This document shows positions 1-64,000 of a DNA stretch of 64,000 nt, in pieces (the first letter of the stretch is position 1; each line of letters opens with the position of its first letter). Under the pieces are notes generated by a model. It did not search any database and was not told the DNA's origin. It worked only from the letters and a program-made list of their open reading frames with translations. Location of the stretch: assembly GCA_001793945.1 (NCBI GenBank), contig MGIW01000004.1:26843-90842 (forward strand). Reading direction: 5' to 3'. The DNA is from Candidatus Wolfebacteria bacterium RIFOXYD12_FULL_48_21. Lineage in GTDB: Bacteria > Patescibacteriota > Minisyncoccia > UBA6257 > UBA9933. The translations under genes and the position numbers were made by a program.

Positions 1-23
1 AAATCGCATGTAAATGAAACAAA

Positions 24-50
24 AACCCGCCGAATGTTTGGCGGGGTTTT
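24..50. terminator. Bidirectional rho-independent terminator (GC stem cccgcc/ggcggg flanked by A-run and T-run)
   Basis: Hairpin aaaacccgccgaatgtttggcggggtttt just past the 3' end of the minus-strand gene 65..271. Confidence 0.7.
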
Positions 51-64
51 GCAAATAAAAAAGC

Positions 65-271
65 TTACTGTTTGGCAAGCTTCATTGATATGGTGGCAAG
101 ATAAACGGCTGCAAGTCCGACCAAGGTGTATACTATTTTCGAAAGAGCGGACATGGCGCCGAAGATGGTGGCAACGAGATCGAAATTAAAAATGCCCACC
201 AGGCCCCAATTCAAACCACCAACGATAACCAAGACCAACGCGATCCAATCAAGCGTAGAGAGTTTCCTCAT
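65..271 (-). CDS. DUF378-family small membrane protein
   Basis: 68 aa, two TM helices, GGLNWGLVG motif typical of DUF378; flanked by a terminator. Confidence 0.7.
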   Translation of the reverse strand: MRKLSTLDWIALVLVIVGGLNWGLVGIFNFDLVATIFGAMSALSKIVYTLVGLAAVYLATISMKLAKQ

Positions 272-416
272 GGTGCTTATGTTTTATCGGTTAATGTGAT
301 ATGCGTTTCGACCTCCCACGCACTACAGTAAGTATACTATAAAATAGTTGTCAGCAATATATTCGTGGGGATAACAATTATTTGAGGGATGGCGGGAAAA
401 GAACTATAATGGATAT

Positions 417-710
417 ATGAATGTACAAGAACTAAGGGAAAAGCTTAAAAGCGGCGAACGCATAGTGTTGTTGGATGTGCGGGAGCGGGACGAACTAAAG
501 GAAAGCCCTAAAATAGAAAGCGCGGTAAATATTCCGATGGGCGGGGTATCGCTCGAAGAAGAAAAGGGTACCTTCGCAAAAGATATAAAAATAGTGACGA
601 TCTGTAGGTCCGGAGCAAGAAGCGGCATGATAGCGCGGACGCTGAAACAAAAAGGATATGATGTAGAAAACTTGGAAGGCGGCATGCTCGAGTGGGAGCG
701 GACCCAATAA
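417..710 (+). CDS. Single-domain rhodanese-like sulfurtransferase
   Basis: Rhodanese fold with active-site CRSGxRS loop; TATAAT at 403-408 only 8 nt before ATG (leaderless-like). Confidence 0.85.
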   Translation: MNVQELREKLKSGERIVLLDVRERDELKESPKIESAVNIPMGGVSLEEEKGTFAKDIKIVTICRSGARSGMIARTLKQKGYDVENLEGGMLEWERTQ

Positions 711-747
711 ACTACTTTTTCTCATATAATTAACACTACACATAACC

Positions 748-1146
748 ATGAAAGGATTTAACACAAACATAGAGCAAGACACGCACGACAATGATGATTT
801 TCGCAAAGTGCTGTACACGGGAAAGTATTGCCAGCTCGTGCTCATGAGCCTTAAGCCGAACGAGGATATCGGCATGGAGGTGCACGAAGAGAATGATCAA
901 TTCTTCCGTTTCGAGGAAGGGGAGGGTAAATGTATCATCGATGGTAATGAATATGCATTGAGCAACGGATCGGTGATCATCGTTCCGGCTGGTGCGGAAC
1001 ATAACATCATCAATACATCCGATTCCGAAGATCTGAAGCTGTACACGATCTATTCGCCACCGCATCATGAAGATGGTGTTGTGCGCGCGACTAAGGCGGA
1101 AGCGCAAGCGGATAGTCCTGAATTCGACGGCAATACGACCGAATGA
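748..1146 (+). CDS. Cupin-domain protein
   Basis: Cupin_2-like conserved His/Glu beta-barrel motifs (GMEVHEE...; PAGAEHNI). Confidence 0.75.
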   Translation: MKGFNTNIEQDTHDNDDFRKVLYTGKYCQLVLMSLKPNEDIGMEVHEENDQFFRFEEGEGKCIIDGNEYALSNGSVIIVPAGAEHNIINTSDSEDLKLYTIYSPPHHEDGVVRATKAEAQADSPEFDGNTTE

Positions 1147-1152
1147 CGAAGA

Positions 1153-1185
1153 CAAAAAAATCGACCAAATGGTCGATTTTTTGTC
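1153..1185. terminator. Bidirectional rho-independent terminator
   Basis: aaaaaaa-tcgacc-aaat-ggtcga-tttttt between convergent genes. Confidence 0.75.
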
Positions 1186-1189
1186 GGAT

Positions 1190-1390
1190 TTACATGCCCA
1201 GAAACCCAAGCGTCCGATAGATGAGTAGCGCGGGCCATATAATGGCTTTGAGCAGGCCGAGCGCTCCTTCGCCGAATGTAGTCGCCTGCTGAATATAGTA
1301 AACAGCGGCTCCGAGAAATGCCATCCCGTAAATGCAGCTGGAAACGCCGGGGCATGACCCCCCTTTGCACATAGTGGTTGGTGTGTTCAT
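1190..1390 (-). CDS. Small Cys-containing membrane protein (hypothetical)
   Basis: 66-aa ORF, hydrophobic core, bounded by the terminator at 1153-1185; no recognisable family. Confidence 0.4.
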   Translation of the reverse strand: MNTPTTMCKGGSCPGVSSCIYGMAFLGAAVYYIQQATTFGEGALGLLKAIIWPALLIYRTLGFLGM

Positions 1391-1472
1391 GTACTAAGTA
1401 TAGAATGTGGCGCAGACACACGCAAGGTTATCCACGCCTGATAAAAGGTGCATATGGTATACTATAAGTACT

Positions 1473-1853
1473 ATGGATAAAAAGATATTGATCGTGGAGG
1501 ACGATAGGCCGGAGGCAAATGCGCTCGTTGACAAGTTTACGCAGGAAGGGTTTTTGGTGAGCACTGCGGAAAACGGCAAGAAAGGATTGGAACGCGCATT
1601 ACTTGACCATCCTGATCTGATATTGCTCGACATTATAATGCCGGAAATGGACGGGCTTTCCATGCTGAATGAATTACGAAAAGACGAATGGGGCAAGGCG
1701 GTGCCGGTCATCATATTGACCAATCTGAATCCAGACGATGAGATCGTGCGACAAAAAGGGGTGATGGATTTTTCCTATTTCTTGATAAAATCAAATTGGA
1801 AGTTGGACGATGTAATACGCGCGGTCAAGAAGGAATTGGGAATTGCACAATAA
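1473..1853 (+). CDS. Orphan single-domain response regulator (receiver domain only)
   Basis: CheY-like REC: DD pair, phospho-acceptor D in LLDIIMP, T and K motifs; TGGTATACT motif 11 nt upstream of ATG; ORF-track start 1407 probably too early. Confidence 0.85.
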   Translation: MDKKILIVEDDRPEANALVDKFTQEGFLVSTAENGKKGLERALLDHPDLILLDIIMPEMDGLSMLNELRKDEWGKAVPVIILTNLNPDDEIVRQKGVMDFSYFLIKSNWKLDDVIRAVKKELGIAQ

Positions 1854-1854
1854 G

Positions 1855-2403
1855 ATGAAACAACAAACGGAAACGGCGGTCTTTGGCGGGGGATGCTTTT
1901 GGTGTACGGAAGCTATTTTTAATACGCTCAAGGGTGTTATTTTGGCAACGCCCGGGTATTCGGGCGGCCATGTGCCGGACCCGACATACGAGGCGGTCAG
2001 TTCGGGAGCGACAGGCCACGCGGAAGCGACCAAGATAGAGTTTGACCCCAACGAGATTTCGTTCAATGACTTGTTGACGGTCTTTTTTGCGACCCACGAT
2101 CCGACCACGGTAGACAGGCAGGGAGACGATGTTGGCACGCAATATCGGTCCGCAATTTTTTATACAAGCGAAGATCAACGGGTGCAAGCGGAGGAATATA
2201 TGAAGAAGATCGCAGGTTCCTTTTCGGACCAGATCGTTACCGAATTAAAACCGTTCGAAGTATTTTACGAGGCGGAAGATTATCATAAGCGCTATTACGA
2301 AAACCATAAGGACGCGCCGTATTGTCGCGCGGTCATTGATCCAAAAATGGAAAAGTTACAAAAGCAGTTTGCCGAGCTGCTAAAAGAACATGCAAAACAA
2401 TGA
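1855..2403 (+). CDS. msrA: Peptide-methionine (S)-S-oxide reductase
   Basis: GGGCFWC catalytic motif; stop overlaps the msrB start (ATGA). Confidence 0.92.
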   Translation: MKQQTETAVFGGGCFWCTEAIFNTLKGVILATPGYSGGHVPDPTYEAVSSGATGHAEATKIEFDPNEISFNDLLTVFFATHDPTTVDRQGDDVGTQYRSAIFYTSEDQRVQAEEYMKKIAGSFSDQIVTELKPFEVFYEAEDYHKRYYENHKDAPYCRAVIDPKMEKLQKQFAELLKEHAKQ

Positions 2404-2789
2404 AAAAAGACGAAGAATTGCCGCCGGAGTTGTACCGCATCGCGCGGGGAAAGGGAACGGAAGCGCCGTTTACCGGAAAGTATTGGGATGCGCACGAAAA
2501 AGGAATGTACAAGTGTGCCATATGCGGAACGGAATTGTTTTCTTCAGATACGAAGTTTGATTCGGGAACGGGGTGGCCAAGTTTTACTGAACCGACGAAT
2601 CTCGAACATATCGAATTGCGCACGGATGAGACTGGAGGAGTGCATCGCACGGAAGTGGTGTGCAAGAAATGCGGAGCGCATTTAGGGCATGTGTTTGATG
2701 ACGGTCCGGCGGGAAAGGGCGGAAAGCGGTTTTGCATCAATTCGGCATGTCTTGAGCTGGAAAAGAGCGGAGAAAAGGAAGATATGTAA
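2400..2789 (+). CDS. msrB: Peptide-methionine (R)-S-oxide reductase
   Basis: SelR domain with two CxxC zinc pairs and the GWPSF / HLGHVF motifs. Confidence 0.92.
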   Translation: MKKDEELPPELYRIARGKGTEAPFTGKYWDAHEKGMYKCAICGTELFSSDTKFDSGTGWPSFTEPTNLEHIELRTDETGGVHRTEVVCKKCGAHLGHVFDDGPAGKGGKRFCINSACLELEKSGEKEDM

Positions 2790-2843
2790 CAAAATAGGGT
2801 AGAAATGCGTTATACTTAATAATAAACCTAACTAAAAGTAATC

Positions 2844-4094
2844 ATGCATATAAAACAATGGGTGACCGGTCTAATGGTCACAGGGCTCATATTCGGAAAT
2901 GTGTTTGTCGCTTCGGCACAAACGGCAACGACAACGACCGCGTCATTGCAGGCGCTGATACAGACATTGCAAGAGCAAATTAAAAGCCTGAACGCGCAGA
3001 TGCAAGCGATCAAGCAGGCGCAAAGTCAGGTAGTGGCAACAGGGGGCGAAATAAAGGATACGCTTAAACTGATCAGTCAGTTGCGCGAGGGCGCGGAGGG
3101 TGAAGATGTAAAATTGTTACAGGCGGTATTGGCGGCAGACTCGACTATTTATCCGGAAGGGCGCATCACGGGTTATTACGGAAAACTGACCGCGCAGGCG
3201 GTAAAACGTTTTCAGCGGGCAAACGGCTTGGATCAGGTGGGCAATGTCGGGCCAAAAACGCTTGAAAAAATAGGAGCGGCGTTGGAGAAAAATAAGGTAA
3301 CAACGGAAGTGCGCAATGGTGCAAAGACGATTTGTGCTATCGTACCGCCGGGACATTTGATCGCTCCGGGATGGCTCAAGAAGCAGAACGGCAATGCACC
3401 TATCGTTCCGGTATGCCAAACGCTGCCGGCAGGGATAGCGGCAAAGATTGGATCGGCGACATCGACGCCACCGACTGCGACCACGACGCCTGATGTCGTT
3501 GCTCCGGTGATCACGCAGATCGTGGTAACGGGGACAACGGCAACAGGAACAACGGTAACATGGACCACGAACGAAGCGGCAACGAGCATGGTATGGTATG
3601 GCACATCGACACCGGTTGCCACAGGGACCGCATCGTCGGTAAGCTCGGCAACATTGACGCAGGGTCACTCGGTCGCATTGACCGGTCTCTCTGCAAATAC
3701 GACCTATTATATCATTATCGGTTCTACGGATGCGGCAGGTAATACCGCGATGTCGGCGCAATATTCATTTGTGACGGCAGCACTGCCAGATACAAATGCT
3801 CCGATCATGTCCAGTCTTTCAGTGGTGGGTATTACGGCGACTTCCTCGCGCGTTACATGGACCACGAACGAAGCGGCAACCGGCAAGGTATGGTATGGCA
3901 CATCGACTCCAGTAGTAACGACGGGAGTTCCGGCGGCGGTCGAGAAGACGCTTTCGGTGGGTCATGACCTGTTGATCGACAATCTTACAGCGGGTACGAC
4001 CTATTATTATGTGGTATCGTCCACCGATGCTACCGGCAATGTGGCAACCTCAACCGAGGCAACATTCCAAACAGTACAGCAGTCTTCGTACTAA
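2844..4094 (+). CDS. Secreted protein with peptidoglycan-binding domain and two tandem Fn3-like repeats
   Basis: Signal peptide; PG_binding_1-like block (GYYGKLTAQAVKRFQRANGLDQVGNVGPKT); two roughly 95-aa repeats (VTWTTNEAAT..VWYGTST..TTYYxxxxSTDAxGN) also repeated at the DNA level (about 3510-3790 and 3810-4080). Confidence 0.8.
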   Translation: MHIKQWVTGLMVTGLIFGNVFVASAQTATTTTASLQALIQTLQEQIKSLNAQMQAIKQAQSQVVATGGEIKDTLKLISQLREGAEGEDVKLLQAVLAADSTIYPEGRITGYYGKLTAQAVKRFQRANGLDQVGNVGPKTLEKIGAALEKNKVTTEVRNGAKTICAIVPPGHLIAPGWLKKQNGNAPIVPVCQTLPAGIAAKIGSATSTPPTATTTPDVVAPVITQIVVTGTTATGTTVTWTTNEAATSMVWYGTSTPVATGTASSVSSATLTQGHSVALTGLSANTTYYIIIGSTDAAGNTAMSAQYSFVTAALPDTNAPIMSSLSVVGITATSSRVTWTTNEAATGKVWYGTSTPVVTTGVPAAVEKTLSVGHDLLIDNLTAGTTYYYVVSSTDATGNVATSTEATFQTVQQSSY

Positions 4095-4107
4095 AATAAT
4101 ATGAACA

Positions 4108-4136
4108 AAAACGACCCGAAAGGGTCGTTTTTGTTA
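4108..4136. terminator. Bidirectional rho-independent terminator
   Basis: aaaaacgacccgaaagggtcgttttt between convergent genes. Confidence 0.8.
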
Positions 4137-4556
4137 GGCAATGCGCCGGGCGTGGCATTTGTCGCAGCGGCATCCGAGCGGTTTGATATATTCCTTGAAG
4201 TACTCGGTACCGTAGTCATAGGAAAGCTCCTCCCCTGATTTGATGTTTTTGATCGAGTGGATGGTTACCATGCCTTTGGCAACGCGCGATTCGCAGTTCG
4301 GTCGACAGGAGTGGTTGATGTAGCGGGCGGTGTTGTGGTGCCCTTTGCCGTCGATTGTCCATTTGGTGTTGATGTTGAACAGATAGCGTCCGCCGCGGCG
4401 GTCTGCTTCTGCGTTGGCGATCTTTTCGCCAGTGTATTCGATGATGAACGCCCCCTTGGGAATATCGGTCACTGCGAACAGGCCGAGTCCGGCGCCGGCA
4501 CGGGATCGTTTTACGGCAAACACGGGTTTATCGATTGTTGTTTTTTTAGCAGGCAT
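4134..4556 (-). CDS. SET-domain protein (putative protein lysine methyltransferase) with post-SET Cys cluster
   Basis: GxG, RYINHSCRPNC and ELSYDY motifs plus C-terminal CRCDKC; monocistronic, terminators on both sides. Confidence 0.85.
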   Translation of the reverse strand: MPAKKTTIDKPVFAVKRSRAGAGLGLFAVTDIPKGAFIIEYTGEKIANAEADRRGGRYLFNINTKWTIDGKGHHNTARYINHSCRPNCESRVAKGMVTIHSIKNIKSGEELSYDYGTEYFKEYIKPLGCRCDKCHARRIA

Positions 4557-4703
4557 AATTCGTTAAATAAGTAGTAATGTTGTTTATAATATCGCATTGC
4601 ATGACAGTGTACAATAGGGGAGGTGGCGTGCCCCGTGACGCAGAGCGTTTTACGGGGTATACTAAGAAAAAGGTCGGTATGAAAATATCGAAGTGAAATA
4701 AAT

Positions 4704-4913
4704 ATGAAAAACATAAATTACGACCTGCTAAAACTATTGCACACGAAACTGGACACCGTGTGGCGATTGGAAAAGCATTATATCGAAGATGCGGATAAGG
4801 CGCAGTGCCACAGTATCGGTGCAATGAAGCAGATACTCGAAGAAGATAAAAAGCAAATAGCGATGCTCAACGAAGAGATCAAAATGCGCATGGATGCAGA
4901 GGAATGGGATTAA
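4704..4913 (+). CDS. Small coiled-coil hypothetical protein
   Basis: 69-aa ORF between a GGTATACT promoter motif (about 4653) and the terminator at 4920-4944. Confidence 0.5.
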   Translation: MKNINYDLLKLLHTKLDTVWRLEKHYIEDADKAQCHSIGAMKQILEEDKKQIAMLNEEIKMRMDAEEWD

Positions 4914-4919
4914 CAAAAA

Positions 4920-4944
4920 CCGCCGATATATCGGCGGTTTTTGT
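4920..4944 (+). terminator. Rho-independent terminator
   Basis: accgccgatatatcggcggtttttg. Confidence 0.8.
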
Positions 4945-4979
4945 TGGAAAAAAGGAAAATACCCGATATACTGAAGCAT

Positions 4980-5663
4980 ATGTCGCATAACGAATGGCAG
5001 ATCGTAAAGAATATCGGAAAGGCGGGGTTATTGATCGTGTTAATTGGCACAAGCATTGTGCAACCATTGTACCTTTTGTTGGGTGGATCGGGTGCGGCAC
5101 TCGCCGTGCATGTGATCGTGATAGGCATTCTTTTGAAACTGTTGTGGAGCGTGTTTCGTGATATTCGCGTGCGTACGCAGGGCGCCGGCGGTGAAGCGGG
5201 TGTGCGCGTGGCACTTAAGGGGTTGGATGATCGATTTCGCGTGCTGGGAAGTGTGGTGATCGGCAACAAGGGAGATATCGATTTTGTGGTAGTGGGTCCT
5301 ACGGGTATATGGGTCATTGAAGTAAAAAGCCATAAAGGCCGAATTCGCATCGAGGGTGGGCGGTTGTTGCGGAACGAAAAGCCGTTCGACAAAAATTTCA
5401 TTCGGCAGGTATGGGGTGCAACCTATGCGCTGAAAGATGCGTTAAAGCGGCGCATGCCGAAACAATTGCATATACAGCCGGTTGTGGTGTTTTCAAGCAA
5501 GTACGCGCGAGTGGGCGTAGATCTGCAAAAGATCGATAATGCATATGTGGTCGGAGTAGATCAGCTGATACGCCTGATAGAGCGACAGGAAGTACAGCGG
5601 TTGACCTCCGATGAAGTGGAGCGAATATTCGACGCAATAAGAAATGCCATCCGCGGAAATTAA
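4980..5663 (+). CDS. Membrane-anchored NERD-domain protein (nuclease-related domain)
   Basis: Two N-terminal TM helices then NERD core (GDIDFVVVGPTGIWVIEVKSHKG); ORF open from 4941 (TTG) but the ATG at 4980 follows a GATATACT motif. Confidence 0.8.
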   Translation: MSHNEWQIVKNIGKAGLLIVLIGTSIVQPLYLLLGGSGAALAVHVIVIGILLKLLWSVFRDIRVRTQGAGGEAGVRVALKGLDDRFRVLGSVVIGNKGDIDFVVVGPTGIWVIEVKSHKGRIRIEGGRLLRNEKPFDKNFIRQVWGATYALKDALKRRMPKQLHIQPVVVFSSKYARVGVDLQKIDNAYVVGVDQLIRLIERQEVQRLTSDEVERIFDAIRNAIRGN

Positions 5664-5667
5664 ACAT

Positions 5668-6276
5668 ATGAAACCGAAAAAACAGTATGCATATAGCGTG
5701 CCTTCGATCGGCGCGCAGGGGATAACGGATAGTTGGGAAGAGTGCAAGGCGATCGTGTCGGGAAAGCGCGATGCGCGGTACAAGGGGTTTAAGACGCGAC
5801 AGGAGGCGGAGGCATGGTTGCATGCGGGCGCGCGCTATGAAGTAAAGGTAAAGAAGGAAAACATGCCGGGCATTTATTTCGATGCGGGCACGGGCCGGGG
5901 GAAAGGCGTCGAGATCAGCGTGACGGATGAAAATGGCACGGACCTGCTGGCGAAGATTGTGGATAAGGAGTTTATCAACGAGCATGGCAAGCATCTGCTG
6001 TCCGCGGATAAAACGAACAATTACGGAGAATTGCTCGCGTGCAAGCATGCAATAGAACTTGCGTTGCGGGAAGGAGTGAAGGATGTATTTGGCGACAGTA
6101 AGATCATCATCGATTATTGGTCAAAGGGTCGCATCAAGGTGGAGGGAATAGCGCCTGAAACACGCGTGCTTGCATTTGAAGTGAAAAAACTACGCGATGC
6201 ATTTGAGGCGCAAGGTGGTTCGGTACATCGCGTATCCGGGGATGATAATCCTGCGGATCTTGGGTTTCATCGATAA
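5668..6276 (+). CDS. rnhA: RNase H (type 1) with N-terminal hybrid-binding / caulimovirus-VI-like domain
   Basis: N-terminal roughly 45-aa HBD (YAYSVPSIGAQGITDSWEECK...FKTRQEAEAWL); RNase H catalytic D/E/D/D: FDAGTGRG, NNYGELLA, DSKIIID, HRVSGDDNPADLG; start 4 nt after the NERD stop. Confidence 0.8.
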   Translation: MKPKKQYAYSVPSIGAQGITDSWEECKAIVSGKRDARYKGFKTRQEAEAWLHAGARYEVKVKKENMPGIYFDAGTGRGKGVEISVTDENGTDLLAKIVDKEFINEHGKHLLSADKTNNYGELLACKHAIELALREGVKDVFGDSKIIIDYWSKGRIKVEGIAPETRVLAFEVKKLRDAFEAQGGSVHRVSGDDNPADLGFHR

Positions 6277-6354
6277 CGACATATAGGGCGGGAATCATCT
6301 TCGTGGTATACTAAGCATAGAGAATATAATGCGTGCAGAGATACTAATCGGCTT

Positions 6355-7644
6355 ATGATATACAATACAAACCACTACACCATTGCCGACCTTTTTAGGG
6401 AGAGTGGGAATGTCCGCTATGTAATCCCGAAGTTCCAGCGGGAATATATTTGGTCCCGTGAAAACTGGCAGATATTGTTCGACGATATGCTGGAGGGTAA
6501 CGGCGAAGGTAATTTTATCGGCTCGATTCTGTGTGTCAAAAACGAAACGCCGTCGATTCCGGAAGTGCAGGAGTTGGAGGTTGTGGATGGGCAGCAACGC
6601 CTCGCGACTATTTCGTTGTTGCTATGCGCGCTTTACACGACCATCAAAGACAGGTCAGATAATAGATTCGCTGCGGTGGATGATCTGCTGAAGACCATTA
6701 AAACGCGATTGGTACATGAAGGGGCGGGCTTGCAAATGAAGGTGGTTTTATCGCAACAGCATGGGAATCTCGCCGATTATGGGGCGCTTTTGGCGGACCT
6801 TGGTTTGTTAAAAATGGGAGATGAGGTAAAGGGAAAAAAGGTGAGAAAAATATACAAGGCGTACGCGTATTTTCTTGATCGGCTCAAGGAATACGATGTG
6901 GACGGTTTGAGAAAGTTACTCTCTTGGGTAGATACTATTTTGGTGGTTATGATAGAGGTCAGTTCGCACGCGGATGCGTTTATGCTGTTTGAGGGCTTGA
7001 ACGACCGTGGTGTGCCGCTGGCGGCTGGCGATCTTATCAAAAATAAAATGTTGTCGGAGCTGGAGCGAAAGGGTATGAATATAGACGATGCATTTAAGGG
7101 TTGGAATATGTTCTTGGATAATGTGGTCAATCATACCGTGCAAGAGCGGTTTTTGCGCCAGTATTACAATGTGTTTCACTTGTTCCGTCACGAGTTAAAG
7201 ATCGATGCGATAGAAAAAGCGACAAAGGCAAATTTGGTAAAGATATATGAATCGTTGATCTCGCGCGATGCAAAGCTGTTGTTCGATGAATTGGTTGCAA
7301 AGTCGGCGACATATCATGCGTTGATGAAAGGAGACGAAAAGCATCCGTTGTTCGGATCACTATCGACCGAGCTGGAAGCGCTCGCCGATGCCAAGGCATC
7401 GCCGGCATATATGGTACTGCTGTATCTCGCATCCGCAAATGTAGGCGATCAAGCTTTTTATAAAAAGGTCATCGACGCGCTGACAAGCTACTTCAATAAA
7501 CGGAATCTGACGGATTATCACGAAGAAAAAGATGTAGACCTGTTTTTTATGGATCTGATCAAAAAAATAGAGGAAGACAAGGCAAATCGGCTCAATGCGG
7601 ACTATATCGCCGGCTATCTAACCCATACAATCTATTTAAAATAA
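6355..7644 (+). CDS. DUF262 (GmrSD N-terminal / ParB-like nuclease) domain protein, no DUF1524/HNH partner domain
   Basis: DGQQR motif at 75-82 and downstream F..LN.RG..L...DLIKN block; own promoter motif at 6303. Confidence 0.8.
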   Translation: MIYNTNHYTIADLFRESGNVRYVIPKFQREYIWSRENWQILFDDMLEGNGEGNFIGSILCVKNETPSIPEVQELEVVDGQQRLATISLLLCALYTTIKDRSDNRFAAVDDLLKTIKTRLVHEGAGLQMKVVLSQQHGNLADYGALLADLGLLKMGDEVKGKKVRKIYKAYAYFLDRLKEYDVDGLRKLLSWVDTILVVMIEVSSHADAFMLFEGLNDRGVPLAAGDLIKNKMLSELERKGMNIDDAFKGWNMFLDNVVNHTVQERFLRQYYNVFHLFRHELKIDAIEKATKANLVKIYESLISRDAKLLFDELVAKSATYHALMKGDEKHPLFGSLSTELEALADAKASPAYMVLLYLASANVGDQAFYKKVIDALTSYFNKRNLTDYHEEKDVDLFFMDLIKKIEEDKANRLNADYIAGYLTHTIYLK

Positions 7645-7935
7645 AATTATCCGCGCACTATGTCTGCGAGCTTGTAAAATAGGGCGCTTCCACATTCTGT
7701 ATTCTCAGTGCGAGCCTGTGAAAATGCCGGATAAAATGGGCGCAAAAAATTTCCTCAGAAAACCCGTTGTTTGAGCGGCGCGCAGGAGCGAGTTCGGGTT
7801 TTCGTAAGAAATTTTCAAGCCCATTCCGTCATTTTTATTCGCTCGCGATTTTTGCCCTACTTTTACTAAAAAAGTAGGAAAAAGCGGATTCCGGCCTATG
7901 CCGGAATGATAGATTTTAGCGATGCGCAACTTAGG

Positions 7936-7964
7936 TTGACACCGAATACTATATATTGTATAGT
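7936..7964 (+). promoter_or_regulatory. Sigma70-like promoter (TTGACA-17-TATAGT) giving a roughly 270-nt 5' UTR for the DEAD-box helicase
   Basis: Consensus spacing; next start codon is at 8248. Confidence 0.5.
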
Positions 7965-8247
7965 GAATCGTCAGTTCAAATTAAATCAGTTCGGTCTCGA
8001 AAGACGCCGACGGATTCCTTATCGCCACCCGTACATACGGAGACCGTAGGCGAATGAACTTCTTGTCATGTTATTGCTATGTGATTCGAGTTACCATAAG
8101 GAATCACACAACCGAAATGCACAATTTTGGCGAACTGCATCGTTGCCTTCCTCGTTTGCTCCCGCGGAGTAGTTTACTACACCTTGGTTGCAAGCCTCGT
8201 CGGCGCCTTGCATTTCATCCAAAATGGCGCGTTTCAAACAATAATGT

Positions 8248-9762
8248 ATGACAACTAAAAAACCCACCGAGGGTTTTTACGGGCTCGGCATTGCGCCGAA
8301 ATTGCTCGAGATCCTCGACAAGAAAAAATTCACCACACCGACCCCCATTCAGCATGAGGCTATTCCGGTCGCCATCAGCGGCAAGGATATGATCGGCATT
8401 GCGCAAACGGGAACGGGCAAAACGCTTGCATTCGGTATTCCGATGATCCAGCGTCTTGCAAGCGGCAACAGCCAGGGCGTCATTTTGGTCCCTACGCGCG
8501 AACTTGCATTGCAGGTTGACGAACAGATACAGGCCATCGGCCGCGATCTCGGATTGTATACCGCAGTTCTGATCGGTGGAGCATCCATCGAAGTGCAGAA
8601 AAAAATGCTGCGCAGAAACCCGCACATTATCGTAGCAACGCCGGGTCGGTTTCTTGACCACATGAACCAGCGCACGCTCCGATTGGAAGGTGTGAACATG
8701 TTGGTACTCGACGAGGCGGATCGCATGCTCGACATGGGATTTGCGCCGCAGATCAACAAGATATTTGAGGCATTGCCGAAGGTGCGACAGACGCTGTTGT
8801 TTTCCGCGACCATGCCGGCAGATATCGTAAAGATAGCACAAAAACACATGGAGCTGCCGGTGCGCGTTGAAATGGCGCGTTCGGGTACTACGGCGGAAAA
8901 TGTCATTCAGGAAATGTTTATCGTTCGCAAGGACGATAAGGATCGTTTGCTGGAATCTTTGCTCGGAACCTATCAGGGAACGGTGTTGGTATTTTCGCGC
9001 ACGCGCCATGGCGCAACGAAGATCTGTCGCGCGATCAAGCGCATGGGGCATACTTCGGCCGAGATACACTCGAACCGATCGCTGTCTCAGCGAAAGGAGG
9101 CCTTGCTTGGCTTTAAGATAGGCAAATATCGCACATTGGTTGCAACCGATATCGCCGCACGCGGCATTGATGTAACGGGAATTGAATTGGTCATCAACTA
9201 CGATCTTCCGGATAGTCCGGAAGATTATGTGCACCGCATCGGTCGCACGGGCCGCGCAGGCGCAAAGGGCCGCGCGATCTCGTTTGCGGCACCAGATCAG
9301 CGGTTCAAGGTGCGCATCATCGAGCGATTGGTTCAGTCACAGATACCTTCCTTGCAGCTTCCGGAATTGCCGCCGCATCGCGAGCCCGCATTTCGTGAAG
9401 AGGAAGAAGATAGCCGGGAATCCCGTGGTGGCCGCTTTGGCGGACAGCGGGGAGGCGCGCGTCGTCCGTTTGGGCGCAGCAGTGAGCGAAGCGAAGGCTT
9501 CGCACCGCGAAAGCCAATGTTTGAAACGCGAGCCCCACATGCAGGCACAGCGCCCGCACGAAGGCCCGCGGCAACACCGTCCGCTTCTGCCGCAATGGGA
9601 GAACGATCACCGCGTGAGCGTGTGATCGCATCCGGCAACCGTGAAGATCGACGCAAGTCGGTCCAGCGTGGTCCGGCCAAAAAAAGCGATCGGGGAGGTT
9701 CGTCTCATGGGCGAATGTTCGGGAAGAAGCCGCGCAAGAGCGCAGGTAAATCTGAACGATAA
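8248..9762 (+). CDS. DEAD-box ATP-dependent RNA helicase with basic RG-rich C-terminal tail
   Basis: Q-motif, AQTGTGKT, DEAD, SAT, HRIGRTGRAG; C-terminal 130 aa low-complexity R/G/S-rich. Confidence 0.93.
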   Translation: MTTKKPTEGFYGLGIAPKLLEILDKKKFTTPTPIQHEAIPVAISGKDMIGIAQTGTGKTLAFGIPMIQRLASGNSQGVILVPTRELALQVDEQIQAIGRDLGLYTAVLIGGASIEVQKKMLRRNPHIIVATPGRFLDHMNQRTLRLEGVNMLVLDEADRMLDMGFAPQINKIFEALPKVRQTLLFSATMPADIVKIAQKHMELPVRVEMARSGTTAENVIQEMFIVRKDDKDRLLESLLGTYQGTVLVFSRTRHGATKICRAIKRMGHTSAEIHSNRSLSQRKEALLGFKIGKYRTLVATDIAARGIDVTGIELVINYDLPDSPEDYVHRIGRTGRAGAKGRAISFAAPDQRFKVRIIERLVQSQIPSLQLPELPPHREPAFREEEEDSRESRGGRFGGQRGGARRPFGRSSERSEGFAPRKPMFETRAPHAGTAPARRPAATPSASAAMGERSPRERVIASGNREDRRKSVQRGPAKKSDRGGSSHGRMFGKKPRKSAGKSER

Positions 9763-9851
9763 GAATTATCAAAATAATTTTTGGAATCGGGTCGCTCGTG
9801 TGATATGCAAATGCAATTTGCATATCACCACTTCGCTGCCGACTCTAAAAA

Positions 9852-9881
9852 AACGGAACGCATAAAGCGTTCCGTTTTTTT
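9852..9881. terminator. Bidirectional rho-independent terminator
   Basis: aaaaaaacggaacgcataaagcgttccgttttttt. Confidence 0.8.
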
Positions 9882-10142
9882 GTGTGGTGCGTGCCGATTG
9901 GGTCGAGGACAGGCCCTTACCCGCGGGAATGACAGGAAAAGGAGTGCGTATGCAAAACACCTCCGAAGAGGTGTTCTACATACGCAGCAGCTCGAAACCT
10001 TTTACTAATCTTACGACTGGCAAACTGCTGTTCGCTGCTGCGTATAAATATATTCGCATAGGGCAAAACGAAAGTCAATAGGTTGTATAGAGGTATGGAT
10101 ATGTGGAAGGGAGCGATTGGAAATATGCTACAATAGAGGCAT

Positions 10143-10781
10143 ATGAAAACGATCAAGGGGACAATTGCATGGATCGTGATCGGGCTCACATGGGTAACTG
10201 CAATCGTATTGTACGACGGGATGCCGGCCCGCATGGCAACGCATTGGAATGCGGCCGGCGTTGCGGATGGATATGCGGGAAAGGCATTTGCGTTGTTTCT
10301 GATTCCCGCGATCATGCTGCTTGTGCAGGGGTTGTTCGTGTTGATCCCGAAAATCGATCCGTTGCGGAAAAATATCGAAGCATTCAGGGAGCAATTCGAA
10401 GGGTTTGCATTACTGCTATCCGTATTTATGGCCTATTTGTTTGTGTTGATCATGCTATGGAGCAAAGGAGCCTTGTTTTCGATGACTGTTGCGCTTATGC
10501 CTGCATTTGCCAGTATGTTCTACGGCATGGGCTCATTGCTTAAAGGGATCAAACGCAATTGGTTTGTTGGAATCCGTACGCCGTGGACGATGAGTAGTGA
10601 TGTGGTATGGGACAAGACACATGCGTTGGGGAGTAGATTGTTCAAGGTATCGGGGGTGGTCATATTGGCAGGGGTGGTGCTCCCGCAATATGCAGTGTGG
10701 TTCATGGTAGGACCGATACTCGCAAGCACGCTGATTTCAGTGGTCTATTCATACAGAGTATTTAAAAAAGAAAACAAATAA
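10143..10781 (+). CDS. SdpI/YhfL-family membrane protein (DUF1648 + SdpI)
   Basis: Multi-TM, N-terminal DUF1648-like and SdpI-like C-terminal region; TACAAT 11 nt upstream of ATG. Confidence 0.7.
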   Translation: MKTIKGTIAWIVIGLTWVTAIVLYDGMPARMATHWNAAGVADGYAGKAFALFLIPAIMLLVQGLFVLIPKIDPLRKNIEAFREQFEGFALLLSVFMAYLFVLIMLWSKGALFSMTVALMPAFASMFYGMGSLLKGIKRNWFVGIRTPWTMSSDVVWDKTHALGSRLFKVSGVVILAGVVLPQYAVWFMVGPILASTLISVVYSYRVFKKENK

Positions 10782-10808
10782 CACCGGCCTTGGCCGGTGT
10801 TATTTGTT
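10780..10808. terminator. Bidirectional rho-independent terminator
   Basis: aacaccggccttggccggtgtt-atttgttt between convergent genes. Confidence 0.75.
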
Positions 10809-11363
10809 TCGAATGCTGAATATGCATCCGCAATAATTTTGATGATAAAAGCCGTGCTCTTTTGCAAGCGCGCGCGTCTTTGCCCATATGTCTTTTTTGG
10901 GTTCGCCAAAGTCGGCCATGGTAAGAAAGGTAAGTCCGAGCTTGTTTGCGATATCCGTACCGATGGCCCCGATGATATCCTCGTTTTTATACGGACTCGC
11001 GGCTAGCGTGGTGGTGAAATGCGTTGCGCCTTTTGCAAGCGCAAGCTCGCCGGTTTTTGCAAGACGCAAGCGGAAACAAAGCGGACATCGTTTTCCACCC
11101 TCGGGTTCGCCCTCAAAACCTGCGATCGCCTTATGCCAGTTTTGCGTATCGTAGTCGCCTTCGATGAACTCCGAGCCATAGAGGGACGCAAGCTTGATTA
11201 CCGAATCCCTGCGGCGTTCATATTCTTCCTGCGGATGAATATTGGGATTGTAGTAATAATAAATGATCGTAAACCGGTCTTTGAGCAGTTCGGAAAGATA
11301 AGCGCCACAAATGGCGCAACAGATATGAAGGACTAGTGTTGGTTTGGATATGCCGTTATTCAT
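10800..11363 (-). CDS. queH: Epoxyqueuosine reductase QueH (DUF208)
   Basis: HICCAPC-type Cys motif (HICCAICGAY), CPLCF, YCGC motifs characteristic of QueH. Confidence 0.85.
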   Translation of the reverse strand: MNNGISKPTLVLHICCAICGAYLSELLKDRFTIIYYYYNPNIHPQEEYERRRDSVIKLASLYGSEFIEGDYDTQNWHKAIAGFEGEPEGGKRCPLCFRLRLAKTGELALAKGATHFTTTLAASPYKNEDIIGAIGTDIANKLGLTFLTMADFGEPKKDIWAKTRALAKEHGFYHQNYCGCIFSIRNK

Positions 11364-11459
11364 TGCAAAAAGGGTACGGGATTATGCCAAGTCTGTCAAA
11401 ATCGGGCCTACCCCTATACCAACTTGCGAAGCATTTTGGTGTGGGGGTATACTGTAGTT

Positions 11460-12047
11460 ATGATAGATGTGTATTCGAAATTCGACGATCTTGCGGCGCG
11501 CATGGTTGAGGGAAAGGATTACCGGATCGTGGCGCACAAAAGAAACAGCCCGTATCTGATCATGGCGATACATGGAGGGCTCATAGAGCCGTTCACATCC
11601 GATATCGCAACCGCTCTTGCGGGCGAGGAATATGACCTCTATGTCTTTGAAGGCACACGAAAGGAAAGAAATGGAGAATTGCATATCGCAAGCGAATATT
11701 TCGATGAGCCGCAGGCAAAAGATATGGTTCGGGTTGCCGAAACGGTGGTTTGCATTCATGGGCACCACGATACGGAACATGAGTTTGTGATGGTGGGCGG
11801 GTTGGATGAAAGACTTGCGGAGAAGATGCGGACACGCTTATCCGAGATCGACATAGCAATGCAGTCGTTTGACGGACGACTTGCCCCGGAAAGTCCGAAT
11901 AACATTTGCAATCAGGGCATGTCGGGCGGGGGCATTGAAATAATGATCAGTAGGAAATTAAGGGATGCGCTCCGTGAAGACGCGGGGTTATATAGATTAT
12001 TCATCAACGCGATGAAGCATGCGATCGCGGCACATAAAAACGACTAA
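11460..12047 (+). CDS. Poly-gamma-glutamate hydrolase-family protein (PghP-like zinc peptidase)
   Basis: Gamma_PGA_hydro-like motifs (IAIHGG, HxE metal ligands; CIHGHHD); GGTATACT 6 nt upstream (leaderless-like). Confidence 0.7.
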   Translation: MIDVYSKFDDLAARMVEGKDYRIVAHKRNSPYLIMAIHGGLIEPFTSDIATALAGEEYDLYVFEGTRKERNGELHIASEYFDEPQAKDMVRVAETVVCIHGHHDTEHEFVMVGGLDERLAEKMRTRLSEIDIAMQSFDGRLAPESPNNICNQGMSGGGIEIMISRKLRDALREDAGLYRLFINAMKHAIAAHKND

Positions 12048-12051
12048 AGAT

Positions 12052-12513
12052 ATGAAGATACAATGGAACAAGGTCACATGGTATTCGACGGTTGCGGCAG
12101 TGCTGTTGGGTATCGGCATTTTCGCGCTGGGTGTGTACATTGGCGCGCTCTATGAACGCGGACGCGCTGCAATGGAAATAGTGGAAGGGCTGAAGATCGA
12201 CCGAAAGTCCATTGTGGAGCGGACAACAGAGGATGTCGCGCCGACCGCTTTGTTTATGCAAGAGGGAAATATAAAGAACATGGCGACGGGTGAAATTGAG
12301 GAAGATGATTGGGTATTGATATACGATCAGCCGGGCGCTCCGGCATTGACGAGAAAGCTCATATTCACGACGGAAAGTAGATGTGTGGTCGAGAAGGGGA
12401 TCCCATTGTTCTGCAATACGGCCAATTTTGAACAGGGGGAGCGCGTATTGGTAATGGGTGTTCCCAATGAAGACGGAAGCATTGTCGTCGAACGGTTGGA
12501 ATCGGTGCACTAA
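12052..12513 (+). CDS. Membrane-anchored hypothetical protein
   Basis: ATG 2 nt after the preceding stop; single N-terminal TM; no recognisable domain. Confidence 0.55.
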   Translation: MKIQWNKVTWYSTVAAVLLGIGIFALGVYIGALYERGRAAMEIVEGLKIDRKSIVERTTEDVAPTALFMQEGNIKNMATGEIEEDDWVLIYDQPGAPALTRKLIFTTESRCVVEKGIPLFCNTANFEQGERVLVMGVPNEDGSIVVERLESVH

Positions 12514-12550
12514 GGAGTAGTAGGGGAAATATTGTTGGTTACAAGTGGTG

Positions 12551-12579
12551 TTGTCAAATTATATGGATTATGCTATTAT
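12551..12579 (+). promoter_or_regulatory. Sigma70-like promoter TTGTCA-17-TATTAT for the ABC-F gene
   Basis: Consensus spacing; implies the upstream in-frame ATGs (12532, 12580) are not used and the start is 12619. Confidence 0.45.
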
Positions 12580-12618
12580 ATGGCCATAAGTACGGCACAG
12601 GCCGATTTTTTTAACACC

Positions 12619-14073
12619 ATGGCACACGGAAACATCATCATCAGATTCAACGAAGTATCATTTGGATACCAGCACAACCGCCCTCTTTTGGAAGAGGCGG
12701 ATTGTTCGGTGCGCGAGGGGGCAAAGGTGACCATCATGGGGCAGAATGGCGCAGGGAAAAGCACATTGTTCAAACTGTTGTTAGGGGAGCTGGAGCCGAC
12801 CGAAGGATCTATTGCCATAGAAAAAGATGCATCGATCGCCATTGCGCGGCAGGTGCTTTCACGCGAACAGCTTGAGCTGACCGTGAAGGATTTTTTTGAG
12901 AGCATGTTTGATCGTAAGGTGTATGATATTGATCCGAAGATCGCGGAGGTATTGGAAGTGGTCAATTTGCATGCGCCGCTCGATCGGCAAATGAAGACAT
13001 TTTCCGGCGGGCAGCAGGCGCGCTTGCTGTTGGCGTCGGCGTTGATACAAGAGCCGGATATTCTGTTACTCGACGAACCGACGAACAATTTGGACAAGGC
13101 GGGTATCGCCCATTTGACGGCGTATCTGAAGGCATACGACAAGACCTGTTTGGTCATTTCCCATGACGCAGAGTTTTTAAATGCGTTCACGCACGGAGTT
13201 TTGTATTTGGATGTATTCACGCGAAAGATCGAACAATATACTGGCGATTATTTTAAGGTAGTGGAAGAGATCAAGCGTCGCCTTGAGCGCGAGCGCAGTC
13301 AGAACGCGCGTTTGGAAAAAGATATTTCAAACCGCAAAGAGCAGGCGAACTTTTTTGCGCAAAAGGGCGGCAAGTTGCGCAATGTTGCGGCGACCATGCG
13401 TGAAAAAATAGAGGAGCTTGAGGAGGACAAGGTTGATATACGGCGCGAAGACAAGACGATTCCGGCATTTACTATTGGTAATCAGGATATATCCCATCCC
13501 GCGGTCCGGTTCGAGTCGGTATTTATCGTCAAGGACCATAAGCGCATAGGAAAGAAATTTGAGCTGATTCTGCGCAAGAAGATGCACCTGCTTATTACGG
13601 GGCCGAACGGTATCGGTAAAAGCACATTACTCGAAGCATTGTACAATGGAACGGAAAAAGGAATGAAGATCGAAAACGGAACGATCATCGGTTATTATAG
13701 GCAGGATTTTTCCACGCTCGATTTTGATGCAAGTGCGTACGATGTATTGAAGGAAGTTGCGCTTGACGCGACCGATCAAGACATCCGCGGCGCTGCGGCA
13801 CGATTTTTGATCACCGGTGATCTGCTTGCCGCAAAAGTGAGCAGCTTGTCCGAAGGGCAAAAGGGGTTGCTGTCGTTCGCACGATTTACCTTGCAAAAAC
13901 CGGGCCTGTTGATTCTCGACGAGCCGACCAACCACATCAACTTCCGTCACTTGCCGGTCATTGCAAAGGCGCTGGACAAGTACGAAGGTGCCATGATACT
14001 GGTAAGTCACATGCCGGAATTCGTAAAACAGATCCGCATCGACGAAGAGTTGGACCTCGGAAAAATCGGGTAA
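12619..14073 (+). CDS. ABC-F family ATPase (two tandem ABC cassettes, no TMD; EttA/Uup/ARE-like)
   Basis: Two Walker A (GQNGAGKST; GPNGIGKST), two signatures (LSGGQQARL; LSEGQKGLL), two Walker B (LLLDEPTN; LILDEPTN) with an inter-domain linker; alternative start 12580. Confidence 0.88.
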   Translation: MAHGNIIIRFNEVSFGYQHNRPLLEEADCSVREGAKVTIMGQNGAGKSTLFKLLLGELEPTEGSIAIEKDASIAIARQVLSREQLELTVKDFFESMFDRKVYDIDPKIAEVLEVVNLHAPLDRQMKTFSGGQQARLLLASALIQEPDILLLDEPTNNLDKAGIAHLTAYLKAYDKTCLVISHDAEFLNAFTHGVLYLDVFTRKIEQYTGDYFKVVEEIKRRLERERSQNARLEKDISNRKEQANFFAQKGGKLRNVAATMREKIEELEEDKVDIRREDKTIPAFTIGNQDISHPAVRFESVFIVKDHKRIGKKFELILRKKMHLLITGPNGIGKSTLLEALYNGTEKGMKIENGTIIGYYRQDFSTLDFDASAYDVLKEVALDATDQDIRGAAARFLITGDLLAAKVSSLSEGQKGLLSFARFTLQKPGLLILDEPTNHINFRHLPVIAKALDKYEGAMILVSHMPEFVKQIRIDEELDLGKIG

Positions 14074-14138
14074 GAGTGGAACAATAAGACGGGGGGGTGT
14101 ATAATAAGGGCATATTCATTAATGCTCTTATTTTTTAC

Positions 14139-15296
14139 ATGAAGCACATACAACGGATTGCTGTTATTGCATTTGCGGTTTCGGTGGTATTGCTCCCGGC
14201 GGTATCGAATGCCGCGGAGCTTAAGGCAATGCGGGATTACACATTGCAAAAAGGTACGGTGGAGCAGGGCGATCTGTATATCGCCGCACAAACCAATGTG
14301 ATCGCCGGTGAAGTAAGTGGCGACCTCGCCATTATAGGCGGGAATGTTTTGATCACCGGCAATGTGGAGCAGGACCTGATCGCGGCGGGAGGCACGGTGG
14401 ACATATTGGGTAGTATCGGCGATGATCTTCGCGCAGTAGGTGGCACAGTCACAATCGGACAACATGTCGGTGGTGATGTGGTGGCTGCTGGCGGCATGAT
14501 CCACATTATTTCCGGAGCAAAGATAGACGGAGATGTTCTGGTTGCCGCAGGCCAGGTAATCATCGATGGTGAAGTTATGGGGACGGTAAAAATATCCGGA
14601 GGAGAGGTGGTGATTAATGGGGCTGTGGGTAAGAGTGTGGTCGTCCGCGCGAGCGAACGCGTTTCAATCGGTGCAGGGGCAACGATCGGTGGCGACCTTG
14701 CGTATCGGTCGGCCAACGCGGTAATATTGGCAGAAGGTGCGACGATCGCCGGCGAAACGAAATTCGAAAAAATAGAACGCCCAACGCGCGTCGATAAGCG
14801 TGCAAGCGCGGCTATGGCCGGATTGCTCGGCGTTATGGCATTGCTCCGATTGGCAGCAATGATCATTACGGCGGTGCTCGCGGTCGTATTGTTCCGCAAG
14901 GCGACTCAATCGTTGACCAAATCGTCGATCGATCACTTTGGCAGGGAATTGATTCGTGGATTCGTAGTGTTGGTTGTGATTCCATTTGCTATTCTATTCG
15001 CACTCATAAGTATCATCGGCTTGGGCTTAGGCATCGCGGGTATTCTTGCGTATGCGTTGTTGTTCATGATCGCAAAGGTGCTTGCAAGCATTCTGTTCGG
15101 TACGGTCGTACTGAAACTGATAAAGAAAAAGAAGGACTACGAGGTTACATGGCAAAGCGCTGTGGTTGGTGTGATCGCATTATCTATCGTTTCCTTGGTA
15201 CCGATATTTGGTTGGATAGTTGCTTGCTTGGCCTTCCTTGTATCGATGGGAAGCATATCGATGCTGTTGTATCAAAAGGCATGGGTTAAAAGATAA
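14139..15296 (+). CDS. Membrane protein with bactofilin-like beta-helical repeat domain (polymer-forming / DUF583-like) and C-terminal 4-TM region
   Basis: Signal/TM, then repeated G-D-[LV]-x-[IV]-x-G motifs over about 200 aa, then four hydrophobic helices. Confidence 0.6.
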   Translation: MKHIQRIAVIAFAVSVVLLPAVSNAAELKAMRDYTLQKGTVEQGDLYIAAQTNVIAGEVSGDLAIIGGNVLITGNVEQDLIAAGGTVDILGSIGDDLRAVGGTVTIGQHVGGDVVAAGGMIHIISGAKIDGDVLVAAGQVIIDGEVMGTVKISGGEVVINGAVGKSVVVRASERVSIGAGATIGGDLAYRSANAVILAEGATIAGETKFEKIERPTRVDKRASAAMAGLLGVMALLRLAAMIITAVLAVVLFRKATQSLTKSSIDHFGRELIRGFVVLVVIPFAILFALISIIGLGLGIAGILAYALLFMIAKVLASILFGTVVLKLIKKKKDYEVTWQSAVVGVIALSIVSLVPIFGWIVACLAFLVSMGSISMLLYQKAWVKR

Positions 15297-15304
15297 ATGA
15301 GAGC

Positions 15305-15462
15305 TGTCATCCCGGACTTGACCCTCGGCGTTATTAGTGTTCCGTCAGCCGACGGAGAATGTGCAACGTGCCGGGATACTCGAAGTGCATAAGGTTTCCA
15401 CACCGGGATCTCGTTGCAAAATACGAGATTCTGAATCCGCCGGCTGGCGGATCAGAATGACA
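15305..15462. repeat. Repeat family copy F (divergent/compound): TGTCATCCCGGAC ... GAATCCGCCGGCTGGCGGATCAGAATGACA
   Basis: Shares termini and the ccgccgg-N-ggcgg hairpin with the other copies; lies 3' of the bactofilin-like gene, before its terminator. Confidence 0.55.
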
Positions 15463-15465
15463 CGA

Positions 15466-15496
15466 GAAAGCGCCGGCAATTCGCCGGCGCTTTTTG
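15466..15496 (+). terminator. Rho-independent terminator
   Basis: aagcgccggcaattcgccggcgcttttt. Confidence 0.75.
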
Positions 15497-15524
15497 GTTG
15501 CCATGCACTCGCGGATACGGTACG

Positions 15525-16304
15525 ATGCGAATTATGGAGGCGATACTCAATATATATAAACCGCAGGGGTGGACCCCACTGCAGACGATTGATGCGCTTA
15601 GAAAGTTGTATCCCGCATATCAAAATGAAAAGATGACCTACGCGGGGCGATTGGACCCGATGGCGGAGGGCGTGTTGCTGGTGCTTGTTGGAGACGCGGT
15701 ACATAAAAAGGATACATATAACGGACTCGACAAAACATATGAAGCGGATGTGCTTTTTGGCGTCGGTACGGACACGCATGATCTGCTTGGCATGCCCATG
15801 ATCGTTGCAGTGGGAGATATGTCCGATGCGCATTTAAAAAAAGAAGCGCATGATCTGCTTGGTATGCATGAATATGCGCTTCCTATATATTCATCAAAAC
15901 CGGTGCAGGGTAAGCCGCTATTTCAATGGGCGCGCGAGAACAGGGTGCATGAAATAACGGTGCCGAAGCGGACGATGCATGTGTATGAGATTGACCTGCT
16001 TGATCGTAAAAAAATAATAGCCGGCGCATTACGCAAGGAGGTTGCGCAGCGTATTGGAAGGGTGGTGGGCGACTTCAGGCAGGAAGTCATAAGCCGTGAA
16101 TGGAATGATTTATTGGAAGCTGATAGCAACGCATCGTTTCATGTTGTACACATAATGGTGCGATGCGCGAGCGGAACATATATCAGAACGCTTGCACATG
16201 AGTGGGGAAAGCGATCGGGAACGGATGCGGTGCTATCGCGCCTGGTGCGGACAAGAGTGGGGAAATATGCAATCGGCGAAAGCATACAATTTGACAATAA
16301 GTGA
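15525..16304 (+). CDS. truB: tRNA pseudouridine(55) synthase
   Basis: GRLDPMAEGVL catalytic-Asp motif; alternative start 15534. Confidence 0.9.
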   Translation: MRIMEAILNIYKPQGWTPLQTIDALRKLYPAYQNEKMTYAGRLDPMAEGVLLVLVGDAVHKKDTYNGLDKTYEADVLFGVGTDTHDLLGMPMIVAVGDMSDAHLKKEAHDLLGMHEYALPIYSSKPVQGKPLFQWARENRVHEITVPKRTMHVYEIDLLDRKKIIAGALRKEVAQRIGRVVGDFRQEVISREWNDLLEADSNASFHVVHIMVRCASGTYIRTLAHEWGKRSGTDAVLSRLVRTRVGKYAIGESIQFDNK

Positions 16305-16366
16305 TATTTTTCACATACTTTACCCAGTAAATTAAAGGGTACATTCATTCATGAAAGGAGGATGTT

Positions 16367-16600
16367 ATGCCTCACTGCATGCTGTGTGGAAGGCCACATA
16401 TCCCGTTGTGTTTGTTGACGCCATTGCCCGAATATGATCGAAAGGGTAAAGAGATTATGACATGTACCGCATGTTACAATAAGAGGTGTATCGGGAAATG
16501 GTGCGAGAAGCACCGGTGTTACCACGAGATGATCTTGGGCGCCGATTCCTATGAGGGATGCCTGTATTGCCTCGCCGAAGAAAAGCGGGCGATGCGATGA
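16367..16600 (+). CDS. Cys-rich small protein (12 Cys in 77 aa; putative zinc-ribbon)
   Basis: Strong SD (aaaggagg) 9 nt upstream; multiple CxxC pairs; terminator immediately downstream. Confidence 0.6.
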   Translation: MPHCMLCGRPHIPLCLLTPLPEYDRKGKEIMTCTACYNKRCIGKWCEKHRCYHEMILGADSYEGCLYCLAEEKRAMR

Positions 16601-16611
16601 AAATGGCGGCC

Positions 16612-16645
16612 AAGCCGCGGGTGCGTTACCTGCGGTTTTTTTTAT
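16612..16645 (+). terminator. Rho-independent terminator
   Basis: gccgcgggtgcgttacctgcggtttttttt. Confidence 0.7.
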
Positions 16646-16672
16646 GTCCGCGAAAGGATATAATGAACAAAT

Positions 16673-17416
16673 ATGAAGATAGTCATAAAACTTGGTAGTG
16701 CGGTATTGGTGCGGGAAAAGGACCAATCGATAGATCGAAAGACCATGTTGTCGGTGGTGCGGCAAGTGGATGAACTGATGCGCCGGGGGCACGCGGTGGT
16801 ATTGGTATCGTCGGGGGCGGTGGCAAGCTGTCCAAATACATTGTATTCAAAAAGTCTTCGCGCGGCTATTGGGCAACCGAAGTTGATGCATTTGTATGAA
16901 GATTATTTTGGCATCTTCGATCGGGAAACATGTCAGCTGTTGTATACGCATGAAGATCTGGGAGGCGGGCGCAGTGCCTATACAAAAAAAATAGTGAATG
17001 AAGCGCTCGAGCGCGGTGTTGTTCCGGTGATCAACGCGAACGACAGCGTAAACAGTGCGGAGCTCGATGCGTTAAAGGAGTATGCCGACAATGATGCGCT
17101 TGCGGCGCGGGTGGCGATGATGATCGGCGCGGACCGTGCGTATCTGTTGATCGGTGAGAAAGGATTGATGGATTACGATACCGGCGAAATCATTCGTACG
17201 GTGGATGATAGTAAAAAAGCGACAAAGCTGGTGCGCGGGAAAAGTGCCGTGGGAAGTGGAGGAATGAAAAGCAAATTGGCGGTTGCCGATACGCTTTGTA
17301 AGAAGGGGATTGGGGTTTGGTTGCTGCCCGGCAAGGAAGGGAATGCGATAATTGATTCGCTTGAGGGAAAAGTGATTGGAACCGAATGCGTGGCAAAGAT
17401 AAAAAAGAGGCCGTGA
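16673..17416 (+). CDS. Amino-acid kinase family protein, glutamate 5-kinase-like (no PUA domain)
   Basis: KLGSAVL and VSSGAVA motifs of the AAK fold (ProB-like); exact substrate uncertain. Confidence 0.7.
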   Translation: MKIVIKLGSAVLVREKDQSIDRKTMLSVVRQVDELMRRGHAVVLVSSGAVASCPNTLYSKSLRAAIGQPKLMHLYEDYFGIFDRETCQLLYTHEDLGGGRSAYTKKIVNEALERGVVPVINANDSVNSAELDALKEYADNDALAARVAMMIGADRAYLLIGEKGLMDYDTGEIIRTVDDSKKATKLVRGKSAVGSGGMKSKLAVADTLCKKGIGVWLLPGKEGNAIIDSLEGKVIGTECVAKIKKRP

Positions 17417-17432
17417 CTGGGGCCTCTTTTTA
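17406..17432. terminator. Bidirectional rho-independent terminator
   Basis: aaaaaagaggccgtgactggggcctcttttt between convergent genes. Confidence 0.8.
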
Positions 17433-17446
17433 TATGATCTGTAATA

Positions 17447-18331
17447 TCAATACGATCGCCCCGATTGCAAGAGCGGCGCAATGGGAATAATGGTAATGCG
17501 CGGATCTTTGGGGATCAGTGTTGGCGGGATCGAATCGGTGCAGTATATCCGTTCAACACCCATGTTCCAAAGTTGGGTCCATGCGGTTCCGGTAAACAAT
17601 CCATGGGTCACCATAATGGTAATGCGTTTTACGCCGAGCGCTTTGAGTTTTTTACAGCAGGCGATAAGCGTTTGCCCGGTGTCGATCATGTCGTCTACGA
17701 TGACCGCATCGGTCGTGACGGAGCCACTTGGTTGGGAAAGAGTAACGCCGGCCTTGGTATGGCGTTTTTTGAATGAAATACTACTCGTTTCCATTTCGGC
17801 AACGCGCTTAACCGCTTCGCAGCGGTCAATAGCTCCTTCATCTGGCGCAACGAGAGTCGCGCCGGTCAACGATCGTCCAATGATAATCTGTGCAAATGTT
17901 TCGGAAAGCGAAAGGGAATTGATTGGGAGCGGAATATATTCGCGATCTTCGTCGCTATGAAGGCTGAATGTGGTGATGGCGTCGATCCGAGACCGTTCAA
18001 GAAGTCCACCGACCCATGCCGTCGCAAGGCTTTCCTTGTTTACGATCTTATCGTGCCGGGCGTAGGCAAGGTAGGGAAGGAGCGCCGTAACCCTGCGCGC
18101 CCCCTGTTGCTTGAGCGTATCGGCGAGCAGGAGAAAGGATGTGAAGTTTTCATCAGGGGGAGCAATGGTTCCGAGAATGACACACTCTTGTCCGCGGACA
18201 TCGGTTCCGATGGTAATGTGCAGTTCGCCATTTGGATAGCGATTTGCTGCAAAAGCGCCTTTTTTATGATCGGGCGATTTACGAAGAGCACTTCCTATAT
18301 ATTCATAAGATGGAAAGGTAAAAAGGATCAT
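17447..18331 (-). CDS. prs: Ribose-phosphate pyrophosphokinase
   Basis: PRPP-binding loop DAVIVDDMIDTGQT and N-terminal Prs domain. Confidence 0.9.
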   Translation of the reverse strand: MILFTFPSYEYIGSALRKSPDHKKGAFAANRYPNGELHITIGTDVRGQECVILGTIAPPDENFTSFLLLADTLKQQGARRVTALLPYLAYARHDKIVNKESLATAWVGGLLERSRIDAITTFSLHSDEDREYIPLPINSLSLSETFAQIIIGRSLTGATLVAPDEGAIDRCEAVKRVAEMETSSISFKKRHTKAGVTLSQPSGSVTTDAVIVDDMIDTGQTLIACCKKLKALGVKRITIMVTHGLFTGTAWTQLWNMGVERIYCTDSIPPTLIPKDPRITIIPIAPLLQSGRSY

Positions 18332-18422
18332 GGTTGTTTATAGAACACTTATAGAACGGATTGTATTGCTTTAAAAGTATGGTGCGTATTCAAAAGTAGA
18401 ACAGATAGTGAACAAATGGAAT

Positions 18423-19070
18423 CTATTTAGCCTTATGCATAAGCGCTATTACTTCGGAATCTTCGACCTGAGGGAAGGAATCATAGAATGAGCCGATTGC
18501 GCCCATATATTCAGGAGTTGAAAGACAAACGACTTCATCGACCAGTCCGCTGATCTCGGATAGGCTGTCGGGAGGTGCTATGGGGACTGCTACGATGATT
18601 TTTTTAGGGTTGCGATGCTTAAGTTCTGCTATGGCACATTTCATAGTCAAGCCGGTGGCAATGCCATCATCGACGATAATGGCAATTTTATCGGAAGTAT
18701 CGATGGGTTGGGCGCTTGGAAGATATGTTTCGCGCCGGCGCTTTGCCTCAGCGCGTTGTATATTGATCTCTGCTTGTAGCCATTGCTGGTTAACGGAGGC
18801 GAGAATGGTTGGATCGCCGATCAGGTGTCCATCCTCGGCGACGGCGCCAATGGCGTATTCCGGGGCGGTCGGGTGGCTGATCTTCCGCGGAATGATCAGG
18901 TCGAGTGGTAGGTGAAGCGCGCTTGCGATTTCGAATCCGGTAACCACACCACCCCGCGGAAGTGCATAGACGACCGCATTGGTGTCTATATAGGAAAGAA
19001 GCTTTTGGGAGAGTTGCCTCCCGGCATCCTCTCGGTCCTTGAAGCGAAGTTCTTGGGGATTTAAAGGCAT
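18423..19070 (-). CDS. Phosphoribosyltransferase-family protein
   Basis: PRT-fold motif KIAIIVDDGIATGLT; predicted-PRTase type. Confidence 0.8.
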   Translation of the reverse strand: MPLNPQELRFKDREDAGRQLSQKLLSYIDTNAVVYALPRGGVVTGFEIASALHLPLDLIIPRKISHPTAPEYAIGAVAEDGHLIGDPTILASVNQQWLQAEINIQRAEAKRRRETYLPSAQPIDTSDKIAIIVDDGIATGLTMKCAIAELKHRNPKKIIVAVPIAPPDSLSEISGLVDEVVCLSTPEYMGAIGSFYDSFPQVEDSEVIALMHKAK

Positions 19071-19083
19071 GGCGGGTGGTGGC

Positions 19084-19179
19084 TGTCATCCCCGATCCGC
19101 CGGATGGCGGACGAGAAATCTGCAGATCCCTCTCCGCTTGCCCTGCCTACCGGCAGGCAGGTGGCGGATCGGGATGACA
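19084..19179. repeat. GC-rich inverted-repeat element, family copy A (TGTCATCCCCGATCCGCC ... GGCGGATCGGGATGACA)
   Basis: 17-bp terminal inverted repeats; internal ggatggcggacgag..cagatccctc..ccctgcctaccggcaggcagg shared with copies at 15305, 29238, 32728, 55742, 63336. Confidence 0.8.
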
Positions 19180-19262
19180 GAATAATAAATAATAGACTTA
19201 CTATAATAATACCACATCATATACTACATATTCCATGCGTATGATATACTAAAAGCATAATT

Positions 19263-20447
19263 ATGAAAAAATTCTTTCTAATCGGCATGGGCGGAATGGT
19301 GGTGAGCGCAGCGGCGTTTGGTTTGTCGCAAAGTAAAAATAATATATTAGTGCATCCAAGCGCAGTGAGTTCGAATGCATGGCAGGAAGAGGCTGTTATT
19401 TCTGAAGAAAAGCCGAGCATAAAAAGAATGGAAACGCCAAAGGTGGTGCGGGCCGTCTATTTGACCGCGCCGTCTGGTGGGCGCGAAGATAAGATACAGG
19501 CGATCATCAATATGAAAAAGGATGGCCTCAATGCCGTGGTCATAGACATAAAGGATTCATTCGGTGTGGTGGCATATGATTCACAGTTGGATACGGTCAA
19601 CCGGTATGAGCTGGAGAGAAAGTTCATTCCTGATCTTGCGGCGTTGGTGCAGCGGTTTCACGATGAAGGTATCTATGTAATAGCGCGTATCGCGGTGTTC
19701 CAAGACACGGCGCTTGCGGAGGCGCGGCCTGAACTGGCAGTGCATGACAGAAGCAAACTGAATGCGGCTGGTGGAGCGATGTCAAAAAAGACGCTTTGGC
19801 GCGATGGAAAGAACCTTGCATGGGTAGACCCGTCTTCGCGCGAAGTGGGGGAATATGTGGTCGCGCTTTCGAACGACGCCTTGAGTTACGGGTTTGACGA
19901 ACTGAATTACGATTACATCCGGTTTCCGTCAGACGGCAAGATATCAAGCATTGTATATTCCGTAACAAAACCAGACGCATCATATCCGGTACAGATAAGG
20001 GGATTCATGCAATATCTGCGCGAACAGTTGCATGACACCGTGCTATCGGTAGATCTATTCGGATTTACAATGGTAAAAAAGGAAGATATCGGCATCGGCC
20101 AGATCGTCGAAGATGCATACGCTTATTTCGACTTCGTAGCACCGATGGTCTACCCGTCGCATTACCCGAGCGGATTTATGGGATATAAAAATCCTGCGGC
20201 CTGGCCATACGAGATCATTGCGGATTCGATGCAAAAAGGACAGGCGCGATTGGATGCGTATCAAGCGACTGCATCAACAACGGCGAAGCTGCGACCATGG
20301 TTGCAGGACTTCGATCTCGGTGCCGACTACGATGCGGCGATGATCGGAAAACAGATACAGGCAACGGAAGATATGTTGGGTGAACAGTATGCAGGCTATA
20401 TGTTATGGAATCCATCGAGTAACTATACGATCGGTGGAGTGCAATAA
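19263..20447 (+). CDS. DUF4015-family putative glycoside hydrolase (TIM-barrel, GHL10-like), N-terminal TM/signal
   Basis: Blocks VRAVYLTA, NAVVIDIKD, IARIAVFQD, NYDYIRFP consistent with DUF4015. Confidence 0.7.
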   Translation: MKKFFLIGMGGMVVSAAAFGLSQSKNNILVHPSAVSSNAWQEEAVISEEKPSIKRMETPKVVRAVYLTAPSGGREDKIQAIINMKKDGLNAVVIDIKDSFGVVAYDSQLDTVNRYELERKFIPDLAALVQRFHDEGIYVIARIAVFQDTALAEARPELAVHDRSKLNAAGGAMSKKTLWRDGKNLAWVDPSSREVGEYVVALSNDALSYGFDELNYDYIRFPSDGKISSIVYSVTKPDASYPVQIRGFMQYLREQLHDTVLSVDLFGFTMVKKEDIGIGQIVEDAYAYFDFVAPMVYPSHYPSGFMGYKNPAAWPYEIIADSMQKGQARLDAYQATASTTAKLRPWLQDFDLGADYDAAMIGKQIQATEDMLGEQYAGYMLWNPSSNYTIGGVQ

Positions 20448-20533
20448 AAAAGTTATCCCCATACATCGGTCAATGTAATGGTGGTATACTTATAGAAGCA
20501 ATTAATGTAACCGTAAGGTAAAAAACAATACCC

Positions 20534-23500
20534 ATGTCCCATAAAAAAGGTGTATCGTTGTTTAGTATAATCACGATGGTCGGATTAATAGCCGGTGGCG
20601 TCATTTTTGGCGTTACACCTGCGTACGCCGCAGACGGATCAGGGACAAACTCCGTCACACCGACAAGTACCGATGTTAGCTCGACCGGGAATACATTCGC
20701 ATTCACATTTACGGCCGCAGAATTGATGGACTCCGGTGGCATTTCCATTTCTGTGCCAGCTGGATGGTCTGCTCCGCAAGGGACGCCGGGGGTGGCGGGT
20801 TATGCAACGACGAATTCAACCGCAGGCGTAATAGGAACTGTCCTGGCGAATGCTGACGCCACGACGGATACTGGGGGGACATGGGCAGAAGATGATAACG
20901 ATGCGTGCAGTACATTTTCCACATCAGCGACAACAAAAATAGAGGGCGCTGCTTCTGTACAATGTATTAATGCGGGAGGCCAACCCGATGATACAGATTC
21001 CTTTGGCTTGCAATATGGATCTGGTCAGAATTGGTCCGGGTATACAAAAATCGGGGTATGGCTCCGTTCAACCGTTGCAATATCAGGGGCAATAAATTAT
21101 ATCCAGGTTGCATATGACAATACTACAGGGGCACTAGGGGATGGAGGGGCATTGGAAACATTTAGCGTGCAATCATTGGCCGCAAACACATGGACATACT
21201 TCACATTTAATCTTACGGCTACACGCACTGCAGTTCAGGAGATAGGTATTGTGTGTAAGGGGTCGGGCTGTGATAGCAATACAATTTTTGTTGATTATAT
21301 TTTGATCGGCCCGGGCTCCCCGTCATTTTCTGGGTCTGGTCCATGGACAATAGATGCAAATTTCTTGGCCATGCCATCTGCCGGAACGACGACGATTACC
21401 TATGGCAGTGGAGGTGGTACGAGTGGTGTTACGGCACCGAGCACCGCAGGTGATTATACATTTACGACCCAGTCCCGTTTTGATGGCGGGGGAACGCTGA
21501 CCAATATTGCGTCATCGCCGGTCATACAGGTGCGCAACCCGGCTCCGACCATCGCAACAGTGTCGCCGACATCGACAACATATGGCGCAACACCAACACT
21601 GACGATAGCCGGTACAGGATACAATGCGAACACGACAGTAACATTCAATGGTGCGAGTAAGACACCGGCCGTTGCATCATCGACACAACTTTCGATCACA
21701 CTAAACGGAACAGATACTGCAACGGTCGGAACGACGACGATTGTAGTAACCAATCCAACGCCAGGAGGAGGGTCAGCAACCTCGACGGCTTTTGCGGTAG
21801 TCAAGGCAGATATCACAATCACATTGGGCTCATCTCTAAACCCATCTGCGTATGGTGATTTAGTAACCTTCACTGCAACTACGACCAGCGGCGTAGGAAC
21901 ACCAACCGGTGATGTCACATTCTTCGACGGCGCAACGCCGCTTGCGACCAGTACAATGACTGGCGGGGTTGCTACGCTTGCAACTTCTTCGTTAACTGTC
22001 GGTGCACACTCAATCACTGCCGTGTATAACGGCGACGCTAATTTCAATGCCAGCACCTCTGCCGCAGTAGCACAGACGGTCAATAAGGCAAACATCACCA
22101 TCACACTCGGTTCTTCACTGAACCCTTCAACCTACGGCGATTTAGTAACATTTACTGCGACCACAACCAGTGGAGTTGGAATGCCAAGCGGCACGGTCAC
22201 CTTTAAAGACGGAGGCGTTGCATTTGCAACAAGTACATTGACTGATGGGGTAGCGACGCTGGCAACAAGTACGCTTTCTATAGCAACGCATTCCATAACT
22301 GCAACATACAACGGCGACGAGATCTTCAATGCCAGCACCTCTGCCGCAGTAGCACAGACGGTCAACAAGGCAAATATCACAATCACGCTCGGCTCGTCAT
22401 TGAATCCATCTACCTACGGTGATTCCGTTACCTTCACCGCAACAACCACAAGTGGGGTGGGGACTCCAAGCGGAACCGTAACATTTAAAGACGGAGTTAC
22501 AAACTTAGCAACGAGCACATTGACTGGGGGAGTTGCAACATTTGCAACCGACGCATTAACTGTTGGTACGCACTCAATCACCGCTGTGTATAACGGTGAT
22601 ACCAACTTCAACGCAAGTACATCCGCCGCAGTTTCGCAGGTAGTGAATAATCCTACTCCGATAATTACGCTACTTTCCCCAAACACTATCGAGGAGGGAA
22701 GCGCTACGACTTCATTAACGATTAGTGGAAGTCAATTTGCGAGCGATGCAACAGTTACATTTGATGGAACACTCCTAATAATAGATACGCAGTCATCGAC
22801 TACTATTGATACCACTATCCCGGCATCACTATTGACCGCATTTGGAACTTCGACAGTTGCGGTTATCAATGCGGCTCCGGGCGGAGGAACGGCGACATCT
22901 TCATTTATTATAACGCGCGGCGCGGTAAAATTTGCATTTAGCGGTGCTCCGTATAGCGGTACCGTAGACGCGTCGATTACGGTAACGATACAGGCACAGC
23001 GCGAAAACGGAACAGTGGTGACCAATTATCAAAACGATGTAACGCTCGATGTAGGCGGTTCTGCAACACCGGAAAGTGTGCTGGTCAACATTATCAATGG
23101 CGCGGGGACGACGACCATAGCAAACACGGTAGCGGAAACGGTAACGCTTTCACTAACAGATACGCAGGGAACGGGCTTGGATGTAACTGCGACAACATCG
23201 GCAACATTTGCACACGGTGCAATAACGCAATTCACGCTTGCGGGACCGGCAACGCTCAATGTGGGTGACCGCGCAGCATTTACAACGACGAGAAAGGATC
23301 AGTACGGCAATCCGGTGACCAGCGGCCCGGATACCACGGTATATTTCTATACGACATCGACTTCATCATCGGCAGTATTTTACGACGCCGCAATCGATGG
23401 AACCGTGATAACCTCAGCGATCATTGGATCGGGAGCAAGCACGACAATGGCATGGTATTACGATGAAGAGCCGGGCGTGTATACGATCACCGCATCGGAC

Positions 23501-26500
23501 AATGGAACGGCCCCCGACGGCAATACGGGCATTGACGATGCAACCAGTACGCTGACCGTGAACGCAGTAGCGACTCGCTTCGTGATCATCGATCCGACCG
23601 ATGGCACGGTAGATGCGTCGATCACGGTGGTGGTACAGGCACAGGATAACCTCGGCAGAATTATTACGGACTATCAGAACGATGTGACACTGATCGCGTC
23701 AAGTACGGGTGGACAAGTGAACGCAACCAGCACATTGATCAATATTGTGAATGGCTCCGGTACGACGACCATATCAAATACCATAGCGGAAACGGTATCC
23801 CTTTCGCTACTGGATTCGCAGGGTGCCGGATTGAATGTCGCATCATCAACGCAAGATGTGGTGTTTGCGCCGGGAGCGGTGGCGCAATTTTCACTGACGC
23901 ATAGCGGCGACATGGAGCAGAACACGCGCAAGGAATTTGTCGCGGGGCGAAAGGATCAATATGGAAACTTCGTAAGTGCAAGCACGACCCCTGCGTATGT
24001 GTATGCAAGTCCGACCAGTACGGCAAAGTTTTATGATGCCGATGCGGGTGGCAATGAGATTACCTCTATCGCATTTACGCCCGGTAACGCGACGACCAGT
24101 TTCTGGTTCTATAGCAACACGCCGGCAACAACGACTATAACGGTCTCAGATAATGCGACCGCACCGGACGGCGATACGGGTATCGATGATGCAACAAATG
24201 AAATCTTGGTGACGCCGACCGCGGTGCGGTTTGAGATCGTCGATCCGACCGACGGCACGGTAGACGCGGCAATCACGGTCACCGTTCGGGCATTGGATGA
24301 GTTCGGACAGGTAGTGCCGAGCTTTACCGAAGATGTAACGCTGCTGGTGACGGGGAGTGCGGTCGCCAATCCGGTATTGATTGATATTGAAAACGGAATA
24401 GGAACGACCCAAGTAAGCGATACGGTTGCGGAAACCGTAACATTGTCGTTGTCGGATACGCAAAGCACGGGCCTCGCGGCGACATCGACACAGAATGTGA
24501 TATTTGCGGTAGGTGTATTTGCAAAGTTGAATCTGAACAATGTGATCAATGCGACGGCCGGGGATCTGGTCGCTTACACGGTCACGCGTACCGATCAATA
24601 TAATAATCAGATAACCGGCGGCTCGATAACGGTAGCCCTTTCGGCAACCCCAACAACAACCCCGGGTACATTTTATAGTAGCAACTCGACTTCAAGTTCG
24701 GTGATCACATCGGTAGCGATCGATGCCGGAAATGCTTCGGCGCAATTCTGGTATTACAATGAAGTGGCAGGGTCGTATCAGGTTACCGCGCAAAGTGGCG
24801 CAGTGATCGGATATGATGATATCGTGATCGACCCGGCAGCAATCGCCAAGTTTACGATCAATGATCGCACCAGTATGAATCCGGCGAGTCGCGTGCAATA
24901 TACGGTGGTGCGCAAAGATCAATTCAATAACTTGGTAACCACGGGCAATACAACGGCGTATCTGTATGCCGATCCGGCTGGGACTGGTACCGCATTTTAT
25001 GATGCTGCGACGAACGGCAACGCAGTAACAAGCGTAACGATTGGCAGTGGCCAATCATCGCAAAGCGCATGGTATTATGAAGAGACCAGCGGCAATCACA
25101 CGATTACCGCTTCGGATAACGCGACCGCGCCGGATGGAGCGGCGGGTATTATTGATGCTACCGATGTGATCTCGGTGCAGACTGCAACCGGAACACGGTT
25201 TATGTTTGAGCCGGAACCGGATCCGCAAACATTAGCAGCGGGAGCGTCTTCATTGGTGACGATCCAGGTGCAGGATGACTTTGGAAATATTGATACGAAT
25301 TATCAGAATGATGTGACACTGGTCACGGGCGTGACATCGGTAAGCGGTACCGGATTGACTGATGGGCAGGCATTGATCAACATCGTCAACGGTGAAGGAA
25401 CTATCACGCTGACCGACACGGTCGCCGAGACCGTTAACTTGGCGCTGTCTGATACGCAGGGAACGGGGTTGGTTGTGACCGACACTGCGTCGATCACATG
25501 GACCGCCGGAGCGGTGTCGCAGTTCACAATCACCGATCAGACCAGTATAGTGGCGGGGACGAGTACGCCGTACACCGTAACAAGAAAGGATCAATATGGA
25601 AATGTGGTGACCTCGGGAAGCAACCTTGTGTACTTATATACCAATTCAACGGGCGCACAGGCCCGATTTCAGACAACGGAAACAGGAACGACCTCGATAT
25701 CATTTGTGACGCTTGCAAGCGGGTTTGCATCGACGACATTCTATTATTACGACGAAGAGGCGGGCACATGGGATATCACCGCATCAGATAATGCGACTGC
25801 TTCTGACGGAGCAACAGGGATTGACGATGCATCAGATTCACTGATCGTAACGGCGGCCCCGGTCGTGGCGGATCGGTATGTGATACTCGACCCGGCAGAT
25901 GCAGGGTTGAACGAGGTGACGGTCGTGATCGTTCAGGCACAAGATGCCGATGGCGGATTGGATACGACCATCCAGGAAGATATTTATTTGGTCTTTAGTA
26001 CATCATCGATACAGACCGCAGGACTTGTCGGCCAGCGCGTTCAAGTGAGTATGGTGGACGGTATTGGTACGGTATCAATCCAGGATACCGTAGCGGAAAC
26101 AGTGCAGCTTTCATTGGAGCGATTAGCTGGCTCAACCTCGACATTGGCGATCACATCAACGCAGGATGTGATGTTCTTCGTGCGACAAACATTTGGAGGT
26201 GGAGGTGCGGGCGGAGGCGTATATGTCGCTCCGACCGCGATATTTACGGGCCGGGCCTATCCGGGGGCGACTATTGTATTGTTTGCGCGCATAGGAGGAC
26301 AGGATATTCCGCTTGAGCGTAATATTGAGGTGCGGGCGGATGGTACATTTACCGTAGATTTTTCTGGCGAGTTGCGCGGGCTGGAATCGTTCGGGCTTGC
26401 CATCTTGGACAAGGACGGAAAGATTGCGCAGATCAAGACCTATACTATGGATAAGATAACGCGCGCGACCGAAGAGAAAAATCTGTACATCGCGCCGACT

Positions 26501-26944
26501 GCGGAATTAGTATCGCGCACGGTGACTATTGGTAATAATGTCGGACTCACGGGTTCTGCCGCGCCGGGGAGTGTGGTAAAGGCTGAAGTTGACGGACAGG
26601 CGGTTGACGCGCAGGCGACGGCAGGAAACAACGGCGCATATAGACTCTTGGTCAATACGCGAGATCTTTCCTATGGAGGACATATTATTCGAACCAAGCA
26701 GGTTGATAAAAATGGGGTTGAGAGTGATTGGTCCCCATTGAAAGTGTTTATGGTCACGCGCACATTGGTCACGCGGGCCGACTTGAACAATAACGGAGGT
26801 ATAGATATCGGCGATTGGAGTATCTTCCTTACGCGATTTGGATCGATCAATGCGGAAGAAAAACGGCAAGTAGATTTGAACGATGATGGCAAGGTCGACA
26901 TATCAGACTTTAGTATATTCATCCGGTCTGCAATCAACAGGTAA
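20534..26944 (+). CDS. Giant (2136 aa) surface protein: N-terminal anchor/signal, Ig-like repeat arrays, C-terminal dockerin domain
   Basis: Three roughly 95-aa Big-like repeats (21790-22645) and six roughly 290-aa repeats (about 22900-26100), repeated at DNA level; C-terminal tandem Ca-binding loops DLNNNGGIDIGD and DLNDDGKVDISD each followed by an amphipathic helix, canonical type-I dockerin. Confidence 0.9.
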   Translation: MSHKKGVSLFSIITMVGLIAGGVIFGVTPAYAADGSGTNSVTPTSTDVSSTGNTFAFTFTAAELMDSGGISISVPAGWSAPQGTPGVAGYATTNSTAGVIGTVLANADATTDTGGTWAEDDNDACSTFSTSATTKIEGAASVQCINAGGQPDDTDSFGLQYGSGQNWSGYTKIGVWLRSTVAISGAINYIQVAYDNTTGALGDGGALETFSVQSLAANTWTYFTFNLTATRTAVQEIGIVCKGSGCDSNTIFVDYILIGPGSPSFSGSGPWTIDANFLAMPSAGTTTITYGSGGGTSGVTAPSTAGDYTFTTQSRFDGGGTLTNIASSPVIQVRNPAPTIATVSPTSTTYGATPTLTIAGTGYNANTTVTFNGASKTPAVASSTQLSITLNGTDTATVGTTTIVVTNPTPGGGSATSTAFAVVKADITITLGSSLNPSAYGDLVTFTATTTSGVGTPTGDVTFFDGATPLATSTMTGGVATLATSSLTVGAHSITAVYNGDANFNASTSAAVAQTVNKANITITLGSSLNPSTYGDLVTFTATTTSGVGMPSGTVTFKDGGVAFATSTLTDGVATLATSTLSIATHSITATYNGDEIFNASTSAAVAQTVNKANITITLGSSLNPSTYGDSVTFTATTTSGVGTPSGTVTFKDGVTNLATSTLTGGVATFATDALTVGTHSITAVYNGDTNFNASTSAAVSQVVNNPTPIITLLSPNTIEEGSATTSLTISGSQFASDATVTFDGTLLIIDTQSSTTIDTTIPASLLTAFGTSTVAVINAAPGGGTATSSFIITRGAVKFAFSGAPYSGTVDASITVTIQAQRENGTVVTNYQNDVTLDVGGSATPESVLVNIINGAGTTTIANTVAETVTLSLTDTQGTGLDVTATTSATFAHGAITQFTLAGPATLNVGDRAAFTTTRKDQYGNPVTSGPDTTVYFYTTSTSSSAVFYDAAIDGTVITSAIIGSGASTTMAWYYDEEPGVYTITASDNGTAPDGNTGIDDATSTLTVNAVATRFVIIDPTDGTVDASITVVVQAQDNLGRIITDYQNDVTLIASSTGGQVNATSTLINIVNGSGTTTISNTIAETVSLSLLDSQGAGLNVASSTQDVVFAPGAVAQFSLTHSGDMEQNTRKEFVAGRKDQYGNFVSASTTPAYVYASPTSTAKFYDADAGGNEITSIAFTPGNATTSFWFYSNTPATTTITVSDNATAPDGDTGIDDATNEILVTPTAVRFEIVDPTDGTVDAAITVTVRALDEFGQVVPSFTEDVTLLVTGSAVANPVLIDIENGIGTTQVSDTVAETVTLSLSDTQSTGLAATSTQNVIFAVGVFAKLNLNNVINATAGDLVAYTVTRTDQYNNQITGGSITVALSATPTTTPGTFYSSNSTSSSVITSVAIDAGNASAQFWYYNEVAGSYQVTAQSGAVIGYDDIVIDPAAIAKFTINDRTSMNPASRVQYTVVRKDQFNNLVTTGNTTAYLYADPAGTGTAFYDAATNGNAVTSVTIGSGQSSQSAWYYEETSGNHTITASDNATAPDGAAGIIDATDVISVQTATGTRFMFEPEPDPQTLAAGASSLVTIQVQDDFGNIDTNYQNDVTLVTGVTSVSGTGLTDGQALINIVNGEGTITLTDTVAETVNLALSDTQGTGLVVTDTASITWTAGAVSQFTITDQTSIVAGTSTPYTVTRKDQYGNVVTSGSNLVYLYTNSTGAQARFQTTETGTTSISFVTLASGFASTTFYYYDEEAGTWDITASDNATASDGATGIDDASDSLIVTAAPVVADRYVILDPADAGLNEVTVVIVQAQDADGGLDTTIQEDIYLVFSTSSIQTAGLVGQRVQVSMVDGIGTVSIQDTVAETVQLSLERLAGSTSTLAITSTQDVMFFVRQTFGGGGAGGGVYVAPTAIFTGRAYPGATIVLFARIGGQDIPLERNIEVRADGTFTVDFSGELRGLESFGLAILDKDGKIAQIKTYTMDKITRATEEKNLYIAPTAELVSRTVTIGNNVGLTGSAAPGSVVKAEVDGQAVDAQATAGNNGAYRLLVNTRDLSYGGHIIRTKQVDKNGVESDWSPLKVFMVTRTLVTRADLNNNGGIDIGDWSIFLTRFGSINAEEKRQVDLNDDGKVDISDFSIFIRSAINR

Positions 26945-27001
26945 TGCGTGTATATGCATTCCGTGGTATACTAAATAAAAGTAATTAACACGAATCGAGT
27001 C

Positions 27002-28717
27002 ATGAAATATAAACTTTCACTTTTTGTCGCGAGCGCTCTCTTCCTATTCGCCGTGACACACATCGCGTCAGCCGCAACATTGCAACTAACGACCAGTAAA
27101 GATACATTTGCAATCGGCAATCAATTCACGGTCGATGTGAAAACGGACAGCGAGGGGGTTGGTATCAATGCCGCGCAGGGAACGGTGCAAATATCCAAGG
27201 ATGTTTTGGAGATCGTAAGTGTCGACAAGACCGGTTCGGTATTTAATTTCTGGCTTACGGAGCCGACCTTTTCAAATGATTCCGGGCAAGTCAATTTCAT
27301 CGGCGGTTCAACGAGCGGCTTTTCGGGTCGATCGTTGCATATCGTAAAAATAACATATCGGGTCAAGGGAAGTGGCAAGACGGATATCGTGTTTACCGAT
27401 GGTGCCGTGACTGCGAGCGATGGTAGCGGTACAAATGTGTTGACCTCGATGAAGGGCCTCTCGATTACGAGCGTGCCCTCATCAGAGCTGGAAACGATCA
27501 CTCCCAAACCGACGCAAATTACGCGTCCGGCTTCGCGCGCGGAGCGTTTACCGGAGCGTCCGACCATTCAAGTGGCAGGATATCGGGACCCTGAGGCGTG
27601 GTACAATTTCGCGACTCGATTTTCCGCGTCATGGCAATTGACCGATGACATCACGGATGTGGCTACGGCAATAAACAGGGATCCGCTATTTTCTCCGACT
27701 ATTTCGGAGGGGCTGTTCGATAACAAGATCTTTTTGCCGATCAGCGAAGGGGTTTCTTATCTACATGTGCGTATGCGCAACGGCATCGGCTGGGGCCCTA
27801 CGCTGCATTACCGGTTGGCGATAGATCTTACTCCACCTCCGACTTTTCAGGCGCGTGTTCAGGAGGGAATAGAGACCGACAGCCCGACTCCAACAATCGA
27901 ATACTCGGCAAGTGATGGCTTGTCCGGGCTGAAGCGGTATTATATCCAGCAGAATGGAGGGACTGTGCGTACGATCGAAACAGGTCCATATAAGATGGAC
28001 CCGCAAAAACCAGGCAAACACCTCATTAAGATTGGTGCGGAAGACAACGCAGGAAATAGTGTAGAGAGCATTTTACATTTAGACATCTTGCCGATCGAGG
28101 CGCCGAAGATCACATCACTCACCGGGGATGTATTTGTTGGAGAGGGGCGACTCGATGTTATCGGGACTGCCTTGCCGGACATTGCATTACAGGTAGAGCT
28201 CAAGACAAAAGAAGGGCAGATTGAACAATCAAGCGAGATCAGGTCTGACACACATGGCAGCTGGGCGATCCGATTCGACAGACCATTAAAGAAAGGAGAT
28301 TATGTTATTGAAGTGACCGCGCGTGATGGCCGAGGGGCACTGAGCTACCCCGTCACATCGGGCATGATTAAAGTTCGTGCGAGGCCGGCACTGGTATTGG
28401 GAGGCCTGGAGCTGACCCAATTTTGGTTCTTCATCGTGCTGGTATTCGCATTGATCGGCGCATTTGTCGCGGGCTGGTTGTTTGTACGCTTCGAGCGGGA
28501 TCAGCGCGCACGCAAGATAGTTATTTGTCAGCGCGATATTACCAACATGCTCGCCATGGTAAAGCGGGACATCGATAGGATTCTCGAAAAATATGCCGAT
28601 GACAAGATAGACGAAGCCGAAGTTTCGGAAATAAAGCATATCGCGAAAAAGGCAAGTGAAAATATAGAAAAATCGGGCAAATATTGCGTGCAAAGTATAG
28701 GGGAGATCAATAAATGA
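27002..28717 (+). CDS. Membrane-anchored protein with N-terminal cohesin-like domain, Ig-like region, C-terminal TM and cytoplasmic coiled-coil tail
   Basis: Signal peptide; residues about 25-160 follow the cohesin pattern (FTVDVKTD..GVGINAAQGTVQISKDVLEIVSV..G; GQVNFIGG...LHIVKITYRVKGSGKTDIVF); TM helix FWFFIVLVFALIGAFVAGWLFV near the C-terminus. Confidence 0.65.
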   Translation: MKYKLSLFVASALFLFAVTHIASAATLQLTTSKDTFAIGNQFTVDVKTDSEGVGINAAQGTVQISKDVLEIVSVDKTGSVFNFWLTEPTFSNDSGQVNFIGGSTSGFSGRSLHIVKITYRVKGSGKTDIVFTDGAVTASDGSGTNVLTSMKGLSITSVPSSELETITPKPTQITRPASRAERLPERPTIQVAGYRDPEAWYNFATRFSASWQLTDDITDVATAINRDPLFSPTISEGLFDNKIFLPISEGVSYLHVRMRNGIGWGPTLHYRLAIDLTPPPTFQARVQEGIETDSPTPTIEYSASDGLSGLKRYYIQQNGGTVRTIETGPYKMDPQKPGKHLIKIGAEDNAGNSVESILHLDILPIEAPKITSLTGDVFVGEGRLDVIGTALPDIALQVELKTKEGQIEQSSEIRSDTHGSWAIRFDRPLKKGDYVIEVTARDGRGALSYPVTSGMIKVRARPALVLGGLELTQFWFFIVLVFALIGAFVAGWLFVRFERDQRARKIVICQRDITNMLAMVKRDIDRILEKYADDKIDEAEVSEIKHIAKKASENIEKSGKYCVQSIGEINK

Positions 28718-28769
28718 CCACGGTGAAAGAGTGCTTTACCAATGGAGATATATACGATATACTATAACC

Positions 28770-29153
28770 ATGCATAAAATTGTTATCGTCGAAGACGAGG
28801 AGGCTCTGGCAAGAGTACTCAAAGAAAAATTTGAAGGCGAAGAGTTCGTTGTGGAACTGGCAATGGATGGAAAGGTTGCGCTTCCGATCATACAAAAGAT
28901 GCGTCCCGACCTCGTACTGCTCGACCTGATGCTCCCGAAAAGGGACGGTATAGATGTCTTGAAGGACATCAAGGCCGATCGGGATCTGGAAAATCTTCCG
29001 GTCATCGTGCTGTCCAATCTGGATGGAGACGAAGATATCAAGCAGGCGATAGCACTCGGAGCGAAAGACTATTTCGTAAAAAGCCAACATCCGATCAAGG
29101 AAGTCGTGGAAAAGGTCAAAGACTTTTTGATCAATCCGCAGCAATATAAGTAA
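28770..29153 (+). CDS. Orphan single-domain response regulator (receiver only)
   Basis: REC motifs (VEDEE, LVLLDLMLP, VIVLSN..D, K); GATATACT 6 nt upstream (leaderless-like). Confidence 0.85.
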   Translation: MHKIVIVEDEEALARVLKEKFEGEEFVVELAMDGKVALPIIQKMRPDLVLLDLMLPKRDGIDVLKDIKADRDLENLPVIVLSNLDGDEDIKQAIALGAKDYFVKSQHPIKEVVEKVKDFLINPQQYK

Positions 29154-29161
29154 GCCATAAA

Positions 29162-29188
29162 GCTCCGCCGTGTATGGCGGGGTTTTTA
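29162..29188 (+). terminator. Rho-independent terminator
   Basis: gctccgccgtgtatggcggggttttt. Confidence 0.7.
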
Positions 29189-29237
29189 AGCATATATTCG
29201 ACACAGTAGGGAAATAACAAAAAATAATTGATTTTCT

Positions 29238-29288
29238 TGTCATTCCGAGCGGAGCAGTACTCTGCGAAGTCGAGGAATCTGCAGAACC
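29238..29288. repeat. Repeat family copy D (partial): TGTCATTCCGAGCGGAGC...CGAGGAATCTGCAG
   Basis: Shares terminal TGTCATTCCGA and CGAGGAATCTG blocks with the other copies. Confidence 0.6.
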
Positions 29289-29324
29289 ATTAGTAAACTT
29301 GAGGTGATAAATACGAATGTAATT

Positions 29325-30611
29325 ATGAAAAAAAGACAATATTATGATGTGGCAGTTATCGGTGGCGGGCCTGCCGGCATGATGGCGGCAGGCCGCGCCG
29401 CGGAACTGGGTGCGCGCGTCGTATTGGTGGAAAAAAATGAAAGCCTGGGTAAAAAACTGCTGCTTACCGGAGGCGGGCGATGCAATCTTACGAACGCCGA
29501 GCCGGATGCGCGAAAGTTTATAGAAAAACTTGGCGGCAAGAACGGCAAATTCTTTTTTTCGCCGCTCGCGGCATTTGGAACGCAACAGACGGTTGATTTT
29601 TTTGAACGCATGGGGGTAAAAACCAAAGTAGAGGATCGTAAGCGCGTATTTCCGATATCCGATAACGCAGCGGATATTTTGCATGCCTTGGAGGCATACA
29701 TGGAGCGCGGCAATGTTACCGTAATGACAGATGCAACGGCGGCCGGATTTAATACAAGAGAAAACAAGCTGACCCAACTATTATTGCGGGGGGGTGAGGT
29801 GGAGGCGGCATCGTATGTGCTGACCACAGGCGGGCGCTCAAGGCCGGAAACGGGTTCGAGCGGCGAGGGGCTGAAGTGGGTCGCGAAATTGGGACACCAT
29901 GTGTTAAATCCATTCCCGGCATTGGTGCCATTAAAAATATCCGACGCGTGGGTAAAAAAGACACAGGGACTGAGTATGGACAATGTAGCGGTAACACTGT
30001 TGGTAAATGGGAAAAAAGATTCTGCGCGCACGGGAAATATTTTGTTTACGCACTTCGGCATGAGCGGGCCGACGATATTGGATATGAGTAAGCGGGTTGG
30101 AGAGGTAGTAAAGGATAAAAGTGCGGAAGTGCTTTTATCTCTCGACCTTAAACCGGCGCTGACGATTGCGCAACTGGATGAGCGAATGCAAAAGGATTTT
30201 AAAAAATATCAGAACAAGACATTCCGAAACAGTCTCGATGATCTTTTGCCGAGGAAATTGATTCCCGCGATAATCGCGTTGGTAAAGATCAATCCCAATA
30301 AAGCGGTACATGAAATAACGCGTGAGGATCGGCTGCGGTTAGTAAAAATGCTTAAAGACCTGCGCATGACGCCGATCGGACTTTTGGGGTTCGACAAGGC
30401 GATCGCGTCGAGCGGTGGTGTAGACTTAAATGAGGTAGATTCAAAAACGATGTGCTCGAAACTGGTGGAAAATCTCTATTTCGCCGGAGATGTGCTTGAT
30501 ATTGATGCGCCGACGGGAGGGTTTAATTTGCAATTGTGCTGGAGCGCAGGGTATGTGGCCGGTGAAGCGGCGGCCCGCGAAGCAATAAAGGAAAGGAATG
30601 CGCATATATGA
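29325..30611 (+). CDS. HI0933/BaiN-like NAD(FAD)-utilising flavoprotein
   Basis: N-terminal GGGPAG dinucleotide motif and GGGRCN block typical of the HI0933 family. Confidence 0.8.
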   Translation: MKKRQYYDVAVIGGGPAGMMAAGRAAELGARVVLVEKNESLGKKLLLTGGGRCNLTNAEPDARKFIEKLGGKNGKFFFSPLAAFGTQQTVDFFERMGVKTKVEDRKRVFPISDNAADILHALEAYMERGNVTVMTDATAAGFNTRENKLTQLLLRGGEVEAASYVLTTGGRSRPETGSSGEGLKWVAKLGHHVLNPFPALVPLKISDAWVKKTQGLSMDNVAVTLLVNGKKDSARTGNILFTHFGMSGPTILDMSKRVGEVVKDKSAEVLLSLDLKPALTIAQLDERMQKDFKKYQNKTFRNSLDDLLPRKLIPAIIALVKINPNKAVHEITREDRLRLVKMLKDLRMTPIGLLGFDKAIASSGGVDLNEVDSKTMCSKLVENLYFAGDVLDIDAPTGGFNLQLCWSAGYVAGEAAAREAIKERNAHI

Positions 30612-31519
30612 ACATAGCAATTATCGGAGCGCGCGGATGTGTAGGGTCTGCGCTCGTTAAAAAACTTATTACAACGACAGGACATACGATTATTGCGTCA
30701 TATAGACCTGAAGAGGGTGTGGGGGTAGCGCATGAGCGCGTAGTATGGCGGCTTGTCGACCTCGGCTCCGACGAGGGAACGGAGCGATTTTTATCAGCGC
30801 AAAACAGCATAGGTCCTGCCGATGTGCTGGTGTATCTGGTACATTCGTTGGACGATAGAAAATTTGAGGCAATGGATAGGGCATTTGCCGACCGAACGGG
30901 TCGAATAGCAAGGAAAGTGGGCGTGAAGCAAATAATCTATTTGGGAGGGATCATTCCTAAAAAAGAACTGTTATCGCAACATTTGCGAAGCAGACAGGAG
31001 ACCGGAAAGCGCCTGGGAGCGCACGGCGTGCCGTTGGCGGAGGTGCGGGCGAGTATCCTGCTCGGGCCGTGCAGTGTTTCATATAGAATGGTTTACTGGT
31101 TGTCCCGAAGATTTCCTGTGGTCATTATGCCGCGGTGGAGTACGACAAAATGTTCGCCCATAGCATTGGAAGACGCAGTTGCCATGGTGGCTGCGTTGAT
31201 TGAGCGTAGGTCGGACGGACACGAGATATTCGAAATAGGATCGGAAACGATGGGCTACGATGAGCTGATTATGCGCAGCGGGGCGGTCGTGCATGGGAGA
31301 CAGAGCAGGGTTATCTATGTGGGATGGTTCCCGCTGGCGATTATCGCATGGGTGGTGCAAACGATCAGCGGCGTGCCGAGACATATAGCAGCGGCGCTCA
31401 TGGGGAGCCTGAAAAACGACTCCATGATCGAACGAAACAGATTTATAGAAGTTGTTGGTCGCGCGCCAAGGCCGGTTGATGAAACACTCCGCGAACTTGC
31501 CCAAGTAATGGCGAAATAA
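30608..31519 (+). CDS. NAD(P)-binding NmrA/SDR-like epimerase/dehydratase family protein
   Basis: GARGCVGSAL Rossmann motif; start overlaps the upstream stop. Confidence 0.7.
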   Translation: MNIAIIGARGCVGSALVKKLITTTGHTIIASYRPEEGVGVAHERVVWRLVDLGSDEGTERFLSAQNSIGPADVLVYLVHSLDDRKFEAMDRAFADRTGRIARKVGVKQIIYLGGIIPKKELLSQHLRSRQETGKRLGAHGVPLAEVRASILLGPCSVSYRMVYWLSRRFPVVIMPRWSTTKCSPIALEDAVAMVAALIERRSDGHEIFEIGSETMGYDELIMRSGAVVHGRQSRVIYVGWFPLAIIAWVVQTISGVPRHIAAALMGSLKNDSMIERNRFIEVVGRAPRPVDETLRELAQVMAK

Positions 31520-31711
31520 AGTAGTCACGGGGCTTGCTCGGGAATAGCTATTAATGGTATACTTAATATAAGATACCTTGTTTGAAAATTGAGTGAGGAC
31601 TTTTTCAAATAAGAGATCGGAACATGAAAGGCGTCCTTCTTTTGAGGGGCGTCTTTTTGTGTGAGTATTCATTTGCAAACGGACTGGCCGATGCACTACA
31701 CTTAGCGGTAT

Positions 31712-32710
31712 ATGATCGAACACGGATTTTGGAATGATCTAAAAAGACCGGTCTTTGCACTTGCCCCCATGGCGGATGTGACCGACGCGGCATTTCGTCG
31801 CATGATCGCAAAATACGGCAAGCCCGATGTAATGTGGACCGAGTTTGTTTCCTGTGACGGGCTTTGTTCAGCGGGAAAGGAAGCGCTCCTCAAGGACCTT
31901 TGGTACGATGAGACCGAACGACCCATTGTTGCGCAAATTTTTGGCGCGACACCGGAACATTTTTATCAAGCGGCACTATTGGCACAAGAGTTGGGATTTG
32001 ACGGAATCGATATCAATATGGGGTGTCCGGAAAAAAACATTCAAAAACAAGGCGCCGGCGCAAAATTGATACAAACGCCCAAGTTGGCGCAAAAGATAAT
32101 AGCCGAGACAAAACGCGGCGCGGGAAAGATTCCGGTATCGGTAAAAACGAGAATAGGGTATACAAAAAATACGATTAATGAGTGGCTGCCGTATGTCATG
32201 GAAATGGAGCCGGCGGCAATCACGATTCACGGTAGGACAAAAAAGGAAATGTCGGCCGTTCCGGCGCATTGGGATGTCATCGCGCATGCCGTGGAACTGC
32301 GCGATGCATATTACGGCGCGAAGGATCGTCCGTTGCTCTTGGGAAACGGAGACGTCTATACGCTGGCGGATGCATTCGAGAAGGTAAAAAAATATGGAGT
32401 TGACGGTGTTATGGTCGGCCGCGGTATGTTTGGAAATCCGTGGTTCTTTGCCGGTAAGGATGCGATGAAAATATCGGGGCCGATTTCGGCGAACGACATT
32501 GCATTGCAGGAAAAGATGCGCGTCATGCTTGAGCACACAGAATTGTTTGAAACATTATTTGGGCAAACAAAGCGGTTTGATGTCATGAAAAAGCACTATA
32601 AGGCCTATGTGCATGGATTTGATGGGGCGCGGGAACTGCGCATGAAACTGATGGCTGCGCACAATGCCGAGGAAGTGAAGCGGACGCTGCACAAGGAAGG
32701 GTATCTGTAA
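31712..32710 (+). CDS. dus: tRNA-dihydrouridine synthase
   Basis: LAPMADVTD, GxDxIDxNxGCP, FMN-binding TIM barrel motifs. Confidence 0.88.
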   Translation: MIEHGFWNDLKRPVFALAPMADVTDAAFRRMIAKYGKPDVMWTEFVSCDGLCSAGKEALLKDLWYDETERPIVAQIFGATPEHFYQAALLAQELGFDGIDINMGCPEKNIQKQGAGAKLIQTPKLAQKIIAETKRGAGKIPVSVKTRIGYTKNTINEWLPYVMEMEPAAITIHGRTKKEMSAVPAHWDVIAHAVELRDAYYGAKDRPLLLGNGDVYTLADAFEKVKKYGVDGVMVGRGMFGNPWFFAGKDAMKISGPISANDIALQEKMRVMLEHTELFETLFGQTKRFDVMKKHYKAYVHGFDGARELRMKLMAAHNAEEVKRTLHKEGYL

Positions 32711-32727
32711 TGTGCATTCGATATATT

Positions 32728-32824
32728 TGTCATCCTGACCCGCCGGATGGCGGGCGAGGAATCTGTTGCTTATAAGCAGCGACTGCAGATCCCTCGGCTT
32801 CGTTCCACTGCGCTCGGGATGACA
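32728..32824. repeat. Repeat family copy B (TGTCATCCTGACCCGCCGGATGGCGGGCGAGGAATCTG ... CAGATCCCTCGG ... GGGATGACA)
   Basis: Full-length copy with terminal inverted repeats, immediately 3' of dus. Confidence 0.8.
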
Positions 32825-32876
32825 AGCTTCATAAAATGAATGACAACGCATCGGAAGCGATGTATAATAAGTACAT

Positions 32877-33320
32877 ATGAAAATCGCACAACAATTTCCA
32901 CAATTCAAAAAGGAACGGGCGTTGCTGATCCTCACCGGGACACAGGAAGCCGAGTTCTATCTTGCTGGAGACGGGCTGATAGAAAAAGTAGAAATGTTTC
33001 GAATCCCGCGTATCCGTTATTCCGGCAACGAAGGCTTGGCGGTGCGCCCCGGGAAGACGGGCGTTACGGGCGGCAGTTCCAAGTCAACCAAAGAACAATA
33101 CCAGCAGGAATTCACGGCAAAGTTCAAGACCACAGTAAAGCAGGTAATTAACAGAACGATCCCTACGCAAATTACCATTATCTCACCAATCATGGGCGAG
33201 ATCGAACAGATACTGCCGATTGCATCAAAGAAATCGGTAACGATGCGATTAAAAAAGAACCTCTGCGAACGCCATCCGGAAGAAATACTTGGCCATATAC
33301 AAAAGGCATTGGGTAAGTGA
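32877..33320 (+). CDS. Hypothetical protein
   Basis: 147-aa ORF; TATAAT 8 nt upstream of ATG (leaderless-like); no recognisable domain. Confidence 0.5.
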   Translation: MKIAQQFPQFKKERALLILTGTQEAEFYLAGDGLIEKVEMFRIPRIRYSGNEGLAVRPGKTGVTGGSSKSTKEQYQQEFTAKFKTTVKQVINRTIPTQITIISPIMGEIEQILPIASKKSVTMRLKKNLCERHPEEILGHIQKALGK

Positions 33321-33358
33321 AGCGAAGACTACAAAGAAAATCGTAGAAAGATAGATCG

Positions 33359-33395
33359 TAAAAAATATCCACCGTAGTTGATGGATATTTTTTTG
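33359..33395. terminator. Bidirectional terminator between convergent genes
   Basis: aaaaaatatccaccgtagttgatggatattttttt. Confidence 0.65.
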
Positions 33396-33417
33396 CACCC
33401 TTTTCAAATTTAAAATT

Positions 33418-34386
33418 TTAAATTTTTTTCCCCTTAATCACTTCATTCAATATGCGCTTGACGCCATCAAGGCTCTCCCAATTATAGACCGAAATAGGAA
33501 CAACGGTCGGATTGAGTTTTTTAAGAAGCGATATCTTTTCATTGAGATCTGCCTCGGTAACCATGTCGCTCTTGCTGAGAAACAGGAACTCCTTCTTGGT
33601 AAGTAGGGCAGGGTTGTGTGCTCCGAGTTCCGAGCGAATGACCGTATAATCGTGGACCGGGTCGGGGGAGTCGGCGGGAACCAAGTGGAAAAGGATTTCC
33701 GTGCGTTCAATGTGGCGAAGAAACCTGTCCCCTAAGCCCTTTCCTTGGCTCGAGCCTTCGATCAGGCCGGGGATGTCGGCGAGGATCAATTCGTAATAAA
33801 CGCCAAGGTTCGGTTCGAGCGTGGTAAACGGATAATTGCCAACCTTGCTTTGTGCGTTGGTCAGTTCGTTGAGCAGGCTGGATTTGCCGGCGCTGGGCAG
33901 GCCAATGATGCCGACATCGGCGATCAACTTCAGCTCCAGCCGAAACATGAACTCTTCTCCCGGCGTGCCGTCTTGGTATTGGGTCGGACTGGTATTGACC
34001 GATGATTTGAAGTGAAAATTGCCCTTGCCACCCTTGCCGCCCTTGGCGATGACGATGCGCTCACCGATCTTGACCAGCTCGTAGTCTGCTCCGGTGGTCA
34101 TATTGTGGATAATGGTGCCAACAGGAACCTTGAGTATGAGATCGGCTCCGGTGTGACCATCGTTGAATTGGGGTTTTCCGGGCTCACCGCTTTCGGCCGA
34201 AATATCCTTTTTGAACCGGAATTGGTTGAGCAGGCTCAAGTCCGAGGCGGCCTCAACAACGACGTTTCCGCCATTACCGCCGCTTCCGCCGGCAGGACCG
34301 AGACTCTTCATATTCTTGTTAAAAGCTACGGCTCCGCGCCCTCCACGGCCGGAACTTGCCTTGATTACGACATCATCGATCAACAT
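33418..34386 (-). CDS. obg: GTPase Obg/CgtA
   Basis: Obg-fold Gly-rich N-domain (GGxGGxGG repeats) and G-domain GLPSAGKSSLL; the C-terminal OCT/TGS extension is not evident. Confidence 0.92.
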   Translation of the reverse strand: MLIDDVVIKASSGRGGRGAVAFNKNMKSLGPAGGSGGNGGNVVVEAASDLSLLNQFRFKKDISAESGEPGKPQFNDGHTGADLILKVPVGTIIHNMTTGADYELVKIGERIVIAKGGKGGKGNFHFKSSVNTSPTQYQDGTPGEEFMFRLELKLIADVGIIGLPSAGKSSLLNELTNAQSKVGNYPFTTLEPNLGVYYELILADIPGLIEGSSQGKGLGDRFLRHIERTEILFHLVPADSPDPVHDYTVIRSELGAHNPALLTKKEFLFLSKSDMVTEADLNEKISLLKKLNPTVVPISVYNWESLDGVKRILNEVIKGKKI

Positions 34387-34503
34387 AGTGGAATTACTAT
34401 AGCAGAGTATGGGGATATTGACAAGGTGTCTGATTTGTTATATATTGACCATTAGCACAAGGCGTAAAAAATACCCACACATATACGGAAGGAGGTGATT
34501 TGG

Positions 34504-34533
34504 TTGACATGTAACGGAAATTGCGGCGGTTGA
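34504..34533 (+). other. Tiny ORF 1 (TTG-TCNGNCGG-stop) behind a perfect 11-nt SD AAGGAGGTGAT
   Basis: SD 34489-34499 then 4-nt spacer and TTG; speculative. Confidence 0.2.
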
Positions 34534-34624
34534 GGCGGATGTAGTGCAAGCGGTCGCTTGTGCTGACAAATAGTCCGGGAGTTTCACAAAAATACAGATA
34601 CACACAAAAGGGAGGTGATTCCGT

Positions 34625-34687
34625 ATGGTAGGAACAAACCGAAGATGGAGACTCGCGACGGTCAGTCACTGCGAAGACGGCTGTTGA
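34625..34687 (+). other. Tiny ORF 2 (MVGTNRRWRLATVSHCEDGC, 20 aa) behind a second GGGAGGTGATT SD
   Basis: SD 34610-34620, 4-nt spacer, ATG; followed by ORF 3 (34690-34734, MGRPDLTILPPRKQ) and a terminator. Confidence 0.25.
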
Positions 34688-34742
34688 CGATGGGGCGTCC
34701 GGATCTGACGATCTTGCCGCCCCGAAAACAATAGTTGCATAC

Positions 34743-34767
34743 CCCGGCTTAGGCCGGGGCTTTTTTT
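34743..34767 (+). terminator. Rho-independent terminator ending the small transcript
   Basis: ccccggcttaggccggggcttttttt. Confidence 0.85.
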
Positions 34768-34860
34768 ATTCGGTATGTGGTATACTTAAGGAAAGATCTG
34801 CCGCGTGGTCGAAGCGACAGCATAAAAGTTGGTATCATAATAAAGCACCCATGTAATGCT

Positions 34861-35301
34861 ATGAAGCAACAGACTATTGTCATAAGCGGTGTGGTAGTAT
34901 TGATACTCGGAGCGGCTTGGTATGGAATCGCGCAATTATATCCAAGCCAAAATGCACAAGCGCCGGAGGCGAGAACTGTCGTGGTCACGCTTGAACAACA
35001 AAACAATTCGGGCGAAACAGGGACTGCGACACTGACGGCCGTCGGCGGAAAAACACAGGTCGAGTTGCGGTTGACGGGCGCACCGGCAGGCATTGTGCAG
35101 CCGGCGCATATTCATACGGGAACATGCGCAAGTATAGGTGGTGTAGTGTATCCGCTGGTATTCCCGGTAGATGGAGTATCCGTTACAACACTTGATATAT
35201 CATTGGATACGATCTTCACTGAGTTGCCTATGGCAATCAATGTGCATAAATCGGCACAAGAGGCGGGTATCTATTATGCGTGCGGGGATATTGCCAAATA
35301 A
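34861..35301 (+). CDS. CHRD-domain protein with N-terminal TM anchor
   Basis: AHIHTGTC and NVHK motifs typical of the CHRD domain; ORF-track start 34777 is too early, first ATG after the terminator/promoter is 34861. Confidence 0.65.
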   Translation: MKQQTIVISGVVVLILGAAWYGIAQLYPSQNAQAPEARTVVVTLEQQNNSGETGTATLTAVGGKTQVELRLTGAPAGIVQPAHIHTGTCASIGGVVYPLVFPVDGVSVTTLDISLDTIFTELPMAINVHKSAQEAGIYYACGDIAK

Positions 35302-35311
35302 GGATGCTCAA

Positions 35312-35343
35312 AAAACACCCGGAAGACGAAGGGTGTTTTTTTG
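35312..35343 (+). terminator. Rho-independent terminator
   Basis: aaaaacacccggaagacgaagggtgttttttt. Confidence 0.8.
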
Positions 35344-35369
35344 TCATTCCACGAAAAGCGGTATATAAT
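35341..35369 (+). promoter_or_regulatory. Consensus promoter TTGTCA-17-TATAAT, 6 nt upstream of ATG 35376 (leaderless mRNA)
   Basis: Exact -35/-10 spacing; ATG begins about at the predicted TSS. Confidence 0.6.
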
Positions 35370-35375
35370 TGCCGT

Positions 35376-35831
35376 ATGACAAGGGAGCTAATCGACCAGA
35401 TCCAAAAAAAGATAGTGCATCTGTTGAAAAAGGTGGGGGACCGACCGCTCCCGGTTTTGGTACAAAAATATTGCGATGAAATAGTTCATTTGGCCGGTAA
35501 TTGGATCCTCGACGAGCTTCCCACCGCGCGAATCTATATTGTCAAAGGAATTATCGATCGGCACACGCACCATGACCTTTTGATCGTTGAATATGGCGGA
35601 AAGGCGTATGTGATCGACCCGGCCGTATGGCGGTTTTTTAAGGGGAAAAAAACGATATTGATGACGACAAAGCACACTATGCCAGAGGCATTAATAGAAA
35701 TACAAAAACTCTACCACGGCATTTGGCGCATTTCGGAACGCATGGAAAAAAGCGGTTTTGAGCGACGGCATGAGTGGGAACGGCGGGTTGAAATAAAAGT
35801 TGACGAAGCGATGCACGACATGGCATCCTAA
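35376..35831 (+). CDS. Hypothetical protein
   Basis: 151-aa ORF directly behind the consensus promoter; no recognisable domain. Confidence 0.55.
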   Translation: MTRELIDQIQKKIVHLLKKVGDRPLPVLVQKYCDEIVHLAGNWILDELPTARIYIVKGIIDRHTHHDLLIVEYGGKAYVIDPAVWRFFKGKKTILMTTKHTMPEALIEIQKLYHGIWRISERMEKSGFERRHEWERRVEIKVDEAMHDMAS

Positions 35832-35842
35832 CGCGCACGGTC

Positions 35843-37000
35843 ATGAAAATAAAACAGGAGCAAAAAAAAGCGCATTGCGCTGTATGCGTGGTATCGGGGA
35901 ATGTACAACGGGAGTGGATCACGGCGGTAGGGATCATTGTGATGGGGACTGTTGTCTACCGCATGATGCTTAAAACGGGGGCGCTGGATGCATTTGCTCC
36001 CGGCGATGCAAATATTACATTTGGCGTTGCATTATTGATCGGCGTGGTTGCGTCGCTTTCTTCATGTATGGCGACGATCGGAGGCGTAGTGGTTGCATTC
36101 GCGCAGAAATATATTACGACAGAGGAGCGGACATGGCGATCAACCCTCAGACCGCATACGGCATTTCACATAGGTCGCATTGGGTCTTTCTTTGTACTTG
36201 GAGGGGCATTGGGGGCGATCGGGGGTACGATACATATCAGCGGGAATATGATAGCGCTGTTCAACATCGCGATTGCGATCGTTATGGCGTGGCTTGGATT
36301 GAATATTCTTGGGCTGGCGCCTTCGATTGCGCGGGCCGGTATTCGCATGCCAAAGCGTATACGAACGATATGGGACACGATGGGTAATTCGAACCGCGCA
36401 AGCACCCCATTTGTGCTGGGAGGGCTGAGTTTCTTTCTGCCCTGTGGATTTACACAAAGTATGCAACTGTTTGCGTTGGCCTCGGGAAGCATGTGGATCG
36501 GCGGTATGAGTATGGCGCTGTTTGCGGTTGGCACTGTGCCGGCCCTGTTAACGCTCGGCGTGGCAAGTGCATGGTCATCAAAGCTCAACGGGGGGATATT
36601 TAAAAAGGTTGCCGGACTCGTAGTTCTGTTGTTCGCAATCACGATCTTTAATGCGGGTCATGCTACATGGGTGAACCCATTTTCGCAAAATGTCGGCGCA
36701 AGGAAGGCTATGGTAATAGAAACGGCTCCATCGGGAGAAATACAGATAGTGCATACAAAGATAGTGCCTACGGGGTTTGATACGGAAACGACCAAGCTAA
36801 AAAAGGGCGTCCCGGTAAAGTGGATCATCAGTGCGGAACAACCAAACGGCTGCACAAATCGCATTATTGTGCCGTCTTTGGGGATATCTAAAGATATCGA
36901 GGTGGGTGATAATGTCGTATATTTCACCCCCGAAGAAGACGGCAAGTTGCCGTTCAGTTGTTGGATGGGTATGGTGCGCGGAGAATTTACCGTCAAGTAA
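35843..37000 (+). CDS. DsbD/CcdA-like transmembrane protein with N-terminal CxxC and C-terminal extracytoplasmic Cys-containing (cupredoxin/heavy-metal-like) domain
   Basis: Conserved Cys in predicted TM1 (SSCMATIGG) and TM4 (FFLPCGF) as in the CcdA/DsbD_2 family; C-terminal about 110-aa soluble domain with NGC...SCWMGM. Confidence 0.5.
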   Translation: MKIKQEQKKAHCAVCVVSGNVQREWITAVGIIVMGTVVYRMMLKTGALDAFAPGDANITFGVALLIGVVASLSSCMATIGGVVVAFAQKYITTEERTWRSTLRPHTAFHIGRIGSFFVLGGALGAIGGTIHISGNMIALFNIAIAIVMAWLGLNILGLAPSIARAGIRMPKRIRTIWDTMGNSNRASTPFVLGGLSFFLPCGFTQSMQLFALASGSMWIGGMSMALFAVGTVPALLTLGVASAWSSKLNGGIFKKVAGLVVLLFAITIFNAGHATWVNPFSQNVGARKAMVIETAPSGEIQIVHTKIVPTGFDTETTKLKKGVPVKWIISAEQPNGCTNRIIVPSLGISKDIEVGDNVVYFTPEEDGKLPFSCWMGMVRGEFTVK

Positions 37001-37055
37001 TAGAGAAAAAAAGGCGACTCCGTAAAGGGGTCGTTTGTGCTATAATGACCTCATT

Positions 37056-40000
37056 ATGAATGGAGAAATATTCCAAACCGCATATAATAAACTAAATGCG
37101 CAACAAAAACATGCAGTAGACGCCATTGAAGGGCCGGTTATGGTCATCGCAGGGCCCGGCACGGGGAAAACGCAGATACTCACATTGCGCATTGCAAACA
37201 TTTTAAAAAAGACCGACACCGAGCCGGAGAATATTTTGGCACTTACCTTTACGGAGTCGGGAGTTGCCTCCATGCGTCGTCGTCTTATGGATATGATAGG
37301 CGGCCCGGCATATGCAACCGGTATCAGTACCTTCCATGGGTTCTGCAACGATATCATCGGAAGCTACCCGGAATATTTTCCGCGCATCATTGGCTCCGAG
37401 CCGGTGACCGATGTCGACCGCGTGCGCGTCATTGAGCGTGTTCTTGAGACCCTGCCACTCGAACTGCTGCGCCCCTACGGAGACCCGACCTATTATGTCG
37501 GGAAAATATTGTCATCGATAGACAAACTAAAACAAGAGGGTATTTCAACCGAACGCTTTGACGCAATCGTTGCGCAGGAATCGCATGCATTCGAAGGCAT
37601 CGAGGATCTCTATCACGACAAAGGAGCTCATAAGGGCAAGATGAAAGGGGCGTACCAGAAACAGCAGAAGAACATTAAAAAGGTGGACGAGCTGGCCGTG
37701 CTCTATAGGAACTACGAACAAGCGCTGAACGAGCAAAAATGGTACGACTATGCGGACATGATCATGGAGGTGCTTGGCGTGCTGGAACGCGATGCGAACC
37801 TACTGTTATTATTGCAGGAACAATACCACTATGTGTTGGTGGACGAACACCAGGACACGAACAATGCGCAAAACCGCATCGTTGAATTACTGTGTGGATT
37901 TCATCAAAACCCGAACATATTTGTGGTGGGCGATGAAAAACAGGCCATTTATCGTTTTCAAGGAGCATCGCTTGAGAACTTTCTTTATTTTCAAAAACTC
38001 TATCCATCTGCGGAGTTGATCATACTGGAAGAGAACTATCGATCCACGCAGATCATTCTCGATGCCGCACATGGCATCATTTCCGGGAAAAAAGAGTTGC
38101 GGGCGAATGCACCGCACGAAGCAAAGCCGATCCGCATCGGTGCGTTTACGACCGAAGACGCGGAATGGTATGGCGTTGCAAAAGATATCAAGGAGCGTAT
38201 GGCGCACGGAGTGGCGCCGGATACTATTGCAATCCTCTACAGAAACAACCGCGATGCGTTCCTTTTATTGGAAATGCTTGAACGCATGGAAGTCCCTGCC
38301 GTCATAGAATCGGACCAGGATATCTTACGGGATAACGAGATTGGAAAATTGGTTTGCATATTGCGTGCGGTCAATGGCTTCGGCTTGCCTGAAGACCTCA
38401 TTGGAATGTTGCACATTGATTTTCTTGGGGTTGAACCGCTTGATCTGTACAAATGCATCGAATACGCAAATCGTAACCGCACATCGATCTACGATGTACT
38501 GCGTTCCGGGCACTTGCTAAAAGACGAAACCCTACGACTGGAACGGCCGGATGTGTTGCAAACCATGTATGGCAACATGGTGCGTTGGAACGCGGCGGCA
38601 AAGAACAAGGGGTTGGCGGAGAGCGTGGAGGTAATCATGCGCGAATCGGGATTGTTGGCGCATATCCTTGCGGGATCGGAACCGGTGGAAAAGATGGAAA
38701 AACTTACGGCATTTTTTGATGAAATAAAAAAATTGATCGAATCAAATCGAAATGCGAAACTTGCGGATCTGTTCGTTCATTTGGATACCATGGAGCGCCA
38801 CGGATTGACAATAAAGAGAAGTATTGGCGGTTACGGAACGGGAAAGGTGCATTTGATGACGGCACATCGCTCGAAGGGTCTTGAATTTGATCATGTGTAC
38901 ATCGTCAATGCGTTCGACACGCACTGGGGAAATAAGAAAAACAGGGAGTTGTTAAAATTGCCCATGGCCGTATTTGCGCGCGCAGATAAACCCCTTCAAG
39001 AAGATGACGATGAGAATGCCGATGAACGAAGGCTGTTTTATGTGGCGCTGACGCGTGCAAAACAAACGGCGACAGTAACATATGCGAAAGAGAACGCACG
39101 CAAGCGCGTACTCTTGCCATCGCTCTTCATAGGAGAACTGCGGGGAGATCTTTGCGAACCCATGGAAACGAAATCGTATGAGCAAGATATGCTAACGCAT
39201 AAAGAGTTGCTGTTCACGCCGCGCACGATCGCGGCGGTGGATATCCGCGATAAGGAATATATCAAGGAGCTGTTTATGCGTAACGGCCTTTCTGCGACCG
39301 CCCTGAACAACTATTTGGTCTGCCCATGGCGCTATTTCTATTCGAACCTCTTGCGTATCCCGGGGGCGCCGGAAAAGCATCAGATGTTCGGGACGGCGGT
39401 CCATAATGCACTCCAGGATTTTTTCAATGCGCTCGCCGAGCGCGGCGCGGACAAGCAATTTCTTTTGGATAAGTTTATGTATCACCTGGGGAGGCAATCG
39501 CTTTCAGGGAGGGATTTTGAGGATGCGAAGAAAAAAGGGCTAATGGCGCTTGAAGGGTATTATGATACCTACCATCAAACATGGCGGGGGAATGTACTTA
39601 CCGAGTATGCGGTAAGCGATGTCATGATAACGCCGGAGATTCGCTTGACCGGCAAGATAGACAAGATCGAATTTCTTGACGCGGGAAACAAAGTGAATGT
39701 AGTGGACTACAAAACGGGAAAGCCGAAGTCGCGCAACCAGATAGAGGGCAAAGCAAAAGAAGCGGAAGGGGATGAAGAACATGAGGCGCAGAACGAGGGC
39801 GGGGGGATAAAGCGGCAGCTAATCTTCTATAAGATACTCTTGGATCGTCAAGGAAAATATGCCATGGTTTCGGCGGATGTCGATTTTATAGAGCCCATGT
39901 CGAGTGGAAAATATAAGAAAGAAATGTTTGAGGTGACGCCGGAAGAGGTCACTGCGCTGGAAAAGGATATCGTGCGAGTGGGGGCGGAAATTCTGGAAGG

Positions 40001-40070
40001 GGTCTTTTGGGAAAAACGATGCACCGATCCGAAGTGCGAGTATTGTGAACTGCGTGATATGATGAAATAA
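37056..40070 (+). CDS. UvrD/PcrA-type SF1 helicase fused to C-terminal PD-(D/E)xK nuclease with Cas4/AddB-like Fe-S cluster cysteines
   Basis: Walker A AGPGTGKTQIL, motif II VLVDEHQD, helicase motifs through about residue 650; C-terminus has C-x-W (CPWRYF), VVDYKTGKPK nuclease motif and CTDPKCEYC; TATAAT 10 nt upstream. Confidence 0.88.
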   Translation: MNGEIFQTAYNKLNAQQKHAVDAIEGPVMVIAGPGTGKTQILTLRIANILKKTDTEPENILALTFTESGVASMRRRLMDMIGGPAYATGISTFHGFCNDIIGSYPEYFPRIIGSEPVTDVDRVRVIERVLETLPLELLRPYGDPTYYVGKILSSIDKLKQEGISTERFDAIVAQESHAFEGIEDLYHDKGAHKGKMKGAYQKQQKNIKKVDELAVLYRNYEQALNEQKWYDYADMIMEVLGVLERDANLLLLLQEQYHYVLVDEHQDTNNAQNRIVELLCGFHQNPNIFVVGDEKQAIYRFQGASLENFLYFQKLYPSAELIILEENYRSTQIILDAAHGIISGKKELRANAPHEAKPIRIGAFTTEDAEWYGVAKDIKERMAHGVAPDTIAILYRNNRDAFLLLEMLERMEVPAVIESDQDILRDNEIGKLVCILRAVNGFGLPEDLIGMLHIDFLGVEPLDLYKCIEYANRNRTSIYDVLRSGHLLKDETLRLERPDVLQTMYGNMVRWNAAAKNKGLAESVEVIMRESGLLAHILAGSEPVEKMEKLTAFFDEIKKLIESNRNAKLADLFVHLDTMERHGLTIKRSIGGYGTGKVHLMTAHRSKGLEFDHVYIVNAFDTHWGNKKNRELLKLPMAVFARADKPLQEDDDENADERRLFYVALTRAKQTATVTYAKENARKRVLLPSLFIGELRGDLCEPMETKSYEQDMLTHKELLFTPRTIAAVDIRDKEYIKELFMRNGLSATALNNYLVCPWRYFYSNLLRIPGAPEKHQMFGTAVHNALQDFFNALAERGADKQFLLDKFMYHLGRQSLSGRDFEDAKKKGLMALEGYYDTYHQTWRGNVLTEYAVSDVMITPEIRLTGKIDKIEFLDAGNKVNVVDYKTGKPKSRNQIEGKAKEAEGDEEHEAQNEGGGIKRQLIFYKILLDRQGKYAMVSADVDFIEPMSSGKYKKEMFEVTPEEVTALEKDIVRVGAEILEGVFWEKRCTDPKCEYCELRDMMK

Positions 40071-40092
40071 ACAATGGATTGTGGTATACTAT

Positions 40093-40575
40093 ATGCATAT
40101 GGCAAGATCACAAACAATGGCGCTGTTTCTGTTGCGCGTAACGCTTGGGTTTTTGTTTCTGTATGCGGGCATCGCGAAGATCATAGATCCGGCATGGACA
40201 TCGGCCGGGTATCTTATGGGCGCGCAAACAATGACAGGGTTTTATCACTGGCTCGCCGCATCGCAATTTATGCCGTTCGTTGATGCATTAAACAAATGGG
40301 GCCTGTTTCTTATCGGGGCGGCGCTTGTGCTTGGCATTGCCACGCGAACCGCGGCGGTACTGGCAAGCATGCTCATGATCTTATATTACCTGCCGGTGTT
40401 AAACTTTCCGTATGCCGGGGCGCATGGCTACATTGTCGATGAACACATTATCTATATAGCCGGTTTGATTGTAGTGATCGTATTTCGAGCCGGAAGGTGC
40501 TGGGGTATCGACGGCATGCTCGCGCGCTCCCGAAAAGTTTCGGCATCGATGAAAAAATGTTCATGGTGCAAATAA
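40093..40575 (+). CDS. DoxX-family membrane protein
   Basis: LLRVTLGFLFLYAGIAKI DoxX signature; GGTATACT immediately upstream. Confidence 0.8.
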   Translation: MHMARSQTMALFLLRVTLGFLFLYAGIAKIIDPAWTSAGYLMGAQTMTGFYHWLAASQFMPFVDALNKWGLFLIGAALVLGIATRTAAVLASMLMILYYLPVLNFPYAGAHGYIVDEHIIYIAGLIVVIVFRAGRCWGIDGMLARSRKVSASMKKCSWCK

Positions 40576-40576
40576 A

Positions 40577-40606
40577 AAAACCGCCCCATAATGGGGCGGT
40601 TTTTTG
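40577..40606. terminator. Bidirectional rho-independent terminator
   Basis: aaaaaaaccgccccataatggggcggtttttt. Confidence 0.85.
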
Positions 40607-40678
40607 ACAACGCATATGCGCATATGAGATTATGAAGACAGCTCCACATATGATATAAAAATAAAAGAGGAGGAAGCG

Positions 40679-41299
40679 ATGGGTAAAGCATGGATCTTTG
40701 ATCTGGATGGTACGCTCGTACGCACGCAAACGGAGTTTCACGCGACGGCAGAAACGGAGGTTTTAAAAGAGTGCGGCATTATAGTGAACCCGGAGGATAT
40801 AACGGTACGCTTTTCTGGCGTGCACACACTGGAAGTGTTCCGACAGTTGGCGCCACATTGTGATGCGCATGAATTGCTTGCTGAGAAGTGGAAGTACATG
40901 ATACGCCTTGCGAATACCAAGCCAATTCATCCAATCGAATGCGCGCCACAACTGATTCATCGGTTGTATACGCGCGGTGTTCCCATGGGCATAGCTTCGG
41001 CATCGCCGACGGCATGGATAGTTAGGTGTCTGACGAGTATTCGCGCGACCCCATACTTCACATGTCACGCCTCGGTTGATGAGGTTGCGCAGGGGAAGCC
41101 GGCGCCGGATGTGTTCTTGCTTGCTGCAAAACGCATGGAAGTCGACGCGGCAGACTGCGTAGCCGTGGAAGACGGGGAGGCAGGCGTCTACGCCGCACTG
41201 GCGGCCGGCATGCAGACCTTTTGGCTTACCGAAAGCGATAAGGTGATTCCCGGAGCGGTAAAGATCGATTCGCTCGTGCAGCTCATCGCCGCCCTCTAA
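40679..41299 (+). CDS. HAD-superfamily hydrolase (subfamily IA, beta-phosphoglucomutase-like)
   Basis: DLDGTLV motif I, S/T motif II, K and (G)DG(E) motif IV; strong SD aggagg. Confidence 0.85.
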   Translation: MGKAWIFDLDGTLVRTQTEFHATAETEVLKECGIIVNPEDITVRFSGVHTLEVFRQLAPHCDAHELLAEKWKYMIRLANTKPIHPIECAPQLIHRLYTRGVPMGIASASPTAWIVRCLTSIRATPYFTCHASVDEVAQGKPAPDVFLLAAKRMEVDAADCVAVEDGEAGVYAALAAGMQTFWLTESDKVIPGAVKIDSLVQLIAAL

Positions 41300-41319
41300 C
41301 TCCCGTACTTCGTTACGGC

Positions 41320-41344
41320 AAAACCCGCTTCGGCGGGTTTTTTA
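41320..41344 (+). terminator. Rho-independent terminator
   Basis: aaacccgcttcggcgggtttttt. Confidence 0.8.
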
Positions 41345-41363
41345 CGGGTGCACGAGTAAGGTC

Positions 41364-41392
41364 TTTACACTTTCCACCATTTCCGATATAAT
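41364..41392 (+). promoter_or_regulatory. Promoter TTTACA-17-TATAAT driving the structured RNA / typA leader
   Basis: Consensus spacing; predicted TSS about 41399. Confidence 0.5.
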
Positions 41393-41398
41393 GGTAAC

Positions 41399-41614
41399 TC
41401 AATTAATAAACGTTGCCCTGAGTGCCCGTTCGGAATCTAATGCCTAGCCAGAATTATAAAATTTTGAGCGAAAGCCGCTAATTTCGAGGAAGCATATCGA
41501 GATACGCTGACGGAGAATTAACGGCTTGCAGCCAAAATTTTGACATTCTGGCAGGCAAGCATGCATGTAATTCCACATGCGGTTAGATTACGAGCGGGCA
41601 CTATGGGCTTTTTT
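41399..41614 (+). ncRNA. Candidate structured RNA (6S-like long irregular hairpin or typA cis-regulatory leader) ending in a U-run 2 nt before the typA ATG
   Basis: Nested long-range stems: 41415-41443 pairs with 41578-41608; 41447-41470 pairs with 41528-41552; central near-palindrome gcatatcgagatacgc; T6 at 41609-41614. Confidence 0.35.
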
Positions 41615-41616
41615 AT

Positions 41617-43401
41617 ATGGAAATCCGCAATATTGCGATCATCGCACACGTAGACCACGGCAAAACAACACTTACCGATGCCATCTTGAAACAAACAGGG
41701 GCCGCCGCCGAGGGGGTCAGTATGGATAGCAATACGCTCGAAAAGGAGCGTGGCATTACCATCTACGCAAAAAACGCGTCCGTCATGTACAAGGGAACGA
41801 AGATCAATATTGTGGACACCCCGGGTCACGCCGACTTCGGTTCCGAGGTTGAGCGCGTATTGCGCTCAATCGACTCCGTATTATTGGTCGTCGACGCACA
41901 AGAAGGCCCGATGCCGCAGACCAGATTCGTACTGAAAAAGTCCCTCGAGCTCGGACTACAGCCAATCGTAATCATCAACAAAATAGACAAGCCGGCTGCA
42001 AATCCTGCGGCAGCGCACGAAATGGTACTGGAATTGTTTATGGACCTTGGCGCGACCGATAAGCAGCTCAATTTTACGACCGTTTACGCGATCGGCCGCG
42101 AAGGAATAGCAAAAAAGAATCTTGAAGACGATTCGAAGGATCTCGTACCACTTTTGGATGTGATCATCGATGAGGTGCATCCAAGTCACATGCGTGACGA
42201 TCTTCCGTTCCGCGCACAGCCGTTCAACCTCGCCTACGACAATTTTTTGGGCCGTCTTGCGATAGCACGCGTGTATGAAGGCACGGTAAAGGTGGGCGAG
42301 ACCATCACTATAAAAAAACCGACCGGCGAAATCCGCGCCGGCAAGATAACCAAACTCTTTACATTCAAAGGGCTGGAGCGTATTGATTCCCCGTCGGTCA
42401 GCTCGGGCGATATTGTAATGATCGCCGGATTGGCGAACATCGACATTGGCGAAACGCTTTGCGCGAACCCTACGCAGGAAGCATTGCCGGCGATCGCCAT
42501 CGACGAGCCAACCATCTCTCTAAACTTTTTGGTCAATGACTCTCCGTTCGCAGGGAAAGAGGGCAAGTTTGTAACGACCCGGCAGATCAAAGAGCGTCTC
42601 GAAAAGGAGCTCGAGGTAAATGTAGGCTTGAAAGTTGACTTCATGGAGGGCGAGAGTTTCAAGGTGTATGGGCGCGGCGAAATGCACATAGCAATTCTGC
42701 TCGAGAACATGCGTCGCGAAGGTTTCGAACTGCAGGTATCCCAACCGCAGGTTGTTATGCATGAAGAAAACGGACACCGCATGGAACCGTTCGAGGAGGT
42801 TGTTATTGATGTGCCGGAAAAGATGGCTGGTGTGGTCATTGAAACGCTGGGTAAGCGTCGCGGCATCATGACGCAGATGAAGCAGGTAGAAAGCTATACG
42901 CGTCTGTTGTTCGAGATCCCTACGCGCGGATTGCTCGGTTACCGTGGCCAGTTCACCATAGATACGCGCGGTGAAGGTATTTTGTGCAGCCGTTTCATCG
43001 GCTTCCGCCCGCATGCGGGAGAGATCGTAAAAACGGAACTCGGTTCCATGATATCCATGGTAACCGGCAAGGCGCTGGCATTTTCATTGGCCAACCTGCA
43101 GGATCGCGGAACATTGTTCATTGAAGCAAATACCGAGGTCTACGAAGGCATGGTTATCGGCAATACATCAAAAGGAAATGACATGACGGTGAACCCGATC
43201 AAAGGAAAGCAGCTTACAAACATGCGCGCATCCCGCGCGGACGAAGCGATTCAGCTGGTTCCACCATTGACGGTAACGCTTGAGCGCGGGCTTGAAGTGA
43301 TGGCCGAAGATGAATATCTGGAAGTGACCCCGAAAAGCATTCGGTTGCGCAAGCAAAGCTTGAACGAGACCGATCGATCTAAGGCATCAAAGAAGAAATA
43401 A
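41617..43401 (+). CDS. typA: Translational GTPase TypA/BipA
   Basis: AHVDHGKTTL G1, DTPGH G3, NKID G4 and EF-G-like domain order. Confidence 0.95.
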   Translation: MEIRNIAIIAHVDHGKTTLTDAILKQTGAAAEGVSMDSNTLEKERGITIYAKNASVMYKGTKINIVDTPGHADFGSEVERVLRSIDSVLLVVDAQEGPMPQTRFVLKKSLELGLQPIVIINKIDKPAANPAAAHEMVLELFMDLGATDKQLNFTTVYAIGREGIAKKNLEDDSKDLVPLLDVIIDEVHPSHMRDDLPFRAQPFNLAYDNFLGRLAIARVYEGTVKVGETITIKKPTGEIRAGKITKLFTFKGLERIDSPSVSSGDIVMIAGLANIDIGETLCANPTQEALPAIAIDEPTISLNFLVNDSPFAGKEGKFVTTRQIKERLEKELEVNVGLKVDFMEGESFKVYGRGEMHIAILLENMRREGFELQVSQPQVVMHEENGHRMEPFEEVVIDVPEKMAGVVIETLGKRRGIMTQMKQVESYTRLLFEIPTRGLLGYRGQFTIDTRGEGILCSRFIGFRPHAGEIVKTELGSMISMVTGKALAFSLANLQDRGTLFIEANTEVYEGMVIGNTSKGNDMTVNPIKGKQLTNMRASRADEAIQLVPPLTVTLERGLEVMAEDEYLEVTPKSIRLRKQSLNETDRSKASKKK

Positions 43402-43463
43402 CATTGCGCAAAGGCGCCCGCGTTCGCTATAATGGATAAAAAGTTAACCGCAAAAACGAAACT

Positions 43464-44105
43464 ATGAATTACAAGGAAGGCATGGCGGTGGCGATATTTC
43501 TTGCGCTGCTCGTTATTGGATTTGGCATGTATGGAAAATTGGACATAGCGCAACAAAAACCGACAATACCACAAAAGGAAACGCAACTCAGCTCACCAAA
43601 AACGACAAAAACAACTATGGAAACAAACGCTCGCATTGAAGTCACATTGCAGACATCAGAGGGTCCGATCGTCATAGCGCTAAACGGCGATCAAACGCCA
43701 AAAACGGTGGAAAACTTCGTGACGCTCACGAAAAAAGGCTTTTATAACGGAACGGTATTCCATCGGGCGATTAGCGGATTTATGATCCAGGGCGGCGACC
43801 CGAAAGGCGACGGTACGGGCGGACCCGGCTACACATTTGCAGATGAGCCGTTTACCGGAGAGTACTTGCGGGGTACGGTAGCCATGGCAAATGCAGGCCC
43901 GAACACGAATGGCAGTCAATTCTTCATCATGCACGCGGATTATCCGTTGCCGAAAAATTACACGATCTTTGGTCGCGTAGTGCAGGGCATGGACACGGTA
44001 GACAAAATAGCCGGCGCTCCGGTAACCCCGAATCAATTCACCGGTGAACCGTCTAAGCCGGTAAACCCGGTAACGATCATCAGCGCGACGGTCACAGAAA
44101 AATAA
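43464..44105 (+). CDS. Cyclophilin-type peptidyl-prolyl cis-trans isomerase with N-terminal membrane anchor
   Basis: FHRAISGFMIQGGDP and GTVAMANAGPNTNGSQFFI cyclophilin motifs. Confidence 0.92.
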   Translation: MNYKEGMAVAIFLALLVIGFGMYGKLDIAQQKPTIPQKETQLSSPKTTKTTMETNARIEVTLQTSEGPIVIALNGDQTPKTVENFVTLTKKGFYNGTVFHRAISGFMIQGGDPKGDGTGGPGYTFADEPFTGEYLRGTVAMANAGPNTNGSQFFIMHADYPLPKNYTIFGRVVQGMDTVDKIAGAPVTPNQFTGEPSKPVNPVTIISATVTEK

Positions 44106-44121
44106 CATATAATTATCGTCT

Positions 44122-44370
44122 ATGTTCGAATCTTTCAAACAACTGAAACAGCTTAAGGAATTGCAAAGTGCAATCCAAAAGGAGGAAATTGCCGTGGAGC
44201 GCGACGGCGTGCGCATCGTTATGAACGGCGCATTTGAGGTAAAGGAAGTGGCGATACCCGCCGATCTTTCAGGAAGCAAGCTTGAAGCGGTCATGCGCGA
44301 CGCGTTCAACGATGCAGTCAAAAAAGCACAGCAGGCGATAGCCGGAAGATTTGCCTCGATGCAAAAATAA
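44122..44370 (+). CDS. YbaB/EbfC-family nucleoid-associated protein
   Basis: 82 aa with the M...LKELQSAIQ..E.. / V.MNG..EV..V.I YbaB pattern. Confidence 0.75.
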   Translation: MFESFKQLKQLKELQSAIQKEEIAVERDGVRIVMNGAFEVKEVAIPADLSGSKLEAVMRDAFNDAVKKAQQAIAGRFASMQK

Positions 44371-44394
44371 TGGGTGCAAAATATCAACTTAAAA

Positions 44395-44422
44395 ATAACG
44401 CAATGACATGCGTTGTTTTTTT
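44395..44422 (+). terminator. Rho-independent terminator
   Basis: aacgcaatgacatgcgttgttttttt. Confidence 0.7.
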
Positions 44423-44504
44423 ATTATGCACATTTTGTGATTACCGTGGATATAAAAATGGTGTATACTTTATGGATAAGAGACGCCAATAGTATGCAGC
44501 GCAC

Positions 44505-46769
44505 ATGAAATTACGCATGTCTATAAAAACGAAGGTTATTATCGGTGTTGTCGTGACTACGGCATGCTTCGGCGTGCTTATGGCTATCACCGCAACGCGG
44601 GTGGCGGATCGGGTCATCACCGACATAGTATTAAAGCACACCGCAATGGTCGTCACGCAACAAAGGGATGTTATCGAGGGCGTGTTTGCGGATTCGATCG
44701 GTTTCGCGCGCAATATCAGTTTACAGCAACCAATTATAACATACTTACAACTATCCGATCCGCAAGAGCAAGATCCCACGCTACTTGCGCATTTAACCAA
44801 TAGCGATGCGAACAAGCACTACCAAGCGGTCTATGTCATGGACAAAGCAGGTAAAACACTTGTTTCTACCGATCCATCATTTGTCGGGCAAAATTATGCG
44901 TTCCGTACCTACTTCAAGGGGGCAATATCCGGCGCATCAACCGTAGATGCCGCTATCGGCGTAACCAGCGGCAAATTTGGTTATTATTTTTCGCATCCGG
45001 TAAAAGCGCCTTCGGGGGAGATTGTTGGCATAGTTGTGGCAAAATTAAAGGAAGACCTGATCACCGATGCATTGAGGCCCGACGACTTGAGCGCGGAGGG
45101 TAACGCGATACTCGTAGACAAATATGGCGTCGTAATACAGGCAAAGAAAAGAAATTTGCTTTTTAAAAGTTTGGGGAAGTTACCCCCAAATGTCCTTCGG
45201 GAAATAACGGAAGAGAAACGATTCGGAGGTATCGACATACAAGCCATGCATTACGACGAAGTCGCTCGCGAGATCGCGGGACTGGGGGAGTCGCGCGAAT
45301 TTATAGTATATGATCAGATGCATGCGCGCGATGAGCTGGTAGGAATGGCCCGCATACCTAATACTCCCTTTTTTATAGTCATAACGGAACTGCGCCAATT
45401 TTTTACGGAAGCAGCCGACAAGGCGGTACTTGGTATGGGGATATTTATTTTCGTAGCATCACTTGGCATGGGAATTGTGGTGACAATGCTGCTGCTGTTA
45501 GTGGTACGCCCGCTCCGCGCGTTGCGGGACTCATTACTGCAAACAGTAAAGGGAATCGGCGCGCAGCCACATATCATCAAAACAAGCGATGAGTTCGAAG
45601 ACATAAGCGCTACGCTCGCCGCGGCAATGAACCAAATCAAGAAAGCGCACGGGGCTATGGAAAATAAGCTATGGGAGCGCGCCGCGGATTTCGAAAAGTT
45701 CAAACTTGCCGTGGAAAGTGCCTCCGACCATATCATCATCACCGATATCGATGGGCATATTCTTTACGCAAATAAAGCAGCCGAAGCGACGACAGGATAT
45801 TCGCGCAATGAAATGATCGGCAACCGCCCGTCATTATGGGGGCGACAGATGAAAAAAGAGTTTTATGAAACGATGTGGTCTACCATAAAGGAACAAAGGC
45901 AGCCCTTTCATGCGGAAGTTACAAATCGTCGGAAAAACGGGGAGATCTATGAATCGGATATGCATATTGCTCCGCTCCTTACCGATAAGGGCGATGCGCG
46001 GGGCTTCGTAGGAATAGAACGCGATATTACGGCGCAAAAAAATGCAGATCGGGCGAAGACGGATTTTGTATCGATCGCGTCGCACCAATTGCGCACGCCG
46101 CTTGCGGCGATCAATTGGTATGTGGAAATGTTGTCAGATGAAGATGTCGGCCCGATCAATGCCATACAGCGTAAATATCTCGATCAGATCCATGTAGCGA
46201 GTGCGCGCATGGTCGAGTTGGTCAGCTCATTGTTAAGCGTATCCCGCATCGATACTGGATCGCTTCACTCGGAGCCGGCTCCGGCACTCCTGTCAGATAT
46301 AGCCGATTCTGTCATGGATGAACTGAGTCAATTCGCAGAAAAAAGACGCATCAGCGTCAATAAAGAGTATGCAAAAAATATGGGCACGATCAATGTTGAC
46401 CCAAATATGATGCGCGTAGTTCTTCAAAATTTGCTTTCGAATGCGCTCAAATATACGCCAGAAAAGGGGTCTGTTACGGTGTCCATAAAAAAGGTATATG
46501 GGCAAGCGGTCATAACCGTATCCGATACAGGTTACGGCATCCCTGCAAACCAGCAATCGCAGATTTTCACCAAATTCTTCCGCGCGGACAATGCCCGCAA
46601 AAAAGAGCCTGAGGGTAACGGCCTTGGTCTCTATATAACAAAATCGATCATCGACCATGTACGGGGAACAATAGGATTTGTATCTACGGAGGGAAAGGGA
46701 AGTACATTTCGCATAACACTTCCACTTCCGGGCGAGGTCGCAAAAACCAATAGGAAGGATCGCGCATAA
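44505..46769 (+). CDS. Sensor histidine kinase (TM - Cache-like periplasmic domain - TM/HAMP - PAS - HisKA - HATPase_c)
   Basis: PAS (DHIIITDIDGHILYANKAAEATTGY), H-box FVSIASHQLRTPL, N/G boxes NALKYT, GNGLGLYI. Confidence 0.9.
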   Translation: MKLRMSIKTKVIIGVVVTTACFGVLMAITATRVADRVITDIVLKHTAMVVTQQRDVIEGVFADSIGFARNISLQQPIITYLQLSDPQEQDPTLLAHLTNSDANKHYQAVYVMDKAGKTLVSTDPSFVGQNYAFRTYFKGAISGASTVDAAIGVTSGKFGYYFSHPVKAPSGEIVGIVVAKLKEDLITDALRPDDLSAEGNAILVDKYGVVIQAKKRNLLFKSLGKLPPNVLREITEEKRFGGIDIQAMHYDEVAREIAGLGESREFIVYDQMHARDELVGMARIPNTPFFIVITELRQFFTEAADKAVLGMGIFIFVASLGMGIVVTMLLLLVVRPLRALRDSLLQTVKGIGAQPHIIKTSDEFEDISATLAAAMNQIKKAHGAMENKLWERAADFEKFKLAVESASDHIIITDIDGHILYANKAAEATTGYSRNEMIGNRPSLWGRQMKKEFYETMWSTIKEQRQPFHAEVTNRRKNGEIYESDMHIAPLLTDKGDARGFVGIERDITAQKNADRAKTDFVSIASHQLRTPLAAINWYVEMLSDEDVGPINAIQRKYLDQIHVASARMVELVSSLLSVSRIDTGSLHSEPAPALLSDIADSVMDELSQFAEKRRISVNKEYAKNMGTINVDPNMMRVVLQNLLSNALKYTPEKGSVTVSIKKVYGQAVITVSDTGYGIPANQQSQIFTKFFRADNARKKEPEGNGLGLYITKSIIDHVRGTIGFVSTEGKGSTFRITLPLPGEVAKTNRKDRA

Positions 46770-46776
46770 TACCAAT

Positions 46777-49014
46777 ATGAAAACATTCAAACGACTGACA
46801 ATTGGGTTTAAAATAATGAGCGCGCTGACCGCGATTTTATTATTGGTAATCGGAACGAGCGTGGCGACATTTATTATGCAAAAAAACCGCATATCCGATG
46901 CGATATTTGCGGAGCTGACGCTTATAAACAATGCGTCGCGCGTCGTACTGCTCGATGTAATAGACGGCATACAGCGCCGAACGATAGACTTTTCTTCTGA
47001 TGGATTCATTCGGGATGCTACGCAAGAAATAGTACGAACCGGGAAACAAGAAGTGATCGACGCGCTCGGGGAACACCTCAAGAAAAACAAACTTGCGCTT
47101 GACTCGGCAATGTACGGCATCAATATATTAGATCGTTCCGGCACGGTAGTCGCATCCACCGATGCGCAGGAAATAGGCAAGGACGGATCACAATATGTTA
47201 AAGAACTGCAATCGGAAGATTTTATCTTTGGCGCCACGCAAGTAAGCGACTTTATTGCAACGGACAGTTTTGGGGTCTCTACGATCGCTTTGGCGGTAGC
47301 GGCACCGCTCACTGATAAGATCGACGGAAAACGGATCGGCACATTGGTAAGTTTTATCAAAGCGGGTAGCGTTGCCGACGCACTAAAGATCAAAAGTGAT
47401 CTGTTCATAGGGATTGACGAGCGATATGCATCTATGAACCTATTTTTGGTAAATAAGGACGGCTATGTCATTGATGACCAGTTTTTCAATGGCATGCGTT
47501 TGACGCGCCAAGCCGATATTGCCACAATTCTGCAATGCAGTTCGCAAAAAAGTTACACGAATGCGCAGGGAGATGAGGTCATCAGTGCCGCTCTGTGCAT
47601 GGAAAATGGCTGGACGCTGGTGACGGAAATTTCGGAAACGCAGGCCATGCAATCGATAGAAGAGACGCGTCAAAGTCTGATCTATTTGGCGGCGATACTC
47701 TCTTTATTGATACTAGGAATCATCTATCTTGTGAAAAAAAGGATCGTCGACCCCATTAAAGTGCTCGCATATGCCGCACAAAGGATGGGTGAAGGGGATT
47801 TTGATATACGAACCCATATCGGGACATCCGATGAGCTGGGCGATCTTAGCGCGGCGTTTAACGATACCGCCGAGAAACTGAGGGATTCCCATATCGTGCT
47901 TGCCAAAAAAATACGCGAAGTAACGGAAGATTTTAAAAAATTCAAGCTGGCCGTAGATGGCACATCGGACCATGTTATCATTACCGATATGAATGGAGCG
48001 ATACTCTATGCGAATAGGGCTGCGGAATTGACCACAGGGTATACACGCAAAGAAATCATCGGGAGCACTCCGGCCCTGTGGGGAAAGCAAATGCCGCAAG
48101 AATTTTATAAAACCATGTGGAGCGCCATTAAGGAACAGCGCAAAAGCTTCTCTGGTGAAATAACCAACAAACGCAAGGATGGACAGCTCTATGTAGCCGA
48201 AACGCATATCTCTCCGCTTTTTGACGAGCAAAACAACCCTTACGGGTTCGTGGGAGTGGAGCGGGATATTACGCGGCAAAAGGAAATTGACAAATCAAAG
48301 ACGGAATTCGTCTCCATCGCATCCCATCAGCTGCGCACGCCATTGACCATCATTAATTGGTATATTGAAATGCTGTCCGACCAGCAAGGCGCAGCGCTTT
48401 CCGAAAAGCAAAGACAATATCTTGAAGAAATAACGCACGCGAGCAAACGCATGATTGAGCTAGTCAACGCCTTGCTGAATGTTTCACGCATCGACATGGG
48501 AACATTTATGGTAGATGTGGAACCGCTTGATTTTTCACTTGTAATGGATGATGTACTGAAAGATCTGTCGCTGCAGATCGCACAGAAGGACCTGCACATC
48601 GCAAAGAATTACGACAGATCACTACCCCGTATCAATGCTGATCTGAAGTTGCTGCGCATCATTTTCCAAAACCTACTCACGAACGCAATCAAATATACGC
48701 AGAACGGTGGTTCCATCATGATCGAATTAAATAAAAGAAGTTCAAGCATTACAATCAGCGTAATCGATGACGGATTCGGCATTCCAGTGCACCAGCAAAA
48801 CAAGATATTCTCGAAGTTCTTTCGGGCAGACAATGCGCGGGAAAAGGAGCCTGATGGAAACGGACTTGGTCTGTATATCGTGAAATCGCTCGTGGAACAT
48901 TCCGGCGGAAGAATATGGTTCATATCGGAAGAAAACAAAGGAACGGCATTCCATGTGGAAATTCCGCTTGCAGGCATGAGGGCAAAGGAAGGCTCCAAGC
49001 CGCTGGCAGCCTGA
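46777..49014 (+). CDS. Sensor histidine kinase, tandem paralog of the upstream kinase
   Basis: Same architecture; PAS DHVIITDMNGAILYANRAAELTTGY, H-box FVSIASHQLRTPL; sensor domains diverged. Confidence 0.9.
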   Translation: MKTFKRLTIGFKIMSALTAILLLVIGTSVATFIMQKNRISDAIFAELTLINNASRVVLLDVIDGIQRRTIDFSSDGFIRDATQEIVRTGKQEVIDALGEHLKKNKLALDSAMYGINILDRSGTVVASTDAQEIGKDGSQYVKELQSEDFIFGATQVSDFIATDSFGVSTIALAVAAPLTDKIDGKRIGTLVSFIKAGSVADALKIKSDLFIGIDERYASMNLFLVNKDGYVIDDQFFNGMRLTRQADIATILQCSSQKSYTNAQGDEVISAALCMENGWTLVTEISETQAMQSIEETRQSLIYLAAILSLLILGIIYLVKKRIVDPIKVLAYAAQRMGEGDFDIRTHIGTSDELGDLSAAFNDTAEKLRDSHIVLAKKIREVTEDFKKFKLAVDGTSDHVIITDMNGAILYANRAAELTTGYTRKEIIGSTPALWGKQMPQEFYKTMWSAIKEQRKSFSGEITNKRKDGQLYVAETHISPLFDEQNNPYGFVGVERDITRQKEIDKSKTEFVSIASHQLRTPLTIINWYIEMLSDQQGAALSEKQRQYLEEITHASKRMIELVNALLNVSRIDMGTFMVDVEPLDFSLVMDDVLKDLSLQIAQKDLHIAKNYDRSLPRINADLKLLRIIFQNLLTNAIKYTQNGGSIMIELNKRSSSITISVIDDGFGIPVHQQNKIFSKFFRADNAREKEPDGNGLGLYIVKSLVEHSGGRIWFISEENKGTAFHVEIPLAGMRAKEGSKPLAA

Positions 49015-49065
49015 CTCGGACAATGGTGGAGTTTTTGTTTGAGGAGCAGTATACTGAATATACTT

Positions 49066-49464
49066 ATGAACAAAAAAGAACTTGCCGACATTCGAATACT
49101 GGTGACTGAGGACGAAGAATCCATGCTGTCCGCGCTTGCCGATAAGATACGCTATACCGGCTTTGCAGAGGCGCTTACGGCCCGCAACGGAGAAGAAGGC
49201 CTTAAGATCGCACTGCAAGAGCACCCGGACCTGCTACTCGTCGATATTTTGATGCCTAAAATGGACGGCATCACGATGATAAAAAGGATCCGCGAAGATG
49301 CGTGGGGCAAAAGCGCGAAGATCATCCTGCTGACGAACTTCGACACGACCGATGAAATGCTGAAAGATGTAGCGCTCATCGAACCGTCGTATTATCTCCT
49401 TAAGTCGAACTGGAGTATAGACGATGTCATGACAAAAATAAAAGAAGTATTAGAACTATTATGA
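49066..49464 (+). CDS. Orphan single-domain response regulator
   Basis: REC motifs (TEDEE, LLVDILMPKMDG, ILLTN); C-terminal KSNWSIDDV shared with the 1473 receiver; TATACT directly before ATG. Confidence 0.85.
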   Translation: MNKKELADIRILVTEDEESMLSALADKIRYTGFAEALTARNGEEGLKIALQEHPDLLLVDILMPKMDGITMIKRIREDAWGKSAKIILLTNFDTTDEMLKDVALIEPSYYLLKSNWSIDDVMTKIKEVLELL

Positions 49465-50276
49465 CAGACCAAACAAACACCATCATTAAAAACGGCATGC
49501 GGGTGATCGGCGCGATCGCCGTAGCCGTTATCGCATATTCCGGATTGGTGTACGCCCGCGCATACTCGGAGTCCATCCAGCCGTCATCGTTTCGCAGTTT
49601 TTCGGTAAGCGGGGAAGGGAAGCTGACTGCAATCCCGGATGTGGCCGAGTTTTCATTTGGCGTGATAACGCAGGGCGGAAAGAATATTGCCGATGTGCAG
49701 AAACAAAATACCGAAAAAATGAACGCGCTGGTCGGCTTCATTAAATCGCAAGGAGTAAAGGACGAGGACATCAAGACCCAGCAGTTCAGTATCGAGCCAC
49801 GCTACCAATATTATGATTGCTCATCGCGGGTGATCATGAGTATCGGATCGGAACCAACCCCATGTCCGCCGCCCGATATCGTCGGCTATACCATCACACA
49901 AAGCGCATTGGTAAAGGTTCGCGATTTCGACAAGATTGGAGCAATTATGGGCGAGCTTTCGCAAAAGGGCGCAAACTCCGTATCACAGCTTTCGTTCACC
50001 ATAGACGATAAAACACGCATAGAAAGCGAGGCGCGTGAAGAAGCGATCAAACAGGCCCAAGACAAGGCGCGCTCCATAGCAAAGACCGGCGATTTCAAGA
50101 TAGGCAAACTGCTTACGATAACCGAAAATGTATACCAACCCGTACCAATGTACCGTGATGCGGTCGGAGGGTATGGAAAAGCGCTTTCCATGGAAGTGGC
50201 TCCTGTGGCACCTTCCATAGAACCCGGCTCGCAAGAGGTTTCCATTACCGTTTATCTCAGCTACGAAATACGCTAA
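49461..50276 (+). CDS. SIMPL/DUF541-family protein with N-terminal anchor
   Basis: F.VSGEGKL.A.PD.A.F..GV block typical of SIMPL; ATGA overlap with upstream receiver. Confidence 0.75.
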   Translation: MTDQTNTIIKNGMRVIGAIAVAVIAYSGLVYARAYSESIQPSSFRSFSVSGEGKLTAIPDVAEFSFGVITQGGKNIADVQKQNTEKMNALVGFIKSQGVKDEDIKTQQFSIEPRYQYYDCSSRVIMSIGSEPTPCPPPDIVGYTITQSALVKVRDFDKIGAIMGELSQKGANSVSQLSFTIDDKTRIESEAREEAIKQAQDKARSIAKTGDFKIGKLLTITENVYQPVPMYRDAVGGYGKALSMEVAPVAPSIEPGSQEVSITVYLSYEIR

Positions 50277-50285
50277 GCGCACAAA

Positions 50286-50312
50286 GACAGCTCCCACAAG
50301 GGGCTGTTTTTA
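50286..50312 (+). terminator. Rho-independent terminator
   Basis: gacagctcccacaaggggctgttttta. Confidence 0.8.
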
Positions 50313-50418
50313 TATATTTTGACAAACGCTTTGCCGGGGGTATACTGCAAGTAGAATATTGTCAGCTACATATTGGAATGGTATAGCACACATTCACTAC
50401 TTGCAAAGGGAGGGTGTC

Positions 50419-51897
50419 ATGTCAAAACCGGAGATACCAAGGGTGGCGTTTTTTATCGATACCAATGTACTATTGCATGATCGGGAATGCCTTTCGAAAT
50501 TTGGGTATAACATCGTCGTTATCCCGATCTGGGCATTGGAAGAGCTCGATAAGTTCAAAAAACATCAGGATGAACTGGGCGCCAACGCCCGGGAAATATC
50601 GCGTCAGCTCGAAAAGCTTCGCGAACACGGCTCGCTCGCAAAAGGAGCACCGACCGAAACGGGAGGATTGTTGTTTGTTGATTACAACGGAACCGACTTC
50701 AACAAACTGCCGGTCGGCCTGTTGCGCAATAATGACAACAGGATCATTCTCGTCGCGAAGGCGTGGCAAGAAAAACTGGACAAATTAAAAAAAGGCGCAA
50801 AGCAAAAGGAGCCAAGACCAAAATACTCCGAGGTGATCATTGTTTCCAAAGATATAAACCTGCGTCTTAAAGCAGATGCATGTGGCATCACTGCCCAGGA
50901 TTATTTGGGCGATAAAACGATAGAGCGCATCGAAATGCTCTACTCCGGCATGGAAACGCATGTACTGCCAAATCGCATGAAGTTCGTCTTGAATGATCAT
51001 ACGGTGCGTCAGCAGGGGCTCATACCCGCAAAGGCATTGGCCGACACGCTACGACTGGACGATATTCATGCGAATGCATGCTGTCAATTCAGAGTAGATA
51101 AAACGACGGTCAACGCGATCTACAAAAAGGCCACCAGATGCTTTCGCATCGAACGAAAGATGGGGCCTGCCCGAAAATGCCTCGTGATGCCAAGTAATAT
51201 AGAGCAGCGGTTCGCCTATGAACTGCTCATGGACCCCGAGATCTCGATCGTAACACTCAATGGCAAGGCAGGATCCGGCAAAACGCTTATGGCGCTATTG
51301 GCGGGGTACGAACAGCTCGAGGATGTATATGACCAATTGCTCGTGTATCGCCCTTGCCACGAAATAGGGGCGCCACTGGGATTCAGACCCGGTAGTACCG
51401 AGGAAAAGTTCGACCCATTCACGCTTCCGATCTTCGATAACATGAAACTCCTTCTGGACGCAAGGGTGAGCCTGTGTGCCACCGGACAACAAGGAGGAAA
51501 ACATGTTGCCAAAGGGTTCAAAGAGCTAAGGGAACCAAAGGAATCCAAAAATGGATCCTACGCTAAGGTAAAGGATCTGATCACAAAAGGGTTGCTCGAC
51601 ATAGGGCCCATCAATCACATCCGCGGAAGAAGCATCGCAAGGTCATTTATCATCGTCGATGAATCGCAAAATCTCACCCCGCTCGAGGTAAAGACCATCA
51701 TCTCGCGCGCCGGCGAAGGCACAAAGGTCGTACTGACCGGCGATGTCTACCAAATAGACAACCCACTGGTCGACTCGATCTCAAACGGTCTGTCGCACAC
51801 GGTCGAGCGGCTCAAAGGTTCGGAACTGGCAGGGCATATCACGCTCCTCAAGTGCGAACGGTCCAACCTCGCAGAGCTTGCAGCAACGCTCCTGTAA
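50419..51897 (+). CDS. PhoH2-type protein (N-terminal PIN domain fused to PhoH-like ATPase)
   Basis: PIN acidic residues (FFIDTNVLL..D); Walker A GKAGSGKT, Walker B IIVDESQN, PhoH C-terminal motifs. Confidence 0.88.
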   Translation: MSKPEIPRVAFFIDTNVLLHDRECLSKFGYNIVVIPIWALEELDKFKKHQDELGANAREISRQLEKLREHGSLAKGAPTETGGLLFVDYNGTDFNKLPVGLLRNNDNRIILVAKAWQEKLDKLKKGAKQKEPRPKYSEVIIVSKDINLRLKADACGITAQDYLGDKTIERIEMLYSGMETHVLPNRMKFVLNDHTVRQQGLIPAKALADTLRLDDIHANACCQFRVDKTTVNAIYKKATRCFRIERKMGPARKCLVMPSNIEQRFAYELLMDPEISIVTLNGKAGSGKTLMALLAGYEQLEDVYDQLLVYRPCHEIGAPLGFRPGSTEEKFDPFTLPIFDNMKLLLDARVSLCATGQQGGKHVAKGFKELREPKESKNGSYAKVKDLITKGLLDIGPINHIRGRSIARSFIIVDESQNLTPLEVKTIISRAGEGTKVVLTGDVYQIDNPLVDSISNGLSHTVERLKGSELAGHITLLKCERSNLAELAATLL

Positions 51898-51923
51898 CAT
51901 TCCATACGCATTACAAATACCAA

Positions 51924-51951
51924 GGTCCCGCATCCACGCGGGATCTTTTTT
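51924..51951 (+). terminator. Rho-independent terminator
   Basis: ggtcccgcatccacgcgggatctttttt. Confidence 0.8.
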
Positions 51952-52026
51952 ATGCCTCGCCGTTGTAGGGCATGGTACTATCGGATATACTATAAGGAGT
52001 AACACATTTGGGGAGAAGATTTATTT

Positions 52027-53694
52027 ATGCACAAAATTATTGTACTGCTAAAAAGCAAGTTGTTCATTGCGCTCGCGTCAGTCGCGGTCATTATCGGCGG
52101 CTATACCATCTATCAAAACACGCGCCCGCAGACATACCCGACCGTACCGGTAAGCCGTGGCGCCATTCGCGAAGAGGTGAACATTACCGGCAAGGTGAAG
52201 CCGGCACAAAACCTCGATATCGCATTCGAAAAGGGCGGCCGCGTTTCACGCATCCGTGTCAAAGTAGGCGATGCGGTGCGGGCAGGCCAAGAGGTCATAC
52301 AATTAGATAATGCGGATCTCTATGCCCAGCTTGCCCAAGCGCGGGCAAATGTCCGTTCGCAAGAAACAAAGCTTGAACAGCTCACCATAGGCGCTCGCCA
52401 AGAAGACCTTGCCATATCGCAGGCACGCGTAGACAACGCAAAGATAGCACTCGCCGATGCACAGCGCAATTTAGCGAATGTCACAGAAAAGGCGGCCATC
52501 GACCTTGCGAACACCTATAGCTCGGTATCCGACACACTGACGGACGCTTACACAAAATCGGACGATGCTATTCGCAATCAGATAGACAATCTTTTTTTGT
52601 ATGACGAAACGGATCGTCCGACGCTTTCGTTCGTTTCGTACAACAGTCAGGCAAAAATCGACTCGGAATCGGGGCGTGTGCGATCGACCGACCATCTGAA
52701 GGATTTTTCAAAAGAGCTGAATGCGATCAAAGGTACGAATGGAGACACGACCGGGCTGGATACGGCACTCGATAATGCGAAGATTCATTCGGGCATATTT
52801 TTGGATTTTTTCAGCGACCTGCAAGATGTGGTTAACAGTCCAAACAGTCTGAATGCCACAACACTCGCATCCTACCAGTCGGCCGTCTCGGCGGCGCGCA
52901 ACACCATCGTCACGACAGCGACAAATGTAAACAAACAACGCCAATCCATAGCGGCTCAAAAATCCACGAACCAAAGCGCCATATCAAATGCGCAAGCAAG
53001 TATCACAACTGCGCAAACCTCGCTTGACCAAGCAGAACGCGAACTAACCCTAAAAATAGCGGGTGCTTCGGCGCAGGACATAGCATATCAAAAAAGTCAG
53101 GTAGAAAACGCACGGGCAAATGCCGATTACTATCAGGCACAAATAGACAAAACCATTCTCAAGGCGCCATTTTCGGGAACGGTAACCAAAGTCGTTCCAA
53201 CGATAGGGGATATCGTTTCACCCAATGTGTCCGTAATCTCGGTCATTGGATCAGGACGCTTTCTTATCGAATCCTATGTGGCTGAGGCGGATATCGCAAA
53301 GGTCAAGGTCGGCAACACGGCCAAAGTGACTCTCGACGCGTATGGCTCGGATGTCATATTCGATGCGCAGGTCATATTGATAGACCTATCGGCGACCACA
53401 CTTGAAGGTGTCGCCACCTACAAGACCACCTTTGAGTTCGTACAGGAAGATGTCCGCATTCTTTCTGGACTTACGGCAAACATAGATGTTCTGTCGGGTG
53501 AGCGCGCAAATGTACTATACGCGCCGACGAGAAATATCACTTCGCGAAGCGGAGCCAAATATATAAAACTGCTTACTAACAGAGCAAAGGGAATCGTCGA
53601 AGAGGTCGAGGTGGTCACCGGATTGCGTGGGTCCGACGGGCGCACGGAAATCGTTTCGGGAGTAAAGGAGGGCGACGCCATAGTAACAAATTGA
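52027..53694 (+). CDS. HlyD/MacA-family periplasmic adaptor (membrane fusion protein) with extended coiled-coil
   Basis: N-terminal TM, biotinyl-lipoyl-like halves (GKVKPAQN..., TILKAPFSGTV), about 250-aa coiled-coil insert, beta-barrel C-terminus. Confidence 0.85.
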   Translation: MHKIIVLLKSKLFIALASVAVIIGGYTIYQNTRPQTYPTVPVSRGAIREEVNITGKVKPAQNLDIAFEKGGRVSRIRVKVGDAVRAGQEVIQLDNADLYAQLAQARANVRSQETKLEQLTIGARQEDLAISQARVDNAKIALADAQRNLANVTEKAAIDLANTYSSVSDTLTDAYTKSDDAIRNQIDNLFLYDETDRPTLSFVSYNSQAKIDSESGRVRSTDHLKDFSKELNAIKGTNGDTTGLDTALDNAKIHSGIFLDFFSDLQDVVNSPNSLNATTLASYQSAVSAARNTIVTTATNVNKQRQSIAAQKSTNQSAISNAQASITTAQTSLDQAERELTLKIAGASAQDIAYQKSQVENARANADYYQAQIDKTILKAPFSGTVTKVVPTIGDIVSPNVSVISVIGSGRFLIESYVAEADIAKVKVGNTAKVTLDAYGSDVIFDAQVILIDLSATTLEGVATYKTTFEFVQEDVRILSGLTANIDVLSGERANVLYAPTRNITSRSGAKYIKLLTNRAKGIVEEVEVVTGLRGSDGRTEIVSGVKEGDAIVTN

Positions 53695-53703
53695 TAGGCA
53701 CAT

Positions 53704-54474
53704 ATGCATGAAACAAATAGCGCAAGCAAAGAAAAACATTCCCATAAAGATCGTCCACTCGTTCTTTCAACAAAGCACCTGCGAAAGGTGTACATGATCG
53801 AGGACATAGAGGCGGTAGCGCTGCGCGACATATCCCTTGATATTCACGAGGGGGAATTTGTATCCATCATGGGTCCGTCAGGGTCGGGAAAATCAACCTT
53901 ACTGCAGATACTCGGCTGCTTGGAGCGGCCAACTGAAGGAGCCTATCTGCTCGACGGGAAAGATCTCGAACATTATTCCGACGATGAACTCGCGCGAATA
54001 CGCAATAAAAAGATCGGATTTGTGTTTCAAGCGTTCAATCTCTTGCCGCGTCTTTCGGTCATCGAAAATGTAAAGCTTCCGCTTGTCTATGCCGACATCC
54101 GCGAACCGGAACGCACGAATATTGCCCGCGATATCATCCGCATGGTCGGCCTGTCCGAGCGGGAGCAATTTCCTACGGTAAAGCTGTCCGGCGGACAAAA
54201 ACAGCGGGTAGCCATCGCGCGCGCACTGGTAAACGATCCGAAGGTAATTTTTGCCGATGAGCCCACCGGGAGCCTTGATTCAAAATCAGGAGCCGTCATC
54301 TTGCAGTTCCTGCAGGATCTGCACGAACAGGGTCATACCATTGTCATGGTCACGCATGAATCTTATGTTGCGGCGGTCGCCGAACGCATCATCCATATAA
54401 AAGACGGGCTTATTGAAAGTGATGAATGGGTCGAACATCGCCATCGGGTAAAAAATGACGATCTGATCAAATAA
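53704..54474 (+). CDS. ABC transporter ATP-binding protein (MacB/LolD-type)
   Basis: [35 protein letters not shown]. Confidence 0.92.
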
Positions 54475-54478
54475 ATAC

Positions 54479-55720
54479 ATGCGATTATGGGACACGGTTC
54501 ATATGGCGACTATCGGTTTGGCGACGCATCGTTCGCGTTCATTGTTGACCATCCTTGGCATCGTCATCGGCATCGGGGCGATCATTGTGGTCGTCGCATT
54601 GGGTGAAAGCGCGAAACAGCTTATTGTAGGCGAGATCCAAAACATGGGTCCTAAGAACATATTTGTCGTTCCCGGTCGGGCGCCTACCGATATTGGCGGA
54701 GCAGGGTCGACCCTGTTCATCGACTCGCTTCGGGAAAAGGATTTGAACGACCTCAAGGAGCGCGCGAATGTTCCGAATGCGCTATCCGTAACACCAATCG
54801 TCTTCGGCAACATTACATCCACCTATGAAAACGAATCCTACATGGGCTTGGTCATGGGCAGTACGCCCGATCTCGTTCGCCTGTTCGATCTGACCCTCGC
54901 AAGCGGGGATTTCTTTCCCGAAGAAAGCGTACGACAAAAGGAGGATGTGGTCGTGATAGGAAAAAAGGTTGCAGACGAATTGTTCCCGACACAAGACCCG
55001 ATCGGCAAAAAAATAAAGATCAAGGGAAAGAACTATCGCGTCATGGGCGTATTTGGGCAGAAGGGCCAAGGTTCGTTCGTGAATTTCGATGAGACCGTGG
55101 TCGTTCCCTATACGGTCGTGCAGCAATACATTTTGGGCATAAAGCATTTCCAGCGCATGGTCGTGGAAGTGGACGAAGAAGGAAACATCGCGAATGCAGC
55201 GCGCGACATAGAAACGCTCTTGCGTAATAATCACAACATAGATGATCCCGAAAAGGACGATTTTTTCATCATGACGCAAGATGATATCGTGCAGCGCATC
55301 GGAACCGTGACTGACATCATGACACTGCTATTATCCGCGGTTGCGGCGATATCGCTGATCGTTGGCGGAGTTGGCATCATGAACATCATGCTTGTTTCCG
55401 TCATGGAACGCACCCGAGAGATCGGTTTGCGCAAGGCACTTGGCGCGACCAACAAGGATATTTTGCGCCAGTTCCTTTCCGAAGCGATTATTCTTACGGT
55501 CAGCGGCGGCATCATTGGCGTAGGAATCGGAGTGACCATCGGCATCGCGCTTTCGCTGATTATCAATTATGTCTTTGGCATCGCCTTCTCCTTTTCATTC
55601 CCCGTAGGCGGCGCAATAGCGGGACTTCTTGTTTCCACGGTGGTCGGCTTTGCCTTTGGCATCTTCCCTGCGCGGCAAGCATCGCGCAAAAGCCCCATGG
55701 AAGCGCTTCGCTACGAATGA
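54479..55720 (+). CDS. FtsX-like ABC permease (MacB/LolC-type, 4 TM with large extracytoplasmic domain)
   Basis: MacB_PCD-like domain then FtsX block (RTREIGLRKALGAT). Confidence 0.9.
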   Translation: MRLWDTVHMATIGLATHRSRSLLTILGIVIGIGAIIVVVALGESAKQLIVGEIQNMGPKNIFVVPGRAPTDIGGAGSTLFIDSLREKDLNDLKERANVPNALSVTPIVFGNITSTYENESYMGLVMGSTPDLVRLFDLTLASGDFFPEESVRQKEDVVVIGKKVADELFPTQDPIGKKIKIKGKNYRVMGVFGQKGQGSFVNFDETVVVPYTVVQQYILGIKHFQRMVVEVDEEGNIANAARDIETLLRNNHNIDDPEKDDFFIMTQDDIVQRIGTVTDIMTLLLSAVAAISLIVGGVGIMNIMLVSVMERTREIGLRKALGATNKDILRQFLSEAIILTVSGGIIGVGIGVTIGIALSLIINYVFGIAFSFSFPVGGAIAGLLVSTVVGFAFGIFPARQASRKSPMEALRYE

Positions 55721-55741
55721 TGCAAATTTTATGAAGCGGAT

Positions 55742-55823
55742 TGTCATTCCGATCCGCCAGCCGGCGGACGAGGAATCTGTTGCCATAAAAAGCTACAGAT
55801 CCCTCGACAAGCTCGGGATGACA
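55742..55823. repeat. Repeat family copy C (TGTCATTCCGATCCGCCAGCCGGCGGACGAGGAATCTG ... CAGATCCCTCGAC ... GGGATGACA)
   Basis: Between the two FtsX paralogs; creates a spurious in-frame N-terminal extension (ORF from 55629). Confidence 0.8.
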
Positions 55824-55841
55824 AAAGATACTACACATACT

Positions 55842-57083
55842 ATGACCAATAACGACAGGATCAAAACCGCATATGAAGGAGTCATCATGCATCGCTCGCG
55901 TTCATTGTTGACCATCCTCGGCATCGTCATTGGCATCACATCGATCATTCTTATTCTTGCAATAGGAGCCAGTGCTCAAGAGCTTGTGCTCCGCGAGGTG
56001 CAGACCTTCGGGCCAAAGAATGTATTTGTACTTCCGGGAAAACAACCGGAGGGTTTTTCGGGGTTTGCAGGATCGATCATGAATGATTCATTGCAGGAAC
56101 GGGATGTTACAGCACTCAGAAGAAAGGAAAATGTTCCCGATGCCGCGGTGGTCATGCCATATATGGAAGGAAGCGTTACGGCAACATACCGTTCCCAATT
56201 GTTCGGCGGCGCATTGCTGGGTGGTGAAAAGGATATATTCCGCCTGTTCCAACTTGAACTCGCCGATGGAGAGATATTCTCCGACGAAGATGTCGCGCAA
56301 CAGGCGGGCGTGGTCATACTCGGCACCCGCGTCGCGGAAAAACTGTTCGATACCGAAGACCCAATCGGCAAACATATCAAAATAAAGGATAAAAATTATC
56401 GCGTCATCGGAGTGTTGCGCAAAAAGGGTCAGGGCGCGGCGGCGGCATACGACGACGCATTCATCATGCCGTATACGACGGTGCAGCAGTATGTCATGGG
56501 CGTCCATTATATAAGCCATATTATCGTCGAGGCAAAAACGGAGGGATCGATTCCCGCGATGGTGCGCGATATTAAAACGACCATGCGTGAAAGTCACGAT
56601 ATAAAAGACACGACCAAAGACGATTTTTATACCATGACCATGGAAGACGCGGCAGCACTCTTTACGACCATTACGGATGTTCTGACGATCCTACTCACGG
56701 CAATCGCGGCCATATCGCTAATCGTCGGCGGAGTGGGCATTATGAACATCATGTTCGTATCGGTCACCGAACGCACACGCGAGATAGGGCTGCGTAAGGC
56801 GGTTGGCGCAACGGATCAGGACATACTGCGGCAGTTTTTATTCGAAGCGCTGATACTGACACTGACCGGAGCGATCATTGGCATTATGATCGGCTGGGGC
56901 GGAGGCATCGTCATTACCTTTATCCTTGGAGCGACCTATGGTATGGATTTTAATTTTTTCTTTCCCTTTCAGGGCGCGCTGATCGGCGTGATCGTTGCCA
57001 TGACGATCGGTTTTATATTTGGCATCTTTCCCGCGCGACAGGCGGCAAGAAAAAGCCCCATGGAAGCGCTTCGCGCAGAATAA
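55842..57083 (+). CDS. Second FtsX-like ABC permease (paralog)
   Basis: Same architecture (RTREIGLRKAVGAT); start set at MTNNDRIK by alignment with the paralog and a CATACT motif directly upstream. Confidence 0.88.
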   Translation: MTNNDRIKTAYEGVIMHRSRSLLTILGIVIGITSIILILAIGASAQELVLREVQTFGPKNVFVLPGKQPEGFSGFAGSIMNDSLQERDVTALRRKENVPDAAVVMPYMEGSVTATYRSQLFGGALLGGEKDIFRLFQLELADGEIFSDEDVAQQAGVVILGTRVAEKLFDTEDPIGKHIKIKDKNYRVIGVLRKKGQGAAAAYDDAFIMPYTTVQQYVMGVHYISHIIVEAKTEGSIPAMVRDIKTTMRESHDIKDTTKDDFYTMTMEDAAALFTTITDVLTILLTAIAAISLIVGGVGIMNIMFVSVTERTREIGLRKAVGATDQDILRQFLFEALILTLTGAIIGIMIGWGGGIVITFILGATYGMDFNFFFPFQGALIGVIVAMTIGFIFGIFPARQAARKSPMEALRAE

Positions 57084-57084
57084 T

Positions 57085-58158
57085 ATGAAGATTATAGCGC
57101 ACATGGACATGGACGCGTTCTTTGCCTCCATAGAAGAACGGGATAAGCCGTGGCTTCATGGATTGCCAATCGTCATCGGCTCCGACCCGCAGGACGGCAA
57201 AGGAAGGGGAGTGGTCTCGACCGCGAATTACAAGGCGCGCGAATACGGCATCCGATCGGCATTGCCCATATCGACCGCATGGCGCCTGTCCGAAGCGGCC
57301 AAAAAGCAAGGCAAGCCAGGCGCGACATTTATTACGCCAAATATGGAAAAATATGCCGGTGCATCGGAACGGATCATGGCAATAGTGCGTAGGCACGCCG
57401 ACCACATAGAACAAGCAAGTGTCGACGAAGCATACATTGATCTTACACACGCAGGCGGATACGAACAGGCCGAAAAAATCTGCCGCGCAATTAAAAAAGA
57501 AATAATACAAAAGGAATCCCTTACGGCGTCAATCGGCATCGGCCCGAACAAACTCGTAGCAAAGATAGCCTCCGACTTTAACAAGCCGGACGGACTTACC
57601 GTAGTGCGTGAAACGGATGCGGAATCCTTTTTGGAAAAAAATAAACTACGCAAGATCCCGGGCATTGGACCGAAAACCGAGCAAATACTTGCGGCGCATG
57701 GTATCACGACCATCGCGGAACTGAAAAGATACACGCAGCAAGACCTGCACAAGCTGCTCGGAAAGTACGGGCTTGATCTGTATGAAAAGGCGCGCGGACG
57801 GGACGACACGGAACTGGTAGAGGAGTGGACGGCAAAATCGATCAGCGAACAGGAAACATTGCAACAGGACACATTGGCAGGCGATGTTATCATCGCATTG
57901 CTAAAAAAGCTGGCAAAGCAAGTACATGGCCGATTTGAGACAGAGGGCTTCACAGCTTTTAAAACGGTTAGCATCACCGTACGCTTCGAGGGCTTCGAGA
58001 CAAAGACCCGAGCAAAGACATTGCCCGCTCCAACGGCCGACATTGCCGTATTTGAATTTGAAGCGCTTAAATTATTGTTGCCATTTCTTGATCAACGGGA
58101 AAATCCGCATCGCAAGGCAATACGCCTTATCGGCGTAAAGATGGAAAAATTACAGTAA
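57085..58158 (+). CDS. dinB: DNA polymerase IV (Y-family translesion polymerase)
   Basis: IAHMDMDAFFASIE and SIGIGPNKLVAK motifs. Confidence 0.92.
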   Translation: MKIIAHMDMDAFFASIEERDKPWLHGLPIVIGSDPQDGKGRGVVSTANYKAREYGIRSALPISTAWRLSEAAKKQGKPGATFITPNMEKYAGASERIMAIVRRHADHIEQASVDEAYIDLTHAGGYEQAEKICRAIKKEIIQKESLTASIGIGPNKLVAKIASDFNKPDGLTVVRETDAESFLEKNKLRKIPGIGPKTEQILAAHGITTIAELKRYTQQDLHKLLGKYGLDLYEKARGRDDTELVEEWTAKSISEQETLQQDTLAGDVIIALLKKLAKQVHGRFETEGFTAFKTVSITVRFEGFETKTRAKTLPAPTADIAVFEFEALKLLLPFLDQRENPHRKAIRLIGVKMEKLQ

Positions 58159-58187
58159 CAATCAATTTTGAGGTATAATAGACCCAT

Positions 58188-59429
58188 ATGGATCAGGTGC
58201 ACGGTGTTCTTATCCCGATAGCAACGGAAAGGCCGGGAGAAAAACCGGAAGTGAGCAGAAACATCATCGTCATGGGAGTCGTGAGTTTTTTTACCGATGT
58301 TGCATCGGAAATGATATACCCGCTCCTGCCTATTTTTTTAACCGCAACGCTTGGAGCACCCATGACGGTTGTAGGGCTTATGGAAGGCCTTGCCGCCTCT
58401 GCACTCAATGCATTGAAAGTGGTGTCCGGCTGGCTATCAGACCGATACCAGAAAAGAAAGGTGATTGTCTTAGTTGGCTACTCAATATCCGCGCTGGCAA
58501 AATTGGTGATTGCGATGTCGACCGGCTATCAAACGGCCATGTTCGGAAAATTTCTTGATCGCACCGGAAAGGGGACGCGAACCTCTCCGCGCGATGCGCT
58601 TATTGCGGATAGTACCGACGAACACATGCGCGGTCGGGCATTCGGCCTGCATCGGGCGATCGACAATGCGGGCGCCATATTGGGTCCGCTGCTCGCGATC
58701 TACTTGCTGTTCTCGCTGCACATCGACATGCGTGCGATTTTCTATATTGCATTCATTCCCGCGCTGATAGGAGTAGTATGTCTTGCCCTGTTTGTACAAG
58801 ATATTCGCGCAAAGCCGGCAAGTCAGAAAGTGTTTCATTTTAAATTCGCCGACCTAAGTCCCTCGTTTAAGGTTTTTTTGACGATCAGTATCATATTCGC
58901 ATTGGGAAATAGCGCCGATGCGTTTATGATATTGAAAGCACGGGACATGGGCATGTCGATCGAATTTATTCTGTTGCTTTACGCCATGCTCAACCTTACG
59001 CATTCCGCTGTATCATTTCCCGCAGGGATCATCGCGGACAAAATAGGTCCAAAAAAGGTTCTCTTGGTAGGCTTCCTGATATTCGCGTTGGCATATCTTC
59101 TCTTTGGAACGGTCACTGCGCTGTTTTCCCTTTGGTTGCTATTCCCGCTGTTTGGAATATATCGGGGCCTGACCGAAGGAGTTGCGGTCGCATATGTATC
59201 CAATATGGTAAAAGACGAACATACGGCGACGGCAATAGGCTTTTATCAAACAATGACTGGCTTTGCCGTACTGCTTGCCTCGTTGATTGCAGGCATTCTC
59301 TGGGAAAGCGTCGGCCCGATGGCACCGTTCCTGTTCGGCGGAACGATGGCGATCATCGCATCAATAGTATTCATCGTGCTGGAAAAGAAGATTAACCACA
59401 TTTCACTATTCGCAACTACACAACCATGA
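58188..59429 (+). CDS. MFS transporter
   Basis: 12 predicted TM helices; GKFLDRTGKG loop 2-3 motif. Confidence 0.8.
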   Translation: MDQVHGVLIPIATERPGEKPEVSRNIIVMGVVSFFTDVASEMIYPLLPIFLTATLGAPMTVVGLMEGLAASALNALKVVSGWLSDRYQKRKVIVLVGYSISALAKLVIAMSTGYQTAMFGKFLDRTGKGTRTSPRDALIADSTDEHMRGRAFGLHRAIDNAGAILGPLLAIYLLFSLHIDMRAIFYIAFIPALIGVVCLALFVQDIRAKPASQKVFHFKFADLSPSFKVFLTISIIFALGNSADAFMILKARDMGMSIEFILLLYAMLNLTHSAVSFPAGIIADKIGPKKVLLVGFLIFALAYLLFGTVTALFSLWLLFPLFGIYRGLTEGVAVAYVSNMVKDEHTATAIGFYQTMTGFAVLLASLIAGILWESVGPMAPFLFGGTMAIIASIVFIVLEKKINHISLFATTQP

Positions 59430-60655
59430 TCAACGACAAACACCATCTCCATCTGTTTGCAAATACGGAAATGAACGCACTCTATATAACGCTCGGGTTT
59501 TTGGCATTTGCCGAGGGCCTTATCAGCGTATTCGTACCGATCTTTTTTTGGAATCTCGGATTTCCAATGTGGAAGATACTGCTGTTCTATTTTCTGCACT
59601 CAGCGTTATTTTTATTGTTCGCGCTCACATTGTTGCCGGTAATCAAAAAATTAAGCGACAAGATGATGATGTTTCTCAGCATCCCGTTTTTAGTATGCTA
59701 CTTTTTCGGTCTTGGCATGATGAAAACGATCCCGATCCTTTTCTTCGTGTTGCCGATTGCAAGCGCCTTGCACGGGCTCCTGTTCAATATCGGCTATCAT
59801 ATCGATTTTTCGAGCATTGCCAACAAGAAAAAAATAGGGGAAGAGGTGGGCGCTCGATTCGTACTCGGCTCCGTCCTCGCGCTTGCCGCGCCGTTTTTCG
59901 GCGGTGTACTGATCGAAGCGGCGGGTTTTCAAAACACATTCTTTATCGGGAGTACGATTTTGATTGCATCGGTCCTGCCATTGTTCTTTTTCCCAAGACG
60001 CAACCCATCGCCAAACTTGACCGTCAGATCAATCATCCCGTTCTTCAAGGAATCGGAATTGCGTCCATTTACTCTATCAGGGATAGGCTACGCCATAGAA
60101 GCAGTATTTGGCAGGGCAATTTGGCCACTGTTCGTATTCCTCATCATCGGCGACATAAAACAGTTCGGCGGCGTCATCTCGATCGGATTGATCGTGACTG
60201 CGCTCGTGACCTATTTGGTAGGCTATTTGTCCGACTACGGCAAGCGGCGCGATGTCATCACATTGACATCTATTGGCAATGCATTGGTTTGGCTCATCCG
60301 CCCGTTCATAGCGCAAGCGACATCGGTAGTTGGTCTGCATATTGGCGGCAATGCGGTAACCTCAGGCCTTATGGTCGCGTGGACAAGCCAATATTACAAG
60401 ATTACCAAAACAGTTCCCGACGCAACGGCATTTATCATCAGCAGGGAGCTGCTCTATAATGCAGCGCGTGTCATGATCATTCCGATTCTTATGCTTATCG
60501 CATACTATCTCCCGACACGATCGTTCTTCTCTGTCGGTTTCGTAGTAGCAGCATGCGCTTCACTTTTATTTCTCGCAGCAAACAAAACGCATACCCATCT
60601 TTTAATAGAGCCGACAAAGCTCACCCACGACCATGATACAAGTACAGTGGCATAA
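59426..60655 (+). CDS. MFS-like polytopic membrane transporter
   Basis: 10-12 TM helices; start overlaps the upstream stop. Confidence 0.65.
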   Translation: MINDKHHLHLFANTEMNALYITLGFLAFAEGLISVFVPIFFWNLGFPMWKILLFYFLHSALFLLFALTLLPVIKKLSDKMMMFLSIPFLVCYFFGLGMMKTIPILFFVLPIASALHGLLFNIGYHIDFSSIANKKKIGEEVGARFVLGSVLALAAPFFGGVLIEAAGFQNTFFIGSTILIASVLPLFFFPRRNPSPNLTVRSIIPFFKESELRPFTLSGIGYAIEAVFGRAIWPLFVFLIIGDIKQFGGVISIGLIVTALVTYLVGYLSDYGKRRDVITLTSIGNALVWLIRPFIAQATSVVGLHIGGNAVTSGLMVAWTSQYYKITKTVPDATAFIISRELLYNAARVMIIPILMLIAYYLPTRSFFSVGFVVAACASLLFLAANKTHTHLLIEPTKLTHDHDTSTVA

Positions 60656-63311
60656 CCTTACCACCGAAGAACTATACGATATAACCGGCAGCGGCCCCGG
60701 CGGCCTTTCCGATGTCCGCGCCCGCGAGATAACAAAAACAGCGGGGGAAAACAGCATCCCCGAAGGCAGGCGATACTCCCGCGCCAGGCTGTTTGCGGAA
60801 CAATTCAACAATTCCCTCATACTTATTCTGCTTGGCGCGGCCATCATATCATTTTCACTGAATCACATCATTGATGGCATTTTTATGCTGATCGTATTGC
60901 TCGTCAATGGGATCGTCAGCTTTCTGCAGGAAAACAAAGCAAACACATCGTTGCAAGCATTGCGCAAAATGGCGCAAACGATGGCAAGCGTGCTCCGTGC
61001 GGGTAACCGCAAGGAGCTGAACGCCACGGAACTTGTTCCGGGCGATATTATCATTGTAAAAGCGGGTAACAAGGTTCCAGCCGATGCGCGCATCATCGAA
61101 GCGACGCGATTGACCATCAATGAAGCGGCATTGACCGGAGAATGGTCTCCCATAGAAAAATATCCAGACAAGGTCGCAGCCGATGCCCCGGTATTCGAGC
61201 GGCACAACATGGCATTTATGGGCACGACCGTGGAAACGGGCCGGGCCACATTGTTGGTGGTGGCGATCGGCGCGGAAACCGAGTTCGGGAAAATAGCGGT
61301 ATCGCTACGAGAAGCGGAGCGCAGGCCGACTCCATTGCAAAAAAAGATAGCGCACATGTCGCGCATACTAGGGGCCGTCATCAGTGCGATCATCGTGTTT
61401 ATCATCGTGCTCGGCGTCATGCGCGGAGAACCATTTGCGGACATGCTCATTGCTTCGCTTGCCCTTGCCGCGTCTGCGATACCGGAAGGATTGTTACCGG
61501 CCATTACAATCGTATTGGTCATGGGCATGCAGCGCATCCTTAAGGAAAAAGGCCTAGTGCGCAAGCTCGCCGCCACGGAAACGCTCGGCAGCGTGACCGT
61601 TATTTGCACCGATAAAACGGGAACCCTTACCGAAGGAACTATGCAGGTAAGCCATATTTTGACCGCGACGCACGAACTTCCGATCGACGGCCCCGCGGGT
61701 ATGCGCGAAGTGGCTAAGAACGGAGAAAAAGAAGATTCGCACATGACGGCATTGCGCATCGCGGCAATGGTAAATGAAGCATATATAGAAAACCCGCAGG
61801 ATGAACTGCACAAATGGATCGTTCGCGGGACGCCGACCGAACGGGCACTGTTGCTCGCCGCGATTCAAGCAGGTCTCGACCGCAATGAGCTATGGCAAGG
61901 TCGCTGGATCGAAGACATGGCATTGTTCGATTCGGAAACAAAATACGCGGCGACCCTGTTTGGCACTACGGAAGGCACATTTGAGCTATTGGTAATGGGA
62001 GCGGCGGAGCAGTTGACCGCGCTCTCGAACTCGGTGGACAAAAACGGCGAGCATCAACCGATCGGGGAAAAGGAGCGCGAGCGCGTCATTCGTCACATGG
62101 AAATGACGACATCCACTGGCCTGCGCGTCATCGCCTGCGCAAAGAAAACCTTTAAAACATTCCCGGCATACAAAACGGTAGGGGAATTGGTAAACCACCT
62201 TACATTGGTCGGACTGATCGCCATAAAAGATCCGCTCCGCTCCGATGCACGCCATACGGTCAATATCGCAAAAGGGGCAGGTATTCGCACGGTACTGATG
62301 ACTGGCGACCATCGCTTGACCGCACGCACCATCGCAAAAGAAGTCGGCATCCCCTCGGAAGAAACATGTGTCATGGAGGGGTCGGAAATCGACATCGCTA
62401 CAGATGAAGAGCTTCGCGAGATAGCAAAGGGCGTCTGTTTATATGCGCGTGTTTCACCACATCACAAACTGCGCATCGTACGGGCATTGCAACACAACGG
62501 AGAAGTGGTAGCGATGATCGGCGACGGTGTAAATGATGCCCCCGCGCTACAGGCCTCCGACATCGGCATAGCACTTGGTTCGGGAACGGACGCGGCACGG
62601 GAAGCATCCGATATTGTCTTGTTGGACAATAGCCTCAAGACCGTACTGAAAACGATAGAGGAGGGGAGGATCATGTTCAATAACATTCGTAAGATTTTTA
62701 TGTACTTGATCGCGGACAGCTTCGCAGAACTATTTCTGTTCATCGTAACGATCTCGTTTGCCTTGCCTATTCCGCTTTTACCTACGCAACTGCTCTGGAT
62801 CAATGTTGTGGAAGACGGCCTGCCCAATATCGCGCTCACTACCGAACGGGAAAAGCACGGCATCATGCAAGAGCCGCCACGCAACCCTGCAGAGCCGTTT
62901 TTGAACAATCAAATGAAACTATGGATGGCGTTGATCTTCATCATAATGGGAGCGACTGCGATCACCATATACATGACCTTCATGGCACAGACGGGCAATG
63001 TGGCGTTGGCGCGCACCGCCGTATTTGCATTTTCTTGCATCGACTCGTTACTATTCTCATTTAGTGTTCGTTCGCTCAAAACGGGCATGTTTACCCGGAA
63101 CATCTTCGAAAACAGGTTTGTTACGGGAGCTGCCGCCCTCGGACTATTACTGCTGGGTGCCGCGATTTATGCACCGGGAGTCAAGACGATCGTCCGCACG
63201 GTACCGCTCGAACCGATCCATTGGGCTATCATTGGCGGACTTGGCCTTGTTGAAATTACTCTGATCGAGATCGCAAAATATTTCATATTCATCCGCAAAA
63301 AAGCGCAGTAA
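60633..63311 (+). CDS. P-type cation-transporting ATPase (type IIA/IIB, Ca2+/Mg2+-like)
   Basis: TGES-region, ICTDKTGTLT phosphorylation motif, MTGDH, GDGVNDAPAL hinge; 10 TM. Confidence 0.93.
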   Translation: MIQVQWHNLTTEELYDITGSGPGGLSDVRAREITKTAGENSIPEGRRYSRARLFAEQFNNSLILILLGAAIISFSLNHIIDGIFMLIVLLVNGIVSFLQENKANTSLQALRKMAQTMASVLRAGNRKELNATELVPGDIIIVKAGNKVPADARIIEATRLTINEAALTGEWSPIEKYPDKVAADAPVFERHNMAFMGTTVETGRATLLVVAIGAETEFGKIAVSLREAERRPTPLQKKIAHMSRILGAVISAIIVFIIVLGVMRGEPFADMLIASLALAASAIPEGLLPAITIVLVMGMQRILKEKGLVRKLAATETLGSVTVICTDKTGTLTEGTMQVSHILTATHELPIDGPAGMREVAKNGEKEDSHMTALRIAAMVNEAYIENPQDELHKWIVRGTPTERALLLAAIQAGLDRNELWQGRWIEDMALFDSETKYAATLFGTTEGTFELLVMGAAEQLTALSNSVDKNGEHQPIGEKERERVIRHMEMTTSTGLRVIACAKKTFKTFPAYKTVGELVNHLTLVGLIAIKDPLRSDARHTVNIAKGAGIRTVLMTGDHRLTARTIAKEVGIPSEETCVMEGSEIDIATDEELREIAKGVCLYARVSPHHKLRIVRALQHNGEVVAMIGDGVNDAPALQASDIGIALGSGTDAAREASDIVLLDNSLKTVLKTIEEGRIMFNNIRKIFMYLIADSFAELFLFIVTISFALPIPLLPTQLLWINVVEDGLPNIALTTEREKHGIMQEPPRNPAEPFLNNQMKLWMALIFIIMGATAITIYMTFMAQTGNVALARTAVFAFSCIDSLLFSFSVRSLKTGMFTRNIFENRFVTGAAALGLLLLGAAIYAPGVKTIVRTVPLEPIHWAIIGGLGLVEITLIEIAKYFIFIRKKAQ

Positions 63312-63335
63312 TGTTGTTGCCCCATGCTCGCGCAT

Positions 63336-63489
63336 TGACATTCCCGTCCGCCAGCCCTGCCTGCCGGCAGGCAGGGCTGGCGGAGGAATCCGGTGTGCTG
63401 TCATTCCGTGCCAAGCTTGTCCGCCTACTGGCGGAACACGGAATCTCATATACTTACCACGAGATCCTGAATCGAGTTCAGGATGACAC
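63336..63489. repeat. Repeat family copy E (compound), containing a perfect 34-bp palindrome CGCCAGCCCTGCCTGCCGGCAGGCAGGGCTGGCG
   Basis: TGACATTCCCGTCCGCC ... GGCGGAGGAATC ... CTGTCATTCCG ... CAGGATGACAC; palindrome at 63350-63383. Confidence 0.75.
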
Positions 63490-63535
63490 TGCAGGACATT
63501 TGATTTTTCTCTAATTTCCTCCATACTACTAACCT

Positions 63536-64000
63536 ATGATCGAATTCAAGATCAAAAAACGCTCAACCAAAAGCAAAGCCCGCGTTGGCATACTCAAAAC
63601 CTCTCACGGAACCGTAGAAACGCCCGCGTATGTTTCGGTTGCCACACAAGGCGTTATCAAGACCCTGACCTCGGAAGAGGTCGAGGCGACCGGGGCCCAG
63701 CTCCTGATAGCCAATACCTACCACTTGCACATTCGCCCCGGCGAATCGGTGCTTAAAAAGCACGGCGGTTTGCAAAAGTTCATGAACTGGAAGCGGCCAA
63801 TCATGACCGACTCGGGAGGCTTTCAGGTATTTAGCCTTGGTTTTGGCCGCGACTTTCAAACAGGGAAGATACTGAAAAAAGAAAATGAAAATGTCATCGA
63901 GCTCGGACAACAGCCAAAACTGCTCAAGATCACGCCCGAAGGTGTCATGTTTCGCTCATACCACGATGGCAGCGAGATGTTTCTTGGCCCGAAAGAATCC
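63536..64000 (+). CDS. tgt: Queuine tRNA-ribosyltransferase (5' part, runs off the window)
   Basis: Tgt N-terminal block (ETPAYV..AT.G; LIANTYHL; MTDSGGFQ). Confidence 0.9.
   Translation, partial: MIEFKIKKRSTKSKARVGILKTSHGTVETPAYVSVATQGVIKTLTSEEVEATGAQLLIANTYHLHIRPGESVLKKHGGLQKFMNWKRPIMTDSGGFQVFSLGFGRDFQTGKILKKENENVIELGQQPKLLKITPEGVMFRSYHDGSEMFLGPKES

Follow-up and report, generated by a model that had tools for sequence, protein, structure and literature searches.

Among the closest described counterparts of the system analyzed here are single-cohesin surface anchors of cellulosome producers. These are OlpA and OlpC of C. thermocellum, which combine a type I cohesin with SLH domains, and ScaE of Ruminococcus flavefaciens, a sortase-anchored protein with a type III cohesin that holds the adhesin CttA via its X-dockerin. 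Non-cellulosomal cohesins are known as well: Archaeoglobus fulgidus has a non-cellulosomal pair of a cohesin (2xdh) and a dockerin, and Clostridium perfringens has non-cellulosomal cohesins in glycoside hydrolases and toxins (2vo8, 2w1n and 2jh2). The cohesins of these two species belong either to enzymes, soluble or secreted, or to proteins without an assigned role, and we know of no report that links them in a conserved way to a kinase and a receiver. Within the CPR, the Saccharibacterium Southlakia epibionticum has a dockerin-domain envelope protein, SEML1_0315, which was found to be essential by Tn-seq and is proposed to function in host-cell adhesion (Wang et al. 2023; PMC10633639).

The window, by which the whole 64-kb stretch of DNA from an ultra-small CPR bacterium (Wolfebacteria) is meant, contains a pair of neighboring genes encoding a giant dockerin-bearing surface protein (DOC) and a cohesin-bearing membrane anchor (COH). 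The two probably constitute a cohesin-dockerin cassette for surface display, unrelated to cellulosomes, by which a variable surface protein is attached to the cell. The closest relative, with 89% identity across 571 aa, is Candidatus Wolfebacteria RIFOXYB1_FULL_54_12, confirming the CPR origin proposed in an earlier, sequence-only reading of this DNA.

Architecture of the two proteins

20534..26944, + strand: DOC, secreted 2136-aa surface protein (ORF, translation)
20534-20629, + strand: Sec signal peptide of DOC, residues 1-32
21821..22603, + strand: three near-identical tandem Big_3_5 Ig-like repeats of DOC, residues ~430-690 (PF16640)
26219..26941, + strand: conserved C-terminal module of DOC, residues ~1896-2136 (tblastn, conservation profile)
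26777..26941, + strand: dockerin, residues 2082-2136 (PF00404)
26780-26815, + strand: Ca-loop 1 of the dockerin, DLNNNGGIDIGD, residues 2083-2094
26873-26908, + strand: Ca-loop 2 of the dockerin, DLNDDGKVDISD, residues 2114-2125
27002..28717, + strand: COH, 571-aa type-I membrane anchor (ORF)
27002-27073, + strand: signal peptide of COH, residues 1-24
27074..27484, + strand: cohesin domain of COH, residues 25-161
27557..28396, + strand: stalk of COH, three beta-sandwich domains at about residues 186-275, 295-362 and 366-465 (AF2 secondary structure)
28412..28714, + strand: TM helix (residues 471-495) and cytoplasmic helical hairpin (496-571) of COH (AF2, conservation)
28770..29153, + strand: stand-alone CheY-like receiver with no output domain (PF00072, E 2.6e-24)

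All four ORFs on which the sequence-only reading was built are present according to ORF calls and translations. The Big_3_5 repeats of DOC (Pfam, E 4e-57), also visible in the translation, lie in the variable part of the protein. Searches against Pfam and NCBIfam gave no catalytic or CBM domain in DOC and no informative domain in its N-terminal and middle regions; the first 300 aa likewise yielded no domain of the ligand-binding kind. The conserved C-terminal module consists of two Ig-like (Big_6-type) domains, for which the Big_6 match is weak, and the dockerin; homologs of DOC carry PF17936 together with PF00404. The type I dockerin with two 12-residue Ca-loops that had been proposed for the end of DOC is recognized by PF00404 with 26.4 bits on the isolated C-terminal 122 aa (gathering score 22.9, E 8e-6). 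The match is marginal, as full-length DOC reaches 21.9 bits and so narrowly misses that score. The two segments, DLNNNGGIDIGD-WSIFL and DLNDDGKVDISD-FSIFI, are spaced 31 residues apart with a [WF]SIF[LI] helix after each loop, in line with the PF00404 segment pattern of a duplicated 12-residue EF-hand-like loop (D1, N/D3, D/N5, D12) followed by a helix. PF00404 is also precomputed in most DOC homologs. Within the 64 kb, both a dockerin-loop regular expression applied to the six-frame translation and a family-specific dockerin HMM (E 9e-29) find the DOC ORF only.

COH starts 57 nt past the stop codon of DOC, with both genes in one reading frame. Its family comprises more than 440 full-length homologs with a size of ~570 aa and 2,915 cluster representatives (50%-identity clusters, E<=1e-30). 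The cohesin that had been placed in the first ~135 residues is only marginally recognized by PF00963, which exceeds the gathering score by 0.2 bits on the isolated residues 25-172 (24.3 bits, GA 24.1, E 4e-5), gives no match on full-length COH at E<=0.1, and is precomputed in about half of the COH homologs listed. A phmmer search of the domain against PDB sequences returned no significant match, and a profile of full-length COH matched cohesins in the PDB weakly (E 0.03-0.06). Foldseek matched the full-length AF2 model (pLDDT 85.5) to generic multi-Ig surface arrays, after which the cohesin domain was modeled alone. In this predicted model, residues 25-161 form a nine-stranded jelly-roll beta-sandwich without helix across all 137 residues (DSSP) that superposes on solved cohesins, supporting the proposed domain. 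TM scores are best for non-cellulosomal cohesins and those of type I, but differ little among the three types I, II and III. The family HMM detects COH as the single cohesin ORF in the window.

Invariant residues of COH are concentrated in the cohesin domain (N56, A57, F83, W84, P88, G102, G109, G125, D140, G141 and G143). Strand order assigns them to strands 3, 5, 6 and 8 and to the loop that joins strands 8 and 9. The 8-3-6-5 face of cohesins is the dockerin-binding face in solved complexes, and in the model the invariant residues appear to map to this candidate interface. A proline-rich linker connects the cohesin to the stalk, of which the last domain is Big_13 (Pfam E 3.7e-7) and the middle one is FN3/PKD/OmpL47-like, with weak matches to PKD (Pfam) and barrel_OmpL47 (NCBIfam). 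The anticipated C-terminal TM helix and cytoplasmic helical tail return in the AF2 model as helices 473-531, the long one that holds the hydrophobic TM stretch, and 538-570. Basic residues follow the TM helix, and R511, D512, Y561 and I569 are near-invariant in the cytoplasmic hairpin. COH has no SLH domain (Pfam), no LPXTG, and no catalytic or CBM domain (Pfam, NCBIfam). Its earlier description as a membrane-anchored scaffoldin is correct with respect to the membrane anchor, but overstated in the word scaffoldin for an anchor with a single cohesin.

Conservation of the pair and its two-component neighbors

Judging from genome sequences, the DOC-COH cassette is widespread in Parcubacteria (Paceibacteria). 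The adjacency of the two genes holds in sister genomes, where DOC is essentially never found without COH and lies next to it in 78 of 79 loci, contrary to the refuting outcome named in the sequence-only reading. Family HMMs detect exactly one cohesin ORF in all 80 loci and one dockerin ORF in 78 of them. In ~75 loci, the ORF immediately preceding COH matches the dockerin regular expression with loops ~53 and ~22 residues before its end, and such matches occur almost nowhere else. DOC and the gene that follows it are mostly spaced by -4 to +25 nt. The C-terminal module is detected by tblastn in 78/80 loci (24-86% identity) and the N-terminus of DOC in 12 only. Conservation of DOC across Parcubacteria is thereby confined to the last ~240 aa, and DOC length ranges about 20-fold, from 141 to >3312 aa. 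The 1:1 co-occurrence of DOC and COH spans 35-89% identity while other neighbors change, with the exception of the linkage to receiver and histidine kinase. Unbiased clustering of neighbors yields just four conserved families, with COH in 79 loci, DOC in 78, a receiver in 72 and a histidine kinase in 55, followed by the next family in 11.

Reciprocal look-ups starting from dockerin proteins likewise reveal adjoining cohesin genes, including the order DOC-COH-receiver-kinase-receiver. The candidate interface motifs are almost invariant in the 78 pairs. Uhrbacteria deviate from the simple pair in having one, two or three cohesin genes behind DOC, and in the Uhrbacteria locus L084 both the dockerin subtype and the otherwise invariant cohesin motifs differ. 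A second dockerin subtype exists among CPR proteins (P0136-P0159). By a crude check, a hydrophobic N-terminus is not obvious in 14 of 52 apparently complete DOC ORFs, which is probably caused by start-codon miscalls. A description of this cassette was not found in the literature searched, which lies largely outside subscription journals.

The gene downstream of COH, which likely starts at the ATG at 28770 (MHKIV) rather than at the GTG at 28731, had been regarded as an orphan receiver. It is a receiver, with the acidic pocket, phospho-acceptor Asp, conserved Ser/Thr and Lys of the two-component pattern, but it is not an orphan: a gene of this cluster occurs in 72/80 loci, on either side of the DOC-COH pair (73/80 by tblastn with the window receiver), and directly adjoins the pair in 41 of the 47 loci having both flanks. 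A histidine kinase lies within three genes in 39/47 loci, and its HisKA and HATPase_c domains were confirmed in relatives, in which the order kinase-receiver-DOC-COH is found as well. Among 62 cassette-adjacent receivers, VEDE, LLDL, VLSN and FVK, which include the phospho-acceptor residues, are conserved, as is a C-terminal stretch to a very high degree (DYFVKSQHPIxEVVEKVK). The window itself has kinases at a distance of 15 kb from DOC-COH:

44505-46769, + strand: sensor histidine kinase, dCache-PAS-HisKA-HATPase (Pfam)
46777-49014, + strand: sensor histidine kinase, HAMP-PAS-HisKA-HATPase (Pfam)
49039-49464, + strand: second receiver, beside the window kinases

Cassette kinases of other genomes share 41-55% identity with these kinases (tblastn, E down to 5e-179), and the genes at 44505..49464 are probably displaced signaling partners of the cassette. 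Since the window kinases are not adjacent and three stand-alone receivers are present in the 64 kb, the adjacency of the receiver could partly reflect how common such genes are. As far as gene neighborhoods can tell, the receiver belongs to the cassette as its third conserved gene, and in most cases a histidine kinase comes with it. The COH hairpin was considered as a degenerate DHp that docks the receiver, but this was rejected, as hhalign against the HisKA of a window kinase gave a probability of 0.2%. A PDB profile search with the COH tail returned a weak match to the hypothetical protein AF0941, and neither this search nor hhalign showed similarity to known receiver-docking domains.

The DUF4015 gene directly upstream of DOC (Pfam E 1.8e-86) is present as the sequence-only reading had it, but it was dropped as a member of the system because its synteny is limited to the two closest Wolfebacteria. 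In a promoter and terminator scan of 19000-29400, sites were no more common than in shuffled sequences and none was found between DOC, COH and the receiver, and an Rfam scan of the window gave no match.

Proposed mechanism and alternatives

The arrangement suggests the following mechanism. DOC and COH are tightly spaced and probably co-transcribed. With its cleavable signal peptide, COH exposes the N-terminal cohesin on the outside, where the linker and the three beta-sandwich domains act as a stalk that keeps it off the membrane, while the single TM helix anchors the protein and leaves the ~75-residue helical hairpin in the cytoplasm. DOC is a Sec-exported protein without its own anchor, and its dockerin, positioned behind two Ig-like domains, is predicted to plug non-covalently into the COH cohesin. 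Docking in this manner would display the long, fast-evolving Ig-repeat part of DOC on the cell. Judged by architecture, the likeliest role of DOC is that of an adhesin or a fiber on the surface for contact with host cells or substrates, of which the episymbiotic host contact suggested earlier would be a possible case. The cassette is genetically coupled to a two-component pair of a PAS/Cache histidine kinase and the stand-alone receiver. As the latter has no DNA-binding domain, it most likely acts through protein-protein contact, for which the conserved cytoplasmic tail of COH would be the obvious candidate target. The non-cellulosomal surface attachment put forward earlier is the best-supported reading, given a single cohesin, a single dockerin, a cargo of Ig repeats and the lack of catalytic and CBM domains in both proteins.

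A different purpose for the same cohesin-dockerin mechanism would be a structural or protective one, with DOC as the major S-layer-like coat and COH as its membrane tether, a role for which other cells use lipid anchors or SLH domains. Nearly all loci examined have the cassette, and in one copy each, which would suit a core component of the envelope, and a variable exposed part on a conserved anchoring module is also seen in S-layer proteins. Furthermore, an archaeal S-layer protein is among the structural matches of full-length COH, although these matches are generic, and cryo-EM of groundwater CPR cells by Luef et al. 2015 reportedly revealed a distinct surface layer. However, the length spread of DOC is odd for a lattice former, and the link with a sensor kinase and a receiver is easier to reconcile with regulation than with a coat made constitutively. 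This explanation is rather unlikely. Far less probable still is a minimal cellulosome-like complex for polysaccharide degradation, with COH as scaffoldin and DOC and DUF4015 acting on glycans. Cohesins and dockerins are hallmark cellulosome modules, DUF4015 is a putative glycosyl hydrolase encoded next to DOC, and cohesin and dockerin proteins of another CPR lineage were interpreted as a cellulosome in a metaproteomics study (10.1101/2021.08.21.457207). Yet COH has a single cohesin and lacks a CBM, DOC contains Ig-like domains instead of a catalytic domain, and the DUF4015 protein is without a dockerin and syntenic in two relatives only. In addition, the window holds one dockerin ORF instead of multiple dockerin-bearing enzymes, and the structurally closest cohesins include non-cellulosomal ones.

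It is also quite improbable that both modules are real but do not bind each other, the adjacency reflecting co-regulation only, with the cohesin binding other dockerin proteins, whether the cell's own or those of a host, or with the dockerin serving solely as a Ca-binding EF-hand-like stabilizer. The dockerin C-terminus does give weak EF-hand matches, and the occurrence of several cohesin genes beside one dockerin gene, together with the second dockerin subtype, implies that partner choice may be more complex. Against this stand the 1:1 co-occurrence and tight spacing in 78/79 loci, the lack of any other anchoring device in DOC, and the shift of cohesin motifs along with the dockerin subtype in L084; moreover, binding does occur in neighboring pairs outside cellulosomes, for example in the one from A. 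fulgidus (PMC12484212).

An extension of the surface-display reading, which we regard as doubtful, is that kinase, receiver, DOC and COH form a Parcubacteria-wide sense-and-display system, in which the phosphorylated receiver would bind the COH hairpin, or the load on the adhesin would be relayed inward. Via the hairpin, the receiver might control the clustering, localization or mechanical engagement of the docked adhesin, resembling integrin-like inside-out signaling. If true, ultra-small episymbionts would have an organelle of their own for host attachment, subject to regulation and made of cellulosome parts.

Significance and comparison with known systems

Work on CPR attachment has so far centered on type IV pili in Saccharibacteria. 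Parcubacteria make up the largest part of the CPR and have yet to be cultured. For their attachment to hosts or surfaces and for the covering of their cells, the DOC-COH cassette offers a concrete, testable candidate, namely a conserved membrane cohesin anchor, from a family with thousands of 50%-identity cluster representatives, carrying a surface protein that evolves fast and can be exchanged. The result also corrects an annotation error that recurs, as cohesin and dockerin genes of CPR metagenomes have been taken as evidence of cellulose degradation. The conserved link to a kinase and an output-less receiver suggests a post-translational control point on surface display, for which we know of no described precedent in cohesin-dockerin biology. 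In practical terms, the pair would offer a new orthogonal cohesin-dockerin specificity for protein-assembly engineering, and the conserved cohesin may serve as an antibody or bait handle to enrich or image Parcubacteria cells.

COH and DOC share the cohesin fold and the duplicated-segment dockerin with the scaffoldins CipA, CipC and ScaB. The two DOC dockerin segments are near-symmetric (D[WF]SIF), as in type I dockerins with a dual binding mode, and 2vn5 and 2vn6 are among the matches. In contrast to these scaffoldins, COH has a single cohesin and lacks a CBM, the cargo is not an enzyme, and each locus encodes one dockerin protein. As a non-cellulosomal pair, DOC-COH resembles that of A. fulgidus, but its cohesin is carried on a TM anchor with a stalk and a tail, unlike the A. 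fulgidus and C. perfringens cohesins. SEML1_0315 is, like DOC, described as a dockerin-bearing surface protein of the CPR, but comes from a different CPR class, and we know of no cohesin partner or cassette described for it. COH would work like OlpA, OlpC and ScaE, having one cohesin as they do, without being a member of their group: a TM helix and cytoplasmic hairpin take the place of SLH or LPXTG anchoring, and the pair occurs in a CPR bacterium without a cellulosome background, as a stand-alone two-gene unit with a two-component system.

A dockerin protein and its probable cohesin anchor

The region consists of four ORFs on one shared strand and is flanked by housekeeping genes (PRPP synthetase, phosphoribosyltransferase, HI0933-like flavoprotein, Dus and Obg). 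These ORFs and the receiver and kinase genes elsewhere in the window are as follows.

Features of the window
1407-1853: third stand-alone receiver (PF00072, E 5e-19)
19263-20447, + strand: DUF4015 ORF, 394 aa (E 1.8e-86)
20534-26944, + strand: DOC, secreted Ig-repeat protein with a C-terminal dockerin, 2136 aa
27002-28717, + strand: COH, membrane anchor with an N-terminal cohesin, 571 aa
28731/28770-29153, + strand: stand-alone receiver, 127 aa (E 2.6e-24)
44505-49464, + strand: two tandem sensor kinases, 41-55% identical to cassette kinases of other Parcubacteria, and a second stand-alone receiver

The nearest public relative of COH is encoded by Candidatus Wolfebacteria RIFOXYB1_FULL_54_12 (89% identity), and the COH proteins of the remaining Wolfebacteria are 69-79% identical, with synteny across the whole stretch. 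Since the closest COH relatives are syntenic Wolfebacteria, the sequence-only reading was right to place the genome in the CPR/Parcubacteria. The DUF4015 ORF that it included is present upstream, but its synteny does not extend beyond the two closest Wolfebacteria, and it is not retained as a member of the system.

The N-terminus of DOC is a Sec-type signal peptide (residues 1-32), and the protein contains three near-identical Big_3_5 Ig repeats plus more Ig-like repeats; domain searches of the protein found no catalytic domain. In its final 55 residues, a [WF]SIF[LI] helix follows each of two 12-residue Ca loops, DLNNNGGIDIGD and DLNDDGKVDISD. With Pfam Dockerin_1, the whole protein reaches 21.9 bits, slightly below the cut-off of 22.9, and the isolated C-terminus 26.4 bits (E 8e-6). 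The dockerin motif occurs once in the 64-kb window in a six-frame regex search, and DOC is the sole match there of an ortholog-built dockerin HMM (E 9e-29). Across loci, DOC ranges from 141 to more than 3312 aa, with conservation confined to the last ~240 aa, which comprise two Ig-like Big_6-type domains and the dockerin. The three Big_3_5 repeats (21821-22603, ~88 aa each) are almost identical and close Wolfebacteria orthologs differ in length by hundreds of residues (2136 to more than 3312 aa), which suggests that the exposed part gains and loses repeats rapidly.

For full-length COH, no Pfam Cohesin match was reported at E≤0.1, while residues 25-172 on their own score 24.3 bits (gathering score 24.1). 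Precomputed PF00963 assignments are present in about half of the 120 COH homologs listed, and several homologs are named 'cohesin domain-containing protein' by NCBI. Because the Pfam score was marginal, the structure was predicted. In the full-length model (40 homologs, pLDDT 85.5), four beta domains follow a signal peptide and precede two helices, a long one (473-531) that takes in the TM segment and another at 538-570. Modeled in isolation, residues 25-161 (50 sequences) form an all-beta domain with a pLDDT of 96.7 and a pTM of 0.89, and its best 50 Foldseek matches in the PDB are all cohesins (E 5.5e-8 to 1e-5), of types I, II and III as well as non-cellulosomal. The predicted structure thus establishes a cohesin fold for residues 25-161, and the lack of any helix in the model favours a type-I-like module. 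The dockerin, the cohesin and the TM helix with its cytoplasmic tail had all been proposed from sequence and are borne out by these scores and models. The description of COH as a scaffoldin is abandoned: with a single cohesin and no CBM, it is an anchor instead.

Apart from the cohesin, extracellular conservation in COH is highest at residues ~186-275 (27557-27826), a block with the motif YPDPxKWYN…SEGLFDNK…WYLHVRFxNNxGWG…IDTxPP. No Pfam or NCBIfam family matches it above threshold; contact with the cell wall is a possible role. It is followed by an FN3/PKD/OmpL47-like stalk domain at residues ~295-362 (27884-28087; profile positions ~274-362). Copies of this stalk domain recur 30-45 times in giant proteins (4,000-6,900 aa) among the representative sequences (P0160, P0207 and P0244).

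Pairing of DOC and COH across relatives

A COH alignment scan with one genome per species yielded 210 relatives, from which 80 loci with 35-89% identity were kept. These derive from Wolfe-, Staskawicz-, Colwell-, Yonath-, Nomura-, Azam-, Harrison-, Buchanan-, Lloyd-, Adler-, Jorgensen-, Uhr- and Magasanikbacteria and unclassified Paceibacterota. Family HMMs detect exactly one cohesin ORF in all 80 loci and one dockerin ORF in 78; the two exceptions are L012, which has no upstream DNA, and L070, which is without a DOC gene. In about 75 of the 80, the ORF directly upstream of COH carries dockerin loops ~53 and ~22 residues before its C-terminus, and almost no further loop motifs occur in the ~20-kb loci. 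In relatives, DOC and the gene after it are mostly spaced by -4 to +25 nt; the spacer in the window measures 57 nt (26945-27001) and contains two in-frame stops, DOC and COH being in the same frame. Starting from dockerin proteins rather than COH gives the same pairing picture, as for the protein P0132, whose locus has the order DOC-COH-receiver-kinase-receiver. The 1:1 conserved adjacency, a DOC without any other anchor and the known behaviour of these module families argue that dockerin and cohesin would bind each other physically, and DOC is probably displayed on the cell through this bond to COH.

Variant cassettes are found in Uhrbacteria-like genomes. In the Uhrbacteria locus L084 (5160-11787), the dockerin is of a second subtype (…DFSIAAYWYK…DFSIMAYYWTG), and the next genes encode a 211-aa cohesin-only protein and a 594-aa COH (hhalign probabilities 97% and 100%); an additional cohesin ORF lies on the opposite strand. 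In L086 (8001-11543), a second-subtype dockerin protein precedes two short cohesin-TM proteins, 281 and 360 aa long. The cohesin motifs GGSTSGF and TASDGSGTN are invariant except in L084 with its other dockerin subtype, where they read GIVLNPGF and LANDGKGTN. This single case is suggestive of cohesin motifs that shift together with the dockerin subtype.

When 1.84 billion cluster representatives were searched with a COH profile, 2,915 matched at E≤1e-30, most of them full-length (~560-610 aa). Many loci, among them L009-L011, come from MAG records whose titles name 'uncultured Candidatus Saccharibacteria' or, in some cases, 'Gammaproteobacteria'/'Methylococcaceae'. As their COH proteins are typical of the Parcubacteria type, these titles look like taxonomy-label or binning artefacts and not true occurrences in those groups.

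Linkage to receivers and histidine kinases

Clustering every ORF in the 80 loci, with no family chosen beforehand, returned only four conserved families: COH in 79 loci, DOC in 78, a stand-alone receiver of ~125 aa in 72 and a histidine kinase in 55; the fifth-ranked neighbour family reaches 11 loci only. Genes are ordered kinase-receiver-DOC-COH or DOC-COH-receiver-kinase(-receiver), and the cassette kinases have the architecture HAMP-PAS-HisKA-HATPase_c. Where the pair has genes on both flanks (47 loci), a receiver lies directly beside it in 41 loci and at most three genes away in 45, and a kinase within three genes in 39. The receiver, initially considered an orphan, is a regular member of the cassette. 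Pair-adjacent receivers are mostly orthologs of the window receiver with a mean identity of 51-60%, higher than the 35-46% of most non-Wolfebacteria COH proteins relative to the window COH. They retain the acidic pocket, phospho-acceptor Asp, Ser and Lys, and share a strikingly conserved C-terminal stretch, DYFVKSQHPIxEVVEKVK. In the window, a ~15-kb stretch of housekeeping genes separates DOC-COH from the kinases (dCache-PAS-HisKA-HATPase and HAMP-PAS-HisKA-HATPase). None of the three response regulators seen in the 64 kb has an output domain.

Because the receiver has no output domain, direct transcriptional control by it is unlikely. The cytoplasmic hairpin of COH, in which R511, D512, Y561 and I569 are near-invariant, would be a plausible target, and an action of the receiver on this tail is put forward as a speculative and rather doubtful idea. 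A DHp-like identity of the hairpin was rejected after a negative hhalign comparison with the HisKA region of the window kinase.

Function and comparison with known systems

A cellulosome is ruled out by the single cohesin, the absence of a CBM and a single dockerin on a non-enzymatic Ig-repeat protein, with no second dockerin in the 64-kb window. The cargo is somewhat better read as an adhesin than not; that DOC forms a coat rather than acting as an adhesin seems improbable. The earlier interpretation as a non-cellulosomal surface-attachment system is supported overall with three corrections: DUF4015 is removed, receiver and kinase are added, and COH is an anchor.

Non-cellulosomal cohesin-dockerin pairs are already known, for example from A. 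fulgidus and C. perfringens. The domain call itself is not new, since public databases label some members 'cohesin domain-containing protein'. A dockerin-domain envelope protein is described as essential in a Saccharibacterium (PMC10633639), and in a metaproteome study, cohesin and dockerin proteins of another CPR lineage were taken for a cellulosome (10.1101/2021.08.21.457207). Full-text literature searches found no published description of the DOC-COH-receiver-kinase cassette. New are a TM-anchored cohesin whose cytoplasmic tail is conserved, a cargo that is both modular and variable, and a coupling, itself conserved, to kinase and stand-alone receiver. In its manner of working, COH is a single-cohesin cell-surface anchor like OlpA/OlpC and ScaE-CttA. 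It falls outside the OlpA/OlpC/ScaE type by its anchor, a TM helix with a cytoplasmic tail, whereas those systems employ SLH repeats or a sortase signal.

Follow-up and report, generated by a model that had tools for sequence, protein, structure and literature searches.

What is encoded in the 474-nt gap that adjoins obg in the uncultured groundwater bacterium Candidatus Wolfebacteria, in which no gene is called in the eight public assemblies listed for the locus? A sequence-only reading of the 64-kb stretch of DNA analysed here (hereafter the window) had described in this gap a small terminated transcript with two perfect Shine-Dalgarno (SD) matches and several tiny cysteine-containing ORFs, and had offered small peptides, an upstream-ORF attenuator or a ribosome-binding sRNA as its possible meanings. 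Having compared 12 versions of the locus, all from the same Wolfebacteria genus, we favour with a probability of roughly 0.7 an independent and strongly expressed mRNA of ~315 nt for tiny cysteine-rich proteins, not a regulatory RNA, and read the locus as an unannotated mini-gene cassette for one or two such proteins. Its features and those of its neighbourhood are as follows:

34396..34424, - strand: obg promoter, -35 TTGTCA, 17-nt spacer, -10 TATAGT (10/12 consensus matches)
34418..34446, + strand: near-consensus mini-mRNA promoter, TTGACA-17-TATATT (11/12 matches)
34467..34499, + strand: A/C-rich leader and SD site 1 (AAGGAGGTGAT, 34489-34499); distance from GGAGG to the start codon 8-9 nt in 6/6 ORF1 loci
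34504..34566, + strand: ORF1, begins with TTG (34504); two TGA codons in frame, at 34531-34533 and 34564-34566
34542..34565, + strand: SECIS-like hairpin of ORF1, 10-bp stem, GGUC tetraloop at 34552-34555
34588..34620, + strand: second A/C-rich stretch and SD site 2 (GGGAGGTGATT, 34610-34620)
34625..34687, + strand: ORF2, ATG at 34625, 20 aa (MVGTNRRWRLATVSHCEDGC), TGA stop at 34685-34687
34692..34723, + strand: hairpin H2 directly past the ORF2 stop, GGGGCG..GGAUC-UGAC-GAUCU..CGCCCC
34742..34767, + strand: intrinsic terminator CCCCGGC-TTAG-GCCGGGG (34742-34759), 7 G-C pairs, then T7
35376..35831, + strand: conserved, genus-restricted protein of 151 aa, with a leaderless ATG behind a TATAAT box of its own

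Off-by-one details aside, the features that the sequence-only reading had described lie where it had placed them, and its promoter, terminator and two SD sites are confirmed, as is its view that the + strand carries a unit of its own, terminated and divergent from obg. The unit, with two strong SDs and two tiny ORFs between promoter and terminator, runs from about 34453, near which transcription is expected to start, to 34767, and since promoter, both SDs, both ORFs, hairpins and terminator all recur in related genomes they are not the product of chance. Because the obg promoter extends from 34424 to 34396 on the - strand and the mini-mRNA promoter from 34418 to 34446 on the + strand, their -35 hexamers overlap. 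The -35 and -10 boxes of obg are kept in 12/12 related loci, and in the mini-mRNA promoter ATTGACAAGGT and TTATATA are invariant both in our alignment A4 and in loci with a single small ORF. The obg gene itself appears near-leaderless, its ATG at 34386 being only 9 nt past the -10 box. At the other end, the terminator is present in every locus version with compensatory changes in its stem, and a hairpin occupies the place of H2 in 12/12 versions; its sequence differs between them and shows compensatory changes, in L132 for example GGGGUG/CACCCC. Duplication of an A/C-rich motif upstream of the SDs also stood up, the two copies (AAAAATACCCACACA and AAAAATACAGATACA) lying 121 nt apart.

The ribosome-binding sites suggest that this RNA would be translated. 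The 9-mer GGAGGTGAT occurs twice in 64 kb, both times at these SDs, against 0.30 occurrences expected, and 1/100 shuffles gave at least two. An ATG or TTG start follows 8-10 nt past GGAGG in 12/12 versions, that is, a conserved start at functional SD spacing. Such strong sites are unusual in the region, as the sequence-only reading had supposed, since an SD-like motif of any kind precedes just 2 of the 15 nearby genes whose start codons are clear; several of the 15 look leaderless because a TATAAT-like box stands 6-9 nt before their ATG.

The clearest coding signal comes from ORF2, which is present in 12/12 locus versions as a reading frame of 18-27 aa and follows the pattern M-W-T-x5-L-x2-V-x-[H/R]-C-x-E-G-C, with 0-8 more residues behind it. 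Five residues (M, T, C, G and C) never vary across the 12 versions, and extra states by codon position number 25/27/47, so that the third position varies roughly twice as much as the other two. ORF2 shows purifying selection (pN/pS = 0.45, with pS saturated at 0.69), and its length differences are all multiples of 3; unlike it, the spacer between the two ORFs has 1- and 2-nt indels. These observations point to a new conserved family of mini-proteins of 18-27 aa with a Cys-x3-Cys motif. The family is seen in one genus only and the outgroup L150 is without it; a metagenome scan with a degenerate pattern of the ORF2 core gave 0 matches, and a search of JGI metagenomes for ORF1 together with its hairpin gave a single true match, L142, which is identical to L133, besides four matches by chance. 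Both SD-led tiny ORFs thus hold as the coding candidates they had been taken for, with spacing, starts and peptides kept and with wobble-biased variation (ORF1 in 6 genomes, ORF2 in 12). The third proposed ORF, 14 aa from an ATG at 34690 inside the hairpin, fell away: it has no SD, and neither L132 nor L139 has the ATG.

The TGA of ORF2 is most likely an ordinary stop, judging from what is aligned with it: the corresponding codon is Thr, Ile, Pro, Met or Arg in other lineages, and L147 ends GC-TAG. Selenocysteine (Sec) at this codon is unlikely, given these sense codons and TAG and a version (L133) with no later in-frame stop, and the sole synonymous change past it is a compensatory change in the hairpin. 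As this TGA and its hairpin are evidently just a stop, a hairpin after a stop would be part of the general design of the locus.

ORF1 poses a harder question. It is found in six versions (the window, L008, L132, L133/L142, L136 and L139) and reads M-T-C-N-G-N-C-G-G-[TGA]-G-G-C-S-A-S-G-R-L-C-stop, so that owing to its two in-frame TGAs the product would have 9 aa, or 20 aa with selenocysteine. RIFOXYB1_FULL_54_12 is among the genomes with ORF1; GCA_003508115.1 and the lineages of L137, L138 and L145-L147 are without it. Apparent read-through of the first TGA, with a SECIS-like hairpin behind it, had gone unseen in the sequence-only reading. The first TGA is at the same codon in 6/6 versions and the frame is open to the second, conserved TGA in 5/6; an insertion of 24 nt in L139 amounts to 8 whole codons. 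In 6/6 the GGUC loop starts 18 nt past the first TGA, and AAGCGGTCGCTT is invariant in all six; the stem has 6-10 bp, with an MFE of -7.8 to -15.9 kcal/mol, and the hairpin agrees with the bacterial SECIS (bSECIS) criteria throughout.

One reading of these data, to which we give a little less than even odds, is that the first UGA is a plain stop after the 9-aa peptide MTCNGNCGG, that the hairpin is an intercistronic or stabilising element like H2, and that the coding-like pattern behind it reflects chance or constraint at the RNA level. ORF2 speaks for this, having the same layout of a TGA with a hairpin loop 18 nt on and yet clearly ending there, as does L139, in which ORF1 ends two codons past the first UGA while the locus is retained. 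Moreover, genomes of Patescibacteria are minimal and Sec use is unreported in them. However, a plain stop leaves three things unexplained. Extra states in codons 11-14 fall 0/2/6 by codon position (binomial p about 0.02, from 5 sequences and 8 substitutions), with codons 15-19 constrained by the hairpin as well; the second TGA is an invariant island between hypervariable codons, missing only in L139, which stops earlier; and the GGUC loop and its 18-nt spacing are invariant, whereas H2 varies freely in both its sequence and its distance from the stop (about 11-18 nt).

The same three observations, hairpin geometry, variation past the TGA almost confined to wobble positions and a conserved second TGA, are the reason why ORF1 may instead encode a 20-aa selenopeptide, M-T-C-N-G-N-C-G-G-U-G-G-C-S-A-S-G-R-L-C. 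SelB and Sec-tRNA(Sec) would then bind the GGUC hairpin, in the manner of the fdhF SECIS, and insert Sec at UGA 34531-34533. We regard this as possible but put it clearly short of an even chance. The arrangement TGA-N18-GGUC, which is invariant in ORF1, is identical in geometry to that of E. coli fdhF, where a GGUC loop likewise starts 18 nt past an in-frame UGA, and the ORF1 hairpin fits the consensus bSECIS model (PMC13188914). The hairpin is unchanged in L139 even though it lies outside the ORF and is non-coding there, and Sec with flanking Cys is typical of redox and metal sites. Additional support comes from precedent. Haft and co-workers describe proteins that are very small or have a Cys-Sec or Cys-Cys tail at the C-terminus (KCU-star NF033934, DUF466 YbdD/YjiX and SaoC), including tiny selenoproteins with a C-terminal Cys-Sec; annotation usually takes such proteins for truncated or overlooks them entirely (bioRxiv 10.1101/2022.07.06.499078). 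Like these, the peptides of the locus are small and would have a Cys/Sec cluster as their business end, but the two share no sequence similarity.

Against selenocysteine stand the smallness of the sample, the wobble test comprising 5 sequences and 8 substitutions, and the parallel case of ORF2, in which TGA and hairpin are evidently just a stop. Genes for selA, selB, selD and tRNA-Sec were found neither in the 64-kb window (Pfam; ARAGORN) nor in 20 related loci, and full-text literature searches returned no report of Sec use in Patescibacteria. No Cys-for-Sec form of ORF1 was found among the six homologues, which all have TGA, or among the matches listed in a scan of a genome collection with the relaxed pattern C-x-G-x-C-G-G-[U/C]-G-G-C (TGY allowed), these being chance Gly/Cys-rich sequences. 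The hairpin has no Rfam match at E up to 10. Compared with bacterial selenoprotein genes that carry a SECIS within the ORF, ORF1 also differs in that its product would have just 20 aa, its stem has no bulged U, it has no known homologue in Cys form, and it belongs to a phylum for which Sec use is unreported. Reading the TGA as Gly or Trp under an alternative code can be set aside, since long Pfam-supported genes end in TGA and none has it in-frame. A single ORF of 77 codons from 34504 to the TAG at 34732-34734, running through both TGAs, was likewise rejected, its spacer being unconserved with 1- and 2-nt indels.

Taking the mini-mRNA as the most probable reading of the locus, we propose that a near-consensus sigma-70 promoter, with a -35 region in common with the divergent obg promoter, would drive transcription of a leader, A/C-rich and unstructured, and of two cistrons that both have the kind of extended SD that most genes of this genome are without. 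ORF2 would be the core gene with its ordinary stop, behind which the conserved hairpin and terminator would fix the position of the 3' end and probably add to its stability. ORF1 would be an accessory cistron for a Cys/Gly-rich peptide in part of the genus, and its UGA would probably be decoded, most simply as selenocysteine through the hairpin whose GGUC loop starts 18 nt further on. Scanned with C in place of U, the ORF1 and ORF2 peptides match nothing in Pfam or NCBIfam, and because peptides of 18-27 aa match no family their function can be read from composition alone, which suggests a thiol/selenol-based metal-binding or redox role.

Could the peptides have a partner nearby? The sequence-only reading had seen no obvious modification enzyme next to the locus, a statement that has to be revised in view of the 151-aa protein encoded close by. 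This protein falls into 17 protein clusters, all within this genus, and its gene lies 277-2091 nt from obg in 11/11 loci with enough flank and is absent in the outgroup L150. Residues C33, H65, H66, D67 and D81 are invariant, with the Cys at a helix N-terminus. A predicted structure (pLDDT 78, pTM 0.76) used in a fold search returned VASH1/2 at the top with a probability of 0.9-0.99 and TM 0.48, but with E of only 0.007-0.05; other fold matches were C39, Josephin and AvrPphB-type peptidases. We therefore predict a papain/transglutaminase-like (vasohibin-like) Cys-His-Asp enzyme, which may be a processing enzyme or partner of the ORF1/ORF2 peptides. In vasohibin-SVBP a transglutaminase-like Cys peptidase acts with a small protein partner; the modelled 151-aa protein resembles it in fold and in Cys-His-Asp order, and a small peptide gene adjoins the enzyme gene. 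It differs from vasohibin in its TM of 0.48, its 11-19% identity and its length, 151 aa against about 250.

From this one could derive a minimal RiPP-like pair, in which the peptides serve as precursors for, or partners of, the 151-aa enzyme and the enzyme trims the variable tail past E-G-C or modifies the peptide. Processing of this kind is speculative, and we think the pairing unlikely. In its favour, the 151-aa gene shares the strand of the small ORFs and lies downstream of them by 0-3 genes in 11/11 loci, it is as genus-restricted as they are, its Cys, His and Asp are invariant, vasohibin carboxypeptidases are among its best fold matches, and the ORF2 tail past GC ranges from 0 to 8 residues. 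However, the fold matches are weak, peptide and enzyme genes are separate transcription units, and their co-occurrence may be mere synteny among close relatives. There is also no leader/core architecture, and no transporter, radical-SAM/YcaO-type or other RiPP gene nearby (none of the first two within 5-10 kb).

Far less probable is the upstream-ORF attenuator that had been offered earlier, in which the small ORFs would be leader peptides that control whether transcription passes the terminator and enters the gene behind it. The order of small ORF, hairpin and terminator is attenuator-like, and recalls the trpL-type leader-peptide attenuators, where a tiny ORF precedes hairpins and a terminator. 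Unlike these, the locus has no conserved downstream gene and no antiterminator pairing. What follows the terminator varies by lineage, being a CHRD protein here and the 151-aa gene or unrelated genes of 136-185 aa elsewhere, and the downstream gene has its own promoter, with a -10 box and a leaderless start. A conserved alternative pairing was not found: the 8-nt complement 34483-34490 / 34619-34626, which we had also considered as a mask of the ORF2 start, is lost in L008.

Least probable of all is a non-coding sRNA titrating ribosomes or the 16S anti-SD via its two SD-like sites, for although these are the window's two strongest SD matches, each stands at working distance (8-10 nt) from a conserved start with a peptide-level-conserved ORF, single-sORF relatives carry one SD only, and the whole-transcript fold gives no significant structural signal (z = -1.38). 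Rfam 15 returned nothing at gathering score in the window, and for 34300-34900 a search at E up to 10 gave terminator-like noise only; neither a tRNA nor a tmRNA was found. The sequence-only reading had named conservation of the small ORFs against that of RNA structure as a check, and on it the 12 versions favour a protein-coding mini-mRNA over a structured RNA. Small transcripts with tiny ORFs are known from SgrS/SgrT, RNAIII/hld and SR1/SR1P, and the present one is similar in having ~300 nt, its own promoter and terminator, and tiny ORFs; unlike them it has two cistrons, is conserved in its peptides, and shows nothing that resembles a base-pairing regulatory domain. Antisense genes were also considered and rejected: minus-strand ORFs of 90 aa and 55 aa are broken by stops in relatives, and in 4/6 versions the antisense frame that shares wobble positions with ORF1 has no start codon ahead of the conserved part.

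Taken together, a protein-coding mini-mRNA next to obg would mean that a gap of 474 nt holds a translation unit whose signals are apparently among the strongest of its region, in genomes of the Candidate Phyla Radiation (CPR; Patescibacteria), whose annotations contain hardly any genes of fewer than 30 codons. The locus is also an example of very strong ribosome-binding sites being used selectively in a genome mostly without them, and a candidate for selenocysteine use in a phylum for which none has been reported. If the UGA of ORF1 should prove not to be read as Sec, the conserved hairpin and the coding-like pattern past the stop would still need explaining. If it is, ORF1 would be the first selenoprotein gene and the first evidence of Sec decoding in the CPR, and its product, with a symmetric C-G-G-U-G-G-C centre, would be among the smallest selenoproteins known. 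Such a selenopeptide may work with the ORF2 mini-protein and the vasohibin-like peptidase, and its existence would change our view of what minimal, symbiotic bacteria invest in.

The 474-nt gap between obg and the CHRD-domain gene contains a real, conserved and unannotated mini-protein locus, whose parts and borders are as follows.

33418-34386, minus strand: obg, left border of the gap
34386-34424 region, minus strand: obg promoter, TTGTCA-17-TATAGT, its -35 hexamer overlapping the -35 of the mini-mRNA promoter
34418-34446, plus strand: mini-mRNA promoter, TTGACA-17-TATATT, 11/12 matches
34489-34499, plus strand: Shine-Dalgarno (SD) site 1, AAGGAGGTGAT
34504 (TTG), 34531-34533 (TGA) and 34564-34566 (TGA), plus strand: ORF1, reading M-T-C-N-G-N-C-G-G, TGA, G-G-C-S-A-S-G-R-L-C, TGA
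34542-34565, plus strand: SECIS-like hairpin of ORF1, with a GGUC loop
34610-34620, plus strand: SD site 2, GGGAGGTGATT
34625-34687, plus strand: ORF2, MVGTNRRWRLATVSHCEDGC, with a TGA at its end
34742-34767, plus strand: strong intrinsic terminator
34861-35301, plus strand: CHRD-domain gene, right border of the gap

The promoter, the terminator, the two SDs and the face-to-face obg promoter that the sequence-only reading had described are thus all present, and its remark that strong SDs are unusual here holds as well: they really are exceptional in this gene neighbourhood, where just 2 of 15 genes with clear starts have an SD-like motif of any sort and in several a -10 box lies 6-9 nt 5' of the ATG. 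The 9-mer GGAGGTGAT occurs at both SD sites and at no other place in the 64 kb (0.30 expected), and a duplicated A/C-rich stretch has one copy 5' of each SD. Leaderless mRNAs are seemingly common in this genome, because obg and the genes for a 147-aa and a 151-aa protein lack an SD and show a TATAAT-like box 6-9 nt 5' of the ATG (at 34386-34424, minus strand, 32860-32877, plus strand, and 35355-35378, plus strand, respectively); an SD (GAGGAGG) occurs at few genes, among them the HAD gene at 40679. The fold of the mini-mRNA is no more stable than that of shuffled sequence (z = -1.38), and RNA searches of the window gave no match to an Rfam family, a tRNA or tmRNA.

Related contigs were collected via Obg homologues of 87-100% identity and supplied the region 5' of obg in 12 distinct versions, all of which keep the promoter, SD(s), sORF(s), hairpin and terminator, while in an outgroup (Obg identity 70%) the gap is just 74 nt and holds no such element. 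The window's Obg protein is found on groundwater (Rifle aquifer) assemblies, and no gene is annotated in the 474-nt gap in the eight assemblies shown. On one groundwater contig (L008:1-459 against window 34387-34860) Obg is 100% identical yet the upstream region only 84%, which suggests recombination, or evolution of the sORF region at a much higher rate than that of obg.

The substitution pattern marks ORF2 as the evidently protein-coding, conserved core of the locus, and bears out the SD-led 20-aa ORF of the sequence-only reading. In all 12 versions an SD lies 8-10 nt 5' of its ATG or TTG, and the 18-27 codons follow the pattern M-W-T-x5-L-x2-V-x-[H/R]-C-(K/E)-(E/D)-G-C plus 0-8 residues, with M, T, C, G and C invariant. 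Extra states by codon position number 25/27/47, the third position having about twice those of the first or second, and pN/pS is 0.45 with pS saturated already at 0.69. Length changes span whole codons (one is an insertion of four, S-C-x-x), whereas the spacer 5' of SD site 2 has indels of 1 and 2 nt. In the window a hairpin loop starts 18 nt downstream of the ORF2 TGA, with a second in-frame TGA inside the loop. Read-through of this TGA was considered and is unlikely: Thr, Ile, Pro, Met or Arg codons stand at its place in other lineages, one version (L147) has a TAG straight after the conserved G-C, another (L133) has no later in-frame stop, and the sole synonymous change beyond it (GGC to GGT in L132) is compensated in the hairpin (CGCCCC to CACCCC). 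In ORF2, this TGA most likely just terminates translation.

A stable hairpin, H2, begins at the ORF2 stop or a few nt past it in every version, and an intrinsic terminator comes next; in two (L129 and L145) the 5' arm of H2 begins within ORF2 and the stop sits in the loop. Since the stems differ widely (for example GGGGCG/CGCCCC, GGGGUG/CACCCC, GGGCGA/UCGCCC, GGGUAGCAGGUC/GACCUGUUACCC, AGGAUGACGAAU/AUUCGUCAUCCU), it is the structure of H2 that is conserved and not its sequence, and compensatory changes are also seen in the terminator stems. We infer that H2 is a 3'-end or stability element.

ORF1, which lies upstream with its own SD in six versions (window, L008, L132, L133/L142, L136 and L139), appears from this distribution to be an accessory cistron. 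Of the 9-aa TTG ORF proposed earlier, the SD-led start is conserved in these six, and its end at the first TGA is questioned by a coding-like pattern beyond it. The genetic code is standard, since TGA terminates long Pfam-supported genes and is absent from their frames. For the first TGA of ORF1 we consider two readings almost equally probable: a plain stop that leaves a peptide of 9 aa (about 0.45), and insertion of selenocysteine, only slightly below it. Read-through is argued for by the four codons between the first TGA and the hairpin core, which show 0/2/6 extra states by codon position (for example GGC/GGA/GGT, GGA/GGT/GGC, TGT/TGC; binomial p ~0.02, with few substitutions behind the test), by a second in-frame TGA conserved amid hypervariable codons (TGC/CGC/CCC/CAT before, CAA/CTA/TCG/TCA after) and absent only from L139, where a newly gained stop two codons past the first TGA ends the frame sooner, and by the hairpin core AAGCGGTCGCTT, identical in 6/6 versions (in L139 too, there outside the ORF), with the GGUC loop always starting exactly 18 nt past the first TGA. 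No other GGUC-loop hairpin of the window is as strong as this one (-7.8 to -15.9 kcal/mol in the six versions). It agrees in all features with a consensus model published for bacterial SECIS elements (PMC13188914), and its TGA-N18-GGTC arrangement is identical to that of E. coli fdhF, whose sequence we verified against 5,419 E. coli genomes. By cis features alone, ORF1 resembles an fdhF-type selenoprotein gene and would belong with selenoprotein genes. Against this, selA, selB, selD and tRNA-Sec were not found in the 64-kb window or 20 related loci, none of the homologues carries a Cys codon where the TGA stands, and a stop codon followed by a hairpin is part of the locus design anyway, as ORF2 shows; full-text literature searches on Patescibacteria, Parcubacteria and the Candidate Phyla Radiation turned up no reported use of selenocysteine. 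Some other read-through takes the small remainder. Coding on the opposite strand fails, as stops interrupt both minus-strand ORFs of the window in relatives, and the antisense frame sharing ORF1's wobble positions lacks a start codon 5' of the conserved stretch in 4/6 versions. The only other strong GGUC-tetraloop hairpin (15096-15115, plus strand; 8 bp, ttcggtacGGTCgtactgaa) lies inside a 403-aa ORF (14088-15296), with the nearest upstream TGA out of frame, and is probably due to chance.

The gene directly downstream of the mini-mRNA varies (CHRD protein in the window, unrelated 136-185-aa genes elsewhere) and has its own promoter, which rules out the suggested upstream-ORF attenuator acting as a leader peptide for a fixed target. 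The earlier view that no modification enzyme is obvious nearby may also need revision. A 151-aa protein (35376-35831, plus strand; called as 175 aa in public assemblies, with homologues starting at ATG 35376) has its gene on the strand of the mini-mRNA in 11/11 loci with enough flank, at 277-2091 nt from the start of obg. A set of 5.8 billion proteins contains just 17 clusters of this family, which share 72% identity or more with the window protein and, where an organism is named, come from Wolfebacteria; Cys33 (at a helix N-terminus), His65, His66, Asp67 and Asp81 are invariant. The AlphaFold model (pLDDT 78, pTM 0.76) best matches the fold of vasohibin tubulin carboxypeptidases (probability 0.9-0.99, TM 0.48, E 0.007-0.05), with weaker matches to other papain/transglutaminase-like Cys enzymes. 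A role in trimming or modifying the peptides, which vary in their tails past ...E-G-C, is a reasonable though unproven proposal for this protein.

Elsewhere in the neighbourhood, a 147-aa protein gene (32877-33320, plus strand) adjoins obg in every related locus, and its weak sub-threshold Pfam hits (baeRF_family12 and Host_attach, of the eRF1-like release-factor superfamily; E ~0.015) are curious beside a locus with possible stop-codon read-through. Whether the CHRD protein (34861-35301, plus strand) and a fusion of a DsbD_2 membrane protein with a cupredoxin-like domain (35843-37000, plus strand) are present depends on the lineage, and their zone (34861-37000, plus strand), between the sORF locus and a UvrD-like helicase, is a variable insertion zone that may be related to copper or thiol redox. 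Behind a secreted protein of 2,136 aa with many repeated Ig-like/Thr-rich modules and a dockerin-like tail (20534-26944, plus strand) comes a 571-aa protein that hits Big_13 weakly, and the two look like a large cell-surface gene pair. The genes of two PAS/HisKA/HATPase sensor kinases, one Cache-type and one HAMP-type, overlap in tandem at 44493-49014 on the plus strand, and further along lies an HlyD/ABC/MacB-FtsX export set (52003-57083).

We propose that RNA polymerase would choose between two promoters with one common -35 region, a sharing evident in the sequence from which competition may follow. The plus-strand promoter would yield an mRNA of ~315 nt, whose unstructured A/C-rich leader and extended SDs may recruit ribosomes efficiently in a genome of otherwise mostly SD-less or leaderless starts. 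ORF2, plus ORF1 where present, would give Cys-rich peptides of 9-27 aa (C-x3-C, with His, possibly Sec), for which composition points to metal binding or a thiol/selenol redox role as most plausible, and H2 and the terminator would close the transcript. The unit would work like other sORF-bearing small transcripts, and neither the transcript (Rfam) nor the peptides (Pfam and NCBIfam scans) matched a described family. If selenocysteine is indeed inserted at the first TGA of ORF1, the Candidate Phyla Radiation would have its first selenoprotein, a chance that is well defined and testable.

Follow-up and report, generated by a model that had tools for sequence, protein, structure and literature searches.

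Correia elements (NEMIS) of Neisseria and ERIC sequences of enterobacteria are MITE-type repeats that are co-transcribed and form long RNA hairpins. Both affect transcription termination, RNase III processing or mRNA stability; ERIC is unusually conserved in sequence, and Correia elements duplicate TA. The repeat family described here occurs in Patescibacteria and differs from both in sequence, ends and target site, and in having one copy that appears to be held at an orthologous site in several lineages, between which synonymous sites are near saturation. With intrinsic terminators and attenuators this copy shares a G+C closing stem followed by a U-tract, an A-rich upstream stretch able to pair with that tract, and a position between promoter and start codon, in this case those of typA. 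It differs from them in its length of ~194 nt, compared to 20-40 nt, and in the lack of a detectable antiterminator. The 6S RNA (RF00013) is likewise ~200 nt long and rod-like in shape and has its own promoter. Finally, the IS1031 group of the IS5 family is reported to insert at 5'-TNA-3' with an exclusive 3-bp repeat, and the inverted repeat published for ISLrh is GAACCTGTCTAGTATCT (PMC12016507; PMC1676026). MITEs of the IS1031 group share with the present family inverted repeats that start with GAG or GAA, the exclusive 3-bp TNA duplication, a length of ~185 bp, the absence of an ORF, and a multi-copy, intergenic distribution in both orientations.

The window, by which the whole 64-kb stretch of DNA analysed is meant, belongs to a Candidatus Wolfebacteria genome (Patescibacteria), and the closest public contig is MGIT01000002.1, with 99% TypA identity. 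A preliminary description of the region in front of typA had pointed to a promoter, two nested long-range helices and a U-run before the start codon, and had suggested a 6S-type RNA, a transcription-attenuating leader or a riboswitch. With moderate confidence, the element is read here as a fixed, domesticated MITE copy of ~185 bp in the typA 5' leader of one Wolfebacteria clade, acting as a cis attenuator or leader. The features of the locus are collected in Table 1, in which the terminator that follows the HAD-hydrolase gene is the end of that gene's transcription unit and is included as context only.

Table 1. Features of the typA locus in the window and the evidence on which each assignment rests
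Feature	Position	Strand	Sequence, evidence or remarks
HAD-hydrolase gene (5' neighbour of the typA leader)	ends 41299		HAD domains by Pfam
Intrinsic terminator of the HAD-hydrolase gene	41320..41343	+	AAAACCCGC-TTCG-GCGGGTTTTTT; fold of -13.7 kcal/mol
Sigma-70-type promoter of leader and typA	41364..41392	+	TTTACA-17-TATAAT; scan score 11/12
A/U-rich single-stranded 5' tail of leader	41399..41414	+	alignment A2 and RNAalifold
GC clamp, 5' half, outside the MITE	41415..41418	+	GCCC; pairs with 41605-41608; invariant in 7/7 copies
Decayed 5' TNA target-site duplication (assigned)	41419..41421	+	TGA in the window; TAA in L082; GAA in others
MITE body (assigned), GTGCC...GGCAC	41422..41601	+	nhmmer family profile, alignment A3, covariation
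Parts of the MITE body			terminal inverted repeats (helix P2), ATCTAAT/GTTAGAT helix, three-way junction, P4-P7, apical domain
Apical motif	41483..41513	+	TTCGAGGAAGCATATCGAGATACGCTGACGG; columns invariant in A3, whole family
One-sided bulge with variable side hairpin, third junction arm	41557..41581	+	on the 3' strand
Decayed 3' TNA target-site duplication (assigned)	41602..41604	+	TAT; homologous to the TNA of mobile copies
GC clamp, 3' half	41605..41608	+	GGGC; invariant; pairs with 41415-41418
U-tract T6, straight after the closing stem	41609..41614	+	invariant in 7 copies; 2 nt 5' of ATG
typA/bipA gene, 594 aa	41617..43401	+	N-terminus MEIRNIAIIAHVDHGKTT; Pfam GTP_EFTU, EFG_C, BipA_C

The TTTACA-17-TATAAT promoter of the preliminary description is present, conserved in relatives, and the sole plus-strand promoter-like site that the promoter scan returned between 41000 and 42000. 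Its -35 box, -10 box and proximal spacer are kept in the related loci L081-L085, and the DNA 5' of the -35 box is unalignable among the loci with a typA copy, where the upstream gene varies (HAD or DoxX). Judging from the position of the -10 box, transcription would start near 41397-41401. Candidates for an internal typA promoter were rejected: TTGACA at 41541-41546 has no conserved -10 box at 16-20 nt, the arrangement TATAAT-N8-ATG is absent, and TGcTATGGG, seen in the relatives, was found on sequence reading to lack the -7 T. Two reading frames were likewise discarded as coding sequences. The putative leader peptide MPSQNYKILSESR (41440-41481) lacks any variation in codon pattern and was treated as chance, and in the 44-aa ORF of the minus strand (41444-41578) the variable columns are clustered and not spaced by three.

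Reading of the sequence upstream of the typA ATG gave no Shine-Dalgarno sequence. Such sequences are rare in the window, the HAD gene at 40679 being an exception. Most genes of the window look leaderless, having TATAAT or TATACT ~8 nt 5' of ATG, often as (C/T)AT-ATG; examples are the gene starts at 10143, 16673, 32877, 58188 and, on the minus strand, 33418. With its long leader, typA is unusual in the window. Several mechanically called ORF starts (calls at 34777, 37035 and 40081; GTGGTATACT, TTGTGCTATAAT) are in fact promoters of the TGnTATAAT type. A separate observation concerns the promoter-proximal spacer at 41381-41391 (TTCCGATATAA), which is conserved in relatives and 82% complementary to the start-codon region at 41613-41623 (TTATATGGAAA). 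This complementarity is probably due to chance and would be relevant only to transcripts starting further upstream.

The stretch 41415-41608 folds into a rod-shaped hairpin of 194 nt, made of one long stem from whose 3' strand a small side hairpin projects; this single rod is common to the MFE, centroid and RNAalifold structures. The MFE of 41395-41616 is -97 kcal/mol, compared to -53.3 +/- 4.5 kcal/mol for 200 dinucleotide shuffles, none of which was as stable (z = -9.7), and no other 200-nt stretch on the plus strand of the window is as anomalously stable as the hairpin region. The nested long-range helices and the central near-palindrome reported earlier were recovered as inverted repeats, at 41415-41440/41583-41608 and 41447-41498/41501-41552; the lower stem alone amounts to -42.5 kcal/mol. 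The fold of the minus strand is nearly equal in the window, at -93.6 kcal/mol, and the plus strand is the more stable of the two in all seven typA copies compared, by 4.7-13.8 kcal/mol. No nucleotides are left unpaired opposite the one-sided 25-nt bulge in the consensus fold. The AAUAAA of the 5' tail is able to pair with the U-tract: RNAalifold joins positions 12-16 to 218-222, and the changes seen there are G-U compatible. A conserved alternative in which the 5' tail would pair with the 3' strand as an antiterminator does not appear in the MFE, centroid or RNAalifold structures.

Neither a repeat search nor the family profile found a second copy of the element in the 64-kb window. Several other of the most stable folds of the window are accounted for by palindromic intergenic repeats that form another family, unrelated to the first, at 15308-15470, 19084-19182 and 63335-63490 (also 9925-9935), with the unit CTGTCATCCC(C)G, a G+C hairpin (CCGCCGGnTGGCGG) and CGGGATGACAG; this family looks REP- or MITE-like. 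Furthermore, a perfect 29-nt palindrome, GTGATATGCAAATGCAATTTGCATATCAC, adjoins a terminator at 9795-9830, and a long imperfect hairpin at 7680-7830 lies within the 600-nt gap before the gene at 8248.

Homologs of the rod were collected by scanning public metagenome contigs once with the apical motif, written as TTYGAGGAAGCA-N10-CGCTGACGR, which gave 66 stretches. About 60 of the 66 are full homologs of ~185 bp on Patescibacteria contigs, 36 of them unique, and the remaining ones are chance matches in G+C-rich coding DNA. L114 is the sole homolog of the scan that precedes typA; the others fill intergenic gaps with unrelated flanks, ~13 copies being co-oriented with their neighbours and ~11 antisense to them. 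Several contigs carry two or three copies, with up to three per 14-15 kb (L088, L134), and the copies have no conserved ORF. One copy is flanked by an RNase J gene, for which the closest named relatives come from Candidatus Taylorbacteria and other Patescibacteria.

The copies of the family start with GAGCC and finish with GGCTC, their inverted-repeat ends being GAGCCTGTTCATAATCT or GAACCTATCCACTATCT and the reverse complements, which match the ISLrh repeat at 12 and 14 of 17 positions, respectively. Identical TNA triplets (TAA..TAA, TTA..TTA and TGA..TGA) stand on both flanks in 22 of the 29 unique mobile copies, compared to 13.3 expected by shuffling (permutation p < 5e-5). As the middle base is identical and not complementary in 22 of 23 cases, the triplet is a direct repeat that lies outside the stem. 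The ends of the window copy are GTGCCCGTTCGGAATCT and AGATTACGAGCGGGCAC, and the family profile (nhmmer) matches 41420-41603 with E = 6e-48. Its flanking triplets, TGA and TAT (TAA or GAA and TAT in the relatives), are decayed, which is expected for an old insertion. These observations make it highly probable that the hairpin core 41422-41601 is a MITE with ends of the IS1031-group type (IS5 family) and a TNA target duplication.

The family departs from other IS1031-group MITEs in several respects. An autonomous IS1031-like element with the family ends was not found in the loci examined, nor was a transposase ORF beside truncated copies or between end pairs in these loci. The window copy is immobile and probably selected. 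In addition, across 30 unique copies (alignment A3) conservation is higher in the interior of the element than in the inner stretches of its inverted repeats, and every helix carries compensatory changes. The GTTAGAT core was also considered as attC-like; this reading was dropped, the core being internal and not terminal, and the interior conserved.

The contigs that carry the family also hold other short MITEs with the same IS1031-type ends and TNA repeats and with unrelated interiors (L127 5739-5899; L134 12346-12506), as well as a deletion derivative of 74 bp and a nested composite of 483 bp (L093 2998-3071; L115 1894-2376). From these sequences, end modules and interiors of the MITEs appear to be exchanged. 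Extra hairpins are inserted at fixed places, in the 3' arm (L104, L121, L122 and L125), in the 5' arm (L102/L141) and at the 5' end (L091/L098/L110/L144/L146), and one insert of the CAGTCTACGACTATCTT type is common to four different family copies; they could be variable RNA arms or secondary insertions. One family copy with an extra internal hairpin, at L116 10469-10688 (the same in L138), ends 1 base 5' of a tRNA on the same strand (10690-10762), and by its position it would belong to the leader of the tRNA precursor.

Covariation across homologous copies, to which the preliminary description had looked, is evident in this family. In the family structure 97.6% of cells are paired, compensatory changes on both sides are seen in 27 of 57 pairs, and all helices covary. 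The covariation score is 0.320, compared to 0.159 in shuffled alignments, of which none in 500 reached 0.320, and controls in which the alignment was slid were 29-44% paired. The family alignment contains 91 G-U cells and 8 A-C cells, and this excess indicates that the strand carrying the motif is the folding strand. The apparent covariation could alternatively stem from correction of one arm by the other in the DNA. The side hairpin at 41557-41581 varies in length and sequence across the family, its changes being paired, and junction and loop nucleotides are invariant throughout, including the apical motif (GAGGAAGCAUAUCGAGAUACGCUGACG), in which two tandem G-A/A-G internal loops surround a short hairpin. 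The typA copies retain exactly the nucleotides that are invariant across the family, at an overall identity of 62-73% to the mobile copies. The shared invariant nucleotides may indicate that the MITE RNA core has an activity of its own, perhaps one other than termination. Two interpretations of the apical motif, as a hammerhead-like element (CUGAnGA / GAAA) and as a C/D-type K-turn, were rejected, as order and pairing register do not fit and Rfam has no match.

Rfam 15, applied to the whole window at the gathering threshold, returned tRNAs only and nothing for the hairpin. At E <= 10, the region 41250-41700 gave weak generic matches confined to the HAD terminator, and no family, 6S and SRP included, matched the hairpin. 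Ten loci of the MITE family yielded nothing besides tRNAs, and no tRNA or tmRNA was found 5' of typA. The 6S-type RNA of the preliminary description therefore falls away, as there is no covariance-model match, the two-sided central bubble is absent, and the homologs form a scattered, multi-copy mobile family. More broadly, the element might be an independent gene for a trans-acting small RNA, 6S-like or part of another ribonucleoprotein, with typA expressed by incidental read-through. A conserved promoter, a terminator-like end, extreme conservation of sequence beyond the pairing, and an invariant tandem G-A apical motif that may resemble a protein-binding site would all suit such a gene. However, besides the negative Rfam results and the missing bubble, the homologs, which are multi-copy MITEs, bring neither a promoter nor a terminator with them, and typA has no alternative promoter, which argues for a single transcription unit. 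A trans-acting RNA is accordingly regarded as rather improbable.

The same observations bear on the riboswitch that had been suggested, in which a ligand would control typA by termination. Such a function would be compatible with the position in a leader, with the terminator-like end and with the three-way junction, whose unpaired nucleotides are invariant. However, the family has no consistent gene class or orientation: it lies in both orientations beside unrelated genes and is upstream of and co-oriented with the same gene in the 8 typA copies only. Furthermore, no mutually exclusive antiterminator structure was seen in the predicted folds, Rfam gives no match, and a near-perfect rod leaves little space for a binding pocket. 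A riboswitch is for these reasons hardly credible.

The preferred reading, a MITE copy domesticated at typA, draws on the comparison of this copy with those in relatives. A TypA protein search returned five clusters at 92-95% identity, the next one following only at 74%. In L081-L085, L001 and L114 alike, the element stands immediately 5' of typA; it thus occupies the same site in seven lineages, with differing upstream genes. The stretch from the -35 box to the ATG is near-invariant among the typA copies. The 222-nt transcribed leader has diverged by 0.5% in L001 and by 5-9.5% in L081-L085, compared to 26% and 45-57%, respectively, at the fourfold-degenerate sites of typA, a difference that points to purifying selection on the typA copy. 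The substitutions in the leader fit the fold: one pair runs through a U-A / U-G / C-G series, several G-C pairs have become G-U, and in L083 three adjacent changes turn an internal loop into Watson-Crick pairs. As far as comparative sequence evidence can establish this, the element is a functional feature of the plus strand, and the typA copy is in all likelihood under selection in place.

The typA subfamily of the MITE was found at typA only, and the promoter, clamp and U-tract, which are not part of the MITE, are conserved as strongly as the MITE itself. With nhmmer, no homologs were found 5' of typA in 80 distant Patescibacteria genomes and 5 outgroup loci. An ortholog with an empty site was not found either: in the nearest outgroups, at 74% TypA identity, the leaders are unrelated; they have a promoter of their own and hairpin/U-run structures and lack the MITE. 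An ordinary MITE insertion that persists as a neutral, selfish relic, its conservation resulting from recent spread or gene conversion, has to be weighed against these data. MITEs tolerate 5' UTR positions, and the family is mobile, with similar copies across many contigs. Nevertheless, the element stands at the same site in seven lineages with a leader far less diverged than the synonymous sites, its target repeat is decayed, and its subfamily is distinct from the mobile copies. Furthermore, the window holds no donor copy for conversion, and the flanking clamp, U-tract and promoter are equally conserved. A neutral relic is thus very improbable.

What the captured hairpin would do at typA is suggested by its host-side flanks. 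The T6 tract and the typA ATG lie where the preliminary description had placed them. The GGGC half of the clamp, followed directly by U6, has the G+C-rich stem and U-tract of an intrinsic terminator, whereas both the U-tract at this position and the GCCC/GGGC clamp are missing from every mobile copy. A generic terminator scan, being restricted to loops of <=8 nt, missed the typA clamp and U6. Removing the MITE and one repeat in an excision model leaves GCCC-UAA-GGGC followed by U6 (-6.5 kcal/mol), which is akin to the short hairpins at other typA loci described below. On the most parsimonious history, the MITE landed in, or was recruited into, an existing short terminator-like hairpin of the typA leader and was then kept.

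In the proposed mechanism, the leader would be transcribed from the promoter at 41364-41392, and the MITE arms would pair in the RNA to form the long rod with its three-way junction. Closure of the rod by the host-side clamp, with U6 next to it, would yield a giant intrinsic-terminator-like hairpin 2 nt before the AUG. Since there is no room for another promoter, typA would be expressed by read-through from the leader promoter. The cis-acting attenuator or leader hairpin would then set the amount of transcription that reaches typA, or let a factor regulate it, and a stable terminated RNA of ~215 nt would arise as a by-product. With no antiterminator seen in the predicted folds, attenuation would either be constitutive or be regulated by a factor acting in trans. 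Of the transcription-attenuating leader proposed earlier, the structure, the promoter and the terminator-like end thus stand, and from these we infer termination; that account had missed the MITE body. The attenuator mechanism itself, both termination or attenuation and any regulation, is put forward tentatively, as the most likely of the roles considered, though one that falls short of even probability.

Alternatively, the U-tract could offer ribosomes an A/U-rich landing site, Shine-Dalgarno sequences being rarely used in this organism. This would be the case if the element were a non-terminating, structured 5' UTR, in which the MITE rod shields the typA mRNA from 5'-to-3' decay by RNase J or serves as an RNase III processing site, and in which the U-rich linker loads ribosomes onto an mRNA without Shine-Dalgarno sequence. 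The absence of this sequence before typA and the leaderless appearance of most window genes agree with such a role, as do the RNase J encoded in related Patescibacteria and the A/U-rich linkers present behind the short hairpins of other typA loci. Moreover, a long near-perfect duplex is a typical RNase III substrate. However, a G+C clamp with an invariant U6 is the canonical arrangement of an intrinsic terminator and is absent in the mobile copies, and an unpaired 5' tail of 20 nt is atypical of a stem-loop that protects a 5' end. A non-terminating UTR is therefore considered unlikely, and the attenuating leader is preferred.

Terminator-like hairpins in front of typA are not confined to this clade. 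Many of the 80 other Patescibacteria typA loci (~70% TypA identity) have a short G+C hairpin and a U-run a few bases 5' of the ATG; examples are L017, L022, L030, L040, L048, L053 and L060, as well as L024, L027 and L052. With a strict detector, a hairpin and U-run within 30 nt of the ATG were found at 14 of 50 typA loci and at 4 of 129 other genes on the same DNA (Fisher p = 4.9e-6), where the start codons of the 129 control genes were taken from raw ORFs and the control frequency is possibly understated. This corresponds to a ~9-fold enrichment over other genes and to about one third of the distant Patescibacteria (L002-L080). The arrangement includes loci at which the upstream gene is divergent, so that the hairpin cannot be that gene's terminator, and for 16 of 26 short typA hairpins a promoter-like site lies at most 45 nt 5' of the hairpin. 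By its recurrence and position, the short hairpin before typA may be a conserved typA attenuator across Patescibacteria.

A further possibility, to which we assign a low probability, is that the covarying MITE core is an RNA module in its own right that has been spread by IS1031-type transposition, the typA copy being a captured, factor-responsive attenuator. Candidate modules would be a protein-binding element, or one that controls transcription or processing, built around the double tandem-GA apical motif and the three-way junction. If this were true, the MITE core would be a mobile regulatory RNA and not a passive repeat.

The literature searched on 6S RNA or MITEs in the candidate phyla radiation/Patescibacteria, and on typA leaders, held nothing relevant. 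The IS1031-type MITE family of Patescibacteria seems to be undescribed so far: an abundant family with an RNA-like interior is in neither Rfam nor the literature searched, and the same is true of the recurrent terminator-like hairpin before typA in Patescibacteria. Purifying selection on a single fixed MITE copy, with synonymous sites near saturation, was likewise not encountered in that literature. An apparently unique regulatory RNA would become a hairpin of transposon origin that selection has maintained in the leader of a gene for a translation GTPase. This would offer a concrete entry point, open to testing, into how genes are regulated in an uncultivated phylum in which hardly any regulatory RNAs are known.
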